Positions 1-64,000 of a DNA stretch of 64,000 nucleotides are shown here, in pieces. Source of the DNA: Candidatus Nealsonbacteria bacterium (GTDB taxonomy: Bacteria; Patescibacteriota; Minisyncoccia; Minisyncoccales; JAGGXC01); contig JAPLXH010000006.1 in assembly GCA_026396195.1 (NCBI GenBank), forward strand, positions 13,784 through 77,783, in the 5' to 3' direction. The position numbers and the translations under genes were made by a program. The stretch's first letter is position 1, and every line of letters starts with the position of its first letter. The notes under the pieces were generated by a model. That model ran no database searches. It saw only the letters and a list, made by a program, of their open reading frames with translations, and was not told the origin of the DNA.

Positions 1-899
1 TTTGATTCTACTTTCCCCGAAAAATTAAATTTTTCAAATTCAAAACCCGCCTTAGTCAGGGAAAAAGCGTCTTTTATCTCCTGCCTGAAGGCCTGTTCCA
101 ATAAAACAAACCCTGATTCTTGTATTTTTTTATCAATAGCGTTTTTCTCTTCCGTCTTTAATTTTTCCGCTACTATGTTTTGGGCTTTTTGAAGGTCATC
201 CTGGGTCACTTGGGACGCCTCTCCTGTAAAACCGCCCTTCATCGGCTCAAAAGATTTCCCGTAAAGCTTGGTATAAAGAATCGTTCCTGCCAAACCCGGC
301 AAAGAAAAAGTATCAGGCCCAATATTATAGTCCGGTCCTGGTTCTGAAGCTATCACGTCTACATCTATGAAGCCGGGAGCTTCTTTGTTATTTTCTATTT
401 TCTTCCCCGGAACTACTATCTTTTTCGGCGTTAAAAAAACATTGCCGGAAGCCGCCATAAAACGGGTGTTTTCCCTTAATGATTGGGAAAGCTCATAGTT
501 GTTGTAAACCCTGATTATGCCTTTTGCTTTTTCGGTTTTTAAAGTTTTACCCGAAGAAAAAAATGACTGGGAAGCTGATTTTTCCTGTTCCAAAAGATAT
601 GCCGGAATAACTTTAACCGATAAATTCGGCTCTTTAGCGCCGGTGTCGGCGACAATTTCAAGTTTATAATCAAAGTTTTTAAATTTAGGCGAAATTTCAA
701 TTTTTATTTTAGAAGAAACAAAAAAATAACCGCCAATGACAAATATCAGGCTTAAAAATAGGAACAAAAATAATTTTCCTCTTTTGCCTTTTTTTGCCGG
801 TTCTTGAGCGTGAAGGGTTTTTTTAGCTTCGACAACCGGAATATTTTTTATTTTTTCGGCTTTTTCCGGAGGTAAAATATCAAAAAACTTTTCTCCCAT
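1..899 (-). CDS. hypothetical membrane-anchored protein, N-terminal ~299 aa (3' end runs off the window start)
   Basis: Hand translation from ATG (cat 897-899): MGEKFFDILPPEKAEKIKNIPVV...KLFLFLFLSLIFVIGGYFFV (one TM). The frame then stays open to position 1. It is absent from the ORF track because it is unterminated. Confidence 0.6.
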   Translation of the reverse strand, partial: MGEKFFDILPPEKAEKIKNIPVVEAKKTLHAQEPAKKGKRGKLFLFLFLSLIFVIGGYFFVSSKIKIEISPKFKNFDYKLEIVADTGAKEPNLSVKVIPAYLLEQEKSASQSFFSSGKTLKTEKAKGIIRVYNNYELSQSLRENTRFMAASGNVFLTPKKIVVPGKKIENNKEAPGFIDVDVIASEPGPDYNIGPDTFSLPGLAGTILYTKLYGKSFEPMKGGFTGEASQVTQDDLQKAQNIVAEKLKTEEKNAIDKKIQESGFVLLEQAFRQEIKDAFSLTKAGFEFEKFNFSGKVES

Positions 900-930
900 G
901 TTGTTATTATTATATATTATTTTTTCGTGT

Positions 931-2721
931 TTATGAATTGCCCGCCCTGATTCTCCTGATGCCGGCTCCGGCCGACTCTTCTTTTATAATTTTAAAAATC
1001 TCGATTTCCGACGTTCTCTTAACGTGAGGTCCCGCGCAAATTTCTTTGGAAAAAATTCCGGCCGAATAAACCGAAACTCTGTCCGGATATTTTTCTTTGA
1101 AAAAAGCCAGAGCTCCCGAATTTATTGCTTCCTGATAGGACATTTCTTCTCTCTTTACCTCCAAATCCTCTTTTATTTTTTGATTTACCAGGTCTTCAAC
1201 TCTTTTTATTTCTTCGGGAGTCATCTTTTTAGGGTGGGAAAAATCGAATCTTAATCTTTGGGCAGTAATGTCCGAACCCATTTGCTGAACATGCTCTCCC
1301 AGTATTTGCCTCAAAGCTTGATGCAAAAGATGGGTGGCGGTATGAAACTTAGTGGCTTCAAAGGTAGCTTCCTTGCCCAAGCCCCCGAATTTCTTTTCCA
1401 CTCCGGCCCTGGAAATTGCCTGATGTTTTTCAAACTCTTGCTTAAATCCATTTTCATCTATTTCAAAATTAGCTTCTTTCGCCAGCTCCTTGGTCAATTC
1501 CAAAGGGAAACCATAACTTTGATATAAATCAAAAACTATTTTTCCGGATATTAACTTTGTTTTTAATCCGGACGTTTGCGATTTAAATTCTTTCAACCCG
1601 TTTTCCAAAGTCTTGATAAATCGCTCTTCTTCGTTTTGCAAAACAATTAAAATTTCGGCTTGCCTGGATTGGATTTCAGGATAAATCTCTTTATAAATTT
1701 CTATTATTTTTCGGGCCGATTTAACTAAAAAATCATCAGGCAAATTTAAAAGCTTTCCAATCCTTATGGCTCTTCTCAAAATCCTGCGTAAAACATATCC
1801 TCTTTCCGTATTGGAAGGAATTATTCCTTCGCCGGCTAAAAAAACCGAGGCCCTGATATGGTCCGCCAGTATTCTGAATTTAATTTTTTGTTCTTCATAT
1901 TTATTTAAAGATTCTTTTTCCAGCTCCAAAATTATCGGCCAGAATAAATCCGTTTCGTAAGCCGAATCTTTTCCCTGAAGGAGAGCCGCCATTCTTTCAA
2001 AACCGGCTCCCGTATCCACGTTCCGATGAGGCAGGGGTTTAAAGCTTCCGTCTTTTTCTTTGCTATATTCCATGAAAACTAAATTCCAAATTTCAATTAT
2101 TCTTTTACATTTTAAGCAATTCGGACCGCAATTTTCATCTTTACATCCCAATGCCATGCCGCGGTCATAATGAATTTCAGATGTCGGACCGCAAGGCCCC
2201 ATATCTTTCACCGGACCCCACAGATTGTCCGCTTCTCCGAATTCTCTTATTCTTTCTTCGGGAATCCCAAGTTTCAGCCAAATTTTTTTTGATTCTTCGT
2301 CCTTGGGAATATCTTTATTTCCCCTAAAAATAGTTATCCAAATATTTTCTTTTTTCAATCTTAATTCTTTCAATACAAATTCTAATGCGTATTTTATTGC
2401 CCCTTCTTTGAAATATCCTGTTTTTTTGTCCTCTCCGATTGACCAATTACCCAACATTTCAAAAAAAGTATGATGAGTATCGTCTCCAATTTCTTCGATA
2501 TCGTTAGCCCGAAAACATTTCTGGCAGGAAGTTAAGTGCCTGATGCCAAAATCCTTTAAAACATCCTTTTCTCCGGCCAAATAAGGAGAAAACTGCTGCA
2601 TTCCGGCCGTAGTAAAAAGAACCGTCGGGTCGGCGGGTATCAGGGAAAAAGAAGGCACTATTTTGTGTTTCTTTTTCTTAAAATAATCTAAAAATTTCTT
2701 TCGAAGTTCGTTCGATGTCAT
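931..2721 (-). CDS. alaS: alanine--tRNA ligase, short form (catalytic + editing domains, no C-Ala domain)
   Basis: 596-aa ORF with a class II AlaRS core (FRANDIEEIGDDTHHTFFEMLGNWS). Editing-domain zinc motifs are present: HxxxH (TATHLLHQAL) and CxxxH (CAGPHV). The ORF ends just after ...GIRRIRA. Confidence 0.93.
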   Translation of the reverse strand: MTSNELRKKFLDYFKKKKHKIVPSFSLIPADPTVLFTTAGMQQFSPYLAGEKDVLKDFGIRHLTSCQKCFRANDIEEIGDDTHHTFFEMLGNWSIGEDKKTGYFKEGAIKYALEFVLKELRLKKENIWITIFRGNKDIPKDEESKKIWLKLGIPEERIREFGEADNLWGPVKDMGPCGPTSEIHYDRGMALGCKDENCGPNCLKCKRIIEIWNLVFMEYSKEKDGSFKPLPHRNVDTGAGFERMAALLQGKDSAYETDLFWPIILELEKESLNKYEEQKIKFRILADHIRASVFLAGEGIIPSNTERGYVLRRILRRAIRIGKLLNLPDDFLVKSARKIIEIYKEIYPEIQSRQAEILIVLQNEEERFIKTLENGLKEFKSQTSGLKTKLISGKIVFDLYQSYGFPLELTKELAKEANFEIDENGFKQEFEKHQAISRAGVEKKFGGLGKEATFEATKFHTATHLLHQALRQILGEHVQQMGSDITAQRLRFDFSHPKKMTPEEIKRVEDLVNQKIKEDLEVKREEMSYQEAINSGALAFFKEKYPDRVSVYSAGIFSKEICAGPHVKRTSEIEIFKIIKEESAGAGIRRIRAGNS

Positions 2722-2840
2722 AATATGATTTTACCTTTTTAGTATTTTTTTCGCAAGAATTGTTAAAAATAAAATCGGCCACTCACCTGCCTCAATTTTT
2801 CCTCCTCCCTCTTTGCCAATTTTTCTCCTTCCCTTCTATA

Positions 2841-2866
2841 AAAACAAAAAAACCGCTAAAAAGCGG
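2841..2866 (-). terminator. rho-independent terminator after the tpiA/ykuK-like pair
   Basis: The minus strand reads CCGCtttttaGCGG followed by a T-run (plus-strand A-run 2841-2852). It lies 26 nt downstream of the stop at 2892. Confidence 0.55.
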
Positions 2867-2891
2867 CTGGCGTTTGTTTCAGTATTTTTTA

Positions 2892-3425
2892 TTAAGAAAA
2901 CCTATCAGCTACAACCGAAGCTGCAAAAGATTCCGGTTTTATTTTTGGCTCAAAACCGTTTCCCCGTATTAAACCTGTTACTTCTTTTATCATATCCCTG
3001 GTCGCTCCTCCTTCTCCTACGTCAGCGTGAATATAATTAAATTGATAAGAAAGATTTTGAATTTTCTCTTTTATTTTTTCTCTTAAAACCAAAGCCAGTT
3101 CGCAGGACAACAAAACTTCTTCAAGAATTCTTTGGTGAAGATTAAAAAATAATTTGTTTTTATATTTAATTTTTTTAAGGAAAAATCTTCCGCCCTCTCC
3201 TTTTCTTAAAATTACTATTACTAACGGAAAATCCGGCTCTTTTTTTGAAGATGAGTCGCAACCGACGATTATCTCGTATTTCTTATCGGGTTTTTCTTCT
3301 ATCCAATTTTCCATTTCTCCAATTGCTCCCTCAAAGGTCAGATTCCCCCGAGTGGGATTATAAAAATTTCCTTCAGTGATGTTTCTCATAAATCCAACAT
3401 TAGCAAAGAGAAAAATTAAAGTCAA
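2892..3425 (-). CDS. YkuK/DUF458-like RNase-H-fold protein
   Basis: 177-aa ORF with a TTG start at 3425 overlapping the tpiA stop. An ATG alternative at 3389 gives MRNITEGNFYNPTRG. FYNPT.G and IVGCDSS resemble the DUF458 family. Confidence 0.55.
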   Translation of the reverse strand: MTLIFLFANVGFMRNITEGNFYNPTRGNLTFEGAIGEMENWIEEKPDKKYEIIVGCDSSSKKEPDFPLVIVILRKGEGGRFFLKKIKYKNKLFFNLHQRILEEVLLSCELALVLREKIKEKIQNLSYQFNYIHADVGEGGATRDMIKEVTGLIRGNGFEPKIKPESFAASVVADRFS

Positions 3426-4195
3426 AAAGATTCGACGTCCTTCACGATTTTAATAAATTCAACGGAATCCAATGATGCTCCGCCGATTAAAACCCCTTTC
3501 ATTTCCGTTTCTTTTAAAAAAGTCGAAGCCTTTTCCCGGTCTACGCTGCCGCCGTATAAAATTCGGATGCTTTGAGCCGTGGAACGGTCGTAAATTCTGG
3601 TAAGAATTTTGCGAATCATAAAGTTTATCACCTGAGCTTCAACCGGCTTGCATGATTTTCCGGTGCCTATCGCCCAAACCGGCTCATAAGCTATGACTAT
3701 CTTATCCGCTTTGCTCTTTGGAACTTTACTCAATCCTTTTTCAAGCTGATGTCGGATCACTTTTTGAATTTCTCCTTTTCTTTTTTCTTTTTCGTTTTCG
3801 CCGACGCAAAGAATGCAATTTAATCCTTCTTCCAAGGCCAGTTTTAATTTTTTATTAATCATCGAGCTTTTTTCTTTCAAATGTTTTCTCCTTTCCGAGT
3901 GCCCCAAAATTACATATTTACAACCTAAATCCCTTAACATTGAGGGAGATATTTCACCGGTAAAAGCCCCTTCTTTTTCCCAGAAACAATCCTGAGCTCC
4001 CAACTTTAATTTAGAATTTTTATTTTTTTCCAGCTCTCCGGCAATATCCGCGAGATAGATATAAGGCGGACAAATTACTATCTCGTCCTCCTTTATCTCG
4101 CCAACGCCCTTTGTAATGGAATCAAAAAGCGCTTTAGCCTTAGCTAAGCTTGAAGGATTCATTTTCCAATTGGCAACAATTAAAGATTTTATCAT
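3422..4195 (-). CDS. tpiA: triosephosphate isomerase
   Basis: VANWKMN, GHSERR and AYEPVWAIGTG signatures. The gene ends with TGA. Confidence 0.97.
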   Translation of the reverse strand: MIKSLIVANWKMNPSSLAKAKALFDSITKGVGEIKEDEIVICPPYIYLADIAGELEKNKNSKLKLGAQDCFWEKEGAFTGEISPSMLRDLGCKYVILGHSERRKHLKEKSSMINKKLKLALEEGLNCILCVGENEKEKRKGEIQKVIRHQLEKGLSKVPKSKADKIVIAYEPVWAIGTGKSCKPVEAQVINFMIRKILTRIYDRSTAQSIRILYGGSVDREKASTFLKETEMKGVLIGGASLDSVEFIKIVKDVESF

Positions 4196-4240
4196 AAAAT
4201 TAAAAATATAAATTTCTTGTAATGAAGAAATTGATTTTTA

Positions 4241-4353
4241 TGGACCTTCCGCAGTCCCGATTTATCGGGAAGGAACTGAGCTTGCTTCTCGCTGGCAGGT
4301 CGCGAGAACTTCCCGCGAAGCGGGAGTTCCCGACCGGGAAGCAGAGCGCGTCC
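4241..4353. repeat. GC-rich multi-hairpin intergenic element (palindromic-unit family)
   Basis: Sub-hairpins TCCCGAtttaTCGGGA, TTCTCGC..GCGAGAA and GAACTTCCCGCgaaGCGGGAGTTC. It contains ACTGAGCTTGC, also seen at 50620. GC content is far above the flanks. Confidence 0.6.
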
Positions 4354-4373
4354 TAAAAATTAATTTCTGAATG

Positions 4374-5435
4374 CTACTGTTTTCTCAAATATTCGGCCGC
4401 TTTTTCAGGTTCAATAGTTGAAATTTCCATTCTGGTTCCGATTTCAAACCCTGCCCAAATTGAAGTTTTGGGTAGCATGGTCCAATGCCAGTGATAATGT
4501 TCGTAGTTCTTACCATCACAGGGAGCGGTATGTAAATAAAAATTATAATCAGGGTCATTTAATCCCTTGTGCAGTTTTCCAAAAGCTACTTGAAAAGCTT
4601 CGGCTAATTGCCACTTTTCTTCTTCAGTAATTTTTTCAAAATTGGATTTGTGCTTTTTTGGAGAAATAATTATTTCAAAAGCCGACTTTGAGGCAAAAGG
4701 ACATACCACTAAAAAATCTTTGTTTTCAAAAATAACTCTTTTTTTGCTTTTTCTTTCCCATTCTCCCATTACGCAATAAATGCATTTTTTATGTTTTTTA
4801 AAATATCTTTCTGAATTTGAAAGGGCGTTTCTTAAATCCGCATCAATAAGAGGGGTGGTTACAATCTGGGAATGGGGATGGGAAACCGTAGCTCCCGCTC
4901 CCGGTCCGTAATTGTGAAAAACGGAGACATAATTAACAAATTTTTCTTTCATTAAAGATAAATATCTTTCCTGGTAAACATTTAAAACTTCTTTTATGGA
5001 GCTTATTGAAAGCTGGGCTATGTGTTTTTTGTGGTCTCTGGTCACCACGATTTCATGAAAACCGACAGCATTCATTGTTTGATAAACTCCCCCTTCTATA
5101 TGCTTATTTAATTCATTGGTGGGAATAAAAGCCGGATACTTGTTGGGAATGGATAGCACCGTCCAGTTCGAAGGAATTTTTTCCCCTTTTTTTAATGTAA
5201 TTTTTTCTCCTTGGCTATAAATTAAAGTGGGGGTTTCTTGGTTTTCTATATTGCAAAAGGGACAAATTTTTTGCGATATCTCGGGCCTTTCTTTTTTTTC
5301 TTTAAACATTTCCGGTCTTTTTGCCCGGCCGGTAGCGATAACTACCCAATCTTTGGACACCAAGTCAAACCTCAGCTCCGAGGGAAAGCTAACTTCTGTT
5401 TTTTTCGGTTTTGTTTTCAAAATCTTTTTAATCAT
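4374..5435 (-). CDS. galT: galactose-1-phosphate uridylyltransferase (class I, HIT-like)
   Basis: Zn site CPFC and active site SHPHSQI (HPH motif); 353 aa. Confidence 0.85.
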   Translation of the reverse strand: MIKKILKTKPKKTEVSFPSELRFDLVSKDWVVIATGRAKRPEMFKEKKERPEISQKICPFCNIENQETPTLIYSQGEKITLKKGEKIPSNWTVLSIPNKYPAFIPTNELNKHIEGGVYQTMNAVGFHEIVVTRDHKKHIAQLSISSIKEVLNVYQERYLSLMKEKFVNYVSVFHNYGPGAGATVSHPHSQIVTTPLIDADLRNALSNSERYFKKHKKCIYCVMGEWERKSKKRVIFENKDFLVVCPFASKSAFEIIISPKKHKSNFEKITEEEKWQLAEAFQVAFGKLHKGLNDPDYNFYLHTAPCDGKNYEHYHWHWTMLPKTSIWAGFEIGTRMEISTIEPEKAAEYLRKQ

Positions 5436-6159
5436 ACTTTCGGGTAATAATATTTATGCTTATCTTAACCAGGTCAAACCCCATTTTAACCATGCTTTTA
5501 AATTGTACCTTGCTTTCCAAATCATTCTTCCAGGTTATCGGAAATTCCTTAATTTTATATTTTAATTTTTTGGCAATAACCAAAATTTCAGCATCAAAGG
5601 AAAATCGGTCAATTTTGCATTTTGGAAATATGGTCTCGGATGCCTTCGCCGTAAAGCCCTTGAACCCGCATTGGCTATCGTCTATATCCCAAAGCCCGGT
5701 AAATATGTCTGTGAGCAACCTGAAAGCATTTCCGGTTAATTTTCTGGTAAACCCCTGGGGCGGGTCTAAAATAGCTCCCTTTATCGAACGGGAACCGACT
5801 AAAACATCGTATCCTTGCTTAAAAAATGGCCACATTTTTTCAACCTGATCAATATTAGTGGAGTTATCGGCATCCATAAAAACCCTGAAGCTTCCTTTTG
5901 CTTCCAGCATTCCCTGTCTGGTCACAAAACCTTTGCCGTGATTTTCTTTGTTATCAATAAACTTTAAATTTTTAATCTGAGACATTAAGCCCCGCACGTT
6001 GTCCCCTGTTTTATCTTTTGACCCGTCACTAACCACAATTATTTCGTAATTATAATTTTGCTTTGATAAATAAGAATCAACGTCTTTTAAAGTTTTAGGC
6101 AATCTTTTTTCTTCGTTATAAGCCGGTATCACAACTGAAAGATAAATATTATTTGACAT
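5428..6159 (-). CDS. family 2 glycosyltransferase (dolichyl/polyprenyl-phosphate hexosyltransferase-like)
   Basis: VVIPAYNEE...VVSDGSKD...FMDADNS (DxD) motifs. Confidence 0.85.
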   Translation of the reverse strand: MSNNIYLSVVIPAYNEEKRLPKTLKDVDSYLSKQNYNYEIIVVSDGSKDKTGDNVRGLMSQIKNLKFIDNKENHGKGFVTRQGMLEAKGSFRVFMDADNSTNIDQVEKMWPFFKQGYDVLVGSRSIKGAILDPPQGFTRKLTGNAFRLLTDIFTGLWDIDDSQCGFKGFTAKASETIFPKCKIDRFSFDAEILVIAKKLKYKIKEFPITWKNDLESKVQFKSMVKMGFDLVKISINIITRKYD

Positions 6160-6262
6160 ATTTTAAATTATTTTTTAATAATTCATTAATTGTAGCATAA
6201 AATCAAAAAACCAAAAATCGTCTTTCGTACGATTTTAAAAAATCCTGTTCATTTAAAATAAT

Positions 6263-7009
6263 TTAGAAATCGGTTAAAATAATGTTGCCTTTTTGGGTTA
6301 TGGCAATCTCGCTTTCAAAATGGCAGGAAAGGGAGCCGTCAAGCGTTTCATAGACAAAACCGTCTTTTCCTCTTTTTATCCGCCAATCACCCATTGTTAC
6401 CATTGGTTCCAAGCATAAAACCATGCCTTCTTTAAGCTCAAAACCTGTTCCCCGTTTTCCGTAATTTAAAATTTGAGGGTCCTCGTGTAGTTGCCTGCCG
6501 ATTCCATGGCCGCAAAGTTCTCTCACCACGTTAAAACCTTGGGATTCAACATATCTTTGAATTGTATTTTCTATATCGCCCGTCTTGTTCCCGGGTTTAG
6601 CTTTCTTAATTCCGATTTTTAAAGATTTTTTAGTAACTCTGATTAATCTCAACTTTTCAAAATCAACCTTGCCTACAGGCAGGGTTAGCGCCATATCAGA
6701 ATGAAATTCTTTGTAAAAAATACCCAAATCCAAAGATAAAATATCCCCTTCTTTCAATTCCCTGTCTGATGGAACGCCATGAACGATTTGTTCGTTGATT
6801 GAAGCGCAAAGACAAGCGGGAAACCCATCATAGCCCTTAAAAGAAGGTTTTGCTCCCGACTTAAAAACAAGGTCTTGAGCGACCTTGTCTAATTCTTTGG
6901 TGGTAATCCCGGGGCTGATTTTTTTTTCTAATTTTCCCATAATTTCTGATAGAATTTTCGCCCCTTCTGCCATTATTCTAATTTCTTCTTTTGTTTTTAT
7001 TTTGATCAT
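6263..7009 (-). CDS. map: type I methionine aminopeptidase
   Basis: HGIGRQLHEDP and the pita-bread fold motif pattern. It follows adk as in spc operons. Confidence 0.93.
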   Translation of the reverse strand: MIKIKTKEEIRIMAEGAKILSEIMGKLEKKISPGITTKELDKVAQDLVFKSGAKPSFKGYDGFPACLCASINEQIVHGVPSDRELKEGDILSLDLGIFYKEFHSDMALTLPVGKVDFEKLRLIRVTKKSLKIGIKKAKPGNKTGDIENTIQRYVESQGFNVVRELCGHGIGRQLHEDPQILNYGKRGTGFELKEGMVLCLEPMVTMGDWRIKRGKDGFVYETLDGSLSCHFESEIAITQKGNIILTDF

Positions 7010-7695
7010 TGCAATATTTTTAAAATATCGTTGTGAAGCTCTTCGGGTGTTTGCTTGCCTTCAATTTCTTTTGCTATAAAATTTTCTCTTTTAAAGTAAT
7101 CTATCAAAGGCAAAGTTCTTTCTTTATATTCTTTAAGTCTTATCTTCATTGTTTCGGTGGTGTCCAAAATCCTAACTACCAATTCTGAACCATCTAAAGG
7201 ACATCTGGTTAGCTTTTCGGTTTCTTTGCTATATAAAATTGGGTGGCGCATCAAAGAACAGAATCTTCTGTGGGTATTTCTAAAAATAGATTCTTTTTCC
7301 GGAAGTTTAATTAAAATTATTTCTATGTTTTCTTTTCCGTATAACTCATCTAAAAAAGGCATTATTTGCTCTCCTTCATAAATAGTTCGCGGAGAACCAG
7401 AAAAAACAATTCCCTTTCCTTCTTTTGCCAATTCCTTAATTTTTTCTTTCACTAAATAAGTAACTAAGACGGGAGTGCATAAAATTCCTTCTGCAAATAA
7501 TTTCTTTTCGTGAAGAAGGTCATATTTTTCTCCATCGACTTCAATGAATTCACCTTCTTTGGCATTATTAAAGTTTTGTTCAATAATTTTCGAAGTTTCA
7601 AAATAATAAAAATTTAATTTTTCAGAAAGCAATTGAGACTGAGTTCCTTTTCCCGAACCCGGAGGTCCCATTATAATAATTATTTTCTTATTCAT
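7006..7695 (-). CDS. adk: adenylate kinase
   Basis: P-loop GPPGSGKGTQ. It sits between secY and map. Confidence 0.9.
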   Translation of the reverse strand: MNKKIIIIMGPPGSGKGTQSQLLSEKLNFYYFETSKIIEQNFNNAKEGEFIEVDGEKYDLLHEKKLFAEGILCTPVLVTYLVKEKIKELAKEGKGIVFSGSPRTIYEGEQIMPFLDELYGKENIEIILIKLPEKESIFRNTHRRFCSLMRHPILYSKETEKLTRCPLDGSELVVRILDTTETMKIRLKEYKERTLPLIDYFKRENFIAKEIEGKQTPEELHNDILKILQ

Positions 7696-7712
7696 TTTTT
7701 TTAATTTAAAGA

Positions 7713-8996
7713 CTAAAAAGTATCGTATTCTCTCATTTTCAACTGGGCTTTGATTTGCCTCATTGTTTCCAGAACTACGCTGACCACGATCAGCAAAGAA
7801 GTTCCGCCCACTAAAAATCTGAAAGACTGCACTCCCGTTGTCCCCTGGACAATAGAGGGTAAAACAGCAATAGTGCCTAAAAACATAGCGCCGATAAATA
7901 ATATTCTGTTTAAAATATATTTTATAAAGTCGGCCGTATTTTTTCCCGGCCTGATGCCCGGGATAAAACCTCCCATTTTCTGAAGATTGGAAGCAATGGT
8001 TTCAGGGTTAAAGGTTACGGCCGTATAAAAGAAAGTAAAAAGAAAAACCAAAATAAAATAAAAAATTCCGTAAATCCAAGGATTTTGAAGAGAGGTGCTG
8101 ACACTCGTAGCCAGATTAGATAAAAATTGATTTCCGGCTCCCGCAAAAAAAGCGGATATCATGCCCGGAATCATCATAATGGATATTGCAAAAATTATGG
8201 GAATAACTCCGGCCGGATTAATATTTAAAGGCAAATAAGTGGAAACTCCGCCGTAAAGTTTCATTCCTCTGACTCTTTTGGCGTAAGAAACCGGAATATT
8301 CCTCCGAGCTTCGTTAACTAAAACTACTCCGAAAATAATAATCAGGGAAGCTGCGATAAACAAAAGATAGGAAGGAATTTCAGACGCTCCGCCGCCGCCG
8401 GATATCATTTGCCTGATATTTGAGGGAATCCCGGCAATAATTCCGGCAAAGATCAAAAGAGAGGTGCCGTTACCGATTCCCTTTTCGGAAATTAACTCTC
8501 CCAGCCACATTAAAAATACGCTGCCGGCGATTATCGTCAAAACGGAAGTTAAAAGTAAATTCGGAGACATGGAAGGAATCAATCCTTGGCGCTGGAACAA
8601 AACCAGCATTGAAAATCCCTGAACCGCAGCCAAAGGAACCGTTAAAATCCGGCCGTACTGATTAAATTTTTGCCGGCCCGATTCCCCTTCTTCTTTATAC
8701 ATTTTTTCAAAAGAAGGAAAAATCATGGTCAACAATTGTAAAATAATGGTCGCGGTGATGTAAGGGCCCAACCCCAGCATCACGATAGAAACTTTGTTTA
8801 AAGCCCCGCCGGTAAAAAGGTTCAAAAGCCCGAATATTTGATTATTTGCAAAAAAATCTATCAATCTTGCCCTGTCTATCCCGGGAACCGGAATATTGGC
8901 CATAATCCTGAAAACAACGAAAATAAACAAAACAAAAAGTATTTTTTTTCTCAGGTCTGGAATTTTAAAAATTTGAATAAAGTTTTTTAACCACAT
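7713..8996 (-). CDS. secY: preprotein translocase subunit SecY
   Basis: 427-aa polytopic protein, with GLGPYITATIILQLL and GNGTSLLIFAGI motifs. Confidence 0.97.
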   Translation of the reverse strand: MWLKNFIQIFKIPDLRKKILFVLFIFVVFRIMANIPVPGIDRARLIDFFANNQIFGLLNLFTGGALNKVSIVMLGLGPYITATIILQLLTMIFPSFEKMYKEEGESGRQKFNQYGRILTVPLAAVQGFSMLVLFQRQGLIPSMSPNLLLTSVLTIIAGSVFLMWLGELISEKGIGNGTSLLIFAGIIAGIPSNIRQMISGGGGASEIPSYLLFIAASLIIIFGVVLVNEARRNIPVSYAKRVRGMKLYGGVSTYLPLNINPAGVIPIIFAISIMMIPGMISAFFAGAGNQFLSNLATSVSTSLQNPWIYGIFYFILVFLFTFFYTAVTFNPETIASNLQKMGGFIPGIRPGKNTADFIKYILNRILFIGAMFLGTIAVLPSIVQGTTGVQSFRFLVGGTSLLIVVSVVLETMRQIKAQLKMREYDTF

Positions 8997-9070
8997 AATA
9001 AATTAAATTATAAACTCAAAGGTCAAAGTTCAAAACCAAAGCTTTTAAACTTAAAAACTTCTTTCTGTTC

Positions 9071-9556
9071 TTATAAGTTTTTGGCTTTAAGTTGTGGTTT
9101 TGCATTTTGAGTTTTGCACTTTGAGTTAGTTATAGAACCGCCGGCTTTTTCTATTTTTTCTTTAGCGCTTTTAGAAAACTGGAAGCCTTCAAAAATTAAA
9201 ACTTTTTTTATTTCTCCGCTTCCTAAAATTTTAATCTGGGGAATGTTTCTTTTTTGGGCGCGGATAATTTTTTTATCAACTAAAATTTCCGGCGTGATTT
9301 TTTCGTTTTCTTTAAATTTCTTCTGCAAGTTCCCGATATTTATTATAACAAGATTTTTAATTTTTGTATTAAAACGATAACCCCTTAATTTGGGATATTT
9401 TTTTATCAATTCCCTGATAATGGGTTTGAATTTTGCCCCTGCTCTGACGTTTTGTCCTTTTACCCCTCTGCCGGAATAACTTCCTCTTTTTCCTCCCCGT
9501 CCTATTCTTTTTTTCCCTTTTCTGGAATGAGTTGGTTTTAATTGATGCAACTGCAT
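9071..9556 (-). CDS. rplO: 50S ribosomal protein L15 with low-complexity C-terminal tail
   Basis: MQLHQLKP...GRGGKRGSYSGRG. It lies 4 nt after rpsE, so there is no room for L30. Confidence 0.95.
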   Translation of the reverse strand: MQLHQLKPTHSRKGKKRIGRGGKRGSYSGRGVKGQNVRAGAKFKPIIRELIKKYPKLRGYRFNTKIKNLVIINIGNLQKKFKENEKITPEILVDKKIIRAQKRNIPQIKILGSGEIKKVLIFEGFQFSKSAKEKIEKAGGSITNSKCKTQNAKPQLKAKNL

Positions 9557-9560
9557 AAAA

Positions 9561-10058
9561 TTATTTTTTACTTTCTTTGTTTTTAAAATTATCGAAGGTC
9601 TTTTTCAGATTATCAAAGGCCTTCAAAGTGGCTTTGGCGTTATTAATCTTGTTTCTTGATTTTGACAATACCTTGGAAGAAACGTCCTGAATCCCGGCCA
9701 GCTCGCAAATTGTTCTTACGACTCCGCCGGCCACCAAGCCCCGGCCTTTTATTTGAGGCCTGATTAAAATTCTGGCTGCTCCAAACTTAGCCTCAACGTC
9801 AAAAGGAACGGTCCCGTTGACAATCGGAACTTCGACTAAATTCTTTTTGGCGAATTTTGTCGATTTTTCAATCGACTGAGCGACATCAACCCCTTTGCCG
9901 ACGCCCAACCCGACTCGTCCTTTTCTGTCTCCCACTATCATCACCGCCCTGAATTTAAGACGGCGCCCCCCTCCGGTCATTCTTTCCACCCTGCTTAAAT
10001 CCAATAATTTTGAATCGAATTCGTCTTTTTGTTTTATTTTTTCTTCTCTTCTGAACAT
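9561..10058 (-). CDS. rpsE: 30S ribosomal protein S5
   Basis: GGRRLKFRAVMIVGDRKGRVGLGVGKG. Confidence 0.96.
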   Translation of the reverse strand: MFRREEKIKQKDEFDSKLLDLSRVERMTGGGRRLKFRAVMIVGDRKGRVGLGVGKGVDVAQSIEKSTKFAKKNLVEVPIVNGTVPFDVEAKFGAARILIRPQIKGRGLVAGGVVRTICELAGIQDVSSKVLSKSRNKINNAKATLKAFDNLKKTFDNFKNKESKK

Positions 10059-10073
10059 AATTAAAAAAATTAA

Positions 10074-10541
10074 TTAAAATTCTAAACCTCCTTCTCGGGC
10101 GCCCTCGGCCAAAAATCGGACTCGGCCGTGATAAGCAAATCCGCCCCGGTCAAAAACCACTTTTTTTATTTTATTTTCCAGTGCTTTTTGGGCAATCAAT
10201 TTTCCGACCTCAAAAGCCAAAACTTCTTTCGAACCGAGAGCTCTTTTTTCCTTAATTTTTGGTTTTTGTGCGGATTTTCCGTCAGTTTTATTCTCTTTAT
10301 CCGCCGCAATTTCAGCAGAAATGGATTTTTTTTCAACCTTATCGCTGATTTTTGTTTTTTTAATTTCAAAATCCTTGGCGCTCAAAATAACCCGATTTTT
10401 TTCATCATCGATCAAATTACAATAAATGTGGTTAGCTGACCTGAAAACGCAAAGACGGGGAACCTGGGCCGTTCTGGAAATCTTAGCTCTGATTCTTTTG
10501 TGTTTCCTTTTAATTCTTGCTTTTTTTATTGAAATTGCCAT
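10074..10541 (-). CDS. rplR: 50S ribosomal protein L18 with ~50-aa internal Lys-rich insertion
   Basis: [10 protein letters not shown]...[18 protein letters not shown] ... [12 protein letters not shown]. Confidence 0.93.
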
Positions 10542-10556
10542 ATTTTTTAATCAAAT

Positions 10557-11105
10557 TTAAGCGCCCGTGGAAGAAACTACTTTCTTGCCTTCTTTCAGTT
10601 TTATCACTTCCCCTAAATATCTTATTCCTTTGTCTTTATAAGCATCGGGCGGCCTTATTCTCCTTATTTTAGCAGCCGTCTCTCCGACCAATTGCTTGTC
10701 AAATCCTGAGACAATAATAATATTTTTTTCTACAATAAACTTAATGCCTTCGATTTTTTTCATTTTTACGGGATGGCTGAATCCTACCTGCAAAACCAAA
10801 TCCTCTCCTTCTAAGTTGACCTTGAAACCTATTCCTTTGATTTCTAATTTTTTTTCAAAACCGTCAGTAACGCCCTTAACCATGTTAAATAAAAGAGCGC
10901 GGGTTGTTCCCCAAAAAGCGCCGGTTTTTTTAATTTTAATTTTCGGAGTGATAAAAAGCTTATCCTCTTTCAAGGAAACTTCAATTTCCCGGCGAATTTC
11001 CTGAGAAAGTTCACCTTTGGGGCCTTTTATTAAAATTTTCCCTTTCTCTATTTTTACCTCAACGCCCTTAGGGATTGTGATGAATTTTTTTCCTACTCTG
11101 GACAT
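10557..11105 (-). CDS. rplF: 50S ribosomal protein L6
   Basis: MSRVGKKFITIPKGVEV. I chose the ATG at 11105 over the track start at 11123, which overlaps rpsH. Confidence 0.94.
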   Translation of the reverse strand: MSRVGKKFITIPKGVEVKIEKGKILIKGPKGELSQEIRREIEVSLKEDKLFITPKIKIKKTGAFWGTTRALLFNMVKGVTDGFEKKLEIKGIGFKVNLEGEDLVLQVGFSHPVKMKKIEGIKFIVEKNIIIVSGFDKQLVGETAAKIRRIRPPDAYKDKGIRYLGEVIKLKEGKKVVSSTGA

Positions 11106-11116
11106 AATTTTAAATT

Positions 11117-11506
11117 TTACCAAATTTCAAACATTAATTCTCCTCCCGTTTTATTTTTTCTCGCTTCCTTGCCTGTCATTAACCCCTTGGGAGTAGAAAT
11201 TACGGATATGCCATATCCGCTTCTGACTTTTTTTATTTCAGAAACAGAGACGTAAACTCTCCGTCCCGGCTTTGAAATTCTCTTAAATTTGGAGATGGCG
11301 GGACAATCTCCTTCATATTTTAATTTAATTCTTATCGCCTTTTTTTCTTTTTTAATGCTTTTTTCAACCTCTCCTAATATATTTTCCCTCTCTAGAAGCT
11401 TGGCAATGTTATATTTTAAATCAGAAAAAGGAATCTTAACCTCGGGATGTAAGACGGCTTGCGCGTTCCTTATTTGATTAAACATGTCTGTAATTGGGTC
11501 TGTCAT
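11117..11506 (-). CDS. rpsH: 30S ribosomal protein S8
   Basis: MTDPITDMFNQIRNAQ. Confidence 0.96.
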   Translation of the reverse strand: MTDPITDMFNQIRNAQAVLHPEVKIPFSDLKYNIAKLLERENILGEVEKSIKKEKKAIRIKLKYEGDCPAISKFKRISKPGRRVYVSVSEIKKVRSGYGISVISTPKGLMTGKEARKNKTGGELMFEIW

Positions 11507-11525
11507 AATTTCAAAATATTTTTAA

Positions 11526-11711
11526 TTACCACGAAGATTTTTTAACGCCGGGAATCAAACCTCGGTTAGCCATTTCTCTGAAACAAATCCGGCACAAACC
11601 GAACTTCCTCATATAAGCTCTTTTTCGGCCGCACTTAAAACATCTTCGCACCAATCTCGTGCTGAATTTGGGTTTCCTTTTTGATTTGGCAATTTGAGAT
11701 TTTATCGCCAT
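11526..11711 (-). CDS. rpsN: 30S ribosomal protein S14, type Z (zinc)
   Basis: 61 aa with CFKCGR...CRIC. Confidence 0.96.
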
Positions 11712-11726
11712 ATTATTAATTTAATC

Positions 11727-12311
11727 TTACTTTAATTCTTTATTTTTAATTGGGAATCCCATTAATTTCAGAAGTTCCAATCCTTCGTCTTTATTTTTAG
11801 CATTAGTCGCCACTATCACTTCGAATCCGAAAATCTGCCTTGCTCTTTCCGGAGAAACTTCCGGAAAAACAATGTGTTCTCTAAGGCCTATCGTAAGGTT
11901 CCCGGATTTGTCTATTGATTTTTCTTCAATTCCTTTAAAATCCCTGGATCTGGGCAGTCCTATGGAAATCAATCTTTCCAAAAAATCGTACATCTTTCTT
12001 TTTCTCAGGGTACACATTGCGCCTATCGCCATGCCTTCCCTGATTTTAAAAGCCGCGATTGATTTTTTGGCTTTGGTTAAAACCAATTTCTGGCCGGCAA
12101 TCAAGGCCAAATCCTGTAAAATAAAGTTTTGAATTTTCTTTCTTTCTTCCGAAGAAGCCTCTCCGGCAACCTGCCTGCCAAAACCGACATTTATCACCGC
12201 TTTATTAATTTTAGGAACCGCCATGCTGTTAGGATAACCGAATTTCTCCTTCATTTTGGGAATGACTTCTTTTTGATATTTTGATTGTAAATTTGGAATT
12301 CCTTTGCTCAT
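11727..12311 (-). CDS. rplE: 50S ribosomal protein L5
   Basis: VPKINKAVINVG and FPEV motifs, plus operon position. Confidence 0.96.
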   Translation of the reverse strand: MSKGIPNLQSKYQKEVIPKMKEKFGYPNSMAVPKINKAVINVGFGRQVAGEASSEERKKIQNFILQDLALIAGQKLVLTKAKKSIAAFKIREGMAIGAMCTLRKRKMYDFLERLISIGLPRSRDFKGIEEKSIDKSGNLTIGLREHIVFPEVSPERARQIFGFEVIVATNAKNKDEGLELLKLMGFPIKNKELK

Positions 12312-12326
12312 GCAATTAAATAAACT

Positions 12327-12632
12327 TTATATTGTCTCTTTGCATTTTTTACAAATTCTAAATTTTTCTTTTTCAACGATTTTTACCCCCAATCTCGTCG
12401 GCTTCCCGCATTTTGGACAAATCAATTTTACTTTTGAAGCCGGAAAAGGATAAGGAAGGGACACTATCTGCCCTTTTTCTCCTGATTTTTTCGGTTTTAC
12501 GTGCTTTTTTATCAAATTCGCTCCTTCAACCGTAATTTTTTCAGATTCGGGCAAAGCCCTAAGAACCTTGCCTTTTTTGCCTCGGTATTTTCCTGAAATT
12601 ATGAGAACTTGGTCATTCTTTTTTATTTTCAT
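12327..12632 (-). CDS. rplX: 50S ribosomal protein L24
   Basis: MKIKKNDQVLIISGKYRGKKGKV (KOW motif), with a C-terminal CxxC...CxxC. Confidence 0.95.
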   Translation of the reverse strand: MKIKKNDQVLIISGKYRGKKGKVLRALPESEKITVEGANLIKKHVKPKKSGEKGQIVSLPYPFPASKVKLICPKCGKPTRLGVKIVEKEKFRICKKCKETI

Positions 12633-12642
12633 TTTTTTTATT

Positions 12643-13011
12643 TTATACCAATTCTTCAGCCAAAGTAGCTATCTTTTCAAATCCTCTTTCTTTTAATTCC
12701 TTGGGAATGGGACCGAAAATTCTTCCGCCTTTCGGCTCTTTTTTCGCATCAATAATAACAATCGCATTTTCATCAAAACGGATATAAGTGCCGTCTTTCC
12801 GGCGAAAATTCTTTTTTTGCCTCACGAGCACCGCCCTTAAAACCTGATGTTTTTTGACTTCTCTCCGAGGCTCGGCTTTCTTGATAACCACCACAATCTG
12901 GTCTCCGATTTGGGCGAATTTTTTATTGCTTCCGCCCAAAACGGTAATACACTGAGCCACCTTGGCTCCGCTATTATCCGCTACTTTTAACATGCTTCTA
13001 AGCTGTATCAT
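12643..13011 (-). CDS. rplN: 50S ribosomal protein L14
   Basis: MIQLRSMLKVADNSGAK. Confidence 0.97.
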   Translation of the reverse strand: MIQLRSMLKVADNSGAKVAQCITVLGGSNKKFAQIGDQIVVVIKKAEPRREVKKHQVLRAVLVRQKKNFRRKDGTYIRFDENAIVIIDAKKEPKGGRIFGPIPKELKERGFEKIATLAEELV

Positions 13012-13023
13012 TTTTTTAAAAAA

Positions 13024-13257
13024 TTATATTTTTTTAATAACCACCCATTTCTTGTCTTTGCTGAGAGGCCTGCACTCTTCAATCAAAACCTTGTCTCCCG
13101 TCTTGAATTCTTTTTTTTCATCATGGGCTTTGTATTTTTTATGAATGGTGTATCTTTTTTTATATTTAGAATGGAATTTGTTTCTTTCAACCGATACCAC
13201 CACTGTTTTTTGCATTTTGTCGGATATGACTTCTCCCTTTAATTGATGTTTTGGCAT
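13024..13257 (-). CDS. rpsQ: 30S ribosomal protein S17
   Basis: LKGEVISDKMQKTVVVSVER. Confidence 0.95.
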   Translation of the reverse strand: MPKHQLKGEVISDKMQKTVVVSVERNKFHSKYKKRYTIHKKYKAHDEKKEFKTGDKVLIEECRPLSKDKKWVVIKKI

Positions 13258-13266
13258 ATTTTAAAA

Positions 13267-13452
13267 TTATTTTTTGCAGTTTTTTATTGTCATAATTCTG
13301 GCAATATCTTTTTTCGTCTCCCTGATTTCCCTTACGTTTTTTACCTTGCCGGAAACCAAATCAAAATTAAGCTTCCCTATTTTTTCGGATAATTCTAAAA
13401 ATAGTTTATCCACCTCGGTTTTTGATTTTTGGCGAATTTCAGATATTTTCAT
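13267..13452 (-). CDS. rpmC: 50S ribosomal protein L29
   Basis: [17 protein letters not shown]. The ATG at 13452 is preferred over the track start at 13464. Confidence 0.9.
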
Positions 13453-13861
13453 CTTTTTTAACAAATTTAGTTTTAATTGGCAACTTAGCGCCCGCTATCT
13501 TAAAAGCTTCCCGGGCCTGTTCCTCGCTTATACCTTCCAATTCAAAAATAATCCGGCCGGGCTTTATTGGAAAAGCGTAAAATTCCACTCCGCCCTTTCC
13601 TCCGCCCATCGGTGTTTCCACTCCCTTGCTGGTAATGGGTTTGTCCGGAAAAATCCGAACCCATAACTTTCCTCCTTTCTTCAGATATCTGATAATAGCT
13701 CTCCTGGCCGCCTCAATTTGCCTGGCATTAATCCACTTGGTCCCCATGCTTTTCAATCCGAAAGTGCCGAAAGCAATCTCAGTTCCTCTGGTCTCTATCC
13801 CTTTAGAGCGTCCTTTTTGCCATTTTCTGTGTTTTACTCTTTTTGGATTAAGTAATGCCAT
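13439..13861 (-). CDS. rplP: 50S ribosomal protein L16
   Basis: [15 protein letters not shown]. Confidence 0.97.
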
Positions 13862-13866
13862 ATTTT

Positions 13867-14511
13867 TTAATCAAATTTGTCTCCTTTGTATATCCAAACT
13901 TTAACTCCTATTTTTCCGTAAGTGCAAAGAGCCGCCGTTTCACCGTAATCAATATCCGCTCTCAATGTCTGGCGAGGCAATCTGCCTTCTTTCAGCCACT
14001 CTCTCCTGGCGATTTCTTTTCCGTCAAGCCGTCCGGAAACCTGAACCCTGACTCCTTTTGCTTCTTTGTGAACCATAACCTTGCCGATGGCTTGTTTTAA
14101 AACCTTTCTGAAGCGGGACCTTTTCTCTATTTGTTGGGCAATCCATTGGGCCACCAGCTGGGCTTTTATCCAAGGATCTTTTACTCCCTTTATTTCTATT
14201 TTTAAAATTCTTTTCTTGTCTGATTTTAAAATCTTATCTTTAATGTATTTTATCAGCATTTCTATTCCTTCCCCGCCCCGGCCGATTACAATGCCGGGTC
14301 TTGCCGTAGAAATAATAATGTTAATTTTGCCGGGAAATCTCTCAATCTCAATTTTTTCTATTGATGCTTCTTTTAATTTTTTATCCAAAAAATCTCTGAT
14401 CCTCAAATCCTCCTCTAAATATTGGGGGGTGTTTTTCATGCTTATCCAGCGGGAATCCCAGTCGCCGATGTCTCTTATTCTGAACGCTTTTGGGTGAACT
14501 TTATGTGTCAT
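13867..14511 (-). CDS. rpsC: 30S ribosomal protein S3
   Basis: [11 protein letters not shown]..., KH domain [12 protein letters not shown]. Confidence 0.97.
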
Positions 14512-14523
14512 ATATATTTGAAA

Positions 14524-15054
14524 TTACATTGCTTTCCTTTGAAATATCCTTTTAGGGGTGGGTTTTATTTCCGACTTTTTCATTGTTTTTAAATCTTTAA
14601 ATTTAAATTTGGCTTCTTTTTTAATTTCAGGCTTCCTGTCTTCTGTTTTTTCTTTAATTTCCTCAATTTTTCTTGCCTTTCCTTTTGCGATTTTTTGTTT
14701 GTTTTTTAAATCGGCTGTCTCTTCTATTTCTTTTAAAACTAAAACAATATGGGATGTCTTTTTTTGAATTTCGTAGGCCTGGCCTCGGGCTCGGGGCATA
14801 AACCTTTTTAATTTCGGCCCGTCGTTAACCAGAAGTTTTGATATATAAAAATTATTTTCATCCAATCCGAAATTATTTTTAGCATTAGCCATCGCGCTTT
14901 TTAAAAGTTTTGCCAAGGGAAGGGTCGCTCTTTTAGAAACAAATTTTAAAATATTCTGAGCTTTCTCAACTTTTTTACCTCTTATCAAATCGGCCACTAA
15001 TCTGACTTTTCTTGCCGATATTCTTAAATAATTTAATTTAGCGATAACTTCCAT
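14524..15054 (-). CDS. rplV: 50S ribosomal protein L22 with ~60-aa Lys/Glu-rich C-terminal extension
   Basis: AKLNYLRISARKVRLVADLIRGK. Confidence 0.95.
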   Translation of the reverse strand: MEVIAKLNYLRISARKVRLVADLIRGKKVEKAQNILKFVSKRATLPLAKLLKSAMANAKNNFGLDENNFYISKLLVNDGPKLKRFMPRARGQAYEIQKKTSHIVLVLKEIEETADLKNKQKIAKGKARKIEEIKEKTEDRKPEIKKEAKFKFKDLKTMKKSEIKPTPKRIFQRKAM

Positions 15055-15062
15055 TTTTTTAA

Positions 15063-15401
15063 TTATTTTTTAGTTCCTTCTTTTTCTTTTTGAACCACTG
15101 TCTGTTCTTTTTCAACTGCTTGCGCCTCCAAGTCGCGCTGCATCCTTCCGCCGTGTCTTGAAAAACGGGTTGTCGGAGCAAACTCCCCAAGTTTGTGCCC
15201 GACCATTTCTTCGTTTACGGTCACCTGGACATGTTCTTTCCCGTTATGGACTCCAAAAACCAAATCAATCATTTCCGGAGTAATGGTGGAAGACCTGCAC
15301 CAAGTCTTAATAATGGCTTTCTTGCCTGAAGCTTTCATCTTTTCTATTTTTTCCAAAAGTCTTGAATCCACAAAAGGGCCTTTTTTAAGCGATCTTGCCA
15401 T
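15063..15401 (-). CDS. rpsS: 30S ribosomal protein S19 with C-terminal extension
   Basis: [12 protein letters not shown]...HNGKEHV. Confidence 0.96.
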
Positions 15402-15450
15402 GTTTTTTTAATTATTTTTTGTTTTTTTGCATTATAATTTATTTCTCAAA

Positions 15451-16284
15451 CTATCTGACTCCTTTTTGGCGGCGGGACACTATGAATTTATCGGAATATT
15501 TTTTTCTTTTTCTTGTTTTTACTCCTTTGGCATGCTTTCCCCAGGGAGTTTTAGGATACTTCAAGCCGATAGGCGTGCTTCCTTCTCCTCCGCCATGAGG
15601 ATGGTCGCAGGGATTCATCGCTGTCCCCCGAACTCTCGGCCTTACTCCCATGTGGCGCGCTCTTCCGGCCTTGCCTATAACTATAAATCTGTTTTCCGGA
15701 CAAGAAATCTGGCCGATGGAAGCGAAACAATCTCCTAAAACTTTTCTGACTTCCGTGGAAGGAAACTTTATCTGGCAATATTTGTTTTCATGGGCTAAAA
15801 CCACGGCCGAAGAACCCGCTCCCCTGACTAATTTTCCCCCCTGGCCGGGAATCAATTCAATATTATAAACCGCGGTCCCTACGGGAATATTTTTTACTTT
15901 CATTCGGTTGCCCCCTGAAATCGGAGCCTCTTCCGCAAAAATAATTTCGTCACCCACTTTTAAATTGTGGGAAGCGATAATATATTTCCTTTCTTTGTCA
16001 GGGTATTCCAATAAAGCTAAAAAAGCTGTCCGGTTCGGGTCGTATTCCAAAGCAATTACTTTGGCTTTTACATCTAATCTTTGCTGGCCGAATTCAATAA
16101 TCCGGTAAATTTTTCTGGCCCCGCCTCCCTGATGCCTGGAAGTAATGCGGCCGGTATTATTTCTTCCGCCTTGTTTTTTCAAAGACACCAACAAATTTTT
16201 TTCCGGTCTTTTTTTCGTTAAAACCGTAAAGTCCTTGCTCATCATATGTCTCCTTGAGGGAGTTGTGGGTTTATAGCTTTTCAT
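15451..16284 (-). CDS. rplB: 50S ribosomal protein L2
   Basis: MNPCDHPHGGGEG. Confidence 0.98.
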   Translation of the reverse strand: MKSYKPTTPSRRHMMSKDFTVLTKKRPEKNLLVSLKKQGGRNNTGRITSRHQGGGARKIYRIIEFGQQRLDVKAKVIALEYDPNRTAFLALLEYPDKERKYIIASHNLKVGDEIIFAEEAPISGGNRMKVKNIPVGTAVYNIELIPGQGGKLVRGAGSSAVVLAHENKYCQIKFPSTEVRKVLGDCFASIGQISCPENRFIVIGKAGRARHMGVRPRVRGTAMNPCDHPHGGGEGSTPIGLKYPKTPWGKHAKGVKTRKRKKYSDKFIVSRRQKGVR

Positions 16285-16291
16285 AAAAAAA

Positions 16292-16765
16292 TTATCTTGG
16301 CAAAATTTCTATTTTTTGTCCTTCTTTTACTTTAATAATGGCTTTTTTATATCCTTTTTGCCAACCCTCATGCCTTCCCAACCTTCTTTTTCTCGCCGGA
16401 ATGTTTATAATCCTCACCGTCAAAACATCAATGCCGTACAGGTCTTGGACCGCTTTTTTAATTTCTATTTTATTGGCTCTTGAATAAACCTTAAAAACGT
16501 ATTTATTTTTTGCCACCAAATCCGTTGCTTTTTCGGTAACGTGGGGTCCTTTTAAAATCCACCTTTCTTCGCCCCGGGTTATTTTTTTAATTTTAATTTT
16601 TGGCTCCTCAATCTTTACTTCTTTTTTTTCCGGTTTTTTCTCAACCTCTTTCTTTTCCGGAATCTTCGCCGGCTTTTTTTCCGTCTTCTTTTTCGCCTTC
16701 TTTTCTTTCCAGGGCTTTTTTAAGGCTTCTTTTTTATTTTTTTTAAATTTGTCTAAAAAGCTCAT
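16292..16765 (-). CDS. rplW: 50S ribosomal protein L23 with ~60-aa Lys-rich N-terminal extension
   Basis: The C-terminal 95 aa form the L23 core (ILKGPHVTEKAT...KKAIIKV). The N-terminal part is KKEVEKKPEKKEV low complexity. Confidence 0.92.
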   Translation of the reverse strand: MSFLDKFKKNKKEALKKPWKEKKAKKKTEKKPAKIPEKKEVEKKPEKKEVKIEEPKIKIKKITRGEERWILKGPHVTEKATDLVAKNKYVFKVYSRANKIEIKKAVQDLYGIDVLTVRIINIPARKRRLGRHEGWQKGYKKAIIKVKEGQKIEILPR

Positions 16766-16769
16766 AAAT

Positions 16770-17399
16770 TTATTTTAAAAACGTTTCTCTTATCATTTTT
16801 ACCGATTCTTTCGGCAGAATTAAATACTTGGAAGAAAGCAAATCCAAAACATTCAAATTCCTTGCTTCAAGAGTTTTCAATCTCGGAATGTTTCTGGCTG
16901 ATAAAACTATTTTTTTATCCAATTTTGGCAAAGATATCAGGCAACTTTCGCTTTTGCAGGGAAGTTTTTTTAAAATTTCGGCCATTGTCTTTGTTTTTAT
17001 ATTTTCTATTTCAATTTTATCCAAAACTATTAAAAAGTTTTCTTTGGCTTTAACGCTCAAAACCATAAACAAAGCCTTTCTTCTCATTTTCTGGGGCATA
17101 TCTCTTTTAAAAACTCTTTGTTTTCTCGGCCCGAAAGTCACTCCGCCGCCTTTCCAAAGAGGAGAACGGATGGAGCCGTGTCGGGCGCGGCCGGTTCCCT
17201 TCTGTTGCCAAGGTTTCTTTCCTCCGCCCCTCACTTCGCTTCGGTCTTTGGTATGGGCGATAACCTGCCGGCGATTGCCTTTTTGGATGGTTACTGCCTG
17301 ATGGACTAAATCCGAATTAAAAGGAACTTCAAATATTTCCTTGGGAAGCAAGGCCTCGCTGACTGCTTTTCCTTCTTGATTATAAACTTTAATTTTCAT
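16770..17399 (-). CDS. rplD: 50S ribosomal protein L4
   Basis: GGGKKPWQQKGTGRARHGSIRSPLWKGGG. Confidence 0.97.
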   Translation of the reverse strand: MKIKVYNQEGKAVSEALLPKEIFEVPFNSDLVHQAVTIQKGNRRQVIAHTKDRSEVRGGGKKPWQQKGTGRARHGSIRSPLWKGGGVTFGPRKQRVFKRDMPQKMRRKALFMVLSVKAKENFLIVLDKIEIENIKTKTMAEILKKLPCKSESCLISLPKLDKKIVLSARNIPRLKTLEARNLNVLDLLSSKYLILPKESVKMIRETFLK

Positions 17400-17403
17400 A
17401 AAT

Positions 17404-17988
17404 CTATTCTTTAATTTCCAACAAGGTCCCTCTTCGGCCCGGAACCGCTCCTTTTACGGCTAAAATATTGTTTTCTTTATCTATCTTGGCAATCTTTAAA
17501 TTTCTTACTGTTATTCTTGCAAACCCCATATGGCCTGCCATTCTTCTACCTTTAATTACGTGCTGGGGATAACGGCAGCCTATTGACCCCAAAGTTCTTG
17601 ATTCATGTTTTATTCCGTGGGCAAAACCCCTGTCCCTGAATCCCCATCTTTTTACCGCTCCCTGAAAACCCTTTCCCTTTGAAATGCCGGAAATTCTTAC
17701 CTTGTCTCCTTCTTTAAAAATGGAAAGGTCTATCTCCTGTCCTAATTTTAAATCTTCGTTATTTTTAAATTCTTTTAAATATTTAAATTCTTTTTTGTTT
17801 TCGGTTTTTTTAATATTTTTTGTTTTTTTAATGAAACCCAATTGAACGGCCTCGTACCCGTCTTTTTCTTTATTTTTCACTTGCAAAACTTTGCAAGGCC
17901 CGGCTTCAATCAGAGTTACGGGAACAACTTCTCCTTTTTCATTGAATATCTGGGACATTTCTAATTTTTGACCAAGAATGAATTTCAT
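17404..17988 (-). CDS. rplC: 50S ribosomal protein L3
   Basis: GISKGKGFQGAVKRWGF. Confidence 0.97.
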   Translation of the reverse strand: MKFILGQKLEMSQIFNEKGEVVPVTLIEAGPCKVLQVKNKEKDGYEAVQLGFIKKTKNIKKTENKKEFKYLKEFKNNEDLKLGQEIDLSIFKEGDKVRISGISKGKGFQGAVKRWGFRDRGFAHGIKHESRTLGSIGCRYPQHVIKGRRMAGHMGFARITVRNLKIAKIDKENNILAVKGAVPGRRGTLLEIKE

Positions 17989-18152
17989 AATTTCGAAGCT
18001 TTAGCGAAAAATTATATAGTTTCCGCCAAAATTGAACTCTATATATTTATCAACGCAAAACTGGGCTACTAGCCCAGCCTAGACTAGTCTAATAAATTTT
18101 AAAAATATCTTATTTTTAAAAAAATTGCATATTTATTAATGAAAAATAGCAA

Positions 18153-18536
18153 TTAAGTTTTCATTTCGATATCCACTCCGGCCGGCATATTTAAATCCCT
18201 TAAGGTGTCTATTATTTTCCCCGAAGGGTTTAAAATCTCAATCAATCTTTTGTGGATTCTCATTTCAAATTGCTCTCTGGCATCTTTATGCACAAAAGTA
18301 GAACGGTTAACCGTATATTTATGAATTTCGGTCGGCAAAGGAATGGGACCTAAAACTTCTCCTCCGCATCGCAGAATGCTCTCTACGATTTGCTTAGCGC
18401 TGTTATCAATAATCTTATGGTCATAAGCTCTAAGCTTAACCCTAAGTTTAGGTCTTTCTCCTTCAATCTCTTTTTCCTTTAATTCTTTTTCAATGACTTT
18501 CTTCTTAGAAGTCACGGTATTCTTCTTGGAAATCAT
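18153..18536 (-). CDS. rpsJ: 30S ribosomal protein S10 with ~28-aa N-terminal extension
   Basis: LRVKLRAYDHKIIDNS...PLPTE. No internal Met is available that would shorten the N-terminus. Confidence 0.93.
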   Translation of the reverse strand: MISKKNTVTSKKKVIEKELKEKEIEGERPKLRVKLRAYDHKIIDNSAKQIVESILRCGGEVLGPIPLPTEIHKYTVNRSTFVHKDAREQFEMRIHKRLIEILNPSGKIIDTLRDLNMPAGVDIEMKT

Positions 18537-18621
18537 CTTTTAGCTTTATCTCGTCTTATTTATTTTATCATATGCCTTTGGGCATATATTCAAGGTTCTG
18601 TCTTTGATAAAAGACATGTCC

Positions 18622-19821
18622 TTACTTTTTTATCTTAGTCACTACTCCGGATCCCACGGTTTTGCCTCCTTCTCTGATGGCAAATCTTTGTAATTCTTGC
18701 ATGGCTACCGGGGCAATCAACTTGACGCTTACATTGGCCGTATCTCCGGGCATCACCATTTCGGCGCCGGCAGCTAAAGTAACGTCCCCGGTCACATCGG
18801 TCGTTCTTACGTAAAACTGGGGCTTATAACCTGTAAAAAACGGAGTATGACGGCCTCCTTCTTCCTTTGTTAAAATATAAACTTCAGCATCGAACTCGGT
18901 ATGGGGAGTTATGGAACCCGGTTTAGCTAATACCTGCCCTCTCTCAATATCTTCTTTTTTTGTTCCTCTTAACAAAATTCCAACGTTATCTCCGGCTCTC
19001 CCTTCGTCCAAAGATTTATTAAACATTTCAACGCTAACTACCGTTGTTTTTTGGGTCGGGCGAATGCCGACTATTTCAACATCTTCTCCGGACTTAATTA
19101 TTCCTTTTTCAATTCTACCTGTAGCCACTGTCCCTCTTCCGGCAATAGAAAAAACATCCTCAACCGACATCAAAAATGGCTTATCAATTTCTCTTTTGGG
19201 TTCAGGAATATAATCATCCAAAGCTTTGGCTAAGTCCAAAATCGGTTTGGCGTCAGGGTCATCGGCTGATTTAACTTCTAAAGCTTTTACAGCAGAACCC
19301 CTGATAATCGGAATCTCGTCTCCGGGAAATTCATATTTCTTCAAAAGCTCCCTTACTTCCGATTCCACCAAATTAATAATTTCCGGGTCGTCTACCGCGT
19401 CGCATTTATTTAAAAATACCACCAAACAAGGCAAGCCGACTTGGCGGGCCAATAAAATATGTTCTCTGGTTTGAGGCATCGGTCCGTCAGGAGCTGACAC
19501 CACTAAAATAGCACCATCCATCTGGGCGGCGCCGGTAATCATATTTTTAATATAATCAGCGTGTCCCGGACAATCAATATGAGCATAATGGCGTTTTTCG
19601 GTCTCGTACTCTACGTGGCAAATATTAATGGTCAATCCTCGGGCTTTTTCTTCCGGGGCTGAGTCAATTTCATTAATTCCCTTTTCAGAAGCTTTAAATC
19701 CTTTAAGTTTTAAAACTTTAAGAATTGCCGCTGTAAGAGTGGTTTTACCGTGGTCAACGTGGCCGATAGTTCCTATATTTAAGTGAGGCTTTGTTCTATC
19801 AAATTTTGCTTTTTCTACCAT
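18622..19821 (-). CDS. tuf: elongation factor Tu
   Basis: [30 protein letters not shown] chose the ATG at 19821; the track's TTG at 19839 adds 6 aa. Confidence 0.98.
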
Positions 19822-19970
19822 GTTTTTTGTTGCAATCAACTGTCTGAATAACTAAAAAATTTAATTACTTAAACAGTTCACTGCGTGATTTTTTATTATT
19901 TATTATTATTTATTAATTTTAATTTTAATAATTTATATATTACAAAAATTCAAAGATAAAGTCAACCCTT

Positions 19971-22076
19971 TTATCGTCTTTTTCCTTCAATTATCTCTTG
20001 GGCAATATTCTGAGGCACTTGTTCATAATGGTCAAATTCCATTGTAGATGTTCCTCGGCCTTCAGTCAATGATCTTAAAGCAGTGACATATCCAAACATT
20101 TCTGATAATGGCACTTTAGCATCTATAACTTTTAAATTTAACCTATCTTTTGTCTCATCAATACTGCCTCTTCTTGAATTTAGGTCGCCGATAGTGTCGC
20201 CAAAAAATTCAGCAGGTATTACCACCTCCAATTTCATTAAAGGCTCCAATAAAACTGGCTTTGCTTTTCTGCATGCTGATTGAAACGCCATGGAGCCTGC
20301 GATTTTAAAAGCAATTTCCGAAGAGTCCACTTCGTGGAAGGAGCCGTCGTAAAGAGTCACCTCTATGTCCACCATGGGATAACCGGCCACCACTCCCTTA
20401 CCCATCGCCTCTTTTATTCCTTTTTCAGTTGCCGGAATAAATTCTCTGGGAATTACTCCTCCCTTAATGTCATCAATAAATTCAAAACCCTCTCCCCTTG
20501 CTTTAGGCTTTACCTTTAACCAAACGTGTCCGTATTGGCCCCGGCCTCCCGACTGTTTGATATATTTTCCCTCGGCCTCCGCGGAATCGTTTATTGTTTC
20601 TTTATAAGCCACTTGCGGCCTACCCACGTTAGCTTCAACATTGAACTCTCTTTTCATTCTGTCGGCAATAACATCCAAGTGCAATTCTCCCATGCCGGAA
20701 ATAATAGTTTCTCCTGTGTCGTGGTCGGATTTTACTTTAAAAGTCGGGTCTTCTTCGGATAATTTTCTCAAAGCCAAGCCCATTCTTTCCTGGTCAGCTT
20801 TGGTTTTAGGTTCAATCCTGATGGAAATAACCGGTTCCGGAAAAACCATTTGTTCCAAAACCACCGGATTCGATTCATCGCAAAGAGTGTTCCCGGTGGA
20901 AGTTTTTTTCAAACCAACGGTAGCGGCAATATCACCGGCATAGAGAGAGTCCACTTCTTCCCGATGCTGGGCATGCATTCTTAAAATCCGGCCGATTCTT
21001 TCCTTTTCGTTGGTATTAGAATTTAATAAATAAGAACCTTTTTGCAATGAACCGGAATAAACTCGAAAATAAGTTAAAGTTCCGACATAAGGGTCGGAAG
21101 CCACTTTAAAAGCCAGAGCGGAAAAAGGCTCTTGGTCTAAGGGATTTCTTTCAACTTCTTTGCCGGTTCTGGGGTCAATTCCCTTTATTGGCGGCAAATC
21201 AATAGGTGAGGGCAAATATTCGCAAATTCCGTCCAATAAGGGCTGAATTCCCTTGTTTTTTAAAGCCGAGCCGACGAAAACCGGAATAATCTTATAGCTG
21301 CAAACCGATTTTCTGATGACTTTTTTTATTTCTTCAACCGAAGGTTCTTCGCCCGCCAAATATTTTTCCAATAAAAACTCATCTTCAGCAACCACTTTGT
21401 CCAGTAATTTTTTCCGCCATTCTTTGGCCGTTTCCAATAAATCCTGGGAAAGTTCTTCTTCGATTAGTTCTTCTCCGCTCTCCCCCTTAGATGTTATTGC
21501 TTTCATTTTTAATAAATCAATCACCCCTTCAAATTTCTCTTCCTCGCCGATTGGAATTTGAACGGCCATGGCATTGGGAGAAAGCTTAAACCAAATGGAT
21601 TCCATGTCTTTTTTAAAATCAGCCCCCATCCGGTCCATTTTATTAATAAAACAAATTCGAGGAACGGAATATTTATCAGCTTGACGCCAAACTGTTTCCG
21701 ATTGCGGTTCCACTCCGGCTACTCCGTCAAAAACAACAACCGCTCCGTCCAAAACTCTTAAAGACCTTTGAACTTCAACGGTAAAATCAATGTGGCCGGG
21801 AGTGTCTATAATATTAATCCTGTATTCCCTTCCCTTAACAGCTTTGGTTTCGCCGGGAGTCCAGAAACAAGTGGTGGCGGCGGAAGTAATGGTTATTCCC
21901 CGTTCTCTTTCCTGAATCATCCAGTCCATAATTGCTTCTCCTTCATGAACTTCTCCAATTTTATGGGAAATTCCGGTGTAAAACAAAATTCGCTCACTGA
22001 CCGTTGTTTTGCCGGCGTCAATGTGAGCTATGATTCCGATGTCTCTATATCTTTCTATTGGATATTGTCTCGGCAT
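19971..22076 (-). CDS. fusA: elongation factor G
   Basis: [22 protein letters not shown]; 701 aa. Confidence 0.98.
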
Positions 22077-22124
22077 AAAATAAAAAAAACTAATATCTAA
22101 TTTTAATTTATGAATAAACTTTTA

Positions 22125-22268
22125 GGCGAGGTATGAATTTCAAAGGCAGCTTTCGGAGTCCTACCAGTACGGTTTCCGATTAAATCGGAATGGCGGGACG
22201 AGAACGCAGACCTCAAAATCTCGCTGGGATTTTGAAGGTCGATGACTTTGAAATTTACAACGAGCCGT
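22125..22268. repeat. GC-rich, MITE-like structured insertion in the rpsG-fusA spacer
   Basis: Imperfect terminal inverted repeats: GGCGAGGTATGAATTTCAAAG versus the reverse complement of CTTTGAAATTTACAACGAGCCG. Internal hairpins are TTCCGATtaaATCGGAA and CCTCAAAATC..GATTTTGAAGG. Confidence 0.6.
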
Positions 22269-22272
22269 CTAT

Positions 22273-22731
22273 TTACCAATTAAAACGGGCAAAAGCTCGG
22301 TTAGCTTCAGCCATGCGGTGAGTGTCTTCTTTCTTTTTTATGGCTTTTCCGGTATTTTCAGCGGAGGCCATTATTTCTTCGGCTAATTTTTTCGCCATTC
22401 CTTTTCCTTTTTTTGACCTTGCCGCATCAATAATCCATCTGGTAGCTAAAGTCAAAGCCCTTTCTCTTTCCACGGGAACGGGCACCTGATAGGTTGCGCC
22501 TCCGACTCTTTTTGGCCTGACTTCAACCAAGGGAGTGGCATTTTTTAAAGCCTCTTCAAAAACCAGAAGAGGTTCTTTGTTTTTCTTTTTAATCTCATCG
22601 AAAGCATCGTAAACAATTTTTTCGGCGGTAGTTTTTTTTCCCTTTTTCATCACCTTATTAATAAAAACCGCCACGCTCACGCTGTTGTGGATGTAATCAG
22701 GTTGGATTGTTCTTTTTTTAATCTTTGCCAT
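22273..22731 (-). CDS. rpsG: 30S ribosomal protein S7
   Basis: [17 protein letters not shown]. Confidence 0.97.
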
Positions 22732-22734
22732 ATT

Positions 22735-23151
22735 TTATTCGGATTTAGGTCTTTTAGCTCCGTATTTTGATCTTTGCTGTTTTCGGCCTTCGACTCCGGC
22801 GGTGTCCAAAACGCCCCGCACAATGTGATATCTTACTCCGGGCAAATCCTTAACCCTTCCGCCTCTTATTAAAACAATCGCGTGTTCCTGCAGATTATGT
22901 CCCTCCCCGCCGATGTAAGCAGTTACTTCTTTGCCATTACTTAATCTTACCCTTGCCACTTTTCTCAAAGCGGAATTCGGTTTCTTTGGGGTCACGGTTG
23001 AAACCTTAATACAAACTCCTCTTTTAAAGGGAGCTAAATATTTTATTTTTCTATTTTTTAAAACGTTAAAACCGAACTTTAAAGCTCTGCTCGCTTGAAG
23101 CTTTTTGATTGATTTTCTCGGATTTTTAATTAATTGATGAATAGTCGACAT
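22735..23151 (-). CDS. rpsL: 30S ribosomal protein S12
   Basis: [19 protein letters not shown]. Confidence 0.98.
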
Positions 23152-23232
23152 AGTATAATTACAAAATTAATCAAGCGTTTAGCGCTTGAGTTTTAAATTA
23201 TCAAAAAAAACCAAAGGTGTCAATAGTTTTTT

Positions 23233-23850
23233 TTAAAAAATTATAGGCATCCCTACGAGTAATTTATAAATTAGGGAAATTAAGGGGCCCAAAAATCGGA
23301 AAAGAACAAAAACAACAAAAATTAAAATGAAAAATTGATACTGCGTTAAAAAAATTCTGATTTCTCTGGTTATCGCGGATTCCGGCAAAAAAGTGAATAA
23401 AAGATGGGAACCGTCCAAGGGAGGAATGGGAATCAAATTAAATAAAAATAAAACCAAATTTATAAAAACAACGTAACTGAAAAGATTATAAAGTCCGAAC
23501 GTTAAAGGCGCAAATCTCAAAATCATTCCGAAAACGAAAGCAAGAATAAAATTGGCAGCAGGCCCGGCCAAAGCCACTTTCGCTTCGCCGTATTTTTTAT
23601 CAATAAAGTTTGCCGGATTTATCGGAACCGGTTTTGCCCAACCAAAAAGCACGGGGCTCTGAAAAATAAGTAAAATCAGGGGAATGAAAACTGAACCCAT
23701 CGGGTCTAAGTGTTTTACGGGATTCAAGCTGAGACGCCCCGCCATTTTTGCCGTAGGGTCTCCCAAATAATCAGCCACTGCTCCGTGGGCGACTTCGTGA
23801 ATCACAACCGACAAAATTAAGATAACAAAAGAAAAAATAACAAAAATCAT
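23233..23850 (-). CDS. site-2 protease family (M50) membrane metalloprotease
   Basis: HEVAHG (HExxH) in TM1; polytopic; LNLIPIPPLDG motif. Confidence 0.85.
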   Translation of the reverse strand: MIFVIFSFVILILSVVIHEVAHGAVADYLGDPTAKMAGRLSLNPVKHLDPMGSVFIPLILLIFQSPVLFGWAKPVPINPANFIDKKYGEAKVALAGPAANFILAFVFGMILRFAPLTFGLYNLFSYVVFINLVLFLFNLIPIPPLDGSHLLFTFLPESAITREIRIFLTQYQFFILIFVVFVLFRFLGPLISLIYKLLVGMPIIF

Positions 23851-23933
23851 ATTTGATATTTAACTGATATATAAAATGATAGCAAAGATTACAACCCTTG
23901 CCAAGTCATTTCAAAAAAGATATATTATTTTAT

Positions 23934-24122
23934 ATGTCTAGAATTTGCCAAATTTGTGATAAGGGCGGTTCAGTGGTGGGAAAAATAGTAAAATCCAGAA
24001 GTAAATACAATCCCACCAAGAATTCGAGGAAACATCCCAATCTTCAATGGACTCGCCTTACCAGTGGAAAAAAAGTTTTAGCTTGTACCCGATGCATTAA
24101 AAAAACCGCTAAAAACAAATAA
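23934..24122 (+). CDS. rpmB: 50S ribosomal protein L28
   Basis: MSRICQICDKGG...SRSKYNPTKNSRKHPNLQ. The ATG at 23934 is preferred to the track start at 23898. Confidence 0.9.
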   Translation: MSRICQICDKGGSVVGKIVKSRSKYNPTKNSRKHPNLQWTRLTSGKKVLACTRCIKKTAKNK

Positions 24123-24136
24123 TTTTTATTTCAGCG

Positions 24137-24208
24137 CGGGGCATAGTGTATCGGCAACATTCGCCCTTGGGGTGGGCGCGACAGTGGGTTCGACTCCCAC
24201 TGCCCCGA
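24137..24208 (+). tRNA. tRNA-Pro (anticodon GGG), no encoded CCA
   Basis: Hand-folded cloverleaf: acceptor CGGGGCA/TGCCCCG, D stem GTGT/ACAT, anticodon stem CGCCC/GGGCG with loop TTGGGGT, T arm GTGGG-TTCGACT-CCCAC, discriminator A. Total 72 nt. Confidence 0.9.
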
Positions 24209-24214
24209 CTTTTT

Positions 24215-25249
24215 ATGGAAATTCAACTTCTTCTTAGAATCCACAAACTCCTTAAGGAAAGAAGAATAAAATTAGGATTGTTTAAGGACGAGAAAAAAGC
24301 CCTAAAGAAAATTAAAAGAAAAGAAATCATCACTAATAACAGTGATTTTAATATTAACTTGCTTAAAGAAGCAGGATTTATTTTTTTCCACATAGTTAAT
24401 AAAGCTGACCTTGAAACCGTGGAAAAAGTTAAAGCGGAAATGAGAGATATCGGAACGCGGGAAATCGTAGGAATCGGCGGCGGAAAAGCAATTGATGTGG
24501 CAAAAAAAGTGGCAGCGGACTTAAAAATAAGACTAATCTCCTTCCCTACCGCTCCCTCCCATGATGGCTTAATCTCCAAAAACTGTTCCTTATATTCCGG
24601 AAACAAAAGAGAAACAATGACAGCGGTTTATCCTTCGGATCTGATTATTCCTTTAAATTTATGGAGAAATTCGGGAAATTTAAGAAAATCAGGCATTTGC
24701 GATTTGCTCTCCAACTTGATTGCCCTTCAGGATATAAGCTTGGCCGAAAGAAAAGGAGAAAAATTTGAAGACCTTTATAAATACTTAAGTTTTCAAGCCA
24801 CAAAACTAATTCACGTGGAAAAAGAAAAACACTTGGCTTACGGCCTGATAATTTCCGGCTTGGCCATGGAAAAAACTTCAAGGTATTGTTCGGGCTCCGA
24901 ACACCATTTTGAAAGATTGTTCGCTGAAAAAATTCCCGATATCTATCTCCACGGCCAATTAGCGGGAGCCGGTACTTTAATTTCAGCTAAAATATATTCG
25001 AAGTTTTCAGATAACTTCAAAAAATTAAGATTTGACTCTAAAAATTTATTTGAAGTCGTGGTTGAAGAAATGAAAAAAGAAAATCTTCTTGAATTTGCCA
25101 TAGAACCTTTAAAAGATACTAACTTTGACCCCGAATGGTTAAAAGACCTTTCCCAAATAAGGCAAGACCGCTATTCTCTCTGGAATGAAATCAATTCGGG
25201 AGACCTTGACTGGAAATCTATAATTGAAGAAATTAAGCTTACCTCTTAG
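24215..25249 (+). CDS. sn-glycerol-1-phosphate dehydrogenase-like (EgsA/AraM branch of the Fe-ADH superfamily)
   Basis: GIGGGKAIDVAKKVA and FPTAPSHDGLIS match the G1PDH signature (PTA.SHDG..S). I moved the start to ATG 24215 because the track start at 24146 lies inside the tRNA. Confidence 0.65.
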   Translation: MEIQLLLRIHKLLKERRIKLGLFKDEKKALKKIKRKEIITNNSDFNINLLKEAGFIFFHIVNKADLETVEKVKAEMRDIGTREIVGIGGGKAIDVAKKVAADLKIRLISFPTAPSHDGLISKNCSLYSGNKRETMTAVYPSDLIIPLNLWRNSGNLRKSGICDLLSNLIALQDISLAERKGEKFEDLYKYLSFQATKLIHVEKEKHLAYGLIISGLAMEKTSRYCSGSEHHFERLFAEKIPDIYLHGQLAGAGTLISAKIYSKFSDNFKKLRFDSKNLFEVVVEEMKKENLLEFAIEPLKDTNFDPEWLKDLSQIRQDRYSLWNEINSGDLDWKSIIEEIKLTS

Positions 25250-25285
25250 AAAATAAAACCACTCTTTTTAAAGAGTGTAATTAAC

Positions 25286-25477
25286 GAGTCCCGTTTTTCC
25301 CTTAGAGGATTTCTGTAAAATAATTCAAGTGGGTGTTCACACTTCACCGCCAAGGCGGTGAAAAATTTTGAACTCCCTAATAAAAGTTTTTGTTGCAGAA
25401 TCTAGCTAAAGGAATTTAAACAGGACTCTATCTTATTTTAAGAGTTTAACAACCCGCGTCAAGGGGTTGTTTTTTTT
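25286..25477 (+). ncRNA. candidate structured small RNA of unknown class ending in an intrinsic terminator
   Basis: Long-range helix GAGTCCCGTTT (25286-96) / AAACAGGACTC (25418-28). It encloses hairpins AAGTG..CACTT and CACCGCCaaGGCGGTG. This is followed by CAACCC-gcgtcaa-GGGGTTG + T8 (25450-25477). No ORF is present. Confidence 0.3.
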
Positions 25478-25516
25478 GGCTGATGGCGTGTTACTTGAGG
25501 CAATTATCTCAAATGA

Positions 25517-26578
25517 CTACAATCCCAGTATCTCCACTAACTGTTTAATCATTGAAACAACAACCGGTGGTGGCATTAAACTATAAGCAGGAATGCCTTC
25601 GTCGTCGTTAACCTGCCAAGGTTTTTCAATTACTTTTATTTTCTTACCGGACATTTCATATCCAAATTCCGGAGTTACCTCATAATCATCAACAAAATCT
25701 TTTGCCTCTTTCACGGGAATTGAATTCCTTAAAATAACCTTGGGAATGCCATAAAGATTAAATGCTTTTTCAATTAATTCTTGGTCAAGCTTCAACCTGG
25801 CCCTTATTGGCTCAATCCCCAGCTGGTCCCCTTCTTTCATCACCATTTTCACTTTCTTGCAAGCAGGGTTATCGCACATTAAATAAAATTCTTTTGTGGT
25901 TTTATCAAATCCTATTTTGGAAGTGGGCAGTAATTTATGGTTTCTTGAGGTTTTGCAAACCGGACAAATCCTCCTGTATTTTATTCTCTCATTAATTACC
26001 GCTTCCGGAACATCAATTAAAACAAAAACATCCGGGTCCTGCCGGTAGTTAATCAGCTCCCTGAAAAACAAAGAATAAGATATCTGGTCCAATCCCCTCG
26101 GAAAACCATCAACAAAAAGGGCTTTTCTGGGCATTTTACTGATTTCTCTTTTTACCAAAGACAAAATGAACTCGGTTGGCAGTAAAGTCTTGGTGTCGCG
26201 GTTCATCATCGCTTCCAGGGTCTCCTCAAGAGAAATATAACCCCGATAATCTTGTTTTAACCATTTAATCAACTCCTCTTTTTTCTTTTCATCAGTAATC
26301 GCTTCCTCGTGAATCTGCCTCACCACGTCTCCAATGGATACATGAGCCACCTTGTCCGGACTTACTATTTCTCCAAACATCTTGGCATATGTCCCCTTGC
26401 CTGAATTTTTCTTGCCCAATAAATAAGCGATAAAAGTATTCTTTTTCAAATACTCTCTCAGTTTTTTAATTTCCGGCCCGGCTTTCAACTCAAAATATTT
26501 TTGGCGCTCTTTTGGGTCGTTTAAATCAAATCGTTTTTTTTGTCCCTCCAGTTTGGTTTTGAAAATAGGAAATTTCAT
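25517..26578 (-). CDS. atypical adenylate/nucleoside-monophosphate kinase paralog with N- and C-terminal extensions
   Basis: P-loop LLGKKNSGKGTY, DGFPR motif, four-Cys LID (CPVC...CDNPAC). It is 353 aa versus ~215 for a normal Adk. Confidence 0.6.
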   Translation of the reverse strand: MKFPIFKTKLEGQKKRFDLNDPKERQKYFELKAGPEIKKLREYLKKNTFIAYLLGKKNSGKGTYAKMFGEIVSPDKVAHVSIGDVVRQIHEEAITDEKKKEELIKWLKQDYRGYISLEETLEAMMNRDTKTLLPTEFILSLVKREISKMPRKALFVDGFPRGLDQISYSLFFRELINYRQDPDVFVLIDVPEAVINERIKYRRICPVCKTSRNHKLLPTSKIGFDKTTKEFYLMCDNPACKKVKMVMKEGDQLGIEPIRARLKLDQELIEKAFNLYGIPKVILRNSIPVKEAKDFVDDYEVTPEFGYEMSGKKIKVIEKPWQVNDDEGIPAYSLMPPPVVVSMIKQLVEILGL

Positions 26579-26586
26579 AAAGTTAA

Positions 26587-27456
26587 TTAATTATTTATTT
26601 GATAATCAATTCCATTGCTTATTATTTTAATGTCGCCTTCAAGGTCGGTTCTCATAATATTTTTTATACCATATTCTTCCAAGGTTTCCAAAGTTTCCGT
26701 AGCCGGATGTCCGTATTTATTGTCTTTGCCCACCTGAATAATTGCCACTTTCGGTGAAACTTTTTCGATAAATTTGGGAGCGCTGGAATTTTTGCTGCCA
26801 TGATGCGCCACTTTCAGAAAATCGGATTTTAAGTTCTCCCCTTCCTGTAAAATTTCATTTTCCACGGATTTATAAATATCACCGGTAAATAAAAATGATT
26901 GCTCGCCAAAATCCAATCTCATGACAATTGAAGAATTGTTCAAGCTTTTCGGTTCCTGTCCCTCCAAGCTTTCAAAGGGATATAAAACTTCAAAAACTGC
27001 TCCGTCAGCTATAATTTTCTCGCCGGCTTGAGCCATCACCACTCTGGCGTTCTCTTTTCCTAAGGCCGTTTTCCATTCTTGATATTCTGGCCCTTCGCTG
27101 ATAACTCCTGTCCACAAAATATTTTCCACCTTATAACTCTTTAAAATTTCAATGAGTCCTGAAACGTGGTCAAAATCAGGATGGGTCAAAATTACCAAAT
27201 CAATTGTCCTATCCCAAAAAGGCATTTCATTCCCCAGCTTTTCCAAGACCGTGGAGTCCGGCCCGCCGTCAATTAAAATCTGATGCCCTTGGGGTGTCTC
27301 AATAAAAACACTGTCCCCTTGTCCTACATCAAAAAAAGAAACCTCAAGCATTTGAGGCTGGCTAAAATCAAAAATCGCGAGCCAGGTCAAAAAATTAGCT
27401 AAAAATAAAATCCCAATCAAAACCGGGATAAGTTTTTTAATTTTTTCGGAAATCAT
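26587..27456 (-). CDS. ComEC/Rec2-related metallo-beta-lactamase-fold protein, TM-anchored
   Basis: FFDVGQGDSVFIETP, LTHPDFDHVSG, KVAHHGS. Confidence 0.8.
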   Translation of the reverse strand: MISEKIKKLIPVLIGILFLANFLTWLAIFDFSQPQMLEVSFFDVGQGDSVFIETPQGHQILIDGGPDSTVLEKLGNEMPFWDRTIDLVILTHPDFDHVSGLIEILKSYKVENILWTGVISEGPEYQEWKTALGKENARVVMAQAGEKIIADGAVFEVLYPFESLEGQEPKSLNNSSIVMRLDFGEQSFLFTGDIYKSVENEILQEGENLKSDFLKVAHHGSKNSSAPKFIEKVSPKVAIIQVGKDNKYGHPATETLETLEEYGIKNIMRTDLEGDIKIISNGIDYQINN

Positions 27457-27464
27457 TTATTTTT

Positions 27465-28232
27465 TTAATCAATAAACTTAAAAGTGGAAAGCATTTGATT
27501 GAAGATTTCCTTTTGAGGCGTAGTTACAGAAAAACGAAAATAAATATTTGATTTGCAAAATTCAATTTCGTCTTCAGCAATATTTTGTTTCAAAAACTCA
27601 TTAACACTATTGTTAGAAAAATTCGTATAACTTGAACAATTAAAATATCCTCCTGGTGCCACATAGAAAATCACATCTGCTTCATTTTTAATAAGGTCTT
27701 TGCTGTTTGGAGCAAAAATAAAAGATTGAGGATTAATCCCTTCAATGAATTCGATCTGGCCAGGACCTAATCTTCCTGGAAATTCAGATGTTGTTTTCCA
27801 TTCCGGTGGATACTTCACTTCAAACCCATACTCCTCATTCCTGTAAGTCTGCCAGCCCTTCGTAGCTAAAGCTTCGGAGGACGAGCTGGCGGTTTCGTTT
27901 TGGGGCCAAACAAACTCACATTTATTCTCAACACATTTACAATTAGGATTAACAGGCATTTTGCAAATAATATTTGTTGAACATTTTTCATCTTTTGATA
28001 CACAAGCACAGCCACAAGTATATTTGCAATCCCCATCAGAATTACAACTCTTATTACATAAATCACGATTTTTATCAGAACATTTTTTCTCCGGAATCTT
28101 TATTTCTGGAAACTTAATTGCTAGTTCTTTCTGCGTCTCTGAATACTGTAAAATAGTAAAACTAGCCAATGCAACGGATAGGATTAATATAATACCAATG
28201 GCTAATGGAGTTGAGATTTTTTGTTTGAGCAT
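27465..28232 (-). CDS. TM-anchored Cys-rich extracellular protein
   Basis: N-terminus KISTPLAIGIILILSVAL, then 18 Cys in ~70 aa (CGCACVSKDEKC...CKCVENKC), then a WQTYRNEEYGFEVKYPPEW domain. Confidence 0.7.
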   Translation of the reverse strand: MLKQKISTPLAIGIILILSVALASFTILQYSETQKELAIKFPEIKIPEKKCSDKNRDLCNKSCNSDGDCKYTCGCACVSKDEKCSTNIICKMPVNPNCKCVENKCEFVWPQNETASSSSEALATKGWQTYRNEEYGFEVKYPPEWKTTSEFPGRLGPGQIEFIEGINPQSFIFAPNSKDLIKNEADVIFYVAPGGYFNCSSYTNFSNNSVNEFLKQNIAEDEIEFCKSNIYFRFSVTTPQKEIFNQMLSTFKFID

Positions 28233-28278
28233 AGTTTTAATTTTTTATCATAATAATTAAATAAAAAGACAGTCGACA

Positions 28279-29406
28279 TCACCGCCAAGATAAAATACCA
28301 CCTTTACACGTAATGTCTTTCTCTTTTTTTGTATCTATATCAATAACTAAACATTTCACAATAGAATCATCAATATCGGGACCAATCCATTTATTAATTT
28401 TTGTTAAATATTTAACTTCATTTTTTATTATTCTTATATCGGAGACTCCCATGTTCATAAAAGAACCTAATATAACCTTGGGAACGGTTATTTCTTTTAA
28501 TTCTTTTGTTTCTTTATTTAATAAATTATATAAAAAAAGTTTTACTGTTCCATTGCGATTATCTATGTCAATGTACGATTCTGGTTCCATACCAAATCTT
28601 TCAGATGGATAAATTATAATATTCCCCGCCTCAATTGGCTCTGTCTGTTTTTCCTCAACGTTAAAAACCTTAGAATAAACTATATTATTATCATAGATTT
28701 CAAGACAAGTGGCTGATCCATTTAACTCTTCAGGTAAGGCTTCTTTTTTATCTGTCTCTATATCATAAAGATAAAATTTTCTATCTTCTCGAAAGATAAC
28801 TTTATTCTTTCTGCCGACAAAACAACTGTAACCCGTCGAAGTTTTAAGCAATGGCTTCATTTTCTTGGTATTTATATCAAAGAGAACTAATTCCTGATTT
28901 GGATTAAAATCGTCAATTATTTTTTTAATTATTATTTTATCTTTATGCGCACGGTATTCTCTAGCCCTTATGGATATTAATTCTTCTTGTTTTTCTGTGT
29001 TTATATCATAAAAGTACATTTTCCATTCTTTACGATTGTCTCGACTTTCTACCCAAACTATTTTATCTTCCGACAAGAATTTACTTAAAATTATAGCTGG
29101 TTCTTTGGTGACTTTAATGGTTCTTTTTTCTGGTATTATCATTAAATAAAGATTATCTTTAGATTCTCTTGGATCAGTTTCTTCATCAGATTCTGTCCAA
29201 ATAACTGCTTTTTCATTGGTAAATGAACAACGAGCAAAACATCTTTCTTTTGCTTTTTTGTCTAAAGTCTGAATCGTCAACGATATAATTTCTCCTATCT
29301 TTGTATCTATTTCTCTTTTATGCTGCAAAAAAGTAAAACTGCCTAACGCAACAGATAGGATTAATATAATACCAATGGCTAATGGAGTGGATATTTTTTT
29401 GTTCAT
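28279..29406 (-). CDS. TM-anchored beta-propeller-like (TolB/PD40-like repeats) protein
   Basis: The N-terminus is near-identical to the previous gene. Repeated (F/L)YD(I)xTxKxE strands occur (FYDINTEKQE, LFDINTKKMK, LYDIETDKKE, LYNLLNKETKE). Confidence 0.6.
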   Translation of the reverse strand: MNKKISTPLAIGIILILSVALGSFTFLQHKREIDTKIGEIISLTIQTLDKKAKERCFARCSFTNEKAVIWTESDEETDPRESKDNLYLMIIPEKRTIKVTKEPAIILSKFLSEDKIVWVESRDNRKEWKMYFYDINTEKQEELISIRAREYRAHKDKIIIKKIIDDFNPNQELVLFDINTKKMKPLLKTSTGYSCFVGRKNKVIFREDRKFYLYDIETDKKEALPEELNGSATCLEIYDNNIVYSKVFNVEEKQTEPIEAGNIIIYPSERFGMEPESYIDIDNRNGTVKLFLYNLLNKETKELKEITVPKVILGSFMNMGVSDIRIIKNEVKYLTKINKWIGPDIDDSIVKCLVIDIDTKKEKDITCKGGILSWR

Positions 29407-29513
29407 AATATTTTATTCTACCACAAAAACGCAGCGGAGAGCCTGTTGGTTCTCCGCTAGAGTGATTTTTTTCTTTTTTAAAAAAGAAATTAAACAATTC
29501 TTCTCCTGAAAAA

Positions 29514-29675
29514 TTATTTTTTACTGGGAAGGAATTTGAACATTTTTGTTCCACAGTCAGGGCAAGTTCCGGTTGCGGCTCTTCTTTTTGTGCCGCCCTT
29601 TCCGCCCACGCTCACTTCTTTCTCGTTCTTTATCTCCTTTTTTTTCTTACACTTTACGCAATATGCTTCTGCCAT
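29514..29675 (-). CDS. small zinc-ribbon protein (DUF5679-like), 53 aa
   Basis: Hand-found ORF below the track cutoff: MAEAYCVKCKKKKEIKNEKEVSVGGKGGTKRRAATGTCPDCGTKMFKFLPSKK (CxxC...CxxC). Confidence 0.65.
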   Translation of the reverse strand: MAEAYCVKCKKKKEIKNEKEVSVGGKGGTKRRAATGTCPDCGTKMFKFLPSKK

Positions 29676-29780
29676 ATAAATTTTGAAAAATTATTTAAGA
29701 GTACGACCTTTTTAAAGCTTTGTATGATTTTACCTTAATTTAAGCAAAGAATAAAGCAATTATCCACAAGCTAGCCCATT

Positions 29781-30911
29781 TTACCCGAATGTCAGGAAAT
29801 TCGGCTTGAAAATCAATAAAATTCCCAGAATAAGCATAAGGACGCCGGCAATCAAAGTTGAATACTTATTATACTTATCCGAGAAGTCAAAATGCCTCAA
29901 GGTGAAGAAAGCGAAGCCGAAAACTATAAAATCGTCCAGCATATAGAATATATTATAAAAAAACATATAAAGGTAATATTGGAGAGTTCCGATATTCTGA
30001 AGCGTTAAAACGCGGGTAAACACCACCGGAAAACCAGCTGAGCAGAAAAATTCTATCATATTCACCCCGAAAGCCAAGGCAATGACTCCCAAAATCGTGG
30101 CCGGCAGGGCTTTTGGCATTAAAACTTTATTAATTTTATTAAAAAGCTTTTCCTTGCCTGAATCCCCCACAACTTTGCAGGTCGCCGGCTTCCAGGTAAA
30201 AAAGTCCTTTATTCTCAAAACGCCAAAACCAATTCCGAAAACTCCTATAAGCATTCGGGTGATTGTAACATATTGAATAAATAAAAAGGCGTTAAGCCAG
30301 GCGGTCATAAAAAGAAAATAAAGAAGTCCTTCGGCAAAAATAAATATCCCGCCTATCAAGGCAATTTTCTTGCGAGATTTGCTTGCAAGCAAAAGAGAAA
30401 TCAGCATCACCAAAACCCACATCGCGCAGGGATTAAACCCGTCCAAAGTTCCCAAAACCACAGTTAAAACCGGCAAAGAAACCTTGGAAGCATCAACTTC
30501 TCCCAGAAAAGGAACTTTAATGGTTTTAGAAGAACCCCCATTCATACCTAAACATTCCATTAAGCAAGTTTCAATGTCCTTGCCTGTCTGGTCGTTAAAT
30601 CCGACAAAATATTTAGTTGGAGTAAAAGTTACGGGCACATATCCTTTTTCATTGTCAGGAACATTATATTTCTGGTAAAAATCCTCTAAAACTTTTTTGT
30701 TCTCGGGGTTGTGAACCACTTCATAAGATTTTATTTCGATTCCCGGATATTTTTGCTTCAAGGTCTCCAAAAATTTCTCTTCTGCGGCGCAATGAGGACA
30801 GGTTGAACTATAGAAAAAATTAACCTCGGCTTTCTTTCCTTGAGCCAGAGCCAAATTAAAATTAGCCAACAAAAAACAGAAAATTAAAGCAAATAAAATT
30901 AATTTCTTCAT
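29781..30911 (-). CDS. thioredoxin-fold domain fused to a DsbD/CcdA-like membrane thiol-disulfide transporter
   Basis: Signal peptide, then FFYSSTCPHCAAEE (CxxC), then a polytopic domain with DGFNPCAMWVL. Confidence 0.65.
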   Translation of the reverse strand: MKKLILFALIFCFLLANFNLALAQGKKAEVNFFYSSTCPHCAAEEKFLETLKQKYPGIEIKSYEVVHNPENKKVLEDFYQKYNVPDNEKGYVPVTFTPTKYFVGFNDQTGKDIETCLMECLGMNGGSSKTIKVPFLGEVDASKVSLPVLTVVLGTLDGFNPCAMWVLVMLISLLLASKSRKKIALIGGIFIFAEGLLYFLFMTAWLNAFLFIQYVTITRMLIGVFGIGFGVLRIKDFFTWKPATCKVVGDSGKEKLFNKINKVLMPKALPATILGVIALAFGVNMIEFFCSAGFPVVFTRVLTLQNIGTLQYYLYMFFYNIFYMLDDFIVFGFAFFTLRHFDFSDKYNKYSTLIAGVLMLILGILLIFKPNFLTFG

Positions 30912-30957
30912 AGATGAATAATTTATGATACCAGATTAGCTGATTTTTGAGAATACT

Positions 30958-31944
30958 TCAACTAAAAAGCTGCAAATCCACTTCTTTGCCAATATATTTC
31001 TCTCTGGCTTTACAATAAACAAGATGAGCGGCGAATAAATCCTGGATAGCCAGGCCCGTTGAGTCAAAAACAGTAATTTCTTCGTCATTTTCCCGGCCGA
31101 TTTTTTCGGAGTTCACGATTTTTCCCAAAGAAGAATAAATATCTTCTTTTGCTATTATGCCTTTATTAAAAGGCACGTTGATTTCCCCGGAGTGGCTGGC
31201 CTGAGCCCAATCGTCAATCACCACTTTGGCTGTTTTTAAAATTTCCGGGTCCAGCTCCTCTTTGCCGGCAGCATCAGCTCCGATAGCGTTAATATGAGTG
31301 CCGGGCATTATCCATTCTCGCTTAATAATCGGTTTTTCCGAAGGAGTAGTGGTAACTAAAATATCCTGCCTTGCCACTTCCTCAATTGAAGCTTTCTCTA
31401 TTTTAATTCCTATTTCCAAAAGCGAATTGGCAAGGTTTGTTATATTCTTTTGGCTAAGGTCGCAAACAAAAACTTTTTCTATCGGCCTGACTTTTGAAAT
31501 AGCGACGATTTGAAATAAGGCTTGTTTGCCCGCTCCCGCCACGCCTAAGGTTTTGGCTTCTTTTCTGGCTAAATATTTGACAGCTATTGCTCCCGCAGCG
31601 CCGGTTCTCATTCCGGTGATATAAGTTCCGTCCATTAAAGCCAAAGGGAAACCGGTCTTGGAATCGTTTAAAATAATGACCGCCATTACTGTTGGCAATC
31701 CTTTTTTAGAATTTTCCGGATGAACGCTCACGATCTTAGTGCCTGCCATATCCAAATCAGTGGCAAAGGCCGGCATTATCCGAAGGTCGCCATTGTACTG
31801 TTTAAAATATAAATAGCTTTTTGGAGGCATCTGCACTTTTCCCTTTGCGTAATCTAAAAAAGCTTTTTCCGTACAATCTATCACTTGCCCGATTTCCGAC
31901 AAAGGAAGCAAATCTTTAACTTCTTTTTGGTTAAGTATCAACAT
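30958..31944 (-). CDS. ornithine cyclodeaminase/mu-crystallin family (archaeal-type alanine dehydrogenase-like)
   Basis: LGVAGAGKQALFQ Rossmann motif and family-typical length of 328 aa. Confidence 0.8.
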   Translation of the reverse strand: MLILNQKEVKDLLPLSEIGQVIDCTEKAFLDYAKGKVQMPPKSYLYFKQYNGDLRIMPAFATDLDMAGTKIVSVHPENSKKGLPTVMAVIILNDSKTGFPLALMDGTYITGMRTGAAGAIAVKYLARKEAKTLGVAGAGKQALFQIVAISKVRPIEKVFVCDLSQKNITNLANSLLEIGIKIEKASIEEVARQDILVTTTPSEKPIIKREWIMPGTHINAIGADAAGKEELDPEILKTAKVVIDDWAQASHSGEINVPFNKGIIAKEDIYSSLGKIVNSEKIGRENDEEITVFDSTGLAIQDLFAAHLVYCKAREKYIGKEVDLQLFS

Positions 31945-31990
31945 AAATTACAAAATTAATTTTTAATCAAACAATGGCTCTATTATAATA

Positions 31991-32017
31991 GAAAGATTGC
32001 CTTTTAGGCAATCTTTC
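31991..32017 (-). terminator. perfect 11-bp hairpin 19 nt after the giant adhesin stop
   Basis: GAAAGATTGCC-tttta-GGCAATCTTTC. The U-tail is weak. Confidence 0.45.
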
Positions 32018-32035
32018 TTCTCAAACAACTGCTGT

Positions 32036-35000
32036 CTATTTTTTGGCTTTTTTTCTCTTCTCAGAAATAAAATATAGTACAAATAAAATCACTATAATTG
32101 AAACAATCAATAAATTAGTTTTTCCTATAGTGTTAAATACTGAAGCCAGGCCCTTTGAAAGAAAACCAAGAAATTTTTGGCGTTCCGGAGACGAAGTATT
32201 ATGTTCTTCTTGTTGTCCTTGGGCTTGGCCTTGGGAAATTTCAGTTGATGTTCCTTCTGCTGAACCCTCTTCAATTTCTACAACAGGCTGTTCTTCTTCA
32301 AGAACAGGACCGGGAATTAAAGGCTCTGTGACAAAAATTAATTCTTCTTCACCTAAAACTTCCGGTGAGCCTCGTGAAATAGGCCTCCAGTAATAAGTTT
32401 TATCGGGAGCCAAGCCGGTTATTATCACGGAATGAAAAATAACCTTATTTTCTATGTCTTGTTCCTCCGTCGAAAAATTATATCCATAAGTCGGCGATTC
32501 TCCGGGAGTTGAAACTCTTTGTTCTCCGTAAACTACCCTGCTGGTAGCCGGAATATTCGTGTACCAAGAAACAGTGACTCCTGTGCTCGAAATATCGCCA
32601 AGTCTTGCATTAAATATGGAAATAGGAGGCTCTATAAAAGCAGAAGTAGTGGCAGAACTGTCTTTGCAGGTCTCGGAAGCTATTTGATTAAATATTCCGT
32701 TTAAATCGTTGCCTGTAGGAGCAAAATAATATTTGCCGCCCGTGTTCTTCGCCATATTAGAAAGCATTTTTGTATTTACATCGCTCCCTAATCCAATGGT
32801 AAATATCATAATTCCATTTTCAGCAGCTTCCAAAGACTTAGCCAAAGCCAGGGCTATGTCAGCCGGATTTTCATTAGAACCGTTGCCATTCGGCTGATTA
32901 GCTCTTCCGTCAGTCAAAAGAATTTCTATTCTGGCTATGCTCGGAGAAGCAGTAGCTGATATTAATTCCTTATTGGCCTTATCAATTGCCTCTCCTATGT
33001 TAGTAGCACCGCTTGCAACTAATCCGGCAATAATAGACTTGGTAGATGCATGGTCGTTTGATAATTTTTTATTCAAAGCAGATGTCCAGCTGAATGAAAC
33101 TAATCCGGACTGGTCGCCACTTCTTAAATTATCAATGAAACTGTTAGCTGCAGTTTTAGCCATAGACAATCTTGTCGGGCTGTCGTATCCCATGCTGCCT
33201 GACACATCCATAACCATCATTACGTTTAAATCCATATTGCATATATTTTTTTCTAAGATGCAAGACGCGGTACAAGTGTAACCCTCTGTAACCCCGGCGC
33301 TTTTATCACACTGTTCGCTTCCATTTACTATCCCGTCGCCGCAAAAAGGCGAACCGCCGCAGTTTGGGCCAATGCAGCCGCCGCAACCGCCGCAATAGTT
33401 TCCGCAACTATCGGTTTGGTTGCATTCTAATTGAGAACAAGTTTTAATCGGTATGCAATGATAATTATTGGTTATGGTACAAGTTTTTGTCTCCCCTGCC
33501 AGAATTGTGCTCGAGCAGTTATCAGAATATGAGGTGGTATAATTCGAAAGACTGGACTGGTTTACACTGTAAGAACCTGAACCAAGAATCACCGGAGTGC
33601 CTGGAGCTTCTTGTCCTGGAAATGAAGTAGGAACAGGACTGTTTCCTGCTACAGAAACTGTAAAAGCTCCTGAAGTGGCGCTTCCGCCAATAACGTGGTC
33701 AATAACAATAAGAGTGCTAATTTCGGGTTGTTCCTTGTAAATATTAATTATTGTACAAGTTTTTGTCTCCCCTGCCATAATTGTGCTCGAACAATCGGCA
33801 GAAAACGAAGTAATATAGTTCGAATTATTAGATTGGCTTACGCTATAAGCGCCCGGATCAAGTACTACGTAAGTACCGGAAACATCTTCGCCGGGAAATG
33901 ATGCCGGAGAGGTATTAGTTCCTGTAACATAAACTGTAAAATCACCCGAGGTAGCTGTTCCGCCGATAACGTGGTCGATGACAATGAGAGTGCTGGTGCC
34001 GGGCTCAACATAGGGTTGGCATCTCAGACTTACGCTATCAACAAAAGTACCTAATGAATTGGCTACTCCCAAATCAGCAAATTCTAAACGGGTAGTGCTG
34101 GTATTGGCAGTGAAACTATAAACACGTTGAGACCAATTATTATTTGAAGAACCTGCTTGAGAAATAGTGTCTAAAATATTTCCATTCCATTTAACTTCAA
34201 GAACATTATCGCCTTGAGCGGTGCTTGGTCTTGGCGAAAAATAAAAACTAAGATTATAATTTTCTCCGGGAATGGTTGAGATGTCCTGATAAATTTTTAC
34301 GGAAGCAGGCTCATTGCTCAAACTTCCGGCTGGACCATCCCAGTCAGTGTCTAATTCGGCATATTGGATTCCTTCGTAAGGAAGCCAACCGTTAACTCCG
34401 GCCTGAAGTTCAAGATGGGCCGGTTCAGGCCTTGCAACATCATTCCAAATGGCCGGAATATCGTTTCTCCATTCAACTGTCCAATTTCCGGCAATTGAAT
34501 CAAAAATATTCCACAATTGAGGAGTTGAAACTAAAGGCAATTCAAAACCGTTGTTAACGATTAGTTCTTCTTCCGGATCGCAGATCGGAAGTTCAATAGT
34601 GCAACTGGCTGAACAACCGTCTCCGTCAATAATATTTCCGTCATCACATTGTTCATCGCCATTCAATATTCCATCGCCGCAATAAGACTCCACCGGAGTT
34701 AAAGCGTTAAAAGCAACGCAATAATAACTTTCGTCTAACTGGGGATTCAAAATATAGTCGTAGTTATCATAGTTTAAAACATCTTCGTGGCAATAAAGCT
34801 CGGCGCCAACGTTATCTCGAGGAGCGCTTGTGTCTCCTGAAAAAGGAATATATCCTTGTTTCATTATTTCACGAAGCCATATTCTGTCTCCGCTGGTAGT
34901 GCTAATATTTACGCTCGCTATTCCGTTGCTGTCTGTGGGACCGAAAGTTGTCCATCCTGAACCCGCGGGACCTATAATATTGTCTCCGGGATTAGGTGTT

Positions 35001-36631
35001 CCGGCAAAAGCCCATTCAAAATTCCAGCCTGAAGCTAAGTGGCAGTTTTGATTACCCTCAACAAACGACTGAGCGGTTTTTGCTGTAATGTTTGGACCGC
35101 CGTCGCCCCAGTTTGGCAAATCGGTTTCGGACTGACAAACTATTTTGGAAGCATAAATTGTCAATTGGTCATCACAATCAACCGTTGTTTGCTCTATCAC
35201 GAACTCTCCCCAGCCGGTCTGGTCAGACCAATATTTTGCTTTGTTTTCCAGAATAGTTCCGCACTGAGTATCTTGTGAAACTTGCATAGTCAGGTCAATA
35301 TTTTCTTCTTCTCCCGGAGTTAAAATTCCGAAATTCCATTTAATATAAGTGCTGGTTACTTCTTCGGGAGTTTTGCTGGAACTGACATAGCTTGTATTTT
35401 GGTCAAAAACGTCTTTTACTCTGACTCCGCCGCCGGTACAATTGGCAGTTCCCGTATTCTTTAAGTTCAAGTGATAAACAATTTGAGCTCCCGCATCTAC
35501 GGGGTCAATGTTATCGGTTTTGGTCAATTCTAATTCGCAATAAGGCTCTGTTTCTTCAAGAGCGTTAAAAGCAACGCAGTAATATTCCTCTCCTAATTGC
35601 GGATTCAAAATATAATCGTAGTTGTCGTAATTTAATACATCTTGATAACAATACATTTCCGCGCTTGTGCTGTTCTGTAAATCTCCGGGAGGATTAGAAA
35701 AAGGAATATATCCTTGTTTTAAAACTTCTCTCACCCAAATTTGATTGTTACCATTGAGCTCATCTTCACTTAAAATGACCTTGGCCGGAGTAGCGCCGGT
35801 AGGATTATCAAAATCATTCCATCCATTTCCGTCCGGGGCAAAGCCAATATAGTCGCCATTTTGCTTTTGGGCTTCGCCGTTTCTGCCCCATTCAAAATCC
35901 CATCCTGATTCAAGATGGCAGTATTGGGAATTTTGGGCGACAAAATCATTGATAACTTGCTCGGTTATTATTGAAACATCTTGTCCGTCGCCCCAGTTGG
36001 GTAAATATTGTTCGCTGTCGCAAACAACCTTGTAACCGTAAATAATTACTTCTCCGCAGTCCTGAGGACAATTACATTTATTCTCTCCAAGACCGCAAAC
36101 TCCATTTCCGCACATTGTACAATAAAAAGCTCCTACGCATTCGCCCGAACATTCACCGGTCAAGTCCGGCTGGTCGCATCCTATTTGAGTTAGACCTTGG
36201 CAGCATTCGGGACCCTCGGGAACAACTGCTCCGCTTTCACCCTCGGCGATACATTGAGGTTGTTCAATAGTACAGCTCGCCGAACAACCGTCGCCATTAA
36301 TAATATTTCCGTCATCACATTCCTCGCCTGCTTCTAATGTTTGATTACCGCAAACAGGAGGAGGCGGAGGAGGCGGACATAAAGCCCCTCCTTCTATTAC
36401 AAAATCTTCCTGATTCTGGGCTAAATGAGCGCTAAGAGCATCTATGGAAATTTCTATTTCTACCCAGGGATTTTCAGAGCTTTCTGTCCTATGGCAAACC
36501 TGCACATTTTCCGGTACGCAAGCCGATACCTCAGCTGCCTTGTTTGAAAAATTAAAACCAGGAAAAGCGAGGTTTCCCACAAACGAAAAGATAAACATTA
36601 AGACTAAAATTCTTTTACTTAGTATTTTCAT
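32036..36631 (-). CDS. giant mosaic surface adhesin (1531 aa): Cys-rich repeats, duplicated modules, DUF642-like jelly roll, VWA, FN3-like, C-terminal TM anchor
   Basis: Signal peptide. Two CGDG/ECDDGNIINGDGCSASCTIE repeats (myxo-type Cys-rich repeat). Two ~165-aa modules (KVVCDSEQYLPNWGDG... / KIVCQSETDLPNWGDG...). Two ~95-aa modules (TLIVIDHVIGG.ATSG). VWA MIDAS MVMDVSGSM. FN3-like VTVSWYTN..RVVYG..YYWRP. The C-terminus is TM + KRKKAKK. Confidence 0.9.
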   Translation of the reverse strand: MKILSKRILVLMFIFSFVGNLAFPGFNFSNKAAEVSACVPENVQVCHRTESSENPWVEIEISIDALSAHLAQNQEDFVIEGGALCPPPPPPPVCGNQTLEAGEECDDGNIINGDGCSASCTIEQPQCIAEGESGAVVPEGPECCQGLTQIGCDQPDLTGECSGECVGAFYCTMCGNGVCGLGENKCNCPQDCGEVIIYGYKVVCDSEQYLPNWGDGQDVSIITEQVINDFVAQNSQYCHLESGWDFEWGRNGEAQKQNGDYIGFAPDGNGWNDFDNPTGATPAKVILSEDELNGNNQIWVREVLKQGYIPFSNPPGDLQNSTSAEMYCYQDVLNYDNYDYILNPQLGEEYYCVAFNALEETEPYCELELTKTDNIDPVDAGAQIVYHLNLKNTGTANCTGGGVRVKDVFDQNTSYVSSSKTPEEVTSTYIKWNFGILTPGEEENIDLTMQVSQDTQCGTILENKAKYWSDQTGWGEFVIEQTTVDCDDQLTIYASKIVCQSETDLPNWGDGGPNITAKTAQSFVEGNQNCHLASGWNFEWAFAGTPNPGDNIIGPAGSGWTTFGPTDSNGIASVNISTTSGDRIWLREIMKQGYIPFSGDTSAPRDNVGAELYCHEDVLNYDNYDYILNPQLDESYYCVAFNALTPVESYCGDGILNGDEQCDDGNIIDGDGCSASCTIELPICDPEEELIVNNGFELPLVSTPQLWNIFDSIAGNWTVEWRNDIPAIWNDVARPEPAHLELQAGVNGWLPYEGIQYAELDTDWDGPAGSLSNEPASVKIYQDISTIPGENYNLSFYFSPRPSTAQGDNVLEVKWNGNILDTISQAGSSNNNWSQRVYSFTANTSTTRLEFADLGVANSLGTFVDSVSLRCQPYVEPGTSTLIVIDHVIGGTATSGDFTVYVTGTNTSPASFPGEDVSGTYVVLDPGAYSVSQSNNSNYITSFSADCSSTIMAGETKTCTIINIYKEQPEISTLIVIDHVIGGSATSGAFTVSVAGNSPVPTSFPGQEAPGTPVILGSGSYSVNQSSLSNYTTSYSDNCSSTILAGETKTCTITNNYHCIPIKTCSQLECNQTDSCGNYCGGCGGCIGPNCGGSPFCGDGIVNGSEQCDKSAGVTEGYTCTASCILEKNICNMDLNVMMVMDVSGSMGYDSPTRLSMAKTAANSFIDNLRSGDQSGLVSFSWTSALNKKLSNDHASTKSIIAGLVASGATNIGEAIDKANKELISATASPSIARIEILLTDGRANQPNGNGSNENPADIALALAKSLEAAENGIMIFTIGLGSDVNTKMLSNMAKNTGGKYYFAPTGNDLNGIFNQIASETCKDSSATTSAFIEPPISIFNARLGDISSTGVTVSWYTNIPATSRVVYGEQRVSTPGESPTYGYNFSTEEQDIENKVIFHSVIITGLAPDKTYYWRPISRGSPEVLGEEELIFVTEPLIPGPVLEEEQPVVEIEEGSAEGTSTEISQGQAQGQQEEHNTSSPERQKFLGFLSKGLASVFNTIGKTNLLIVSIIVILFVLYFISEKRKKAKK

Positions 36632-36927
36632 TTTTTTATATCTTTAATTTAATAATTATTTTTCGACTTTTTATAACTGACTTTCGGCCTTTTTTTACTT
36701 CTTTTATGAAACACAAAAAACACTTCCTGTGAAAAAGCGTTCAAATAATTCTTACCCAAGAATTCTTGAGCCAGCTGTTAAAAAATTTTTAACAACCGGT
36801 TAAATTATTTCTTATTGTAGGTTCCCTCCTGCCTTCCCTTTTATCAAAAAAAGGCATTATAAACCGGCACAAAAATTCAAAGAACTGTCATTTGTGTTCC
36901 AATTATTTATTCAATTCTTGTGTTGCA

Positions 36928-36957
36928 ATTATACACTGACTTTCTGTGTTCTGTCAA
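36928..36957 (-). promoter_or_regulatory. near-consensus sigma70-type promoter ~290 nt upstream of the giant adhesin gene
   Basis: The minus strand reads TTGACA-N18-TATAAT (TTGACA = complement of 36952-36957; TATAAT = complement of 36928-36933). Confidence 0.45.
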
Positions 36958-37063
36958 TATAAAACTTGAATTAATTTATCGCATTTGTCCTATCCAAATG
37001 TCCTACTTTTTTGTTAAGAAAAAAGCCACTAAAAGCGACTTTTTTATTATATCAAAATGCATT

Positions 37064-38320
37064 TTATTTTTCTTCTTTTTTTCTTCTTTTAAATAATAAA
37101 AACAACAAAAATAAGATAATAATTAAAAGTAAAATTATCAGCCAGTTATTGCCAAATTTTCCCAGTACATCTATTAAAGAAGCTAATCCTCCTGAGAGAA
37201 AAGCTCTAAGACCTTCATTAGCTTGATTTCCCAATCCTTCCTGCCCTTCTTCTTCTCCTTGTCCGCCATTTCCTGCTGTCAGCTCATTTCCCTCGCCCCC
37301 TTCGACTTCGCTCGGGACAGGTCCTTGATTGCCTCCGGTTTCTCCGCCCAAAGCAATTTGTTGACCGGGCGTTTCACTTCCGCCAGCTGGAGGATTTCCT
37401 CCTTCTTCTTGATTCCCGCCTGTATTTTGGTTAGCGCAATTTTCTGCGGTCACAGTAGTGAAATTAAATTCTCCGGTAATTGATGACGGTGAAGCATGGG
37501 ATTCGCAGCGGAAATAATAAGTGGTATTTGGAGAAAGCCCGGTAATAGTTACGGAATGAGCGGTTACTTTTTCAAGCAAGCTGTTGTCTCCTTCTTTTGA
37601 ATTTGCGTAGCCATAATTTAAAGCATATAAATCAAAGTTGTGGGATTCGCTCGCTTTTGAATAAACTACCCGGCTGGTAGAAAAATAATTTGTAGTCCAA
37701 TTGATAGTTATACTGCAGGATTCACAACCGGTAAGATTGGTTGAAGCCACTGATTCGCTCAAAATAGTTAAACCCTGTGGCAAAGTTCCGCCTCCGCCTC
37801 CTCCGCCGCCTCCACCTTCCGTTATGCCGTTGCCATCTCCGTCTTGTCCTTCCTCTCCCTGAAATCCGATTAAAATATCAAAACCCAATGCTTTTCCCTG
37901 ATAATCATTATTGCTTGCGGAATCAAAAGCAATCGTAAGGTCATATTGTTTTGTAGCCCCATTAGCCAAATCAGAAAGATAAAATTGTCCGGCGTTAAAA
38001 AAGTTAATCAAAGTATTGTTATAAAGAATAGTTGCTCCTTCTTTGATTGTTAAATTCAATTGGGAAGCAAAATTATCCGGGTCGCTTTCATTTATTGTTT
38101 CAATGGCAATTCCTCGGCTTTCTCCGCTGTTGTTGGTTACTTTTATCCAGCGGGTAATTCCCTCGCCCGGCAAAAAGTTCGCCTCTTTGAACAAAGGCGT
38201 TTTTTCAAATTCAACTGCCAAAGGATCAGCAGGTTGAGCATAAGTTGAATTCACTGTTAAAATCCCTGTTCCAAGAACGATAAGTGAAATTAATAAAATT
38301 GTTTTATAAACTTTGTTCAT
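37064..38320 (-). CDS. TasA/camelysin-fold domain + poly-Gly + FN3-like domain, C-terminally TM-anchored surface protein
   Basis: Ordinary signal peptide (..NSTYAQP). Core FLPGEGITRWIKVTNNSG...NNDYQGKALGFDILIGFQ resembles the TasA core. G9 run. RVVYS..YYFRC FN3-like. The C-terminus is FLSGGLASLIDVLGK + TM + KRRKKEEK. Confidence 0.7.
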   Translation of the reverse strand: MNKVYKTILLISLIVLGTGILTVNSTYAQPADPLAVEFEKTPLFKEANFLPGEGITRWIKVTNNSGESRGIAIETINESDPDNFASQLNLTIKEGATILYNNTLINFFNAGQFYLSDLANGATKQYDLTIAFDSASNNDYQGKALGFDILIGFQGEEGQDGDGNGITEGGGGGGGGGGTLPQGLTILSESVASTNLTGCESCSITINWTTNYFSTSRVVYSKASESHNFDLYALNYGYANSKEGDNSLLEKVTAHSVTITGLSPNTTYYFRCESHASPSSITGEFNFTTVTAENCANQNTGGNQEEGGNPPAGGSETPGQQIALGGETGGNQGPVPSEVEGGEGNELTAGNGGQGEEEGQEGLGNQANEGLRAFLSGGLASLIDVLGKFGNNWLIILLLIIILFLLFLLFKRRKKEEK

Positions 38321-38328
38321 TTTTAAAT

Positions 38329-40470
38329 TTATTCTGTAACAGCGCTCGGTTCAGGAGCAGCGCCCGTTGTTTCCACAACTGCTGCCGGCGGAGGTTCAAC
38401 TGCGCTCGGAGCTGGTTCCGGGCTTATTGTACTGTCTCCGCCCGTGCTTCCATCAGTTGGCGGATCGCCAGCTGGCGGATTGCCTTGAACTGAAGAGCTG
38501 TCTTGGGGCGACATAATCACTTCCTGTTCAATTGCCGGAGTTTGGTCTATTGAAATTTGTTCTTCTGTCGGATTATTTTCAATGACTGGCGGTTCTTCTA
38601 TTGGTGTTTCCTCGGCCGGTAATTCTTCTATTGGTGTTTCTTCGGTCAATGTTTCTTCGGTCAATGTTTCTTCGATAACAATTGTTCCATCATCAGTGGA
38701 AACTCCTGTTCCGCCGCCGCCTCCACCAAAAATTCCTTCGATTATTAAATCTTCCGTAGTAGTGGCGATTCCTTCCGTTGTAGTAGGAAATTCTTCTGTG
38801 GTAGTGGAAATTTCCTCGGAAGTGGTAGAACCTTCTTCAGGCAACAATCCCATAGCTTTCAAAGCTTCTATTTCTTCAGGCAATAATAATTCATAATCTA
38901 TTGGCGGACAAAAATCAGCGTCAGACATATCCCAATCTTGCACCATAAAGTTCTCCGGTCCCCAAGCCACAGCTTTTATCCTGGCAGTATGAGAAACAAC
39001 ATAATAAGTGCCTCCTATATATAAAGGTATTCTCCAGGCATAAGTACCGTCATTTTCCGTTCCTGTTGCTATCTTCCCCCAAGTAGCTCCTGAATCTCGA
39101 GAATACCAAAGGTCAATTGTTAAATCAGTGTCAGTGCCGTTTGGATTAGTGGCTGACCATTTTAAATCATAAGTTCGGCCGACATACAAAACTTCTCCGC
39201 CATTAGGCCAGATTACCGTAATTTCAGGCAATCCTAAATCTTTCCAATCCGAGGCCTGGTTTGTATCAAGGCCGGTTGGAATCCTCGCCAGCATATGGCC
39301 TTCGTTAACGTCAGGACAAGCCGGGTCAAAGGCAAAAGTGTCAGTGCCATAACTCACGGCATCATCTATTGTTCCGCTGGGCAACTTAAGAATTACCCGG
39401 TCCGAATCATTGTCTAATCCGTCCCCGATTGCGCCATCATCTAAAACAATTTTTATTATATCATCCGGAATCTGCCAGTAACTCCAGGTCGAAGCACTGC
39501 CTGTAATAATCGCAAATCCTTTGGCTGGAATAGGACTGGAAGATGGAATGACATCGGTCGAAGAATTATCTTCAATTGTCCAGCCGGAAATATCTACCGG
39601 ATTATCCAAAGGATTATATATCTCAATAAATTCGTTGCCAGGCTCTAAACCGTGGTCAGCGTCCACGTCATAATAAACTTTATTTATTTTTATTCCTCCG
39701 GCAGCAAAAGAACTGTTTATTTCTTCTGTGTCGTTAAATCCCTGGCCAAACGCTAAATCGTTTCTCGTCTGGGAGCCGTCAAAAACAAATTTTACCTGGC
39801 AAACTTCTCCGGGAACAAAAATCACATCTGAAGGCAAGGTTACGGTGAAAAGCCAATCATCTTGTTTGTCGTCGCCAATTACAATTAACGGGTCTATATT
39901 TAAATTCATCAAGCCGTCGCTGTATTTTGTTTCGCCATTTAGCTTGGCTTCTAATTTTAAAAGATTGCAAAAATCAAGATTTCCGCCGGCTTGGACTGTT
40001 TTGATATTATATTTAAATTGATTGGTATTTGCTTCTTGAATAATGCTAATTTCCCGGGTGATTGTATCCCCGGCTTTCATATTAGCAACGGTTTCTAAGG
40101 GAATAAAATTCGGAGTTGGCGAAGATAAATAAAAATCTAAAGTTCCGGCTTGATAAAAATTAGCATTGGAATCCTCTGTGTCGTTATAATAAGCAATAGT
40201 TTCGCCGATGATAGACAAGGCGTTCCAATTCAAAAGCACAATAAGCGATAAAGCTGAGATTTTCAGAATTAACTTTTTGATAAAAGCAAATTCTGATCCC
40301 GAGCGTAGCCGAAGGACTCGTCCTGCCTGTCCTGAGCGCAGTCGAAGGAAGCGCAGTCGAAGGGCTTTCTTTTTCCTTGTTTTCGCCTTAACTAACTTTG
40401 GCTTTTTCTTTCTTTTACTTTCAGCCTTAATTAGTTTGGGCTTTTTTTTCTTTATTCTTTTTAATTTCAT
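38329..40470 (-). CDS. SipW-cognate-leader TasA-like protein with lamin-tail domain (LTD) and Pro/Thr/Glu-rich tail; start codon uncertain
   Basis: IGETIAYYNDTEDSNANFYQAGTLDF leader motif. LTD: NEFIEIYNPLDNPVDISGWTIED. The only ATG (40470) gives a 65-aa Lys/Arg-rich N-region that reads through a GC-rich repeat and overlaps sipW by 44 nt. Confidence 0.75.
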   Translation of the reverse strand: MKLKRIKKKKPKLIKAESKRKKKPKLVKAKTRKKKALRLRFLRLRSGQAGRVLRLRSGSEFAFIKKLILKISALSLIVLLNWNALSIIGETIAYYNDTEDSNANFYQAGTLDFYLSSPTPNFIPLETVANMKAGDTITREISIIQEANTNQFKYNIKTVQAGGNLDFCNLLKLEAKLNGETKYSDGLMNLNIDPLIVIGDDKQDDWLFTVTLPSDVIFVPGEVCQVKFVFDGSQTRNDLAFGQGFNDTEEINSSFAAGGIKINKVYYDVDADHGLEPGNEFIEIYNPLDNPVDISGWTIEDNSSTDVIPSSSPIPAKGFAIITGSASTWSYWQIPDDIIKIVLDDGAIGDGLDNDSDRVILKLPSGTIDDAVSYGTDTFAFDPACPDVNEGHMLARIPTGLDTNQASDWKDLGLPEITVIWPNGGEVLYVGRTYDLKWSATNPNGTDTDLTIDLWYSRDSGATWGKIATGTENDGTYAWRIPLYIGGTYYVVSHTARIKAVAWGPENFMVQDWDMSDADFCPPIDYELLLPEEIEALKAMGLLPEEGSTTSEEISTTTEEFPTTTEGIATTTEDLIIEGIFGGGGGGTGVSTDDGTIVIEETLTEETLTEETPIEELPAEETPIEEPPVIENNPTEEQISIDQTPAIEQEVIMSPQDSSSVQGNPPAGDPPTDGSTGGDSTISPEPAPSAVEPPPAAVVETTGAAPEPSAVTE
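40298..40364. repeat. GC-rich palindromic units (CCGAGCGTAGCCGAAGG, CCTGAGCGCAGTCGAAGG, GCGCAGTCGAAGGG) inside the 5' part of ORF 38329..40470
   Basis: Same unit family as 45511-45642, 50619-50684 and 54108-54620. Here it is translated as LRLRFLRLRSGQAGRVLRLRSG. Confidence 0.75.
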
Positions 40471-41032
40471 GTATTATTTTCTTGATTTCGTCAAAAATAA
40501 TCACGAGGGCAGGAGCTATAATTAACAAAGCGAATCCCATGGGCTGTTTTGCGAAATTAACCACGTAGCCTAAATAAGGGATTGAAAAAACGACCTTTCC
40601 TAAAACTTCTTTTTTCTGGACTTCTCTGGCGTCAGGCGCATTATTGGCGTCCCCTTTAGTAATATAAACAACATTTCCTTCGTTAACTTTAATGTCAAAA
40701 ATTCTGTGGCTGGTCGGCGCTTTGGTTTTTGTCACCGGCCCGAAAGTAATCACGTCTCCGATTTTATAATCTGCTTGCCCTGAGCCTGCCGAAGGGAGCG
40801 GTTTCACCATCACCAAGCTTCCGGTTTTAATCTGGGGCGCCATTGAACCTGACTGCACAATCATAAATTTAATATTTCCGGTAACCGGAAAAACCGAAAC
40901 AATCAGCAAGCCTGCAACCAAAACTATAAAAATCAGAAATATGTAATAAACCCACCCACTTAAACGGGTGAAACGTTTATTTGTTTTTATTTCTTGAAGA
41001 ATAGGTTTTTTTGTTTTTTCTGATTCTTCCAT
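40427..41032 (-). CDS. sipW: signal peptidase I, archaeal/ER (SipW) type
   Basis: IVQSGSMAPQIKTGSLVMV (Ser), APTSHRIF (His), YITKGDANNAPD; N- and C-terminal TM segments. Confidence 0.85.
   Translation of the reverse strand: MEESEKTKKPILQEIKTNKRFTRLSGWVYYIFLIFIVLVAGLLIVSVFPVTGNIKFMIVQSGSMAPQIKTGSLVMVKPLPSAGSGQADYKIGDVITFGPVTKTKAPTSHRIFDIKVNEGNVVYITKGDANNAPDAREVQKKEVLGKVVFSIPYLGYVVNFAKQPMGFALLIIAPALVIIFDEIKKIIHEIKKNKEKKAQTN
40773..40799. repeat. single palindromic unit GCTTGCCCTGAGCCTGCCGAAGGGAGC lying in-frame inside sipW
   Basis: It shares the 12-mer GCTTGCCCTGAG with 54191-54202. It encodes the extra loop PLPSAGSGQA between the conserved VMVKP and DYKIGDVITF. Confidence 0.6.
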
Positions 41033-41078
41033 ATTATTTTAAGTGGGAGGGTAAATTTTTGAATGCTTTCATAAAGAT

Positions 41079-41124
41079 TTTAGCGACTGTCCCACATCCA
41101 CAAGTTGTGAGGCAGTCTAAAAAG
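41079..41124 (-). repeat. conserved 46-bp hairpin element, copy 1 (17 nt after the stop of 41141..42916)
   Basis: TTAGCGACTGTCCCACATCCACAAGTTGTGAGGCAGTCTAAAAAG. It is ~90% identical to copy 2. Confidence 0.8.
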
Positions 41125-41140
41125 CTTTAATTAATAAATA

Positions 41141-42916
41141 TTAAGGCGTCACTACATTTGCATCAAACAAAGCAGAGCTAGGCAATATACCGTCTCCAAC
41201 ATTTTCTACTTTCAATTCCAAAGTGTAAACTCCGGCAGATGGTGCTGTAAAGCTCCAATGAGTCCAAGGGGTTTCGCCATAATTTCCGGTTCCTGCAACG
41301 CTTGCAGACCATGGAGTTATTGAACCTCCGCTAACGACAACCACTGCGGCGTCATCATCAAATGGAAGATAATCCTTGGCATCAAAAGCTGCCCATCCCT
41401 CAAGTTTTTCTCCGGCAGATAATGTAATTTGCTGACTGGCGATTGTATAGACATTTTGCTGACCTGCAGTCAAAACTAAAAACTTATTTCCTTCTACAGG
41501 ATTATAAGTAGTGTTTTGGTCGCTCACATAAGAACCCACTACAGCGTTTTGACCTGTTACAGTCCAACCGGTAGTGTCTCCTGTTTCAAAACCGCCGTTT
41601 ACCAACTGATGAGGATTAAGGCTTTCACAAGTAAAGTTACTGTTGTTTCTCCATTGCTCGGCATAAGCTGTAAGGTCGGCAATAAGCTGGTCGCTTTGGG
41701 CAATATCGCTTACTCCGGAACCATCACAAGTGATTATACCATTAACTGTGTCCACAATTTGATTTCCGAAACACCAAGCTAAGCCGACATATTTTGTCGT
41801 ATCGCCGGGTATTTGCGGTAATTGAGTAGAATCAGCAATTTTAAGTGTTGCAACCGGATTAGCTAATGACCCTTGGAATAATGTTGCTTCACCAGCATCA
41901 TATACTCCGTCTTGGTCAGCATCGTTCCAGCCGAACACTTTAATAAACTGTGAAAGCTCTCCCATATTCTCAGTTACATCTCCGGCTTTCTTTTCAGGAT
42001 TCAACCATGTATTTTCAAGTTCCTGTTTATTGTTAACTAACAAACAAGCCCATGAATCGTTGTCATAAACATGCAAGCTGATAAGATTTGTTCCTCTGTC
42101 TCCGGGTTTCACATCGTCAAAATTCCAGAAATGTTCATTCACTAAATCTTTTTCGCCCCAAAGTTGACAGTGACTCTTAAAGTAATTATCCTGACAATTT
42201 CCGCTAATGAAAAATTTATAAATAAGTCCTCCGGGATTTTTCCAATAAGTGCCGTCCGCTAACGCCCAGTTCTTAACTTCAAAAGTAAGAACATTTGTAC
42301 CCTGCACTATATGGTCATTAACGTCTGCCGCTGGAATATGAAGCATATGTTCTTCCTGATAACCTTGCTCCATTGGATTCGTAGCGATTGTTTCACCATT
42401 AAGTTTAACCACTATACTATTGTCGGAACCAATAGCAAATAACAAATCCGACGAAAGAATCGGCCCATACCACTCAAATGTTTTCTCAAAAGTGTAAGTG
42501 ACATCAACTCTGGTATCTGCGTCTTGAGTTGGGTCTGATTCCCAAATCCACTTGGCTCCGGCAGCTGCAAGCTGAGAATCATTCTGTGCTGTCCAGGCAG
42601 AATGAAACCAGTTGGGAGCACTAAACATAGGAGGTTGAGTACTTCCAACAAACACTGCAGGATAAGGAGTGACGGATGAACCATCTTTCTTGACCACAAT
42701 ATTAGTTGGGTCACTTATAAGGGTAAGATTACAAGTATTGCAATCTACGCCGTTATAAGTTTGTCTCAAATGGTCAACTTTCAAATCCAACGAACCTGCA
42801 ACTAAAATGTTGCCAGTACTGGTTTCTGTGTCATTGAATAAAGCAATCGTTGCACCAATAGCAACAACAGCAATTATTCCGACTATGCTTAAACTGATTA
42901 ATAATTTTTTATTCAT
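41141..42916 (-). CDS. TasA-like secreted protein 3 (591 aa) with two beta-sandwich/lectin-like inserts
   Basis: Leader MNKKLLISLSIVGIIAVVAIGATIALFNDTETSTGNILVAGSLDLKVDH. C-terminal AQSDQLIADLTAYAEQWRNN. Then a GFETGDTTGWTV CBM-like domain. Confidence 0.8.
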   Translation of the reverse strand: MNKKLLISLSIVGIIAVVAIGATIALFNDTETSTGNILVAGSLDLKVDHLRQTYNGVDCNTCNLTLISDPTNIVVKKDGSSVTPYPAVFVGSTQPPMFSAPNWFHSAWTAQNDSQLAAAGAKWIWESDPTQDADTRVDVTYTFEKTFEWYGPILSSDLLFAIGSDNSIVVKLNGETIATNPMEQGYQEEHMLHIPAADVNDHIVQGTNVLTFEVKNWALADGTYWKNPGGLIYKFFISGNCQDNYFKSHCQLWGEKDLVNEHFWNFDDVKPGDRGTNLISLHVYDNDSWACLLVNNKQELENTWLNPEKKAGDVTENMGELSQFIKVFGWNDADQDGVYDAGEATLFQGSLANPVATLKIADSTQLPQIPGDTTKYVGLAWCFGNQIVDTVNGIITCDGSGVSDIAQSDQLIADLTAYAEQWRNNSNFTCESLNPHQLVNGGFETGDTTGWTVTGQNAVVGSYVSDQNTTYNPVEGNKFLVLTAGQQNVYTIASQQITLSAGEKLEGWAAFDAKDYLPFDDDAAVVVVSGGSITPWSASVAGTGNYGETPWTHWSFTAPSAGVYTLELKVENVGDGILPSSALFDANVVTP

Positions 42917-42998
42917 TGTTATTTTTTAATTTTTATTTATCGATTATATTTTTATTCCCTCCAAAATTCGACCTTTTGGTTTTTAATAAATTAAAACC

Positions 42999-43044
42999 TT
43001 TAGCGACTGTCTCACGTCCACAAGTCGTGAGGCAGTCTAAAAAG
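42999..43044 (-). repeat. conserved 46-bp hairpin element, copy 2 (17 nt after the stop of 43061..44398)
   Basis: TTTAGCGACTGTCTCACGTCCACAAGTCGTGAGGCAGTCTAAAAAG, with an ~11-bp stem. Confidence 0.8.
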
Positions 43045-43060
43045 TTTCGAGAGTTAAGTA

Positions 43061-44398
43061 TTACTGTTTTATTGATTGATTCCAGTTAGGACAAACAAAG
43101 TTTTCATTATTTCTCTGTTGTTCTGCGTAAGCTGTAATTGAAGCAGTGAATGAATCTGTCTGGGCAATATTACCCATTGAAGAACCGTCGCAGGAAATTA
43201 TATTTCCAACAACTGTCTGTGTCCCAGCACACCAAGCAAGTCCAACATATTTAGTATTGGATGCTGTAAGAGGAATCTTACCTATTGCTGTGGTAAGTGG
43301 AACGTTTGGTCCAACAATTATAGAGCTCGGTCCGTCATCATAAATATTATTTTGGTTAATATCTTCCCAGGCAAATATTTTTATGAATGGCGAAAGTTCA
43401 CCCGTTGCTAAAGTATCACCCAATGCTAACTCTGGATCTACAAGTGTATTATCCAAATCAACAATGTCGTGAGTCATTATACAAGCATATGCATCGTTGT
43501 TGTAAGCGTGCAAGCTGATGATATTTACGCCGTAATCTCCGGGTTTAACATCACCATAATGCCAATAATAATCACCCTGTCCCAAATCTTTCAAGTCCCA
43601 AAGAGTGCAAGTTCCGCCGGTAATCTGGTAGGTGCAGTTATAAGGATGAACGCTAACGTTGTCCAAAAATATGCCTAAGGAATTATCAGTTCCGCCGCCA
43701 ATAAATTCTACTTTTGTAGAAGCATTGGTTGCAGTAAATTCTTTAGTATATTCTGTCCAAAGTATGCTTCCTCCTCCTGCAACTGGACCTACTGTCTGGG
43801 CCAAAACATCATCTATCTCAACATTAAGAATGTTTTCTCCGCTGCCTGTATTAGGACGCGGTGAAAAATAATAATGAAGTTTATACTTTGCACCCGGAGT
43901 GGTAGGAATGTTCTGATAAATTTTTACCAAAGCTGGCTCGCCATTCAAAGGATGATTGGGTCCGAACCAGTCAGAATCAAGTTCTGCATACTGGTCGCCA
44001 TCCTGGGCGTTACCAAGAACTCCTTCATGATATTCAACCAAAGCCGGGGCAGGCCTGTCATAACCGCCGTAACTTGTTTGGGATCCTGCCCACTCAACGG
44101 TCCAAATAAGTCCCGATGCGCCAGATTGGAATATCTCCCATTTAGCAGGGTCGGTAACTTCGGGCACTTCAAAACTTCCATTTTGGATGAGGTTGACGCT
44201 TGGATTCTCAACGCAATCTTTTACGCATTCGTTTCCGTCATACATTGCGTATTTATGGTCAACTTTCAAATCCATTGTGCCTGCAACTAAAATGTTGCCT
44301 GTGGATGTCTCGGTGTCGTTGTAGTAGGCAATCGTTGCTCCAATTCCAATCGCAGCAACTACTCCAATAATACTTAAGCTAATTAATATTTTTTTCAT
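43061..44398 (-). CDS. TasA-like secreted protein 2 (445 aa) with DUF642-like jelly-roll insert
   Basis: Leader MKKILISLSIIGVVAAIGIGATIAYYNDTETSTGNILVAGTMDLKVDH. Insert IQNGSFEVPEV...YAELDSDW...VKIYQNIPTTPGAKYKLHYYFSPRP. C-terminal AQTDSFTASITAYAEQQRNN. SD AAGGAGG upstream. Confidence 0.8.
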   Translation of the reverse strand: MKKILISLSIIGVVAAIGIGATIAYYNDTETSTGNILVAGTMDLKVDHKYAMYDGNECVKDCVENPSVNLIQNGSFEVPEVTDPAKWEIFQSGASGLIWTVEWAGSQTSYGGYDRPAPALVEYHEGVLGNAQDGDQYAELDSDWFGPNHPLNGEPALVKIYQNIPTTPGAKYKLHYYFSPRPNTGSGENILNVEIDDVLAQTVGPVAGGGSILWTEYTKEFTATNASTKVEFIGGGTDNSLGIFLDNVSVHPYNCTYQITGGTCTLWDLKDLGQGDYYWHYGDVKPGDYGVNIISLHAYNNDAYACIMTHDIVDLDNTLVDPELALGDTLATGELSPFIKIFAWEDINQNNIYDDGPSSIIVGPNVPLTTAIGKIPLTASNTKYVGLAWCAGTQTVVGNIISCDGSSMGNIAQTDSFTASITAYAEQQRNNENFVCPNWNQSIKQ

Positions 44399-44426
44399 AA
44401 CTTATTTTTTTCCTCCTTTCAAAAAA

Positions 44427-45203
44427 TTAATCTTGTAGCCAATCTCCGGTTGGACAACCGCTATCAAATTGATTTCTTTTCTGTAAAGCATCAATAGTTA
44501 AATCAGCATTGAAAGAATCTGATTGTGTTTTATTATCAAGTAAAGCACCGTTACAAGTTCCATCTTGATTCCATGTTCCAAAACAATATGCAATACCATA
44601 GCATTGTGCATTTACTTCGGTTATTGGAAGTTCTCCAATGCCATACTCTTTATCTTCTGTAATTGTGCCTGAAGTTAATATTGGTTCAAACTGACCAACG
44701 TAATCGTTATCACATTCGCTAAGATCTTGTGGGCCTTGAAATCCAGGAGTAACGCCTTGATCCAGCCAAACAATGAAACTAACATTATCATTTAACTCAC
44801 CTGTCTCATCGCAACCAGCGACGGTTCCGGGAAGATCAGGATTTCCCATCATTTCATCTTTTCCTTCGGGCGTAGTACAAGTATTATCTGAATCCTCAGT
44901 TACATCAATAGAAACCTTTCCACAAGAAGGGTTATCATCAACCCATAATCTTACTGTTTTTTCACCAGTATCACCGGGTTTCATATCTCCTAAAGGAAAA
45001 GTCACTCCATCAAAAAGAGGAGCACCATTTACATCTGTCCATGGTCCTGCCGCACCCCCAACTTGGAATCTTAAATCCAAGCTACCAGCAGTGAAAGTGT
45101 TGCCAGTGCTGGTCTCTGTGTCGCTGAAATAAGCAATGGTTCCGCCCACTGCTATTGCAGAAGCTGCGCCAATTATGGCTAAGCTTAAAATTATTTTTTT
45201 CAT
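44427..45203 (-). CDS. TasA-like secreted protein 1 (258 aa, minimal form; candidate major subunit)
   Basis: Leader MKKIILSLAIIGAASAIAVGGTIAYFSDTETSTGNTFTAGSLDLRF; MKPGDTGEKTVRLW; C-terminal TQSDSFNADLTIDALQKRN. Confidence 0.8.
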   Translation of the reverse strand: MKKIILSLAIIGAASAIAVGGTIAYFSDTETSTGNTFTAGSLDLRFQVGGAAGPWTDVNGAPLFDGVTFPLGDMKPGDTGEKTVRLWVDDNPSCGKVSIDVTEDSDNTCTTPEGKDEMMGNPDLPGTVAGCDETGELNDNVSFIVWLDQGVTPGFQGPQDLSECDNDYVGQFEPILTSGTITEDKEYGIGELPITEVNAQCYGIAYCFGTWNQDGTCNGALLDNKTQSDSFNADLTIDALQKRNQFDSGCPTGDWLQD

Positions 45204-45510
45204 AGTGTATTTTGTATTTTTTCTTTCCCCCGTTAACCTGCCAAAGCAAGTTAAACGGAGTTAGTTATTTTTAATTTATTTCCCGTGTAGCCCACGGTGG
45301 CTCGACCTTGTTAGGGTCTCACCGCAGTATTTTTCAACTACGGATTAATTACGCCCTGAATCATACCCCAAACCCAAAAGGGTCAGGTCGCCCGAAACTC
45401 CTCCGGTTCGGGACATATTTCAGGGTTGAAACCCTTGCCGCCACATCTAATTTTTTAGATACGCCGGCAAAGATTACTTCCTGGCCGTTTATATATATAT
45501 GTAAATGTAA

Positions 45511-45642
45511 CACTTCGACGGAGTTTATGGTGAGTTTATCGAACCACTCAGGGCAAACCCTTCGACTCGCTTCGCTCGCTTCCTTCGACGAACTCAGGAC
45601 AAGCAGGACAAGTCCTTCGACAAGCTCAGGGTAAACAAAAAC
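45511..45642. repeat. cluster of GC-rich palindromic units (CTTCGAC-N-CTCAGG type)
   Basis: CACTTCGACGGAG..., CACTCAGGGCAAACCCTTCGAC, CCTTCGACGAACTCAGGAC, CCTTCGACAAGCTCAGGGTAAACAAAAACC. The last matches 54121-54146. Confidence 0.8.
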
Positions 45643-45876
45643 CGTTCAAACAAAGAACGGCAAAATTAAATTTCTCTCTCCCATTTTTATAAATTAAATT
45701 TTCTCTAATTTTTTCGCAATGTGAAAAAATCACTTGGTCTGATCTAGTTCCTCCGCTAGATAATTATCCAATTTAATACTTATTCAATTTATGATATTCT
45801 AAATAAAAGGTCAAGTGATAAAAGGAAAAGTTTTCCAAAAGTTTTCCACCATTTAATCCACACCAATTTTTCTTCT

Positions 45877-45949
45877 AAAATGTCGTCCGCGGGCACCGAA
45901 ATTAGGGAGGAACTTATCATCTAAAAACGGTGCCCAAGGACGGCATTTT
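45877..45949. repeat. 22-bp near-perfect inverted repeat around a 29-nt loop
   Basis: AAAATGTCGTCCGCGGGCACCG ... CGGTGCCCAAGGACGGCATTTT (20 of 22 complementary). Confidence 0.7.
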
Positions 45950-46020
45950 AATTTCTAGTCCGATTTATCGGACTGAATGAATCTTGTTTATTTTATCTAC
46001 AGAAATTCATTCACTCAATT

Positions 46021-46047
46021 TTAAAAGCGTAGCATGTTAGCTACGCT
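46021..46047 (-). terminator. probable terminator of the sortase operon
   Basis: The minus strand reads AGCGTAGC-taacat-GCTACGCT followed by TTTTAA. It lies ~105 nt after the stop at 46154. Confidence 0.5.
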
Positions 46048-46153
46048 GGACTATTCCAATTTACAATATTGAAAAATCTTGTCAATATCCTTAGGACATC
46101 CTTCAACTACGTTCAGGATAAATTTTCTACTGAACAAATAAAAAACAAAAACT

Positions 46154-47428
46154 TTATTTCTTTTTTAGAAAATCACGGGCTTTAATCTGGGCGATTTTCA
46201 ATTCAAGAACTTTTTTAGAATTATAATCCTGATATTTTTTTCTTTTTAAATAAAACCAATCCTGAATTCTTACAATATAGGACTTAAAAAACCAAACAAT
46301 GCCTAGAGCAATTGATAAGGGCAAAAAGAAAGAATCAAGCAATAAATTATTGGTGATGCCGGTGTTAACATTAGTCGCAGCTCCAGCTGCCGCAGTTTTA
46401 GTAACAACAATGGTGGCGGTTTTTGAATTTGAATTATTAGAGCTCGAAACTAAAGCCGTATTTACCAGTTGATTTTGGCCGGAATTAAATTTATCGGCTC
46501 CGGCCAGAAAAGCGGTAAAAGTAATTGTTTTTTCCTGGCCCGAAGACAAATCCCCGATATTCAAACCCGAAAAAATATTTCCGGAAACTGCTGTCCCGTT
46601 TACTTGCAGGGAATTGTTTTGATAAATCAACTTGTCAGGCAGAGTGTCGGTCACTATTACATTATATAAACTGGAATTTTCTGCCCTGACTCTGATAGAA
46701 AAAGAAATTAATTCTCCAGGGTCAGCATAAATTAAATTCGCAAAAGCTCCTCCGTCAGAAAGGTTCCGAGCTAACTTTTCCGTAAAAATATTTCCCGTAT
46801 TGGCGCCGGAAATGTTTATCCAAACGCTATTCGAAACAGCAGTGCCTCCCGAATTTGAACAAGTAATTGTGTAATATTTGGAAGAAGTAAGGTTGCCGGT
46901 TGACTCGGAACCGGAAGTTGATTTTGAACCTGACCAATCCCCTGAAGCTGTACAGGAATTGGCATTACCCGAAGTCCAACTTAAATTTGCGGATGTATTA
47001 TAGGCAATAGTTACAGGTCCATCGGAATTATTGGCTTTAATATCAACTGTCGGAGCTGAAGGGTTGCAATTGGAAGCTTGAATTTGAAAAGTATCTTCAG
47101 CGGTCTTGCCTTCTCTCTCGGCTCTTACTTTGGCAGTATAGTTCCCCGGCGAAGAATAGTCGCAGAGATTAACAACAGTATAAAAAGCGGCATTGGAATT
47201 GTTTATTTCTAAATCCCAGATTCCGTTATCAGTACAGTCAAACTTATAATTAATATTTCCTTGGGCAGTTCCCGAAACCGTGACCTTTAAATCAACTTCA
47301 TTCAAAGGCGAACAGCCGGAGGCGGGAATCGCTTCCAGGTCCAAAGAAAGAGTCTGACTCTGGGCATTAACCGTTAGAACAAAAGAAAAAAATAAAACTA
47401 AAGAAACAATTAATAAATTTTTTTTCAT
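46154..47428 (-). CDS. secreted surface protein with Ig/PKD-like repeats and a DUF11-type repeat; candidate sortase substrate
   Basis: Signal peptide ...LTVNAQSQ. DUF11-like VTDTLPDKLIYQNNSLQVNG. The C-terminus is ATNVNTG + TM (LPLSIALGIVWFF) + basic tail. Its start is 5 nt after the sortase stop. Confidence 0.75.
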   Translation of the reverse strand: MKKNLLIVSLVLFFSFVLTVNAQSQTLSLDLEAIPASGCSPLNEVDLKVTVSGTAQGNINYKFDCTDNGIWDLEINNSNAAFYTVVNLCDYSSPGNYTAKVRAEREGKTAEDTFQIQASNCNPSAPTVDIKANNSDGPVTIAYNTSANLSWTSGNANSCTASGDWSGSKSTSGSESTGNLTSSKYYTITCSNSGGTAVSNSVWINISGANTGNIFTEKLARNLSDGGAFANLIYADPGELISFSIRVRAENSSLYNVIVTDTLPDKLIYQNNSLQVNGTAVSGNIFSGLNIGDLSSGQEKTITFTAFLAGADKFNSGQNQLVNTALVSSSNNSNSKTATIVVTKTAAAGAATNVNTGITNNLLLDSFFLPLSIALGIVWFFKSYIVRIQDWFYLKRKKYQDYNSKKVLELKIAQIKARDFLKKK

Positions 47429-47433
47429 AATAT

Positions 47434-48159
47434 TTAAAATATTTTTAACTCAGCTTCCACGGCAATTCTTTTTACATCTTTGCCCGGAGGCCAGCAACTC
47501 ACCAATATTAAAACATTTTCTTTCTTTGTCAAATCATCTTCCGGAATTTGCTCTCCCCTGTCCAAAAAAAACTTCCGCTTAACTGAATAAACATATTTTT
47601 GATTTTCGACATAAAGGATGACCTCGTCTCCTTCATTCAGTTCGTTTATCTTGCTAAAAGCCCAGTCGTAGTTTATTTTCGGCCAATTAGCAGGAGAGCT
47701 GTGCCCTAAAATTATAGTTTGTCCGATTTGGCCCGGCAAAGCAGAATCGGTAAAATGAACCGTACCCTTTTCCAAAGCGCCGTACAATTCCTTTTCGTTT
47801 TCGCTATCAATAAAAATAAGGGGAACTAAAACTCCGAATCTGGGAATTTCCAAATTTCCCGGGTTAGCCGGTCTTTTTATTTCTTTTTTTTCTTTTTGAA
47901 TGTTCTCCGCAAAAATTTTATCAAAAAAACCGAACGCCGGAGAAAATTTAATCTGAGGCAGGGACTTAATTAGAATTTGGGAAGTAATTTTATAATTAAA
48001 AGCCCAGGAAATATCGCTCCAGTTAATAACTAGAAAACTGACCAAGAAAATAAAAAGGAAGGGCTTGGACAGCCTTTTTAATTCTTCTTTTGAATTTTTT
48101 ATTTTCTGAAAATTCACAACTAAAAAGTCTTTGAATTTTAAAATCTTATTCTTAATCAT
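47434..48159 (-). CDS. sortase family transpeptidase, N-terminally TM-anchored
   Basis: IILGHSSP (His), LILVSCWPPG (TLxTC-like Cys), KRIAVEAE (Arg). The start is set at ATG 48159 (MIKNKIL) because TTGACT-N17-TATAAT sits directly upstream. Confidence 0.85.
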   Translation of the reverse strand: MIKNKILKFKDFLVVNFQKIKNSKEELKRLSKPFLFIFLVSFLVINWSDISWAFNYKITSQILIKSLPQIKFSPAFGFFDKIFAENIQKEKKEIKRPANPGNLEIPRFGVLVPLIFIDSENEKELYGALEKGTVHFTDSALPGQIGQTIILGHSSPANWPKINYDWAFSKINELNEGDEVILYVENQKYVYSVKRKFFLDRGEQIPEDDLTKKENVLILVSCWPPGKDVKRIAVEAELKIF

Positions 48160-48165
48160 TTTAAT

Positions 48166-48194
48166 ATTATATCGTATTATTTTTAAAAAGTCAA
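48166..48194 (-). promoter_or_regulatory. sortase operon promoter, leaderless configuration
   Basis: The minus strand reads TTGACT (complement of 48189-48194) - 17 nt - TATAAT (complement of 48166-48171) - 6 nt - ATG. Confidence 0.6.
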
Positions 48195-48298
48195 GACAGA
48201 AAAAAGGCATATATACCAAAAAAAATAGCTAAAAACAAACAAGGGTCGGATTACTCTTTAAAAATCAAAATTTGACACCTGCTATTTACGGAAGCTAG

Positions 48299-48377
48299 AG
48301 GGGTTTACAGAAAGCACTTTTAGGGGTTTACAGATACAATTTTAGGGGTTTACAGATGATTTATAAAGGATTATAAT
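48299..48377 (+). promoter_or_regulatory. three direct repeats AGGGGTTTACAGA (periods 23 and 22 bp) overlapping a TTTACA-N17-TATAAT promoter
   Basis: Repeats at 48299-48311, 48322-48334 and 48344-48356. The third supplies the -35 (48349-48354). The -10 is at 48372-48377, and the ATG lies 8 nt later. Confidence 0.6.
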
Positions 48378-48385
48378 TGTTTTAT

Positions 48386-49408
48386 ATGAATAAAATTAGC
48401 AATGAAGTTAGAGAATTTATTCTCAACGAAATTAAAAATCATCCAAATGATATAGCTCCTCTAGTTGCTAAAAAATTTGGATTCTCAAGGCAAAGAGCTC
48501 ATGCATATATTGCCCGAGAAGTAACAGCCGGAAAAATAATTAAAATTGGAGACAATAGGTGGACTCGTTATTTTCTTGCAAAGAGTAATTTTATTGAATT
48601 CAACGAAAAAATAAAACCGTCGCTTAAAGAAGATAGAATATGGTCTGTTTATGTTAAGCCGATGATGTTAGATTATGCCGATAATATAAAAAATATTTGT
48701 GCATATGGCTTTACTGAAATATTTAATAATGCCATTCATCATTCCGAAGGCACAAAAATATATACAAGCATAGAAATCAATAACAATAAGTTAACAATTA
48801 CGATAATTGATGATGGGATAGGTATATTCCAAAAAATTCAAAAAGCATTAAATTTAGAATCAATAAGAGAATCAATACTCCATTTGTCTAAAGGAAAGTT
48901 TACGACCGATCCTGCTGGGCATACTGGCGAGGGGATATTTTTTAGTTCGAGAGTTTTTGATAGCTTTTCTATTTTTTCTAATGATATGTATTACACGTTT
49001 GCAAACTCAGAATGGTTTTTATCATCCGAAAAAAGAGAAAATTTCGGGAAAGGAACATATATTCGAATGCGTCTATCACTTAATTCTATTAAAACATTAA
49101 AAGAAATTATGGACCAATATTCGAATCAAGAAATTGGATTTGGAAAAACAATAGTTGCGGTAGCATTAAGCGCCGACCCCGGAGATCCACATATTTCTCG
49201 TTCTCAAGCAAAGAGACTTTTAGTAGGGCTCGAAAAGTTTAAGCAAATTGTGTTAGATTTTAAGAGCGTGGAATCTGTCGGACAAGCTTTTGTCGATGAA
49301 GTGTTCCGTGTGTTTAAAAATGAACATCCTAATATATCAATTCAATATTTTAATGCTAACGAAAATGTTGAGGCTATGATTAAGAGAGGATTCAGCAATC
49401 TACCATAA
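48386..49408 (+). CDS. wHTH + GHKL ATPase (SpoIIAB/RsbW-like) + C-terminal STAS-like (DUF4325-like) fusion protein
   Basis: N-terminal HTH-like region (VAKKFGFSRQRAHAYIAREV). N-box EIFNNAIHHSEG, G1 IIDDGIGIF, G2 GHTGEGIFF. C-terminal IVLDFKSVESVGQAFVDEVFRVF. The ATG at 48386 is preferred to the track's TTG at 48377. Confidence 0.6.
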   Translation: MNKISNEVREFILNEIKNHPNDIAPLVAKKFGFSRQRAHAYIAREVTAGKIIKIGDNRWTRYFLAKSNFIEFNEKIKPSLKEDRIWSVYVKPMMLDYADNIKNICAYGFTEIFNNAIHHSEGTKIYTSIEINNNKLTITIIDDGIGIFQKIQKALNLESIRESILHLSKGKFTTDPAGHTGEGIFFSSRVFDSFSIFSNDMYYTFANSEWFLSSEKRENFGKGTYIRMRLSLNSIKTLKEIMDQYSNQEIGFGKTIVAVALSADPGDPHISRSQAKRLLVGLEKFKQIVLDFKSVESVGQAFVDEVFRVFKNEHPNISIQYFNANENVEAMIKRGFSNLP

Positions 49409-49499
49409 TAACCATAAAACCTTCATCCCCCTTAAATATAAAGAAAAAGACGCACTAAAGCGTCTTTTTCTAATGAAATTTAGAAGATTTATTAAGAAT

Positions 49500-50063
49500 T
49501 TATTTTTGTTCGCAGTTATCGGTAATGAAAACCGCGGCGGAAATAACCGTTGTCCACAAACCGTCTTTATTGCCCTCGGCTGACTGGCAAATATTGGTTG
49601 TTTTAATAATCTGGCCGCTGGCTTTATAAATCTGTTCTCTTTCGTCCCAAGCCTGATTGGAATCAAAAGAAATACCGAGCGTGGTGGCTAACATGGTAGC
49701 TGCCAAATCCTCGGCATATTCCCCCGCTTTTTCTCCTTTTTCGCCGAAACAATGATGTTCTGAAAGATAGCCGTACTGATTCTCGGCAAAGGGCACCGCC
49801 AAACCAACGGCGGCTGAAACCAAGCGGTTGGGTTCGTTGGTTTCGGTTCTCGCCATTACGCAAAAAACAATTTGGCCGGGCATAAGATATTCTAGACCCT
49901 TTTCCTTGCTTATTAATTTACAGCCCGGAGGAAAAATACTGGAGACATAAACTATATTGCACTTTTCTATGCCGGCATCCCTTAAGGCCAGCTCAAAAGA
50001 AGCCAATTTGTCTTTGTGAACGCCTGCTCCTTTTACGAAAAATACTTTTTGAGGAATTATCAT
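49500..50063 (-). CDS. pdaD: pyruvoyl-dependent arginine decarboxylase
   Basis: [14 protein letters not shown]...[12 protein letters not shown] (the Ser-Ser self-cleavage site context). The ATG at 50063 is chosen because the track start at 50225 overlaps the RRM gene. Confidence 0.8.
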
Positions 50064-50112
50064 GTTTTTGAAAAACAAAAAAACCCAATTTAAGGGCTTT
50101 TTTGTTTGAGTA

Positions 50113-50451
50113 CTAGAAGCTTTCTTCGGACCCTGAGTTTCGGCCTCTTGAACCGAATCTGTCTCTGAATCCACCGGAAAATTTCTTAAAAGTGTCTCTC
50201 TTCTCCATTGGTCTGGCGATGTCAACGGCTAATTTTCTTCCGTCAACTTCTTTTCCGTTGAACATTTCAATTGCCTTTTTGGCTTCTTCTTCAGAGGCCA
50301 TTTCGACAAAACCAAATCCTTTTGACCTGCCCGAGAACTTATCCATAATGACATTGGCTGAAGTCACGGTGCCGGCTTGAGAAAATAACTCTTTAAGAGC
50401 GTCTTCCTTGGTATCGTATGAAAGACTTCCTACATAAAGTCGATTTTCCAT
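50113..50451 (-). CDS. RRM-type RNA-binding protein with Gly/Arg/Ser tail
   Basis: RNP-2 LYVGSL and RNP-1 KGFGFVEM. Confidence 0.9.
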
Positions 50452-50618
50452 TTTTATGTTTTTTACTGTTTAGTTAGCGACCTACTCCTATCTACTTACT
50501 TATTTTAATTTTTAGTAAGGGTTCGCGAGTACGACATTTCTTAAAAAGAAACGTTCTTTGATGATATACCTAATAAAAATATTTGTCAAGAGTAGCCTTT
50601 ATAAAGGCTACTCGCAGA

Positions 50619-50684
50619 TACTGAGCTTGCCTGCCCTGCTTGTCCTGAGTTTATCGAAGGAAGTTCATCGAAGGGTCGAAGCAT
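50619..50684. repeat. GC-rich palindromic units (ACTGAGCTTGCCTGCCCTGCTTGTCCTGAGTTTATCGAAGGAAGTTCATCGAAGGGTCGAAG)
   Basis: Same unit family. It is preceded by the hairpin AGTAGCCTTTATAAAGGCTACT (50591-50612). Confidence 0.75.
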
Positions 50685-50706
50685 CAAGAGCCGATAATAA
50701 GGCCGA

Positions 50707-51480
50707 TTAAATTTTTAAAATTAAAAACCAGAACAAAAGAGCCAAAATTATGCGGTAAACCCCGAAAGAAATGAAAGTATGTTTTTTTATGAAAAAAAGC
50801 AAAAATTTAACGCTCAGGGCCGCCACAAAAAAAGAGGTAATGAATCCTAAGATTAAAAAATGAAGCTGAGGGAGAGAAAAATTGCTTGCGTTTTTCGATA
50901 AATCAAAAAGGGTGGCAACAAGTATTGTGGGAACAGCCAATAAAAAAGAAAATTCAACAATGGTTTTTCTTTTTAAACCCAAGCCCAATCCCCCGATTAT
51001 GGTAGCTGCCGCCCGGGAAACGCCGGCAATCATGGCGAATGATTGGAAGGTGCCGATTAAAAAAGATTGAAAATAAGAAATCTCGGCAATGCTTTGCTTT
51101 GCCTCTTTTTTTTCTTTGTATAAAAACTCAAAAACAATTAAAAAAATACCGCCCAGAAAAAGCGCCCAAAGAACAACCTTGTCCTGCATTAAAAAATCTT
51201 TAAAGGTTTTATAAAAAACAAATCCTAAAATTCCGGTCGGGATAAAGGCGACAATCACTCTTTTTAAAACTTTTCTTTCCACTAAAAAAGATTTCCAATA
51301 TAAAAAAACTATCGATAAAACCGCTCCCAGCTGAATGGCGATTTCAAAACTTTTCAAAAATTCAGTTTGTTTTAATTCCAAAATCCGGGAAGCCAGAATT
51401 AAATGCCCGGTTGAAGAAATCGGCAGAAATTCAGTGACCCCTTCCACTATTCCCAAAATTATCACGTGAATTAAATTCAT
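50707..51480 (-). CDS. uppP: undecaprenyl-diphosphate phosphatase
   Basis: GIVEGVTEFLPISSTGHL; polytopic; 257 aa. Confidence 0.93.
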   Translation of the reverse strand: MNLIHVIILGIVEGVTEFLPISSTGHLILASRILELKQTEFLKSFEIAIQLGAVLSIVFLYWKSFLVERKVLKRVIVAFIPTGILGFVFYKTFKDFLMQDKVVLWALFLGGIFLIVFEFLYKEKKEAKQSIAEISYFQSFLIGTFQSFAMIAGVSRAAATIIGGLGLGLKRKTIVEFSFLLAVPTILVATLFDLSKNASNFSLPQLHFLILGFITSFFVAALSVKFLLFFIKKHTFISFGVYRIILALLFWFLILKI

Positions 51481-51561
51481 ATTTTGTTGTTCTTATTTTC
51501 GAGCGCTAGCGAAAAATCAAGGTTTTATTATTTTTTAAAAATCGACCGAAAAATCCATTCA

Positions 51562-54096
51562 TTATTCATAGCCGTATTTTTTAATAAACCATTTTTTAAC
51601 CACCTGGACAAACAATAAATAAGTGACAATCATAAAAAATAATAGTAAAAAATATAGGGCAGGCGGGGCTACGAATCCGAATGATTCAGCCAAAGGAGAA
51701 AATGGAATCATTATACCTATTGTCACTATTAAAATAGAACTTAAAAATAATAATCTGCTTGGCTTGCTTTCGATAAAAGGAATTTTTCCGGTACGTATTA
51801 TATGAATAACAAGAGTTTGGGTACATAGAGATTCTATGAACCATCCCGTATGGAATAATTCCGGAAAAGAAAACGCATTAAAAACGAACAGCATAACTCC
51901 CCAAGTAAGAAAATCATAGAGAGAGCTGATGGGTCCGATGATAAACATAAATTTTTTGATATAACCTACGTTCCATGGCCGGGCTCTGTTTATATATTCT
52001 TTATCTACCTCGTCCGTAGGGAGTGCCACCTGAGACATGTCATAAAGAAAATTATTTAAAAGAATTTGTATCGGTAACATCGGTAAAAAAGGCAGAAACA
52101 TACTGCCTCCGGTCATACTTAACATGTTGCCGAAGTTTGAACTTGCGCCCATCTTTACGTATTTAAGAATATTTCCAAAAATCCTTCTCCCCTCTATAAC
52201 GCCCTCCCGAAGCACTGTAAGACTTTTGCGGAGAAGAATTATGTCTGCCGATTCTTTAGCAATATCAACGGCGTTGTTCACCGATATTCCCACGTCAGAA
52301 GCTTTCAGCGCCGGAGCATCATTCATGCCATCTCCCAAATAACCCACTATGTGTTTATTTTCTCGCAAGGCACTTACTATTCTTGCTTTTTGCGACGGAG
52401 ATAAACGGGCAAAGATAGTGGTATTTTCAACCAATCCCTGAATTTCTTTATCGCTTAATCTCTCTATTTGGTCTCCCGTTACCAAGCCCTTAATTTCAAG
52501 TCCGACATCCTTACATATTTTTTTTGTAACCAAATCATTGTCTCCGGTTAAAATTTTAAATTCTATTCCTATTTTTTTTAATTCAAGAATTGTCGGTTTA
52601 ACGCTGGGTTTTGGCGGGTCAAAAAATGCCACATATCCCTTAAGTATTAAATCTGATTCATCTTCTTTTGAAAATATTTCTTTTTTGTTATTTACTTTTT
52701 TATAAGCTATGGCTAAAACTCTAAAACCTTCCGAACTTAAGCTTTCATATTCTTTTTTTAAATTTAAAAAAATCTTATTGTTTGTTTTAAATATTTCACC
52801 GTCCAGTTCGTAGTGAGAACATCTTTTAAATATTTCTTCTGGAGCGCCTTTGGAAATAATCGTGCGCTCGCTGTCTGTCTCCACGACTACGGACATAATT
52901 CTTCTCAAAAAATCAAAAGGCACTTCGTCTATTTTTTTAAATTGCTTTAATAGTATTTTTTCGTGTTTTAAAATCGTTTGGTCTAAAAGATCTTTTAACC
53001 CTGTTTGATAAAAACTGTTAATATAAGCGTACCTTAAGACGTCTTCGCTTTCTTTGCCTGCAACATCGCAATGCTTCTCTAGAACTATTTTGTTCATGGT
53101 CAGGGTGCCGGTTTTATCCGTACAAAGTATATCCATTGCGCCGAAGTTTTGGATGGAACCTAATCGCCTGACAATTACCTCTTTTTTCGACATCGCAATA
53201 GCGCCCTTTGAAAGGTTTATTGTGACCATCATAGGCAACATTTCGGGCATAAGTCCAACGGCAACTCCGATGGAAAAAAGCAACGACTCTATGAAGTCGC
53301 CCCTGCGCAAAGCATTAATGGCGAAAATAAAAAAAACCATAAGTAACGTTGAACGAATCATTAAAAAGGTGAAGCTGCGTATTCCCTTTTCAAAGCCCGT
53401 TTCCGTTTCGATTCCCGCAACTTTTTGAGAAAGTTCGCCAAACTGCGTAGAAGCGCCCGTTTTTAAAACTACTCCCAATGCTCCTCCGCTCACTACGCTG
53501 GACCCCATAAAAGCAATATTATTCAATTCCGACATTGAATCATTTTTCGACGTTATTGGAGTTGAAAATTTTTCTACGGGGAATGATTCCCCTGTTAAGG
53601 AAGCTTGATTAATAAACAAATCTTTGCAAGAAATAATTCTTAAATCTGCAGGAATCATATCGCCGGCAAATAACTCAACTATGTCACCTGGAACCAGTTC
53701 CTGAATTCTAACTTCTTTTGGGTTTCTGTTTCGATAAACAGTGGCAGTTGTTCGGACCATTTCAATAAGCTTTTCTACTTCTTTTCCTGCCCGATGTTCT
53801 TGAAAAAAAGAAAGCAAAACGCTCATTATGGCCATCAAAAAAATTAAAATCGCACTGATTGTTTCTCCTAAAAAAATTGAAATAATTGCAATAACCAAAA
53901 GAGCAATAACAAGAGGGCTCGTAAACTTTAAAAGAATTTGAATGAAAACATTCTTCTTTTTTCTCTTGGCAGGTTCATTAAACCCGTATTTTTTAAGTCT
54001 TTTCCGAGCTTCTTTTTCTGAAAGACCGTTCTCAGAAGTTTTTAACTCCTGAAAAATCTCTTCAATTTTTTTTGTTGTGTATCCAGAAAAATTCAT
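51562..54096 (-). CDS. mgtA: Mg2+-importing P-type ATPase (MgtA type)
   Basis: DKTGTLT, TGDN, GDGMNDAPAL, and the MgtA-typical LPMLPIQILLNNFLYDMSQVALPTDEVD. Confidence 0.88.
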   Translation of the reverse strand: MNFSGYTTKKIEEIFQELKTSENGLSEKEARKRLKKYGFNEPAKRKKKNVFIQILLKFTSPLVIALLVIAIISIFLGETISAILIFLMAIMSVLLSFFQEHRAGKEVEKLIEMVRTTATVYRNRNPKEVRIQELVPGDIVELFAGDMIPADLRIISCKDLFINQASLTGESFPVEKFSTPITSKNDSMSELNNIAFMGSSVVSGGALGVVLKTGASTQFGELSQKVAGIETETGFEKGIRSFTFLMIRSTLLMVFFIFAINALRRGDFIESLLFSIGVAVGLMPEMLPMMVTINLSKGAIAMSKKEVIVRRLGSIQNFGAMDILCTDKTGTLTMNKIVLEKHCDVAGKESEDVLRYAYINSFYQTGLKDLLDQTILKHEKILLKQFKKIDEVPFDFLRRIMSVVVETDSERTIISKGAPEEIFKRCSHYELDGEIFKTNNKIFLNLKKEYESLSSEGFRVLAIAYKKVNNKKEIFSKEDESDLILKGYVAFFDPPKPSVKPTILELKKIGIEFKILTGDNDLVTKKICKDVGLEIKGLVTGDQIERLSDKEIQGLVENTTIFARLSPSQKARIVSALRENKHIVGYLGDGMNDAPALKASDVGISVNNAVDIAKESADIILLRKSLTVLREGVIEGRRIFGNILKYVKMGASSNFGNMLSMTGGSMFLPFLPMLPIQILLNNFLYDMSQVALPTDEVDKEYINRARPWNVGYIKKFMFIIGPISSLYDFLTWGVMLFVFNAFSFPELFHTGWFIESLCTQTLVIHIIRTGKIPFIESKPSRLLFLSSILIVTIGIMIPFSPLAESFGFVAPPALYFLLLFFMIVTYLLFVQVVKKWFIKKYGYE

Positions 54097-54107
54097 ATAA
54101 TTATTTT

Positions 54108-54276
54108 ATTCTACCACTTCGATAAACTCAGTGTAAACAAAAAACCCTGCCTACCGGCAGGCAGGCGCCTGATTGGCGATTTTTATATTGGCTTGCCCTG
54201 AGGAGCGTAGCGACGAATGGGTGGCTTGCCGAAATATACCTGCCCTGAATTTATTGAAGGGTTAGAACCTGTTTTT
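54108..54276. repeat. composite intergenic block A (promoter TAGAAT + palindromic units + 54-bp 3' sub-repeat)
   Basis: ATTCTACCACTTCGATAAACTCAGTGTAAACAAAAAACC ... GGCTTGCCGAAATATACCTGCCCTGAATTTATTGAAGGGTTAGAACCTGTTTTT. It is paralogous to block B. Confidence 0.8.
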
Positions 54277-54287
54277 GGTAAAGAATT

Positions 54288-54461
54288 TTATAAAATCAAA
54301 ACTAAGAATGATAAAATTAAAATAATAATTCCTATTAGTCCGAAATCATTCTGTCTGGGGTATGGCAGTGTAAATACTCCAGGAATCCGACTTCTAGTAG
54401 CAAGAGTAAACAACGAACCAATAAAGAAGAGAGCAAAAAATAAAATCATTCTTATATTCAT
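54288..54461 (-). CDS. small two-TM membrane protein (57 aa)
   Basis: MNIRMILFFALFFIGSLFTL...LIGIIILILSFLVLIL. TAGAAT lies 8 nt upstream of the ATG. Confidence 0.5.
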   Translation of the reverse strand: MNIRMILFFALFFIGSLFTLATRSRIPGVFTLPYPRQNDFGLIGIIILILSFLVLIL

Positions 54462-54469
54462 ATTATTTA

Positions 54470-54620
54470 ATTCTACCACTTCGACCCTTCGACGCAACTC
54501 AGGGCAGGTAAACTCAGTGTAAACACTTCGACGAGCTCAGTGTAAACAAAAAACCACTCTATTGGTGGCTTACGGAAATATGCCTGCCCTGAACTTATTG
54601 AAGGGTTAGAACCTGTTTTT
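54470..54620. repeat. composite intergenic block B
   Basis: ATTCTACCACTTCGACCCTTCGACGCAACTCAGGG...CTTCGACGAGCTCAGTGTAAACAAAAAACC...GGCTTACGGAAATATGCCTGCCCTGAACTTATTGAAGGGTTAGAACCTGTTTTT. Confidence 0.8.
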
Positions 54621-54628
54621 AATCTTTG

Positions 54629-54913
54629 CTAAATTATTTTAAAAATTTTAAGCACCAATACAACAAAAAATATAATTACTGTTCCAATTACTATTCCAAC
54701 TAATCTGTCCCAGAATACTTCAAACCAAGGGTTATTAAGGTGGCGATCTTTCCATGTGTCTTTATTAATTAAACCAATTATAAAAATTAAGACGGATAAC
54801 CCTAAAATTATGAAATTATCAGTAACAGCGGCTATCGCACTCCCTATACCAAATAATATAATCCCAGGCACAAAGAAAAAAAGAGAACTAATGCCTTTTT
54901 TTTCTTGATTCAT
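54629..54913 (-). CDS. small membrane protein (94 aa, 3 TM)
   Basis: Hydrophobic segments. TAGAAT lies 8 nt upstream of the ATG. Confidence 0.6.
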   Translation of the reverse strand: MNQEKKGISSLFFFVPGIILFGIGSAIAAVTDNFIILGLSVLIFIIGLINKDTWKDRHLNNPWFEVFWDRLVGIVIGTVIIFFVVLVLKIFKII

Positions 54914-55076
54914 GTTCTTTTATTCTACCAAAAAATCGCCTCATTATCCAAACCGCCTCCCCGTATTGCAAAAAAGTCTGTAGATACTCCTCTGCTACCC
55001 CTTGAGTTTGAGGAGGTGTTGTATATTTAAATAAAAAATCGCTTTAATGGCGATAAATAAAAAAGCGACTCTATTT

Positions 55077-55535
55077 TTAGATGTCGCCGATGTCCTTTGT
55101 TTCGCATACTTCTAAAACTTTCAAAACTAATTTGCCTTGATCTTTTAGGTCTATTATTACCACTCCGATCGCCATTGTTGTCTTATTCAAAAAAAGAATT
55201 TCTGGTTTTTCTATAATAACCTTTATTCCTTCTAGGGTATTATAAGTATGGTAATAATTTATATCCCATATGATTACTTCTCCAGCATAAATTGACTTAT
55301 CTTCTCTTTCATCTGGAAGTTGTTCTATTGGAGTTATTTTTATTATCACTCTCCTAACTTTACCGCTATAATTCTCCATTTGAGACGGTTCTATTGATAT
55401 TGGTTTTTCTGATGCTTCGTAATAATTATAAAATGTAAAAGAGCCAAGAACTATTCCAAGTACCACAAAAAAAAGAATAACTCCTATTATCGCTGCATTT
55501 ATCGCTGATTCATTTTTGCTTTTTCCTTCTTTCAA
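55077..55535 (-). CDS. TM-anchored hypothetical protein
   Basis: TTG start preceded by GAGGAGG. N-terminal TM AAIIGVILFFVVLGIVLGSF. Confidence 0.6.
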   Translation of the reverse strand: MKEGKSKNESAINAAIIGVILFFVVLGIVLGSFTFYNYYEASEKPISIEPSQMENYSGKVRRVIIKITPIEQLPDEREDKSIYAGEVIIWDINYYHTYNTLEGIKVIIEKPEILFLNKTTMAIGVVIIDLKDQGKLVLKVLEVCETKDIGDI

Positions 55536-55707
55536 GTTTTAAACCTCCTCTATCTTTCTACCCTAAATCACTAATTTGTCAAGTCACAAAACCGCCTATT
55601 ATCCAAAGCGCATCCTCATGCTACTGAAATGTCTATGGCTTTATGTGAGGGAAAAACACAAAAACCCGAGGAACCGCTCGGGTTTTTGTTTGAATAAAGT
55701 AACCTAT

Positions 55708-56478
55708 TTAATCCTCGGTTGTTGTGCCATGGCCAGGAAAAGAAGCTTTAAAATCGCTTTTGGCTTTCTCCATAGCTATTTTGAAATCACTGATTGCTTT
55801 TTCAAAAGCTGCTTTTTTCGTAGCAATAAGTTGGTCTTTCACCTCTTTTGTCTTATCAATCTCCTTTCTTTCGCTTATAAATTTATCGCGAGCTGTTTTC
55901 AAATCATTGGTTAAATTCTGGCGAATGGTTGCCGGCAGGACGCCGCTGGCGCAATCCGTTGTTGCTTTGGTAATCGCAGCTTTTACCGCGCTTTCGTAAT
56001 TATCTCCCAAGGCATCAATAGATGCTTTTCTTGAAGCAATCGCCTGGTCAACTCCTGTTTTAAAATTCTGGATTGCCAGGTCTATCGCTAACCTTCTGGT
56101 TGAAATCGCGTCGTTTACCGCTTTCTTAAAATTTATAACCGCTTGTTTTTGTTCTTCAGTTTTGGCTTTTTCTTCCAATTTTACAAAATGTTCCTCCCGG
56201 TTAACGTCCCATTTATCCCGGACTTGCTCCAATTTCATTTCTCGATTGTCCCTCCTCTCCTCGAGCTTATTTGATATCTCGACGCGTTTAACTCCAAGTT
56301 TATCCCCAATGCCTGTAATTTTTTGGTCAATCTTTGAAGTAAGCGAGAGAATTTGGGAACAAAAATTTTTTAATTTTTGTTCCGCCGATTGATTGGCGTT
56401 TTGGGCTAAAATCATTGTTGGAAATAAAATAACGCCGACCAACAAAATCATTAATATTTTTTTAGAAGTCATTTTCAT
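55708..56478 (-). CDS. secreted all-helical/coiled-coil repeat protein
   Basis: MKMTSKKILMILLVGVILFPTMILAQNANQ signal, then Lys/Glu/Ala-rich helical repeats. The start is trimmed from the track's 56502. Confidence 0.65.
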   Translation of the reverse strand: MKMTSKKILMILLVGVILFPTMILAQNANQSAEQKLKNFCSQILSLTSKIDQKITGIGDKLGVKRVEISNKLEERRDNREMKLEQVRDKWDVNREEHFVKLEEKAKTEEQKQAVINFKKAVNDAISTRRLAIDLAIQNFKTGVDQAIASRKASIDALGDNYESAVKAAITKATTDCASGVLPATIRQNLTNDLKTARDKFISERKEIDKTKEVKDQLIATKKAAFEKAISDFKIAMEKAKSDFKASFPGHGTTTED

Positions 56479-56785
56479 TGATAGATTGACCAAAATCATC
56501 AACTTCCTGGCTGTCGGAATCTATCAAACTGGCGTCCCCTTCCAAATCCTTTGTCGCTAAATTTTCATCGTCCATTTCTTTTAATAGGGCATTAATAGTG
56601 TCGTCTACATTTCCGGTGGCCGGAATAACAGAAATTTCTTTTTCTTTAATCCATTGAATCGGTTGGGTTTCGCCCTTTAAAAGTTCTGCGATTTCCTGCT
56701 GAGTGAAAATATAGGAGAAAGTCAAACCCAAGATAACGACAACTGAACAAGCTACGAAAATTGAAAATGTTCTTTTTGAAATCAT
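56462..56785 (-). CDS. TM-anchored acidic protein (107 aa)
   Basis: MISKRTFSIFVACSVVVILGLTF... The ATG at 56785 is preferred to the track start at 56905. Confidence 0.55.
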   Translation of the reverse strand: MISKRTFSIFVACSVVVILGLTFSYIFTQQEIAELLKGETQPIQWIKEKEISVIPATGNVDDTINALLKEMDDENLATKDLEGDASLIDSDSQEVDDFGQSINENDF

Positions 56786-57046
56786 AAAAATTGTGATTTT
56801 GATTCTTTTTTTGTTAATAAAAAATCGACCTTTTCTATATATTATAATTATTTTAGCAAATTCAAATAAAACAAAAAAGAGGCAATTTTGCCTCATATTG
56901 TGCATTGTTTATCCCCGTTTACAAGATGACCGCCGAAACTATCGGTTTTTTTTATCATTTCCCGAACGTCCGGATCTTCTAAAAGCTTGCGAAGAGCTTC
57001 AAGTTTTGTTTTTTTGATTTTCTTTCTTTTTTTCAAACTATCCCTC

Positions 57047-57271
57047 CTATTGTATGCTGGCGCAAAAAACGTACTTGCAATTTGTGCAAAAAATCAACGG
57101 GTCCATCTCGCTATATTGAGATGTTCTTTTTAAGGTGCCTGACTTTTTACAATTGGGACATATTTCCATTTTGTCTTTGTCTGCTGGTATTTGTTTCTCC
57201 CAGATAATCTCGCCGTGTTGGGGTGTTTTTTTTAAAGTACTATGCTTATGAGGTTCTGTTTCATTTAACAT
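57047..57271 (-). CDS. small zinc-ribbon protein
   Basis: CPNCKKSG...CTNCKY. Confidence 0.5.
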   Translation of the reverse strand: MLNETEPHKHSTLKKTPQHGEIIWEKQIPADKDKMEICPNCKKSGTLKRTSQYSEMDPLIFCTNCKYVFCASIQ

Positions 57272-57335
57272 CTGTTCTCCTCCAGATAGAATTTATTCTC
57301 AAATTAAATTTTTGTCAAACTTATTTTATTTAAAT

Positions 57336-57872
57336 TCAAACCTTTTTGTACAGAAAAATATTATTTTCTTTTTTTATCGGTTCCCAGGTTGGAAAATGAA
57401 AATTATTTGAAACAATCCTTGCTTCTTGTTTAAGTTCTTTTTTTAATTTTTTTTCCAAACTCTTCATAATATAACCTATACCGTAAACCGTTACTGCGTC
57501 GTATTGGGAAAAATCTTCTTTCCAAAAATTCTTGCGATAAACAAAAGCTTTGCCTTCAAGTCCGGCTTTTTTGATATTTTTTTGAGCTAATTTTACCAAA
57601 AAGGGACTTATTTCAAATCCCGTAGCTAAGGCTCCGGCACTAGCTAAGGCAATAACCAATCTTCCGTCTCCGGCTCCAATATCCAAGGCTTTCTCTCCTT
57701 TTTTTATATTCAAAAGTTCAATCATTTTTTTAACTTTTTCTTCTTTAGTCGGGGCATAGAGCGCTCCCCAAAATAAAAAAGGGATAAGAGCCCTTAAAAA
57801 AAGAATCGTAATAAAAAATAAAATTAAAAACAAAAAAGATAAGCTAATAGAAACAATAAATAAAATGTTCAT
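57336..57872 (-). CDS. class I SAM-dependent methyltransferase with N-terminal TM segment
   Basis: Motif I ALDIGAGDGRLVIALA. Confidence 0.8.
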   Translation of the reverse strand: MNILFIVSISLSFLFLILFFITILFLRALIPFLFWGALYAPTKEEKVKKMIELLNIKKGEKALDIGAGDGRLVIALASAGALATGFEISPFLVKLAQKNIKKAGLEGKAFVYRKNFWKEDFSQYDAVTVYGIGYIMKSLEKKLKKELKQEARIVSNNFHFPTWEPIKKENNIFLYKKV

Positions 57873-57947
57873 ATGATTAATATTATAAATATTCTAACAC
57901 AAAGCCCGGCTGAATGTCTTGGCCGGACTTTTAAATTTTTAAACTTA

Positions 57948-58301
57948 TTAAATAGTTTGATCTATCCCCGGGAGTTGAGGCGCTTCAAACATTAAACATT
58001 TTTCGCCGTTAAAACATTTTTCGGGTTCACATTCGCAAATTTTAATTTCGTGACTGTTTTCCAATGAACAACCGCAAGCACCAATAGTGCACAAGTCGGG
58101 AAAATCGCCGGTTGATTTACAACAAGAAAAAAAACTCACCTTTCCGCCCGAATTAAGACAGGCTTTTTCTTTGCTCGACATCATCTTATTTTCAATTACC
58201 CTTTTTGCGCTCTCTGAATATTTCCCGGAATTTTTTAATAAAATAATACCGACTCCGACACAAATAAATAAAATTATTGCAATTAAAATTATTTTTTTCA
58301 T
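57948..58301 (-). CDS. small TM-anchored Cys-rich extracellular protein
   Basis: 14 Cys. The IGACGCSLENSHEIKICECEPEKC pattern resembles CGCACVSKDEKC..CKCVENKC in 27465..28232. Confidence 0.6.
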   Translation of the reverse strand: MKKIILIAIILFICVGVGIILLKNSGKYSESAKRVIENKMMSSKEKACLNSGGKVSFFSCCKSTGDFPDLCTIGACGCSLENSHEIKICECEPEKCFNGEKCLMFEAPQLPGIDQTI

Positions 58302-58438
58302 ATTTTTAAAATATTGATGGAAAACATTTTTTATTTTATGTTCCTATTTTAAATTTCTTTATAAAATTATACCATAAAAAATCTTTTTTGTCTTTAATGT
58401 TTTATTTAACAGTTACGAATGATAAAATGTTTTAAGGC

Positions 58439-60517
58439 ATGGATATGAAATTCTTAACCAAAAAAAGAAAACTTATAGGAATGCTTATAATTTCTTTTAT
58501 CTTTATTTTTTTAATTTTAGGTTTCAATCTGCAAAAAAATTTAGTCGACATCTGTCAAAATCAAGAATCAATAATTATAAAAGACAGAAAAGAGAAAGAA
58601 ATTTTTATCATTCCTAATCAAAAAAAATACTGGTCAATATATATGAATGAAGTTCCTGACAGGTTTAAGGAGCTTTTGTTGAAAAAAGAAGACAAATATT
58701 TTTATTATCACCTTGGGTTTAATCCTTGGAGCATCTCTCAAGCCTTATTGCATTACGTAGGAATCGGAGATCGCAAAGGTTCCAGCACGCTAACCCAGCA
58801 ATTGGTAAAAATATTATTAAAAAATGAATTTAAAAGAAGCTTAAAGAACAAAATCATTGAATCTTTGTATGTTTTAAACTTGGAAGCATATCAAAGCAAA
58901 GAAACTATTTTGAAAATGTATGTCAACTCCGTTTACTTTGGAAATCAAGCCCAAGGATTAAAAGAAGCCAGCCGGCTTTATTTTAATACCGACCCCGATT
59001 TACTAAGCGATGAACAAATATTGCAACTTCTGTCAACGATAAACAGTCCGACCCAAAACAATCCGGCTCAATTAAAAAATAATGAAGCGGCCTTGGCTTT
59101 AGCAAAAAAATTAAACTTTGATGAAAAAAATTTAATTTTTACGAACTATAAAAATGTGGAAAAAAATATGAATAATTATTCCCGTTTTAATAGCGCTTAT
59201 TTTGAAATCAAATCCTTTATTAATAATGAAAAAAATAATAACCAATTAACGATAGATCTCGATCTGACTGAAAAAACAAGGAATATTTTAGAAAGAAATA
59301 TCGAAGAACTAAAATTAAAAAATGTAAACCAGGGAGCCGTTATAATAATAAAACTTCCGGAAAACGAAATACTGGCATTAATCGGCTCAACCGACCCTAA
59401 CTCTTTTAACGAAGCCTCCCAAATAAACATGCTGCAGGAACCGAGACCTATCGGCTCAACCATTAAACCTTTTATTTACTTGAAAGCTTTTGAAAAAGAT
59501 TTGAGGCCTTATACTTTAGTTGACGACCGAGAATATAAATATATTACCGCTCTCGGCTTTCCTCTTTATCCCAAAAACTTTGATTATAAATACCGGGGGG
59601 AAGTCAGCCTCCATTATGCCTTATCCAACAGTTTAAACGTCCCTTCGGTTAAAGTATTGGAATACGTAGGTTTGGAAAATTTTTATAATTTTTTGGAAAA
59701 AGATTTGGAATTTAAACCCATCCAAAACCTGAATAATTATCAATTGGGAATCGCCTTAGGGGCCCTGGAAATGAATTTGTTCGATCTGTCCAGATATTTT
59801 ACTATTTTCCCGAACAAAGGAATATTAAAAGACCTTAAAATTTTTAGAAACAGCGAATCTTCTGAAAAAAATATAGCCCAAGAAAAATACGTTCAGTTAA
59901 TAAATAAAATCTTAAATGACAGAAAAACCAGTATTGAACAATTCGGCATGAAAAGCTGGTTAAATCTTTTTCAAGAAAATTACGCTTTAAAAACCGGCAC
60001 TTCCAGAGATTTCCGGGACAGCTGGGTAATTGGTTTTACTCCTGATTTTTTAGTGGGGGTATGGTTGGGAAACGCCGATAATTCGCCAATGGACGAAGTT
60101 TCCGGCCAGATGGGAGCCGGGAGAGTCTGGTCTCAAATAATGGATTTGCTTTTAAACTCCGAATATAACGAAAAAACTCCTTTTAATTTCGGTTTATTAA
60201 AGGAGTTTCGTAATCAAGAAAACAATATTGAATACGGCCTAGCAACAGACGATTACGATGCTAATCGATTAATTTTAAAAGAAAAAGATTTTTCAATAGT
60301 CCTCTCTCCTCACAATGGTGACGTTTTTCTTTTGGAAGAAAATACTAAAATATTTCTGAAAGCCAAAGAAAAGGTGAAATGGTCCATAAACAACGAATTT
60401 CTAGAAGAAAATCAAAACGCTCTTTTCTCCCCTCAAAAATCCGGCTTATATCAAATAAGCGCGGAGAACTCCAAGAATGAAAAAGAAAGCGTATATATTT
60501 TACTGAACTCTATATAA
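58439..60517 (+). CDS. pbpC: bifunctional penicillin-binding protein, PBP1C-like
   Basis: GT51 EDKYFYYHLGFN and GSSTLTQQLVK. Transpeptidase GSTIKPF (SxxK), SNSLN, KTGTS. The C-terminal beta-domain resembles the PBP1C C-terminal domain. Confidence 0.85.
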   Translation: MDMKFLTKKRKLIGMLIISFIFIFLILGFNLQKNLVDICQNQESIIIKDRKEKEIFIIPNQKKYWSIYMNEVPDRFKELLLKKEDKYFYYHLGFNPWSISQALLHYVGIGDRKGSSTLTQQLVKILLKNEFKRSLKNKIIESLYVLNLEAYQSKETILKMYVNSVYFGNQAQGLKEASRLYFNTDPDLLSDEQILQLLSTINSPTQNNPAQLKNNEAALALAKKLNFDEKNLIFTNYKNVEKNMNNYSRFNSAYFEIKSFINNEKNNNQLTIDLDLTEKTRNILERNIEELKLKNVNQGAVIIIKLPENEILALIGSTDPNSFNEASQINMLQEPRPIGSTIKPFIYLKAFEKDLRPYTLVDDREYKYITALGFPLYPKNFDYKYRGEVSLHYALSNSLNVPSVKVLEYVGLENFYNFLEKDLEFKPIQNLNNYQLGIALGALEMNLFDLSRYFTIFPNKGILKDLKIFRNSESSEKNIAQEKYVQLINKILNDRKTSIEQFGMKSWLNLFQENYALKTGTSRDFRDSWVIGFTPDFLVGVWLGNADNSPMDEVSGQMGAGRVWSQIMDLLLNSEYNEKTPFNFGLLKEFRNQENNIEYGLATDDYDANRLILKEKDFSIVLSPHNGDVFLLEENTKIFLKAKEKVKWSINNEFLEENQNALFSPQKSGLYQISAENSKNEKESVYILLNSI

Positions 60518-60532
60518 TTTGACGAAAAAAAC

Positions 60533-63500
60533 TTAATTTATCTCAAAATAACTGCCGGCTGTTCTTCCAAAATTCTCCGGAAAGTACATCTCGGAAACAA
60601 CTGCCGGTAAATGAGTAAATTTTCCCTTGATTAATGCCCGAACATAATAATCAAATTCATAAACTCCGGGATAAAGAGATTCTGAAAAAATAAAAGCCCT
60701 GTCATCGTGAATTTCTTTAAAAGTTGGGTAAAGTTCCCGGCCTTGCAATTCTTTTTCTTGAAGCAAAAGAGATTTCTGCTCGGTAGCCAAGTCCAAATTA
60801 ACAATTTCCATTCCTGCCGGGATAAAATCTTCGATAGCCACAAAATTTCTTACTTCCGGAACGATTATCTTCAGTCTGACCCTCAACACATCTCCTACCT
60901 TGGCAGAAGCCAAAGGATTTTCATTTTCTTTATCATCTGCCTCGTAGAATTCTCTTTCAATGCTGAATCCCTCGTCTCTGGGAGCGATCTGGTCGGCGGG
61001 TAAATAATATTTCAGATAAATATCGTAATAAAGATTGTTGGATAAATCGTTATTATTGGTTTTTAAAAAAGATATCGCATTGATTTCATTAAATTTCAAA
61101 TCTTTAAGCGGCTTTTCGTCTTTTAATTGGTCTAAAATTGTATCTGGCTTAAATTCAAAATTGTTTATTTTTTGGTCGTTAATCAACAATTCAAGAGTAA
61201 AATTTGATTCGGTTTCTCTTTTCCATTGGAGAAAATCAGTCAAAGCGTCTATTACCGTAACCGTATTGTTGGTTGACCCCCAAGCGCCGTCTTTTTGCCT
61301 GGAATTCAAAATCCATCTTAAAATTTTGTCCATAACGGGGCTATTGTTATTGTCGGCCACCAAAGCTTTCAAATAGAGAGCTGTGTTTTTAGTGGGAGTT
61401 TCATAATATCGCCAGAGAAAACTTTTTCCGCTTTTCAGGAAAGCGCCCCGGGAATCAATATCAATTTTATTGCTTAGAGTGTTAAAGACTTTGTCTTTCA
61501 AGTCTTTGTCAAATCCTTTGGTTAAAGAAATGGCTAAATAAGCCAGACTTGTATTGCTTATCTGTTCGTTAATAAATAAATCATCTTTTATTATGCCGGT
61601 TATTTGATTTTTAAAAAAACCGTCATCCTTAAAATTCGGCGACCTTGATAAAGTATAATAAGTGATAATAACTCTGTTTCTATAACTATTTTCATCTTCT
61701 GAATAAAACTTTTTTCTAATTTCGTTTTTAAGATAATTCAACGTTTTATCTAGGCTATTTTGATTAATCTTAAAATCAGCCGAAGCGAGATCTTGCAAGG
61801 TATCCGCTACGTGCAAGGTAAGATAAAAATCTGAATTGCCATTGGTCCAAAAAGAAAATCCGCCGTTAGATTTCTGATTATTGTAAAGCTTTGATAATCC
61901 CATGTCTACCGCTTCTTCAAGGGTATATTCTTTGTCGTCATATTTGATTTTTTCTAATTGGAATTTCTTATCAAAATTAGGCAAATTCAACCCCTTTTTA
62001 ATAATTGCGATTGAATCTAATTTGCTGGCAATTTGTTCTGAGCAACCGTAAGGAAATCCTAAGAGATAATTTAAAGCATCGGAAAGAAAAACGGCTAAAG
62101 TGGCGGAACTTCTTATTGAAATCTTGCCTTTATCTTTTATGATATTATCCGGTAAAAAAACGTATTCTTGGGTGGATTTACTGGCGGTATAATTGGAGGT
62201 AGCGGTCACTTCATAGGTATCGTTGCGAACAATTTTTATCGATTGCTCAACCGTATCTTCCAGGTTATTGCTTTTAGCTGAAAGAACAAATATATGCTGC
62301 CCTTCGTCGAATTGACTGCCTGCCTTAACTTTAAAATAAACAGTTTCACTCTTGCCCGGGTCAATTTTAATTTCTTTCAATCCTTGTTCTTCCATCAATG
62401 ATAAAGTCAAGCTTTCGAAAGTAACTTTTAAGTTTTGTTTTTCTTGGCTCTGATTAAAAATTTGGGCGCCTATATAAAAATCATCTCCGGGAACTATAAA
62501 TCTTGGTTTTAAAGGAACAACCATTAATTCTTTACGGCTTATAAATTCTTGATAGTCAATTCCGAGCTTCGTATCTTTCGTCAAACCCAGAGCCTCCACT
62601 TGCCAAGTCGTTAAATTGTCCGGAAGAGTGAATTTTACCTGAGCCTTGCCTTCTTTGTCCGTTGTTATTGTGGCTTCCCAAAAAGCGGTTTCCTTGAAAA
62701 TGCCCCTCTTTTTTACTGCTAAACTAGCCTCAGGGGCTCCACCTCCTCCTTTAGTGCTGGGAAGGTCTATTTCAGTAAGAATATTTTTAAGATTGGAGCT
62801 TGTTATGACGGTCAAGGGAAAACCGTCATAAAAAAAAGCAATGGGATTTTTTTTAGGATTGCCCTTAAGGGCGAGTACGCTCAGGTCGGTTACCGCTACC
62901 GATAATTCGCTGGAAACGGGATTCCCTTGAAAATCTTTTGCCAAAATATCAAGAGTTACATCCTCTCCCGGCAAATAATTTTTCTTATTGGAATTAACTT
63001 CAATGGTTAATTCTTTTTGTTTCGTGTTGACTTTAAATTCAAATTTTCCGAATTTTATTTCTGGTTGATTGGATTGCAATAAAACCGAAACGAAAACATT
63101 AGGCAAATATTCTTCTTTGACCGAAAAATTATAATTATAAAGATTACCCTGAATTTCTTTTATCTGATATTCGAAAATTTTTCCTCTTTCAATGGCAATT
63201 AATGCTTTGGATTTTTGATAAGGAGACTTGATTATTAAGCTTCCCTGCTCTCCGACATTAAGATCGGATTTATCTGACTCTAATTCTAATTGAGTATCTT
63301 GGGTCGGTTTAATATTGACCGTTCCCTCGCCATAAACATAAAGATTATAACTGCTAAAAATTAAATTATTTTTTTTATCTCTTGCTTTCACCTCTAATTG
63401 ATATTCGCCTTCCTTTTCAATCTGAAGCTCCTTGGAATAATTTCCGTTGTTGTCGGTATCTAAATAATATTCTTTAACCAAATCTCTCTTCTCTTCCCAT

Positions 63501-64000
63501 TGATAACCGTATCCTCCACCGGCTTCTTGTCTTTTTGAGTAGACCCAATCGGTTTTGTAAAGGCCGAGCGTTATATTATCTTTTTTAACTTCTTTTCCCT
63601 GAGTATCGACTGTTTTTATTTTAACGTTAAATTTTTCATTTTTGCCGAGAAATGATTTATCGGTTTTTAACCCGAGATAAAATTCTCCGGCATGGACAAT
63701 AATGGATTTTTGAGCCGAAATGCTTTGGCCCTGATTGTTTTTAACCGTAAGGTCGAAAACAATAATTTTACTTTTTCTCTGAGTTTCATCTTTAAATAAG
63801 CTCTCGAAATCTAACGGTTGAACTATAGTGGCTTTGCCCTGAGAATCAAGAGAAGCTTTTCCTCTTAAAATAAACCTGTCTCCGTAATAATAAGGCTCGT
63901 AGTACCAATTATAACGATAGGAATTAAAATTAAAGTACTCTTTGGCATATCTGTCGAAATAATAATTTTGGCTGGCAATTGTATATTCCACCTCTCCTCC
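60533..64000 (-). CDS. bacterial alpha-2-macroglobulin family protein (5' end beyond the window)
   Basis: Over 1150 aa of MG-like beta-sandwich repeats. The thioester motif GFPYGCSEQIA is intact. The frame is still open at the window end. Confidence 0.85.
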   Translation of the reverse strand, partial: GGEVEYTIASQNYYFDRYAKEYFNFNSYRYNWYYEPYYYGDRFILRGKASLDSQGKATIVQPLDFESLFKDETQRKSKIIVFDLTVKNNQGQSISAQKSIIVHAGEFYLGLKTDKSFLGKNEKFNVKIKTVDTQGKEVKKDNITLGLYKTDWVYSKRQEAGGGYGYQWEEKRDLVKEYYLDTDNNGNYSKELQIEKEGEYQLEVKARDKKNNLIFSSYNLYVYGEGTVNIKPTQDTQLELESDKSDLNVGEQGSLIIKSPYQKSKALIAIERGKIFEYQIKEIQGNLYNYNFSVKEEYLPNVFVSVLLQSNQPEIKFGKFEFKVNTKQKELTIEVNSNKKNYLPGEDVTLDILAKDFQGNPVSSELSVAVTDLSVLALKGNPKKNPIAFFYDGFPLTVITSSNLKNILTEIDLPSTKGGGGAPEASLAVKKRGIFKETAFWEATITTDKEGKAQVKFTLPDNLTTWQVEALGLTKDTKLGIDYQEFISRKELMVVPLKPRFIVPGDDFYIGAQIFNQSQEKQNLKVTFESLTLSLMEEQGLKEIKIDPGKSETVYFKVKAGSQFDEGQHIFVLSAKSNNLEDTVEQSIKIVRNDTYEVTATSNYTASKSTQEYVFLPDNIIKDKGKISIRSSATLAVFLSDALNYLLGFPYGCSEQIASKLDSIAIIKKGLNLPNFDKKFQLEKIKYDDKEYTLEEAVDMGLSKLYNNQKSNGGFSFWTNGNSDFYLTLHVADTLQDLASADFKINQNSLDKTLNYLKNEIRKKFYSEDENSYRNRVIITYYTLSRSPNFKDDGFFKNQITGIIKDDLFINEQISNTSLAYLAISLTKGFDKDLKDKVFNTLSNKIDIDSRGAFLKSGKSFLWRYYETPTKNTALYLKALVADNNNSPVMDKILRWILNSRQKDGAWGSTNNTVTVIDALTDFLQWKRETESNFTLELLINDQKINNFEFKPDTILDQLKDEKPLKDLKFNEINAISFLKTNNNDLSNNLYYDIYLKYYLPADQIAPRDEGFSIEREFYEADDKENENPLASAKVGDVLRVRLKIIVPEVRNFVAIEDFIPAGMEIVNLDLATEQKSLLLQEKELQGRELYPTFKEIHDDRAFIFSESLYPGVYEFDYYVRALIKGKFTHLPAVVSEMYFPENFGRTAGSYFEIN

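Follow-up and report, generated by a model that had tools for sequence, protein, structure and literature searches.

The window, a 64-kb stretch of DNA with a GC content of 37%, constitutes the host genome data of this study. It contains genes for a SipW-type signal peptidase I, an LTD/camelysin-like secreted protein, and a Pur_ac_phosph_N protein with a C-terminal anchor (ORF 37064..38320), and copies of a GC-rich hairpin repeat of ~24 to 27 nt occur within these genes as well as between others (Table 1). The SipW homologues carry the name signal peptidase I, and the Pfam Peptidase_S26 match scores 17.2 bits, below the cutoff of 22.9. The S26 signature can be found in the protein (a catalytic Ser box [SGSM], a conserved His, and a GDxN...D box), with S61, S63, M64, H109, G127-D128, and D134 invariant in the SipW alignment. 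The original prediction saw repeat units in frame in SipW and LTD genes and took the family to be otherwise intergenic; the latter point needs correction, since CCCGAGCGAAGTCGAAGG at 37299-37316 is also read in frame (VPSEVEGG), in ORF 37064..38320.

TABLE 1 Genes and repeat copies in the window
Feature	Position	Strand	Details
SipW-type signal peptidase I gene	40427..41032	-	201 aa; host of the loop insertion
In-frame repeat unit in SipW	40772..40798	-	Codons L79-A87 (LPSAGSGQA)
LTD/camelysin-like secreted protein gene	38329..40470	-	Longest ATG frame, 713 aa; LTD and Peptidase_M73 matches
Repeat block in ORF 38329..40470	40298..40364	+	Lies antisense to the gene, which reads it as LRLRFLRLRSGQAGRVLRLRSG
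In-frame unit CCCGAGCGAAGTCGAAGG	37299..37316	-	Sense orientation; PSEVEG within ...GPVPSEVEGGEG..., Gly/Glu-rich stalk of ORF 37064..38320
Intergenic array	45511..45636	-	Canonical units 45582-45598 and 45614-45630, repeated 3' halves, nested composite
Intergenic unit	46100..46117	-	Compensated inner pair (CCTGAA...TTGAAGG)
Nested intergenic array	50620..50682	+	Downstream of bacA; unit CCTGAGTTTATCGAAGG (50644-50660) amid multiple 5' and 3' halves
Unit ACTGAGTTTATCGAAGT	54108..54138	-	Compensated outer pair; between TTTACA and TGGTAGAAT hexamers
Intergenic units	54190..54261	+	Include GCTTGCCCTGAG... and CCTGAATTTATTGAAGG; GCTTGCCCTGAG is the 12-mer in common with the SipW copy
Intergenic array	54470..54547	-	Upstream of small membrane-protein gene; ACTGAGCTCGTCGAAGT, CCTGAGTTGCGTCGAAGG, second TCGAAGTGGTAGAAT
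Intergenic unit CCTGAACTTATTGAAGG	54583..54605	+	Belongs to local duplication of 54217-54290

The unit has the consensus (G)CTTGY-CCTGAG-N5-6-TCGAAGG-G, also written (G)CTTGYCCTGAG-N5-TCGAAGGG, and consists of a core of 17 to 18 nt and a head of 5 to 6 nt. CCTGAGCGAAGTCGAAGG, a unit sequence, is a candidate tandem G.A hairpin. The core has four invariant pairs (T-A, G.A, A.G, and G-C), closed by 2 to 4 covarying pairs, so that the stem comprises just 3 to 4 Watson-Crick pairs in addition to the tandem G.A/A.G. The term "palindromic" used earlier is thus a weak one, and shuffles are predicted to fold at least as well as the DNA of the window units (z of 0 to +1.4). Thermodynamic stability was therefore dropped as an argument, and the structural argument rests on covariation. 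The window has nine 8-base cores (TGAG-N5-6-CGAA), and each is closed by two complementary pairs (0.6 such cores expected), of three types in all (CC..GG, AC..GT, and GG..CC). Both closing pairs are also complementary in 24 of the 57 cores that 830 kb of CPR loci contain (expected, 3.6) and in 37 of 84 from unselected portions of metagenome loci (expected, 5.2), a covariation that could stem from a few amplified subfamilies. The pattern CCTGAG-N4-8-CGAAGG matches the window exactly six times and is missing from each of 100 dinucleotide shuffles; together with the excess of complementary closing pairs, this excludes a chance origin, the outcome that a permutation test had been suggested to reveal. 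Rfam searches of the whole window at gathering thresholds and of two repeat clusters in E-value mode gave only chance-level matches, indicating that the unit is no curated RNA family.

The window holds ~15 units, the majority of them intergenic, where they occur singly, in tandem, or nested in each other's loops (45511-45553, 50620-50682, and also the locus L246). In the composite of the array at 45511..45636, the inverted unit GGTGAGTTTATCGAACC (45529-45545, + strand) lies in the loop of another unit. The 12-mer GCTTGCCCTGAG of the SipW copy recurs at 54191-54202, as was originally noticed. Unit number and position vary among genomes that are 80 to 90% identical; the site in the related locus L081 orthologous to 46100..46117, for example, has 3 to 4 units versus one in the window. 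In two cases, a copy occupies the spacer of a promoter-like TTTACA/TGGTAGAAT site a short distance upstream of a start codon, and the unit at 54108..54138 precedes the ATG of a P-type ATPase gene by 11 nt. A general role of the units as promoters was rejected, because TCGAAGTGGTAGAAT occurs just twice, both times within 54108-54547, a region with local duplication.

The SipW copy had been placed at 40773-40799, where the sequence does read GCTTGCCCTGAGCCTGCCGAAGGGAGC, and LPSAGSGQA does lie between VMVKP and DYKIGDVITF. Its hairpin core (CCTGAGCCTGCCGAAGG, 40779-40795, + strand) is antisense to the gene, and the net insertion is 21 nt relative to empty alleles. The proposed comparison of orthologues bore out the insertion: the loop is carried by 19 of 121 close homologues and absent from 102, at a constant codon position, with 6 to 7 extra residues at this one site in carriers (11 in P0078). 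In the predicted structure, residues 81-85 are the sole segment with a pLDDT of <50 and lie in the loop between strands 73-77 and 94-97, and empty alleles have a hypervariable dipeptide at the site. The insertion site is a hypervariable two-residue turn, for which disorder is predicted when it is filled. The DNA of eight carriers reads as repeat-like CC[CA]TTCGAC[AG]GGCTCAGGGCAAGC, except for L088, which has a different palindrome at the same site; this palindrome folds strongly (z of -4 to -5 versus shuffles), with no further copies within the 6.3 kb of L088. A loop shared by orthologues without the repeat nucleotides, which had been named as evidence against an insertion, was not encountered among these eight. 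Codons for the same residue are identical among carriers more often in the insert (76%) than in its flanks (51%), the inserts are more conserved than the synonymous sites of the flanks, and their GC content is higher (58% versus 43%).

On a SipW tree of 168 columns, unbootstrapped and with nearest-neighbor calls that are weak beyond ~85% similarity, the carrier state requires 16 parsimony changes, compared to 17.8 (range, 15 to 19) under random labels. Nine carriers have an empty nearest neighbor at a similarity of at least 85%, and the DNA of filled and empty pairs is 87.4% (L085/L086) and 87.7% (L081/L087) identical. Carriers therefore appear to be distributed almost at random over the tree, which supports mobility of the repeat. 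An excision footprint was considered, as GCAAGT at the empty site of L087 resembles the unit tail, and was rejected because the empty sites of 55 loci have 42 different hexamers and no shared remnant. Co-conversion with a GIY-YIG gene is a partial explanation at most: SipW C termini are altered by a GIY-YIG-type gene in 5 of 19 carriers versus 2 of 102 noncarriers, and L081 and L089 have this gene downstream of SipW, but it is missing in 5 of the 7 carriers with DNA.

In the LTD gene, the repeats at 40298-40364 are in frame as ...LRLRFLRLRSGQAGRVLRLRSG... in the only ATG-initiated frame of ORF 38329..40470, as the original prediction stated, but the "three tandem units" resolve into two full units, CCCGAGCGTAGCCGAAGG (40298-40315) and CCTGAGCGCAGTCGAAGG (40331-40348), with partial 5' heads between them, and an extra 3' half, AAGCGCAGTCGAAGGG (40349-40364). 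A Lys-rich N-terminal extension is encoded at 40365-40470. The block is missing in the L083 orthologue and differently arranged in L081 and L086. It is possible, if not the probable case, that these units are noncoding and belong to the spacer between SipW and LTD or to a 5' leader, a normal kind of place for such units, with translation starting at the position used by orthologues (ATC at 40279-40281 in the window) or at the ATT or CTG four and five codons downstream. In the orthologues P0122, P0123, P0130, and P0133, the protein begins directly with a signal peptide of the MKKSLIKI type; the start position has an ATG in the repeat-free L083 and a TTG in L086, and in L081 a TTG occurs five codons further on. 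Moreover, N-terminal intragenic REPs are frequently annotation errors (PMC3733652). Against this, ATC is a rare initiator, and the 102 to 192 nt upstream in the window, L081, L083, and L086 are free of stops in the frame of the LTD gene only, the other frames having 1 to 7 stops, one including that of SipW itself. Each of the four has an in-frame upstream ATG, the Lys-rich stretch stays in frame under three different repeat arrangements, substitutions in this stretch between the window and L081 fall mostly on third codon positions (by reading of the alignment), and several more distant LTD orthologues have long basic N-terminal extensions. Comparative evidence hence favors translation of the extension; the wrong start suggested originally as an alternative is weakened by the stop-free frame and in-frame ATGs, with the orthologue starts still speaking for it.

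In-frame copies are found in the SipW loop, in the LTD N-terminal extension, and in two surface proteins, within their Gly/Glu stalks. The unit at 37299..37316 is present in L083 (VLSEVEGGV) and absent from L081 (a 9-residue gap), and the LTD C terminus of L081 has another copy. All three in-frame copies besides that of SipW show presence/absence among close relatives, supporting the earlier suggestion that a selfish palindromic element comparable to that of Rickettsia is active or tolerated in coding DNA. In metagenome contigs, the unit appears to replace a similar native stretch in the genes for CopA, with no net change in residues (two contigs, 50% identical), FtsA, and MiaA, with a gain of 3 residues. 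These replacements could in part be a selection effect, because selection by pattern favors genes with a unit-like native peptide. Overall, the unit is present in at least 120 metagenome contigs (31 to 71% GC), and 40 matches lie in viral contigs, both from very large collections in which some exact matches are expected by chance. The loop is strongly nonrandom, with CGAAG in 34 of 122 among the matches listed.

Taken together, we consider it likely that this low-GC Patescibacteria (CPR) genome harbors a family of ~24- to 27-nt GC-rich hairpin repeats, mostly intergenic and also tolerated in frame, for which templated copying is the likeliest means of spread. That the SipW loop is a native feature resembling the repeat by chance is barely conceivable. 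The segment between the SGSM and GD(V/I)ITF boxes of S26 peptidases does vary in length between families, but the loop combines an exact 17-nt pattern match with the shared GCTTGC head and uses the GC-rich codons TCG, GGC, and GGG in a genome of 37% GC; the shuffles, the many homologues without the loop, and the carrier nucleotides refute this reading. A single insertion in the ancestor of the SipW clade, followed by many exact deletions and involving no recurrent hot spot, is rather unlikely, even though 16 gains and 16 losses are indistinguishable by parsimony and the tree fits it equally well. Site, orientation, and the SGQA core are common to all typical carriers, and short palindromes are prone to slippage deletion. 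However, ~16 in-frame deletions would each have to leave exactly two residues, 84% of the homologues are empty, and their sites show many different dipeptides and no repeat footprint. The inserts, furthermore, vary in length (8, 9, 10, or 13 residues), include the deviating palindrome of L088, and have codons closer to each other than the synonymous sites of the flanks are.

We regard it as improbable that the unit is a functional cis element kept by selection, for example a hairpin in RNA or DNA whose tandem G.A pairs accompany protein binding, or a module of promoters or terminators, the in-gene copies being by-products or functional themselves. The invariant non-Watson-Crick core with covarying closing pairs, the conservation of the motif over contigs of such different GC content, and the two promoter-like spacers upstream of start codons would fit such a role. 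Yet units face both ways relative to transcription (within genes, sense in the stalks but antisense in SipW and the LTD N terminus), close relatives differ in copy number and position, and neither the Rfam searches nor the folding energies set the unit apart. The in-gene copies of the dispersed repeat are best interpreted as selfish or neutral DNA that is tolerated rather than adaptive.

How could such a repeat enter genes? The unit is too small to encode anything, and the absence of stop codons from five of its six reading frames would let copies survive in genes, with selection retaining only length changes in multiples of three and surviving copies occupying permissive segments. Spread most likely proceeds, we infer, through template switching driven by the hairpin or through conversion of short patches with other copies as donors, which would be likelier than cut-and-paste transposition because units nest in unit loops and have duplicated halves, because one SipW codon was hit in many lineages, and because native stretches of CopA, FtsA, and MiaA were replaced with little or no change in length. 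A trans-acting single-strand (HUH/RAYT-like) enzyme may provide an alternative route. A Pfam scan of 39 window proteins, all from outside the ribosomal-protein region (~9000-24000; ~20 ORFs), revealed neither a transposase nor a RAYT (Y1 HUH) protein, and no target-site duplication, intermediate, or mobilizing enzyme was seen. A broader view, which we hold to be doubtful, would unite ~24-nt hairpins with a TGAG/CGAA tandem G.A core across many bacterial phyla and viruses into one family that copies itself, templated and transposase-free, both within its own loops and at coding sites that are look-alikes or hot spots. By repeatedly rewriting loops of SipW, CopA, FtsA, and MiaA in independent lineages, it would be a general, unnamed generator of small protein-loop variation.

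Rickettsia, cyanobacteria, and a few proteobacteria are known to have short palindromic repeats within genes, and the tiny genomes of CPR/Patescibacteria are usually thought to be streamlined. Our literature search found no description of CPR repeats of this sort, of short palindromic repeats inside CPR/Patescibacteria genes, of the unit sequence, or of its peptide translations. The unit may be a new example of selfish repeat DNA remodeling protein loops, and the same codon of an essential-type enzyme, filled or empty in close lineages, offers a natural series for following element movement and protein tolerance. If the self-nesting across phyla holds true, an uncharacterized transposase-free route of spreading would be implied. 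On the practical side, unit translations such as LRLRSGQA, PFDxAQGK, LSEVEG, and PSTSLRA are spurious peptide motifs; since units create spurious ORFs and motifs and shift predicted start codons, they should be masked when CPR and metagenomic genomes are annotated.

By analogy, the unit behaves like intragenic REPs, RPEs, and the small dispersed repeats (SDRs) of cyanobacteria. RPEs are palindromic repeats inserted in frame in unrelated protein genes (Ogata et al. 2000; summarized in PMC10969869); they measure ~100 to 150 bp, are confined to Rickettsia, and encode their own conserved peptide (PMC10969869). The likeness lies in in-frame insertion, fold-compatible surface segments, and presence/absence among orthologues, as found here for SipW, both LTD termini (the C terminus in L081), and the Pur_ac_phosph_N protein. 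Unlike RPEs, the unit is only ~24 to 27 nt long, is translated in either orientation and in more than one frame, and belongs to a CPR host, identified as Patescibacteria by its SipW relatives, and to contigs of widely differing GC content. To our knowledge, its sequence bears no resemblance to the consensus sequences of RPEs. The resemblance to Rickettsia elements proposed originally therefore stands as an analogue and not as membership.

REPs, including intragenic ones, comprise families with a GTAG or a CGTC tag (Di Nocera et al. 2013, PMC3733652), alongside REPIN/RAYT systems (PMC3116915), and intragenic REPs sit in loops, linkers, or termini of known genes (PMC3733652). They resemble the unit as imperfect palindromes of 20 to 40 bp with many copies, mainly intergenic, in clusters or inverted pairs and partly in genes. 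The unit differs in lacking a terminal GTAG/CGTC tag (GTAG occurs only inside some loops), in its shorter Watson-Crick stem (5 to 13 bp in REPs), in its nesting, and in repeated hits at one protein site. The SDRs of heterocyst-forming cyanobacteria are reportedly 21 to 27 nt long, without coding capacity, and are said to nest in each other and occasionally to lie in conserved genes, their movement being unexplained. As far as this description goes, size class, nesting, and in-gene copies agree with the unit, whereas the host phylum differs and the sequence families probably do as well; we know of no report of cross-phylum spread or a conserved G.A core for SDRs. Quasi-palindrome template-switch mutagenesis, associated with the work of Ripley and of Lovett, is a point-mutation, small-patch process within one locus and is not known to seed a dispersed repeat family. 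Extended to the present case by analogy, it would explain the compensation between arms, half-unit duplications, loop growth, and overwriting without a transposase.

Re-reading of the window (GC ~37%; a ribosomal-protein/SecY cluster and an operon with sortase, SipW and TasA/camelysin-like surface proteins) confirmed the sequences and translations quoted in the original prediction. CCTGAG-N4-8-CGAAGG has 6 matches in the window and 0 in 100 shuffles, and looser scans found compensated arm variants with one position altered per arm (ACTGAG..CGAAGT, CCTGAA..TGAAGG, GGTGAG..CGAACC). Around the 8-base core TGAG-N5-6-CGAA, both flanking pairs are complementary in 9/9 occurrences in the window (expected, 0.6), 24/57 in 830 kb of other Patescibacteria (CPR) loci (expected, 3.6), and 37/84 in metagenome loci outside the selected parts (expected, 5.2), against 4/35 for a scrambled control core. 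Because these closing pairs are complementary far above expectation, the unit is a small hairpin with a T-A pair, tandem G.A/A.G, a G-C pair, a 5- to 6-nt loop and covarying closing pairs, and the family sharing this conserved architecture is real. However, the nearest-neighbour folding energy of the units is no better than that of shuffles, so "palindromic" holds in a weak sense only. The block in the LTD gene, previously read as three tandem units, is made up of two full units plus an additional 3' half, and the family is not otherwise intergenic, as another copy lies in frame in a further ORF.

Coordinates of the repeat units and associated features (window positions unless a locus is named)
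Feature	Position	Strand	Detail
SipW gene	40427..41032	-	signal peptidase I
SipW unit	40772-40798
LTD gene	38329..40470	-	camelysin-like secreted protein
LTD repeat block	40298-40364
LTD Lys-rich extension	40365-40470
Copy in ORF 37064..38320	37299-37316		VPSEVEGG
Orthologous spacer	45636-46160
Conserved non-coding stretch	45650-46080	-	~430 nt
Nested unit	45511-45553		inverted GGTGAG..CGAACC within another unit's loop
Array of halves	50620-50682
ORFs through repeat arrays, 50-108 aa	45308-45634, 40208-40525, 50558-50710	+	MVSLSNHSGQTLRLASL..., ...PERSRRTRPACPERSRRKRSRRA...
Promoter-like copies	54108-54140, 54470-54547	-	GTTTAC-ACTGAG-N5-TCGAAGTGGTAGAAT
Local duplication	54217-54290, 54555-54625
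GIY-YIG gene	L081 10586-10840, L089 10568-10822		84 aa
No GIY-YIG counterpart	40427-40470
23S_rRNA_IVP/bAvd gene	L088 347-697
Pilin-like gene	L081 5612-6220 region		N_methyl/T2SSG
No pilin-like counterpart	45204-46153
FolC-like/ArgRS-like frame	L184 27-2009		NPSTSLRVKNQ, NPSTSLRARNQ

The window SipW was compared with its 120 best homologues, every relative coming from Patescibacteria/CPR assemblies. The loop is absent from 102 of these 121 proteins, where a turn of two residues joins VKP to DYKIGD, and 19 carry 8 to 10 residues (13 in P0078) at the identical site, of the xHSTGSGQA or LPSAGSGQA type. The filled/empty character needs 16 changes on a neighbour-joining tree built from 168 core columns, compared with a mean of 17.8 (range, 15 to 19) for random labelling, and nine of the carriers are nearest to an empty homologue, at a similarity of at least 85%. 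The DNA of filled alleles reads AAACCn-[CTC/GCC/GTC]CC[T/A]TTCGAC[A/G]GGCTCAGGGCAAGCn-GAT, and empty alleles have six variable bases at the insert site (net difference, 21 nt). Filled/empty pairs are 87.4% (L085/L086) and 87.7% (L081/L087) identical in DNA, and two carriers, the window and L081, 85.2%; the six sequences compared, these among them, alone require at least three events. Unit copies turn over between close relatives, and either repeated gain or repeated loss could account for the pattern at this site. In seven carriers, same-residue codons are identical in 76% of comparisons within the insert versus 51% in 50 flanking codons, and GC is 58% versus 43%; the nucleotides, beyond the peptide, are conserved or recently derived. 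The empty sites comprise 42 different hexamers, with no footprint found, and the identical codon in L088 holds another palindrome, one that folds strongly (z, -4 to -5). In the AlphaFold model, residues 81-85 are the only segment with pLDDT<50, in the loop between strands 73-77 and 94-97.

Directly upstream of the L088 SipW gene lies a gene with 23S_rRNA_IVP/bAvd domains, bAvd being the accessory protein of diversity-generating retroelements. In L081 and L089, a GIY-YIG gene is inserted between the SipW and LTD genes and replaces the SipW C terminus (...HPVK*, ...SPC*), and in L081 the former SipW 3' end persists as a relic downstream. Such altered C termini occur in 5/19 loop carriers versus 2/102 non-carriers.

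Unit copies also sit in frame in other permissive coding segments, as seen in two close syntenic relatives, L081 (a piece of an 804-kb JGI contig; nucleotide identity, 80-90%) and L083/L084 (from Logan assemblies). The VPSEVEGG copy is common to the window and L083 and missing in L081, and the L081 LTD protein carries a tandem pair of units (SPEPVEGTSPEPVEG) in its C-terminal linker, a pair absent from the window and L083. The LTD N-terminal repeats occur in the window and L081; L086 has them arranged differently and in other frames, and L083 lacks them. It could be argued that the LTD gene starts at the signal-peptide position of its orthologues and that its N-terminal extension is untranslated, since many orthologues begin directly there and this position is ATG in L083 and TTG in L086; however, it is ATC in the window and TTC in L081. 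Over the 102-192 nt upstream, the gene's frame alone is stop-free in four lineages, each with an in-frame ATG, and three different repeat arrangements leave this frame intact. In the Lys-rich stretch, the window and L081 differ mostly at third positions by our reading of the alignment, and long basic extensions at the N terminus occur in several distant orthologues. We lean toward translation of the extension, which would place the repeats in the n-region of the signal peptide that SipW removes.

Between genes, the orthologous spacer of the window and L081 shares a conserved non-coding core, and its repeat arrays differ in number and side. One unit is nested in another, an array in the window and the viral locus L246 have multiple 5' halves and then multiple 3' halves, and L213 has 3' halves in tandem. 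The ORFs running through arrays are artefacts of stop-free unit frames that would get called as hypothetical proteins. The conserved non-coding stretch (blocks >90% identical with L081) combines a promoter-like site (TTGACA/TAAATT), a number of strong hairpins, a loop containing CCUCC, a terminator and, relative to L081, a 56-nt hairpin-bearing insertion in the window. It contains no long ORF and has no Rfam match; an unannotated small RNA is one possibility. A type IV pilin-like gene, present in L081 between a 507-aa protein and a camelysin-like gene, is missing from the syntenic position in the window. In both promoter-like copies, each 11 nt upstream of ATG, the unit is the spacer between -35-like and extended -10-like hexamers, implying nearly leaderless mRNAs. 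The local duplication spans the region 3' of a pair of small membrane-protein genes and includes a unit whose inner pair is compensated (CCTGAA..TTGAAGG).

A metagenome scan with CTTGYCCTGAG-N5-TCGAAGG matched at least 120 contigs of 31 to 71% GC; among the matches listed, most are near 60%, flanks are unrelated, and the N5 loop is far from random (CGAAG, 34/122; CGGAG and CGCAG, 10 each). The full scan of viral contigs gave 40 matches with a likewise skewed loop. Since the unit occurs in metagenome and viral contigs with a non-random loop, the family appears not to be CPR-specific, the matching contigs being characterised by sequence and GC alone. Low-GC contigs have units inside housekeeping genes: MiaA (3 residues longer than 3d3q and 2qgn), ValRS, FtsA (PSTSLRAR over native PSRSLQRQ) and CopA (GLALSVVEGF over native GLSLGSVEAF, length unchanged), with two CopA genes only 50% identical having it at the same site. 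These copies suggest that look-alike native sequence was overwritten; choosing contigs by pattern from a very large collection may also have favoured such cases. The long frame of metagenome contig L184, which joins FolC-like and ArgRS-like regions through two units, is either repeat-mediated spacer read-through or an annotation trap.

In-gene copies would survive through the 5 of 6 unit frames that are open, with selection filtering frame and site, and the family would more probably spread by hairpin-templated copying or short-patch conversion than by transposition. What stands out is the recurrent hitting of one enzyme site, in SipW, and a self-nesting, apparently cross-phylum unit. The in-gene repeats first noted in SipW and LTD have held up to sequence re-reading, shuffles and homologue comparison, which also support the proposal of a palindromic element in coding DNA comparable to Rickettsia palindromic elements (RPEs). 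A literature search found no paper that describes the unit; it can be grouped with the short palindromic repeats already known to enter coding sequence and is itself new. The small dispersed repeats of cyanobacteria, reportedly small and nested in the account of Elhai in 2008, are its nearest counterpart by size and nesting. It has no GTAG/CGTC tag, the defining feature of tagged repetitive extragenic palindromes (REPs), but works like intragenic REPs (PMC3733652). It works like RPEs as well (PMC10969869), although it differs from them in size and lineage, both of which define RPEs.
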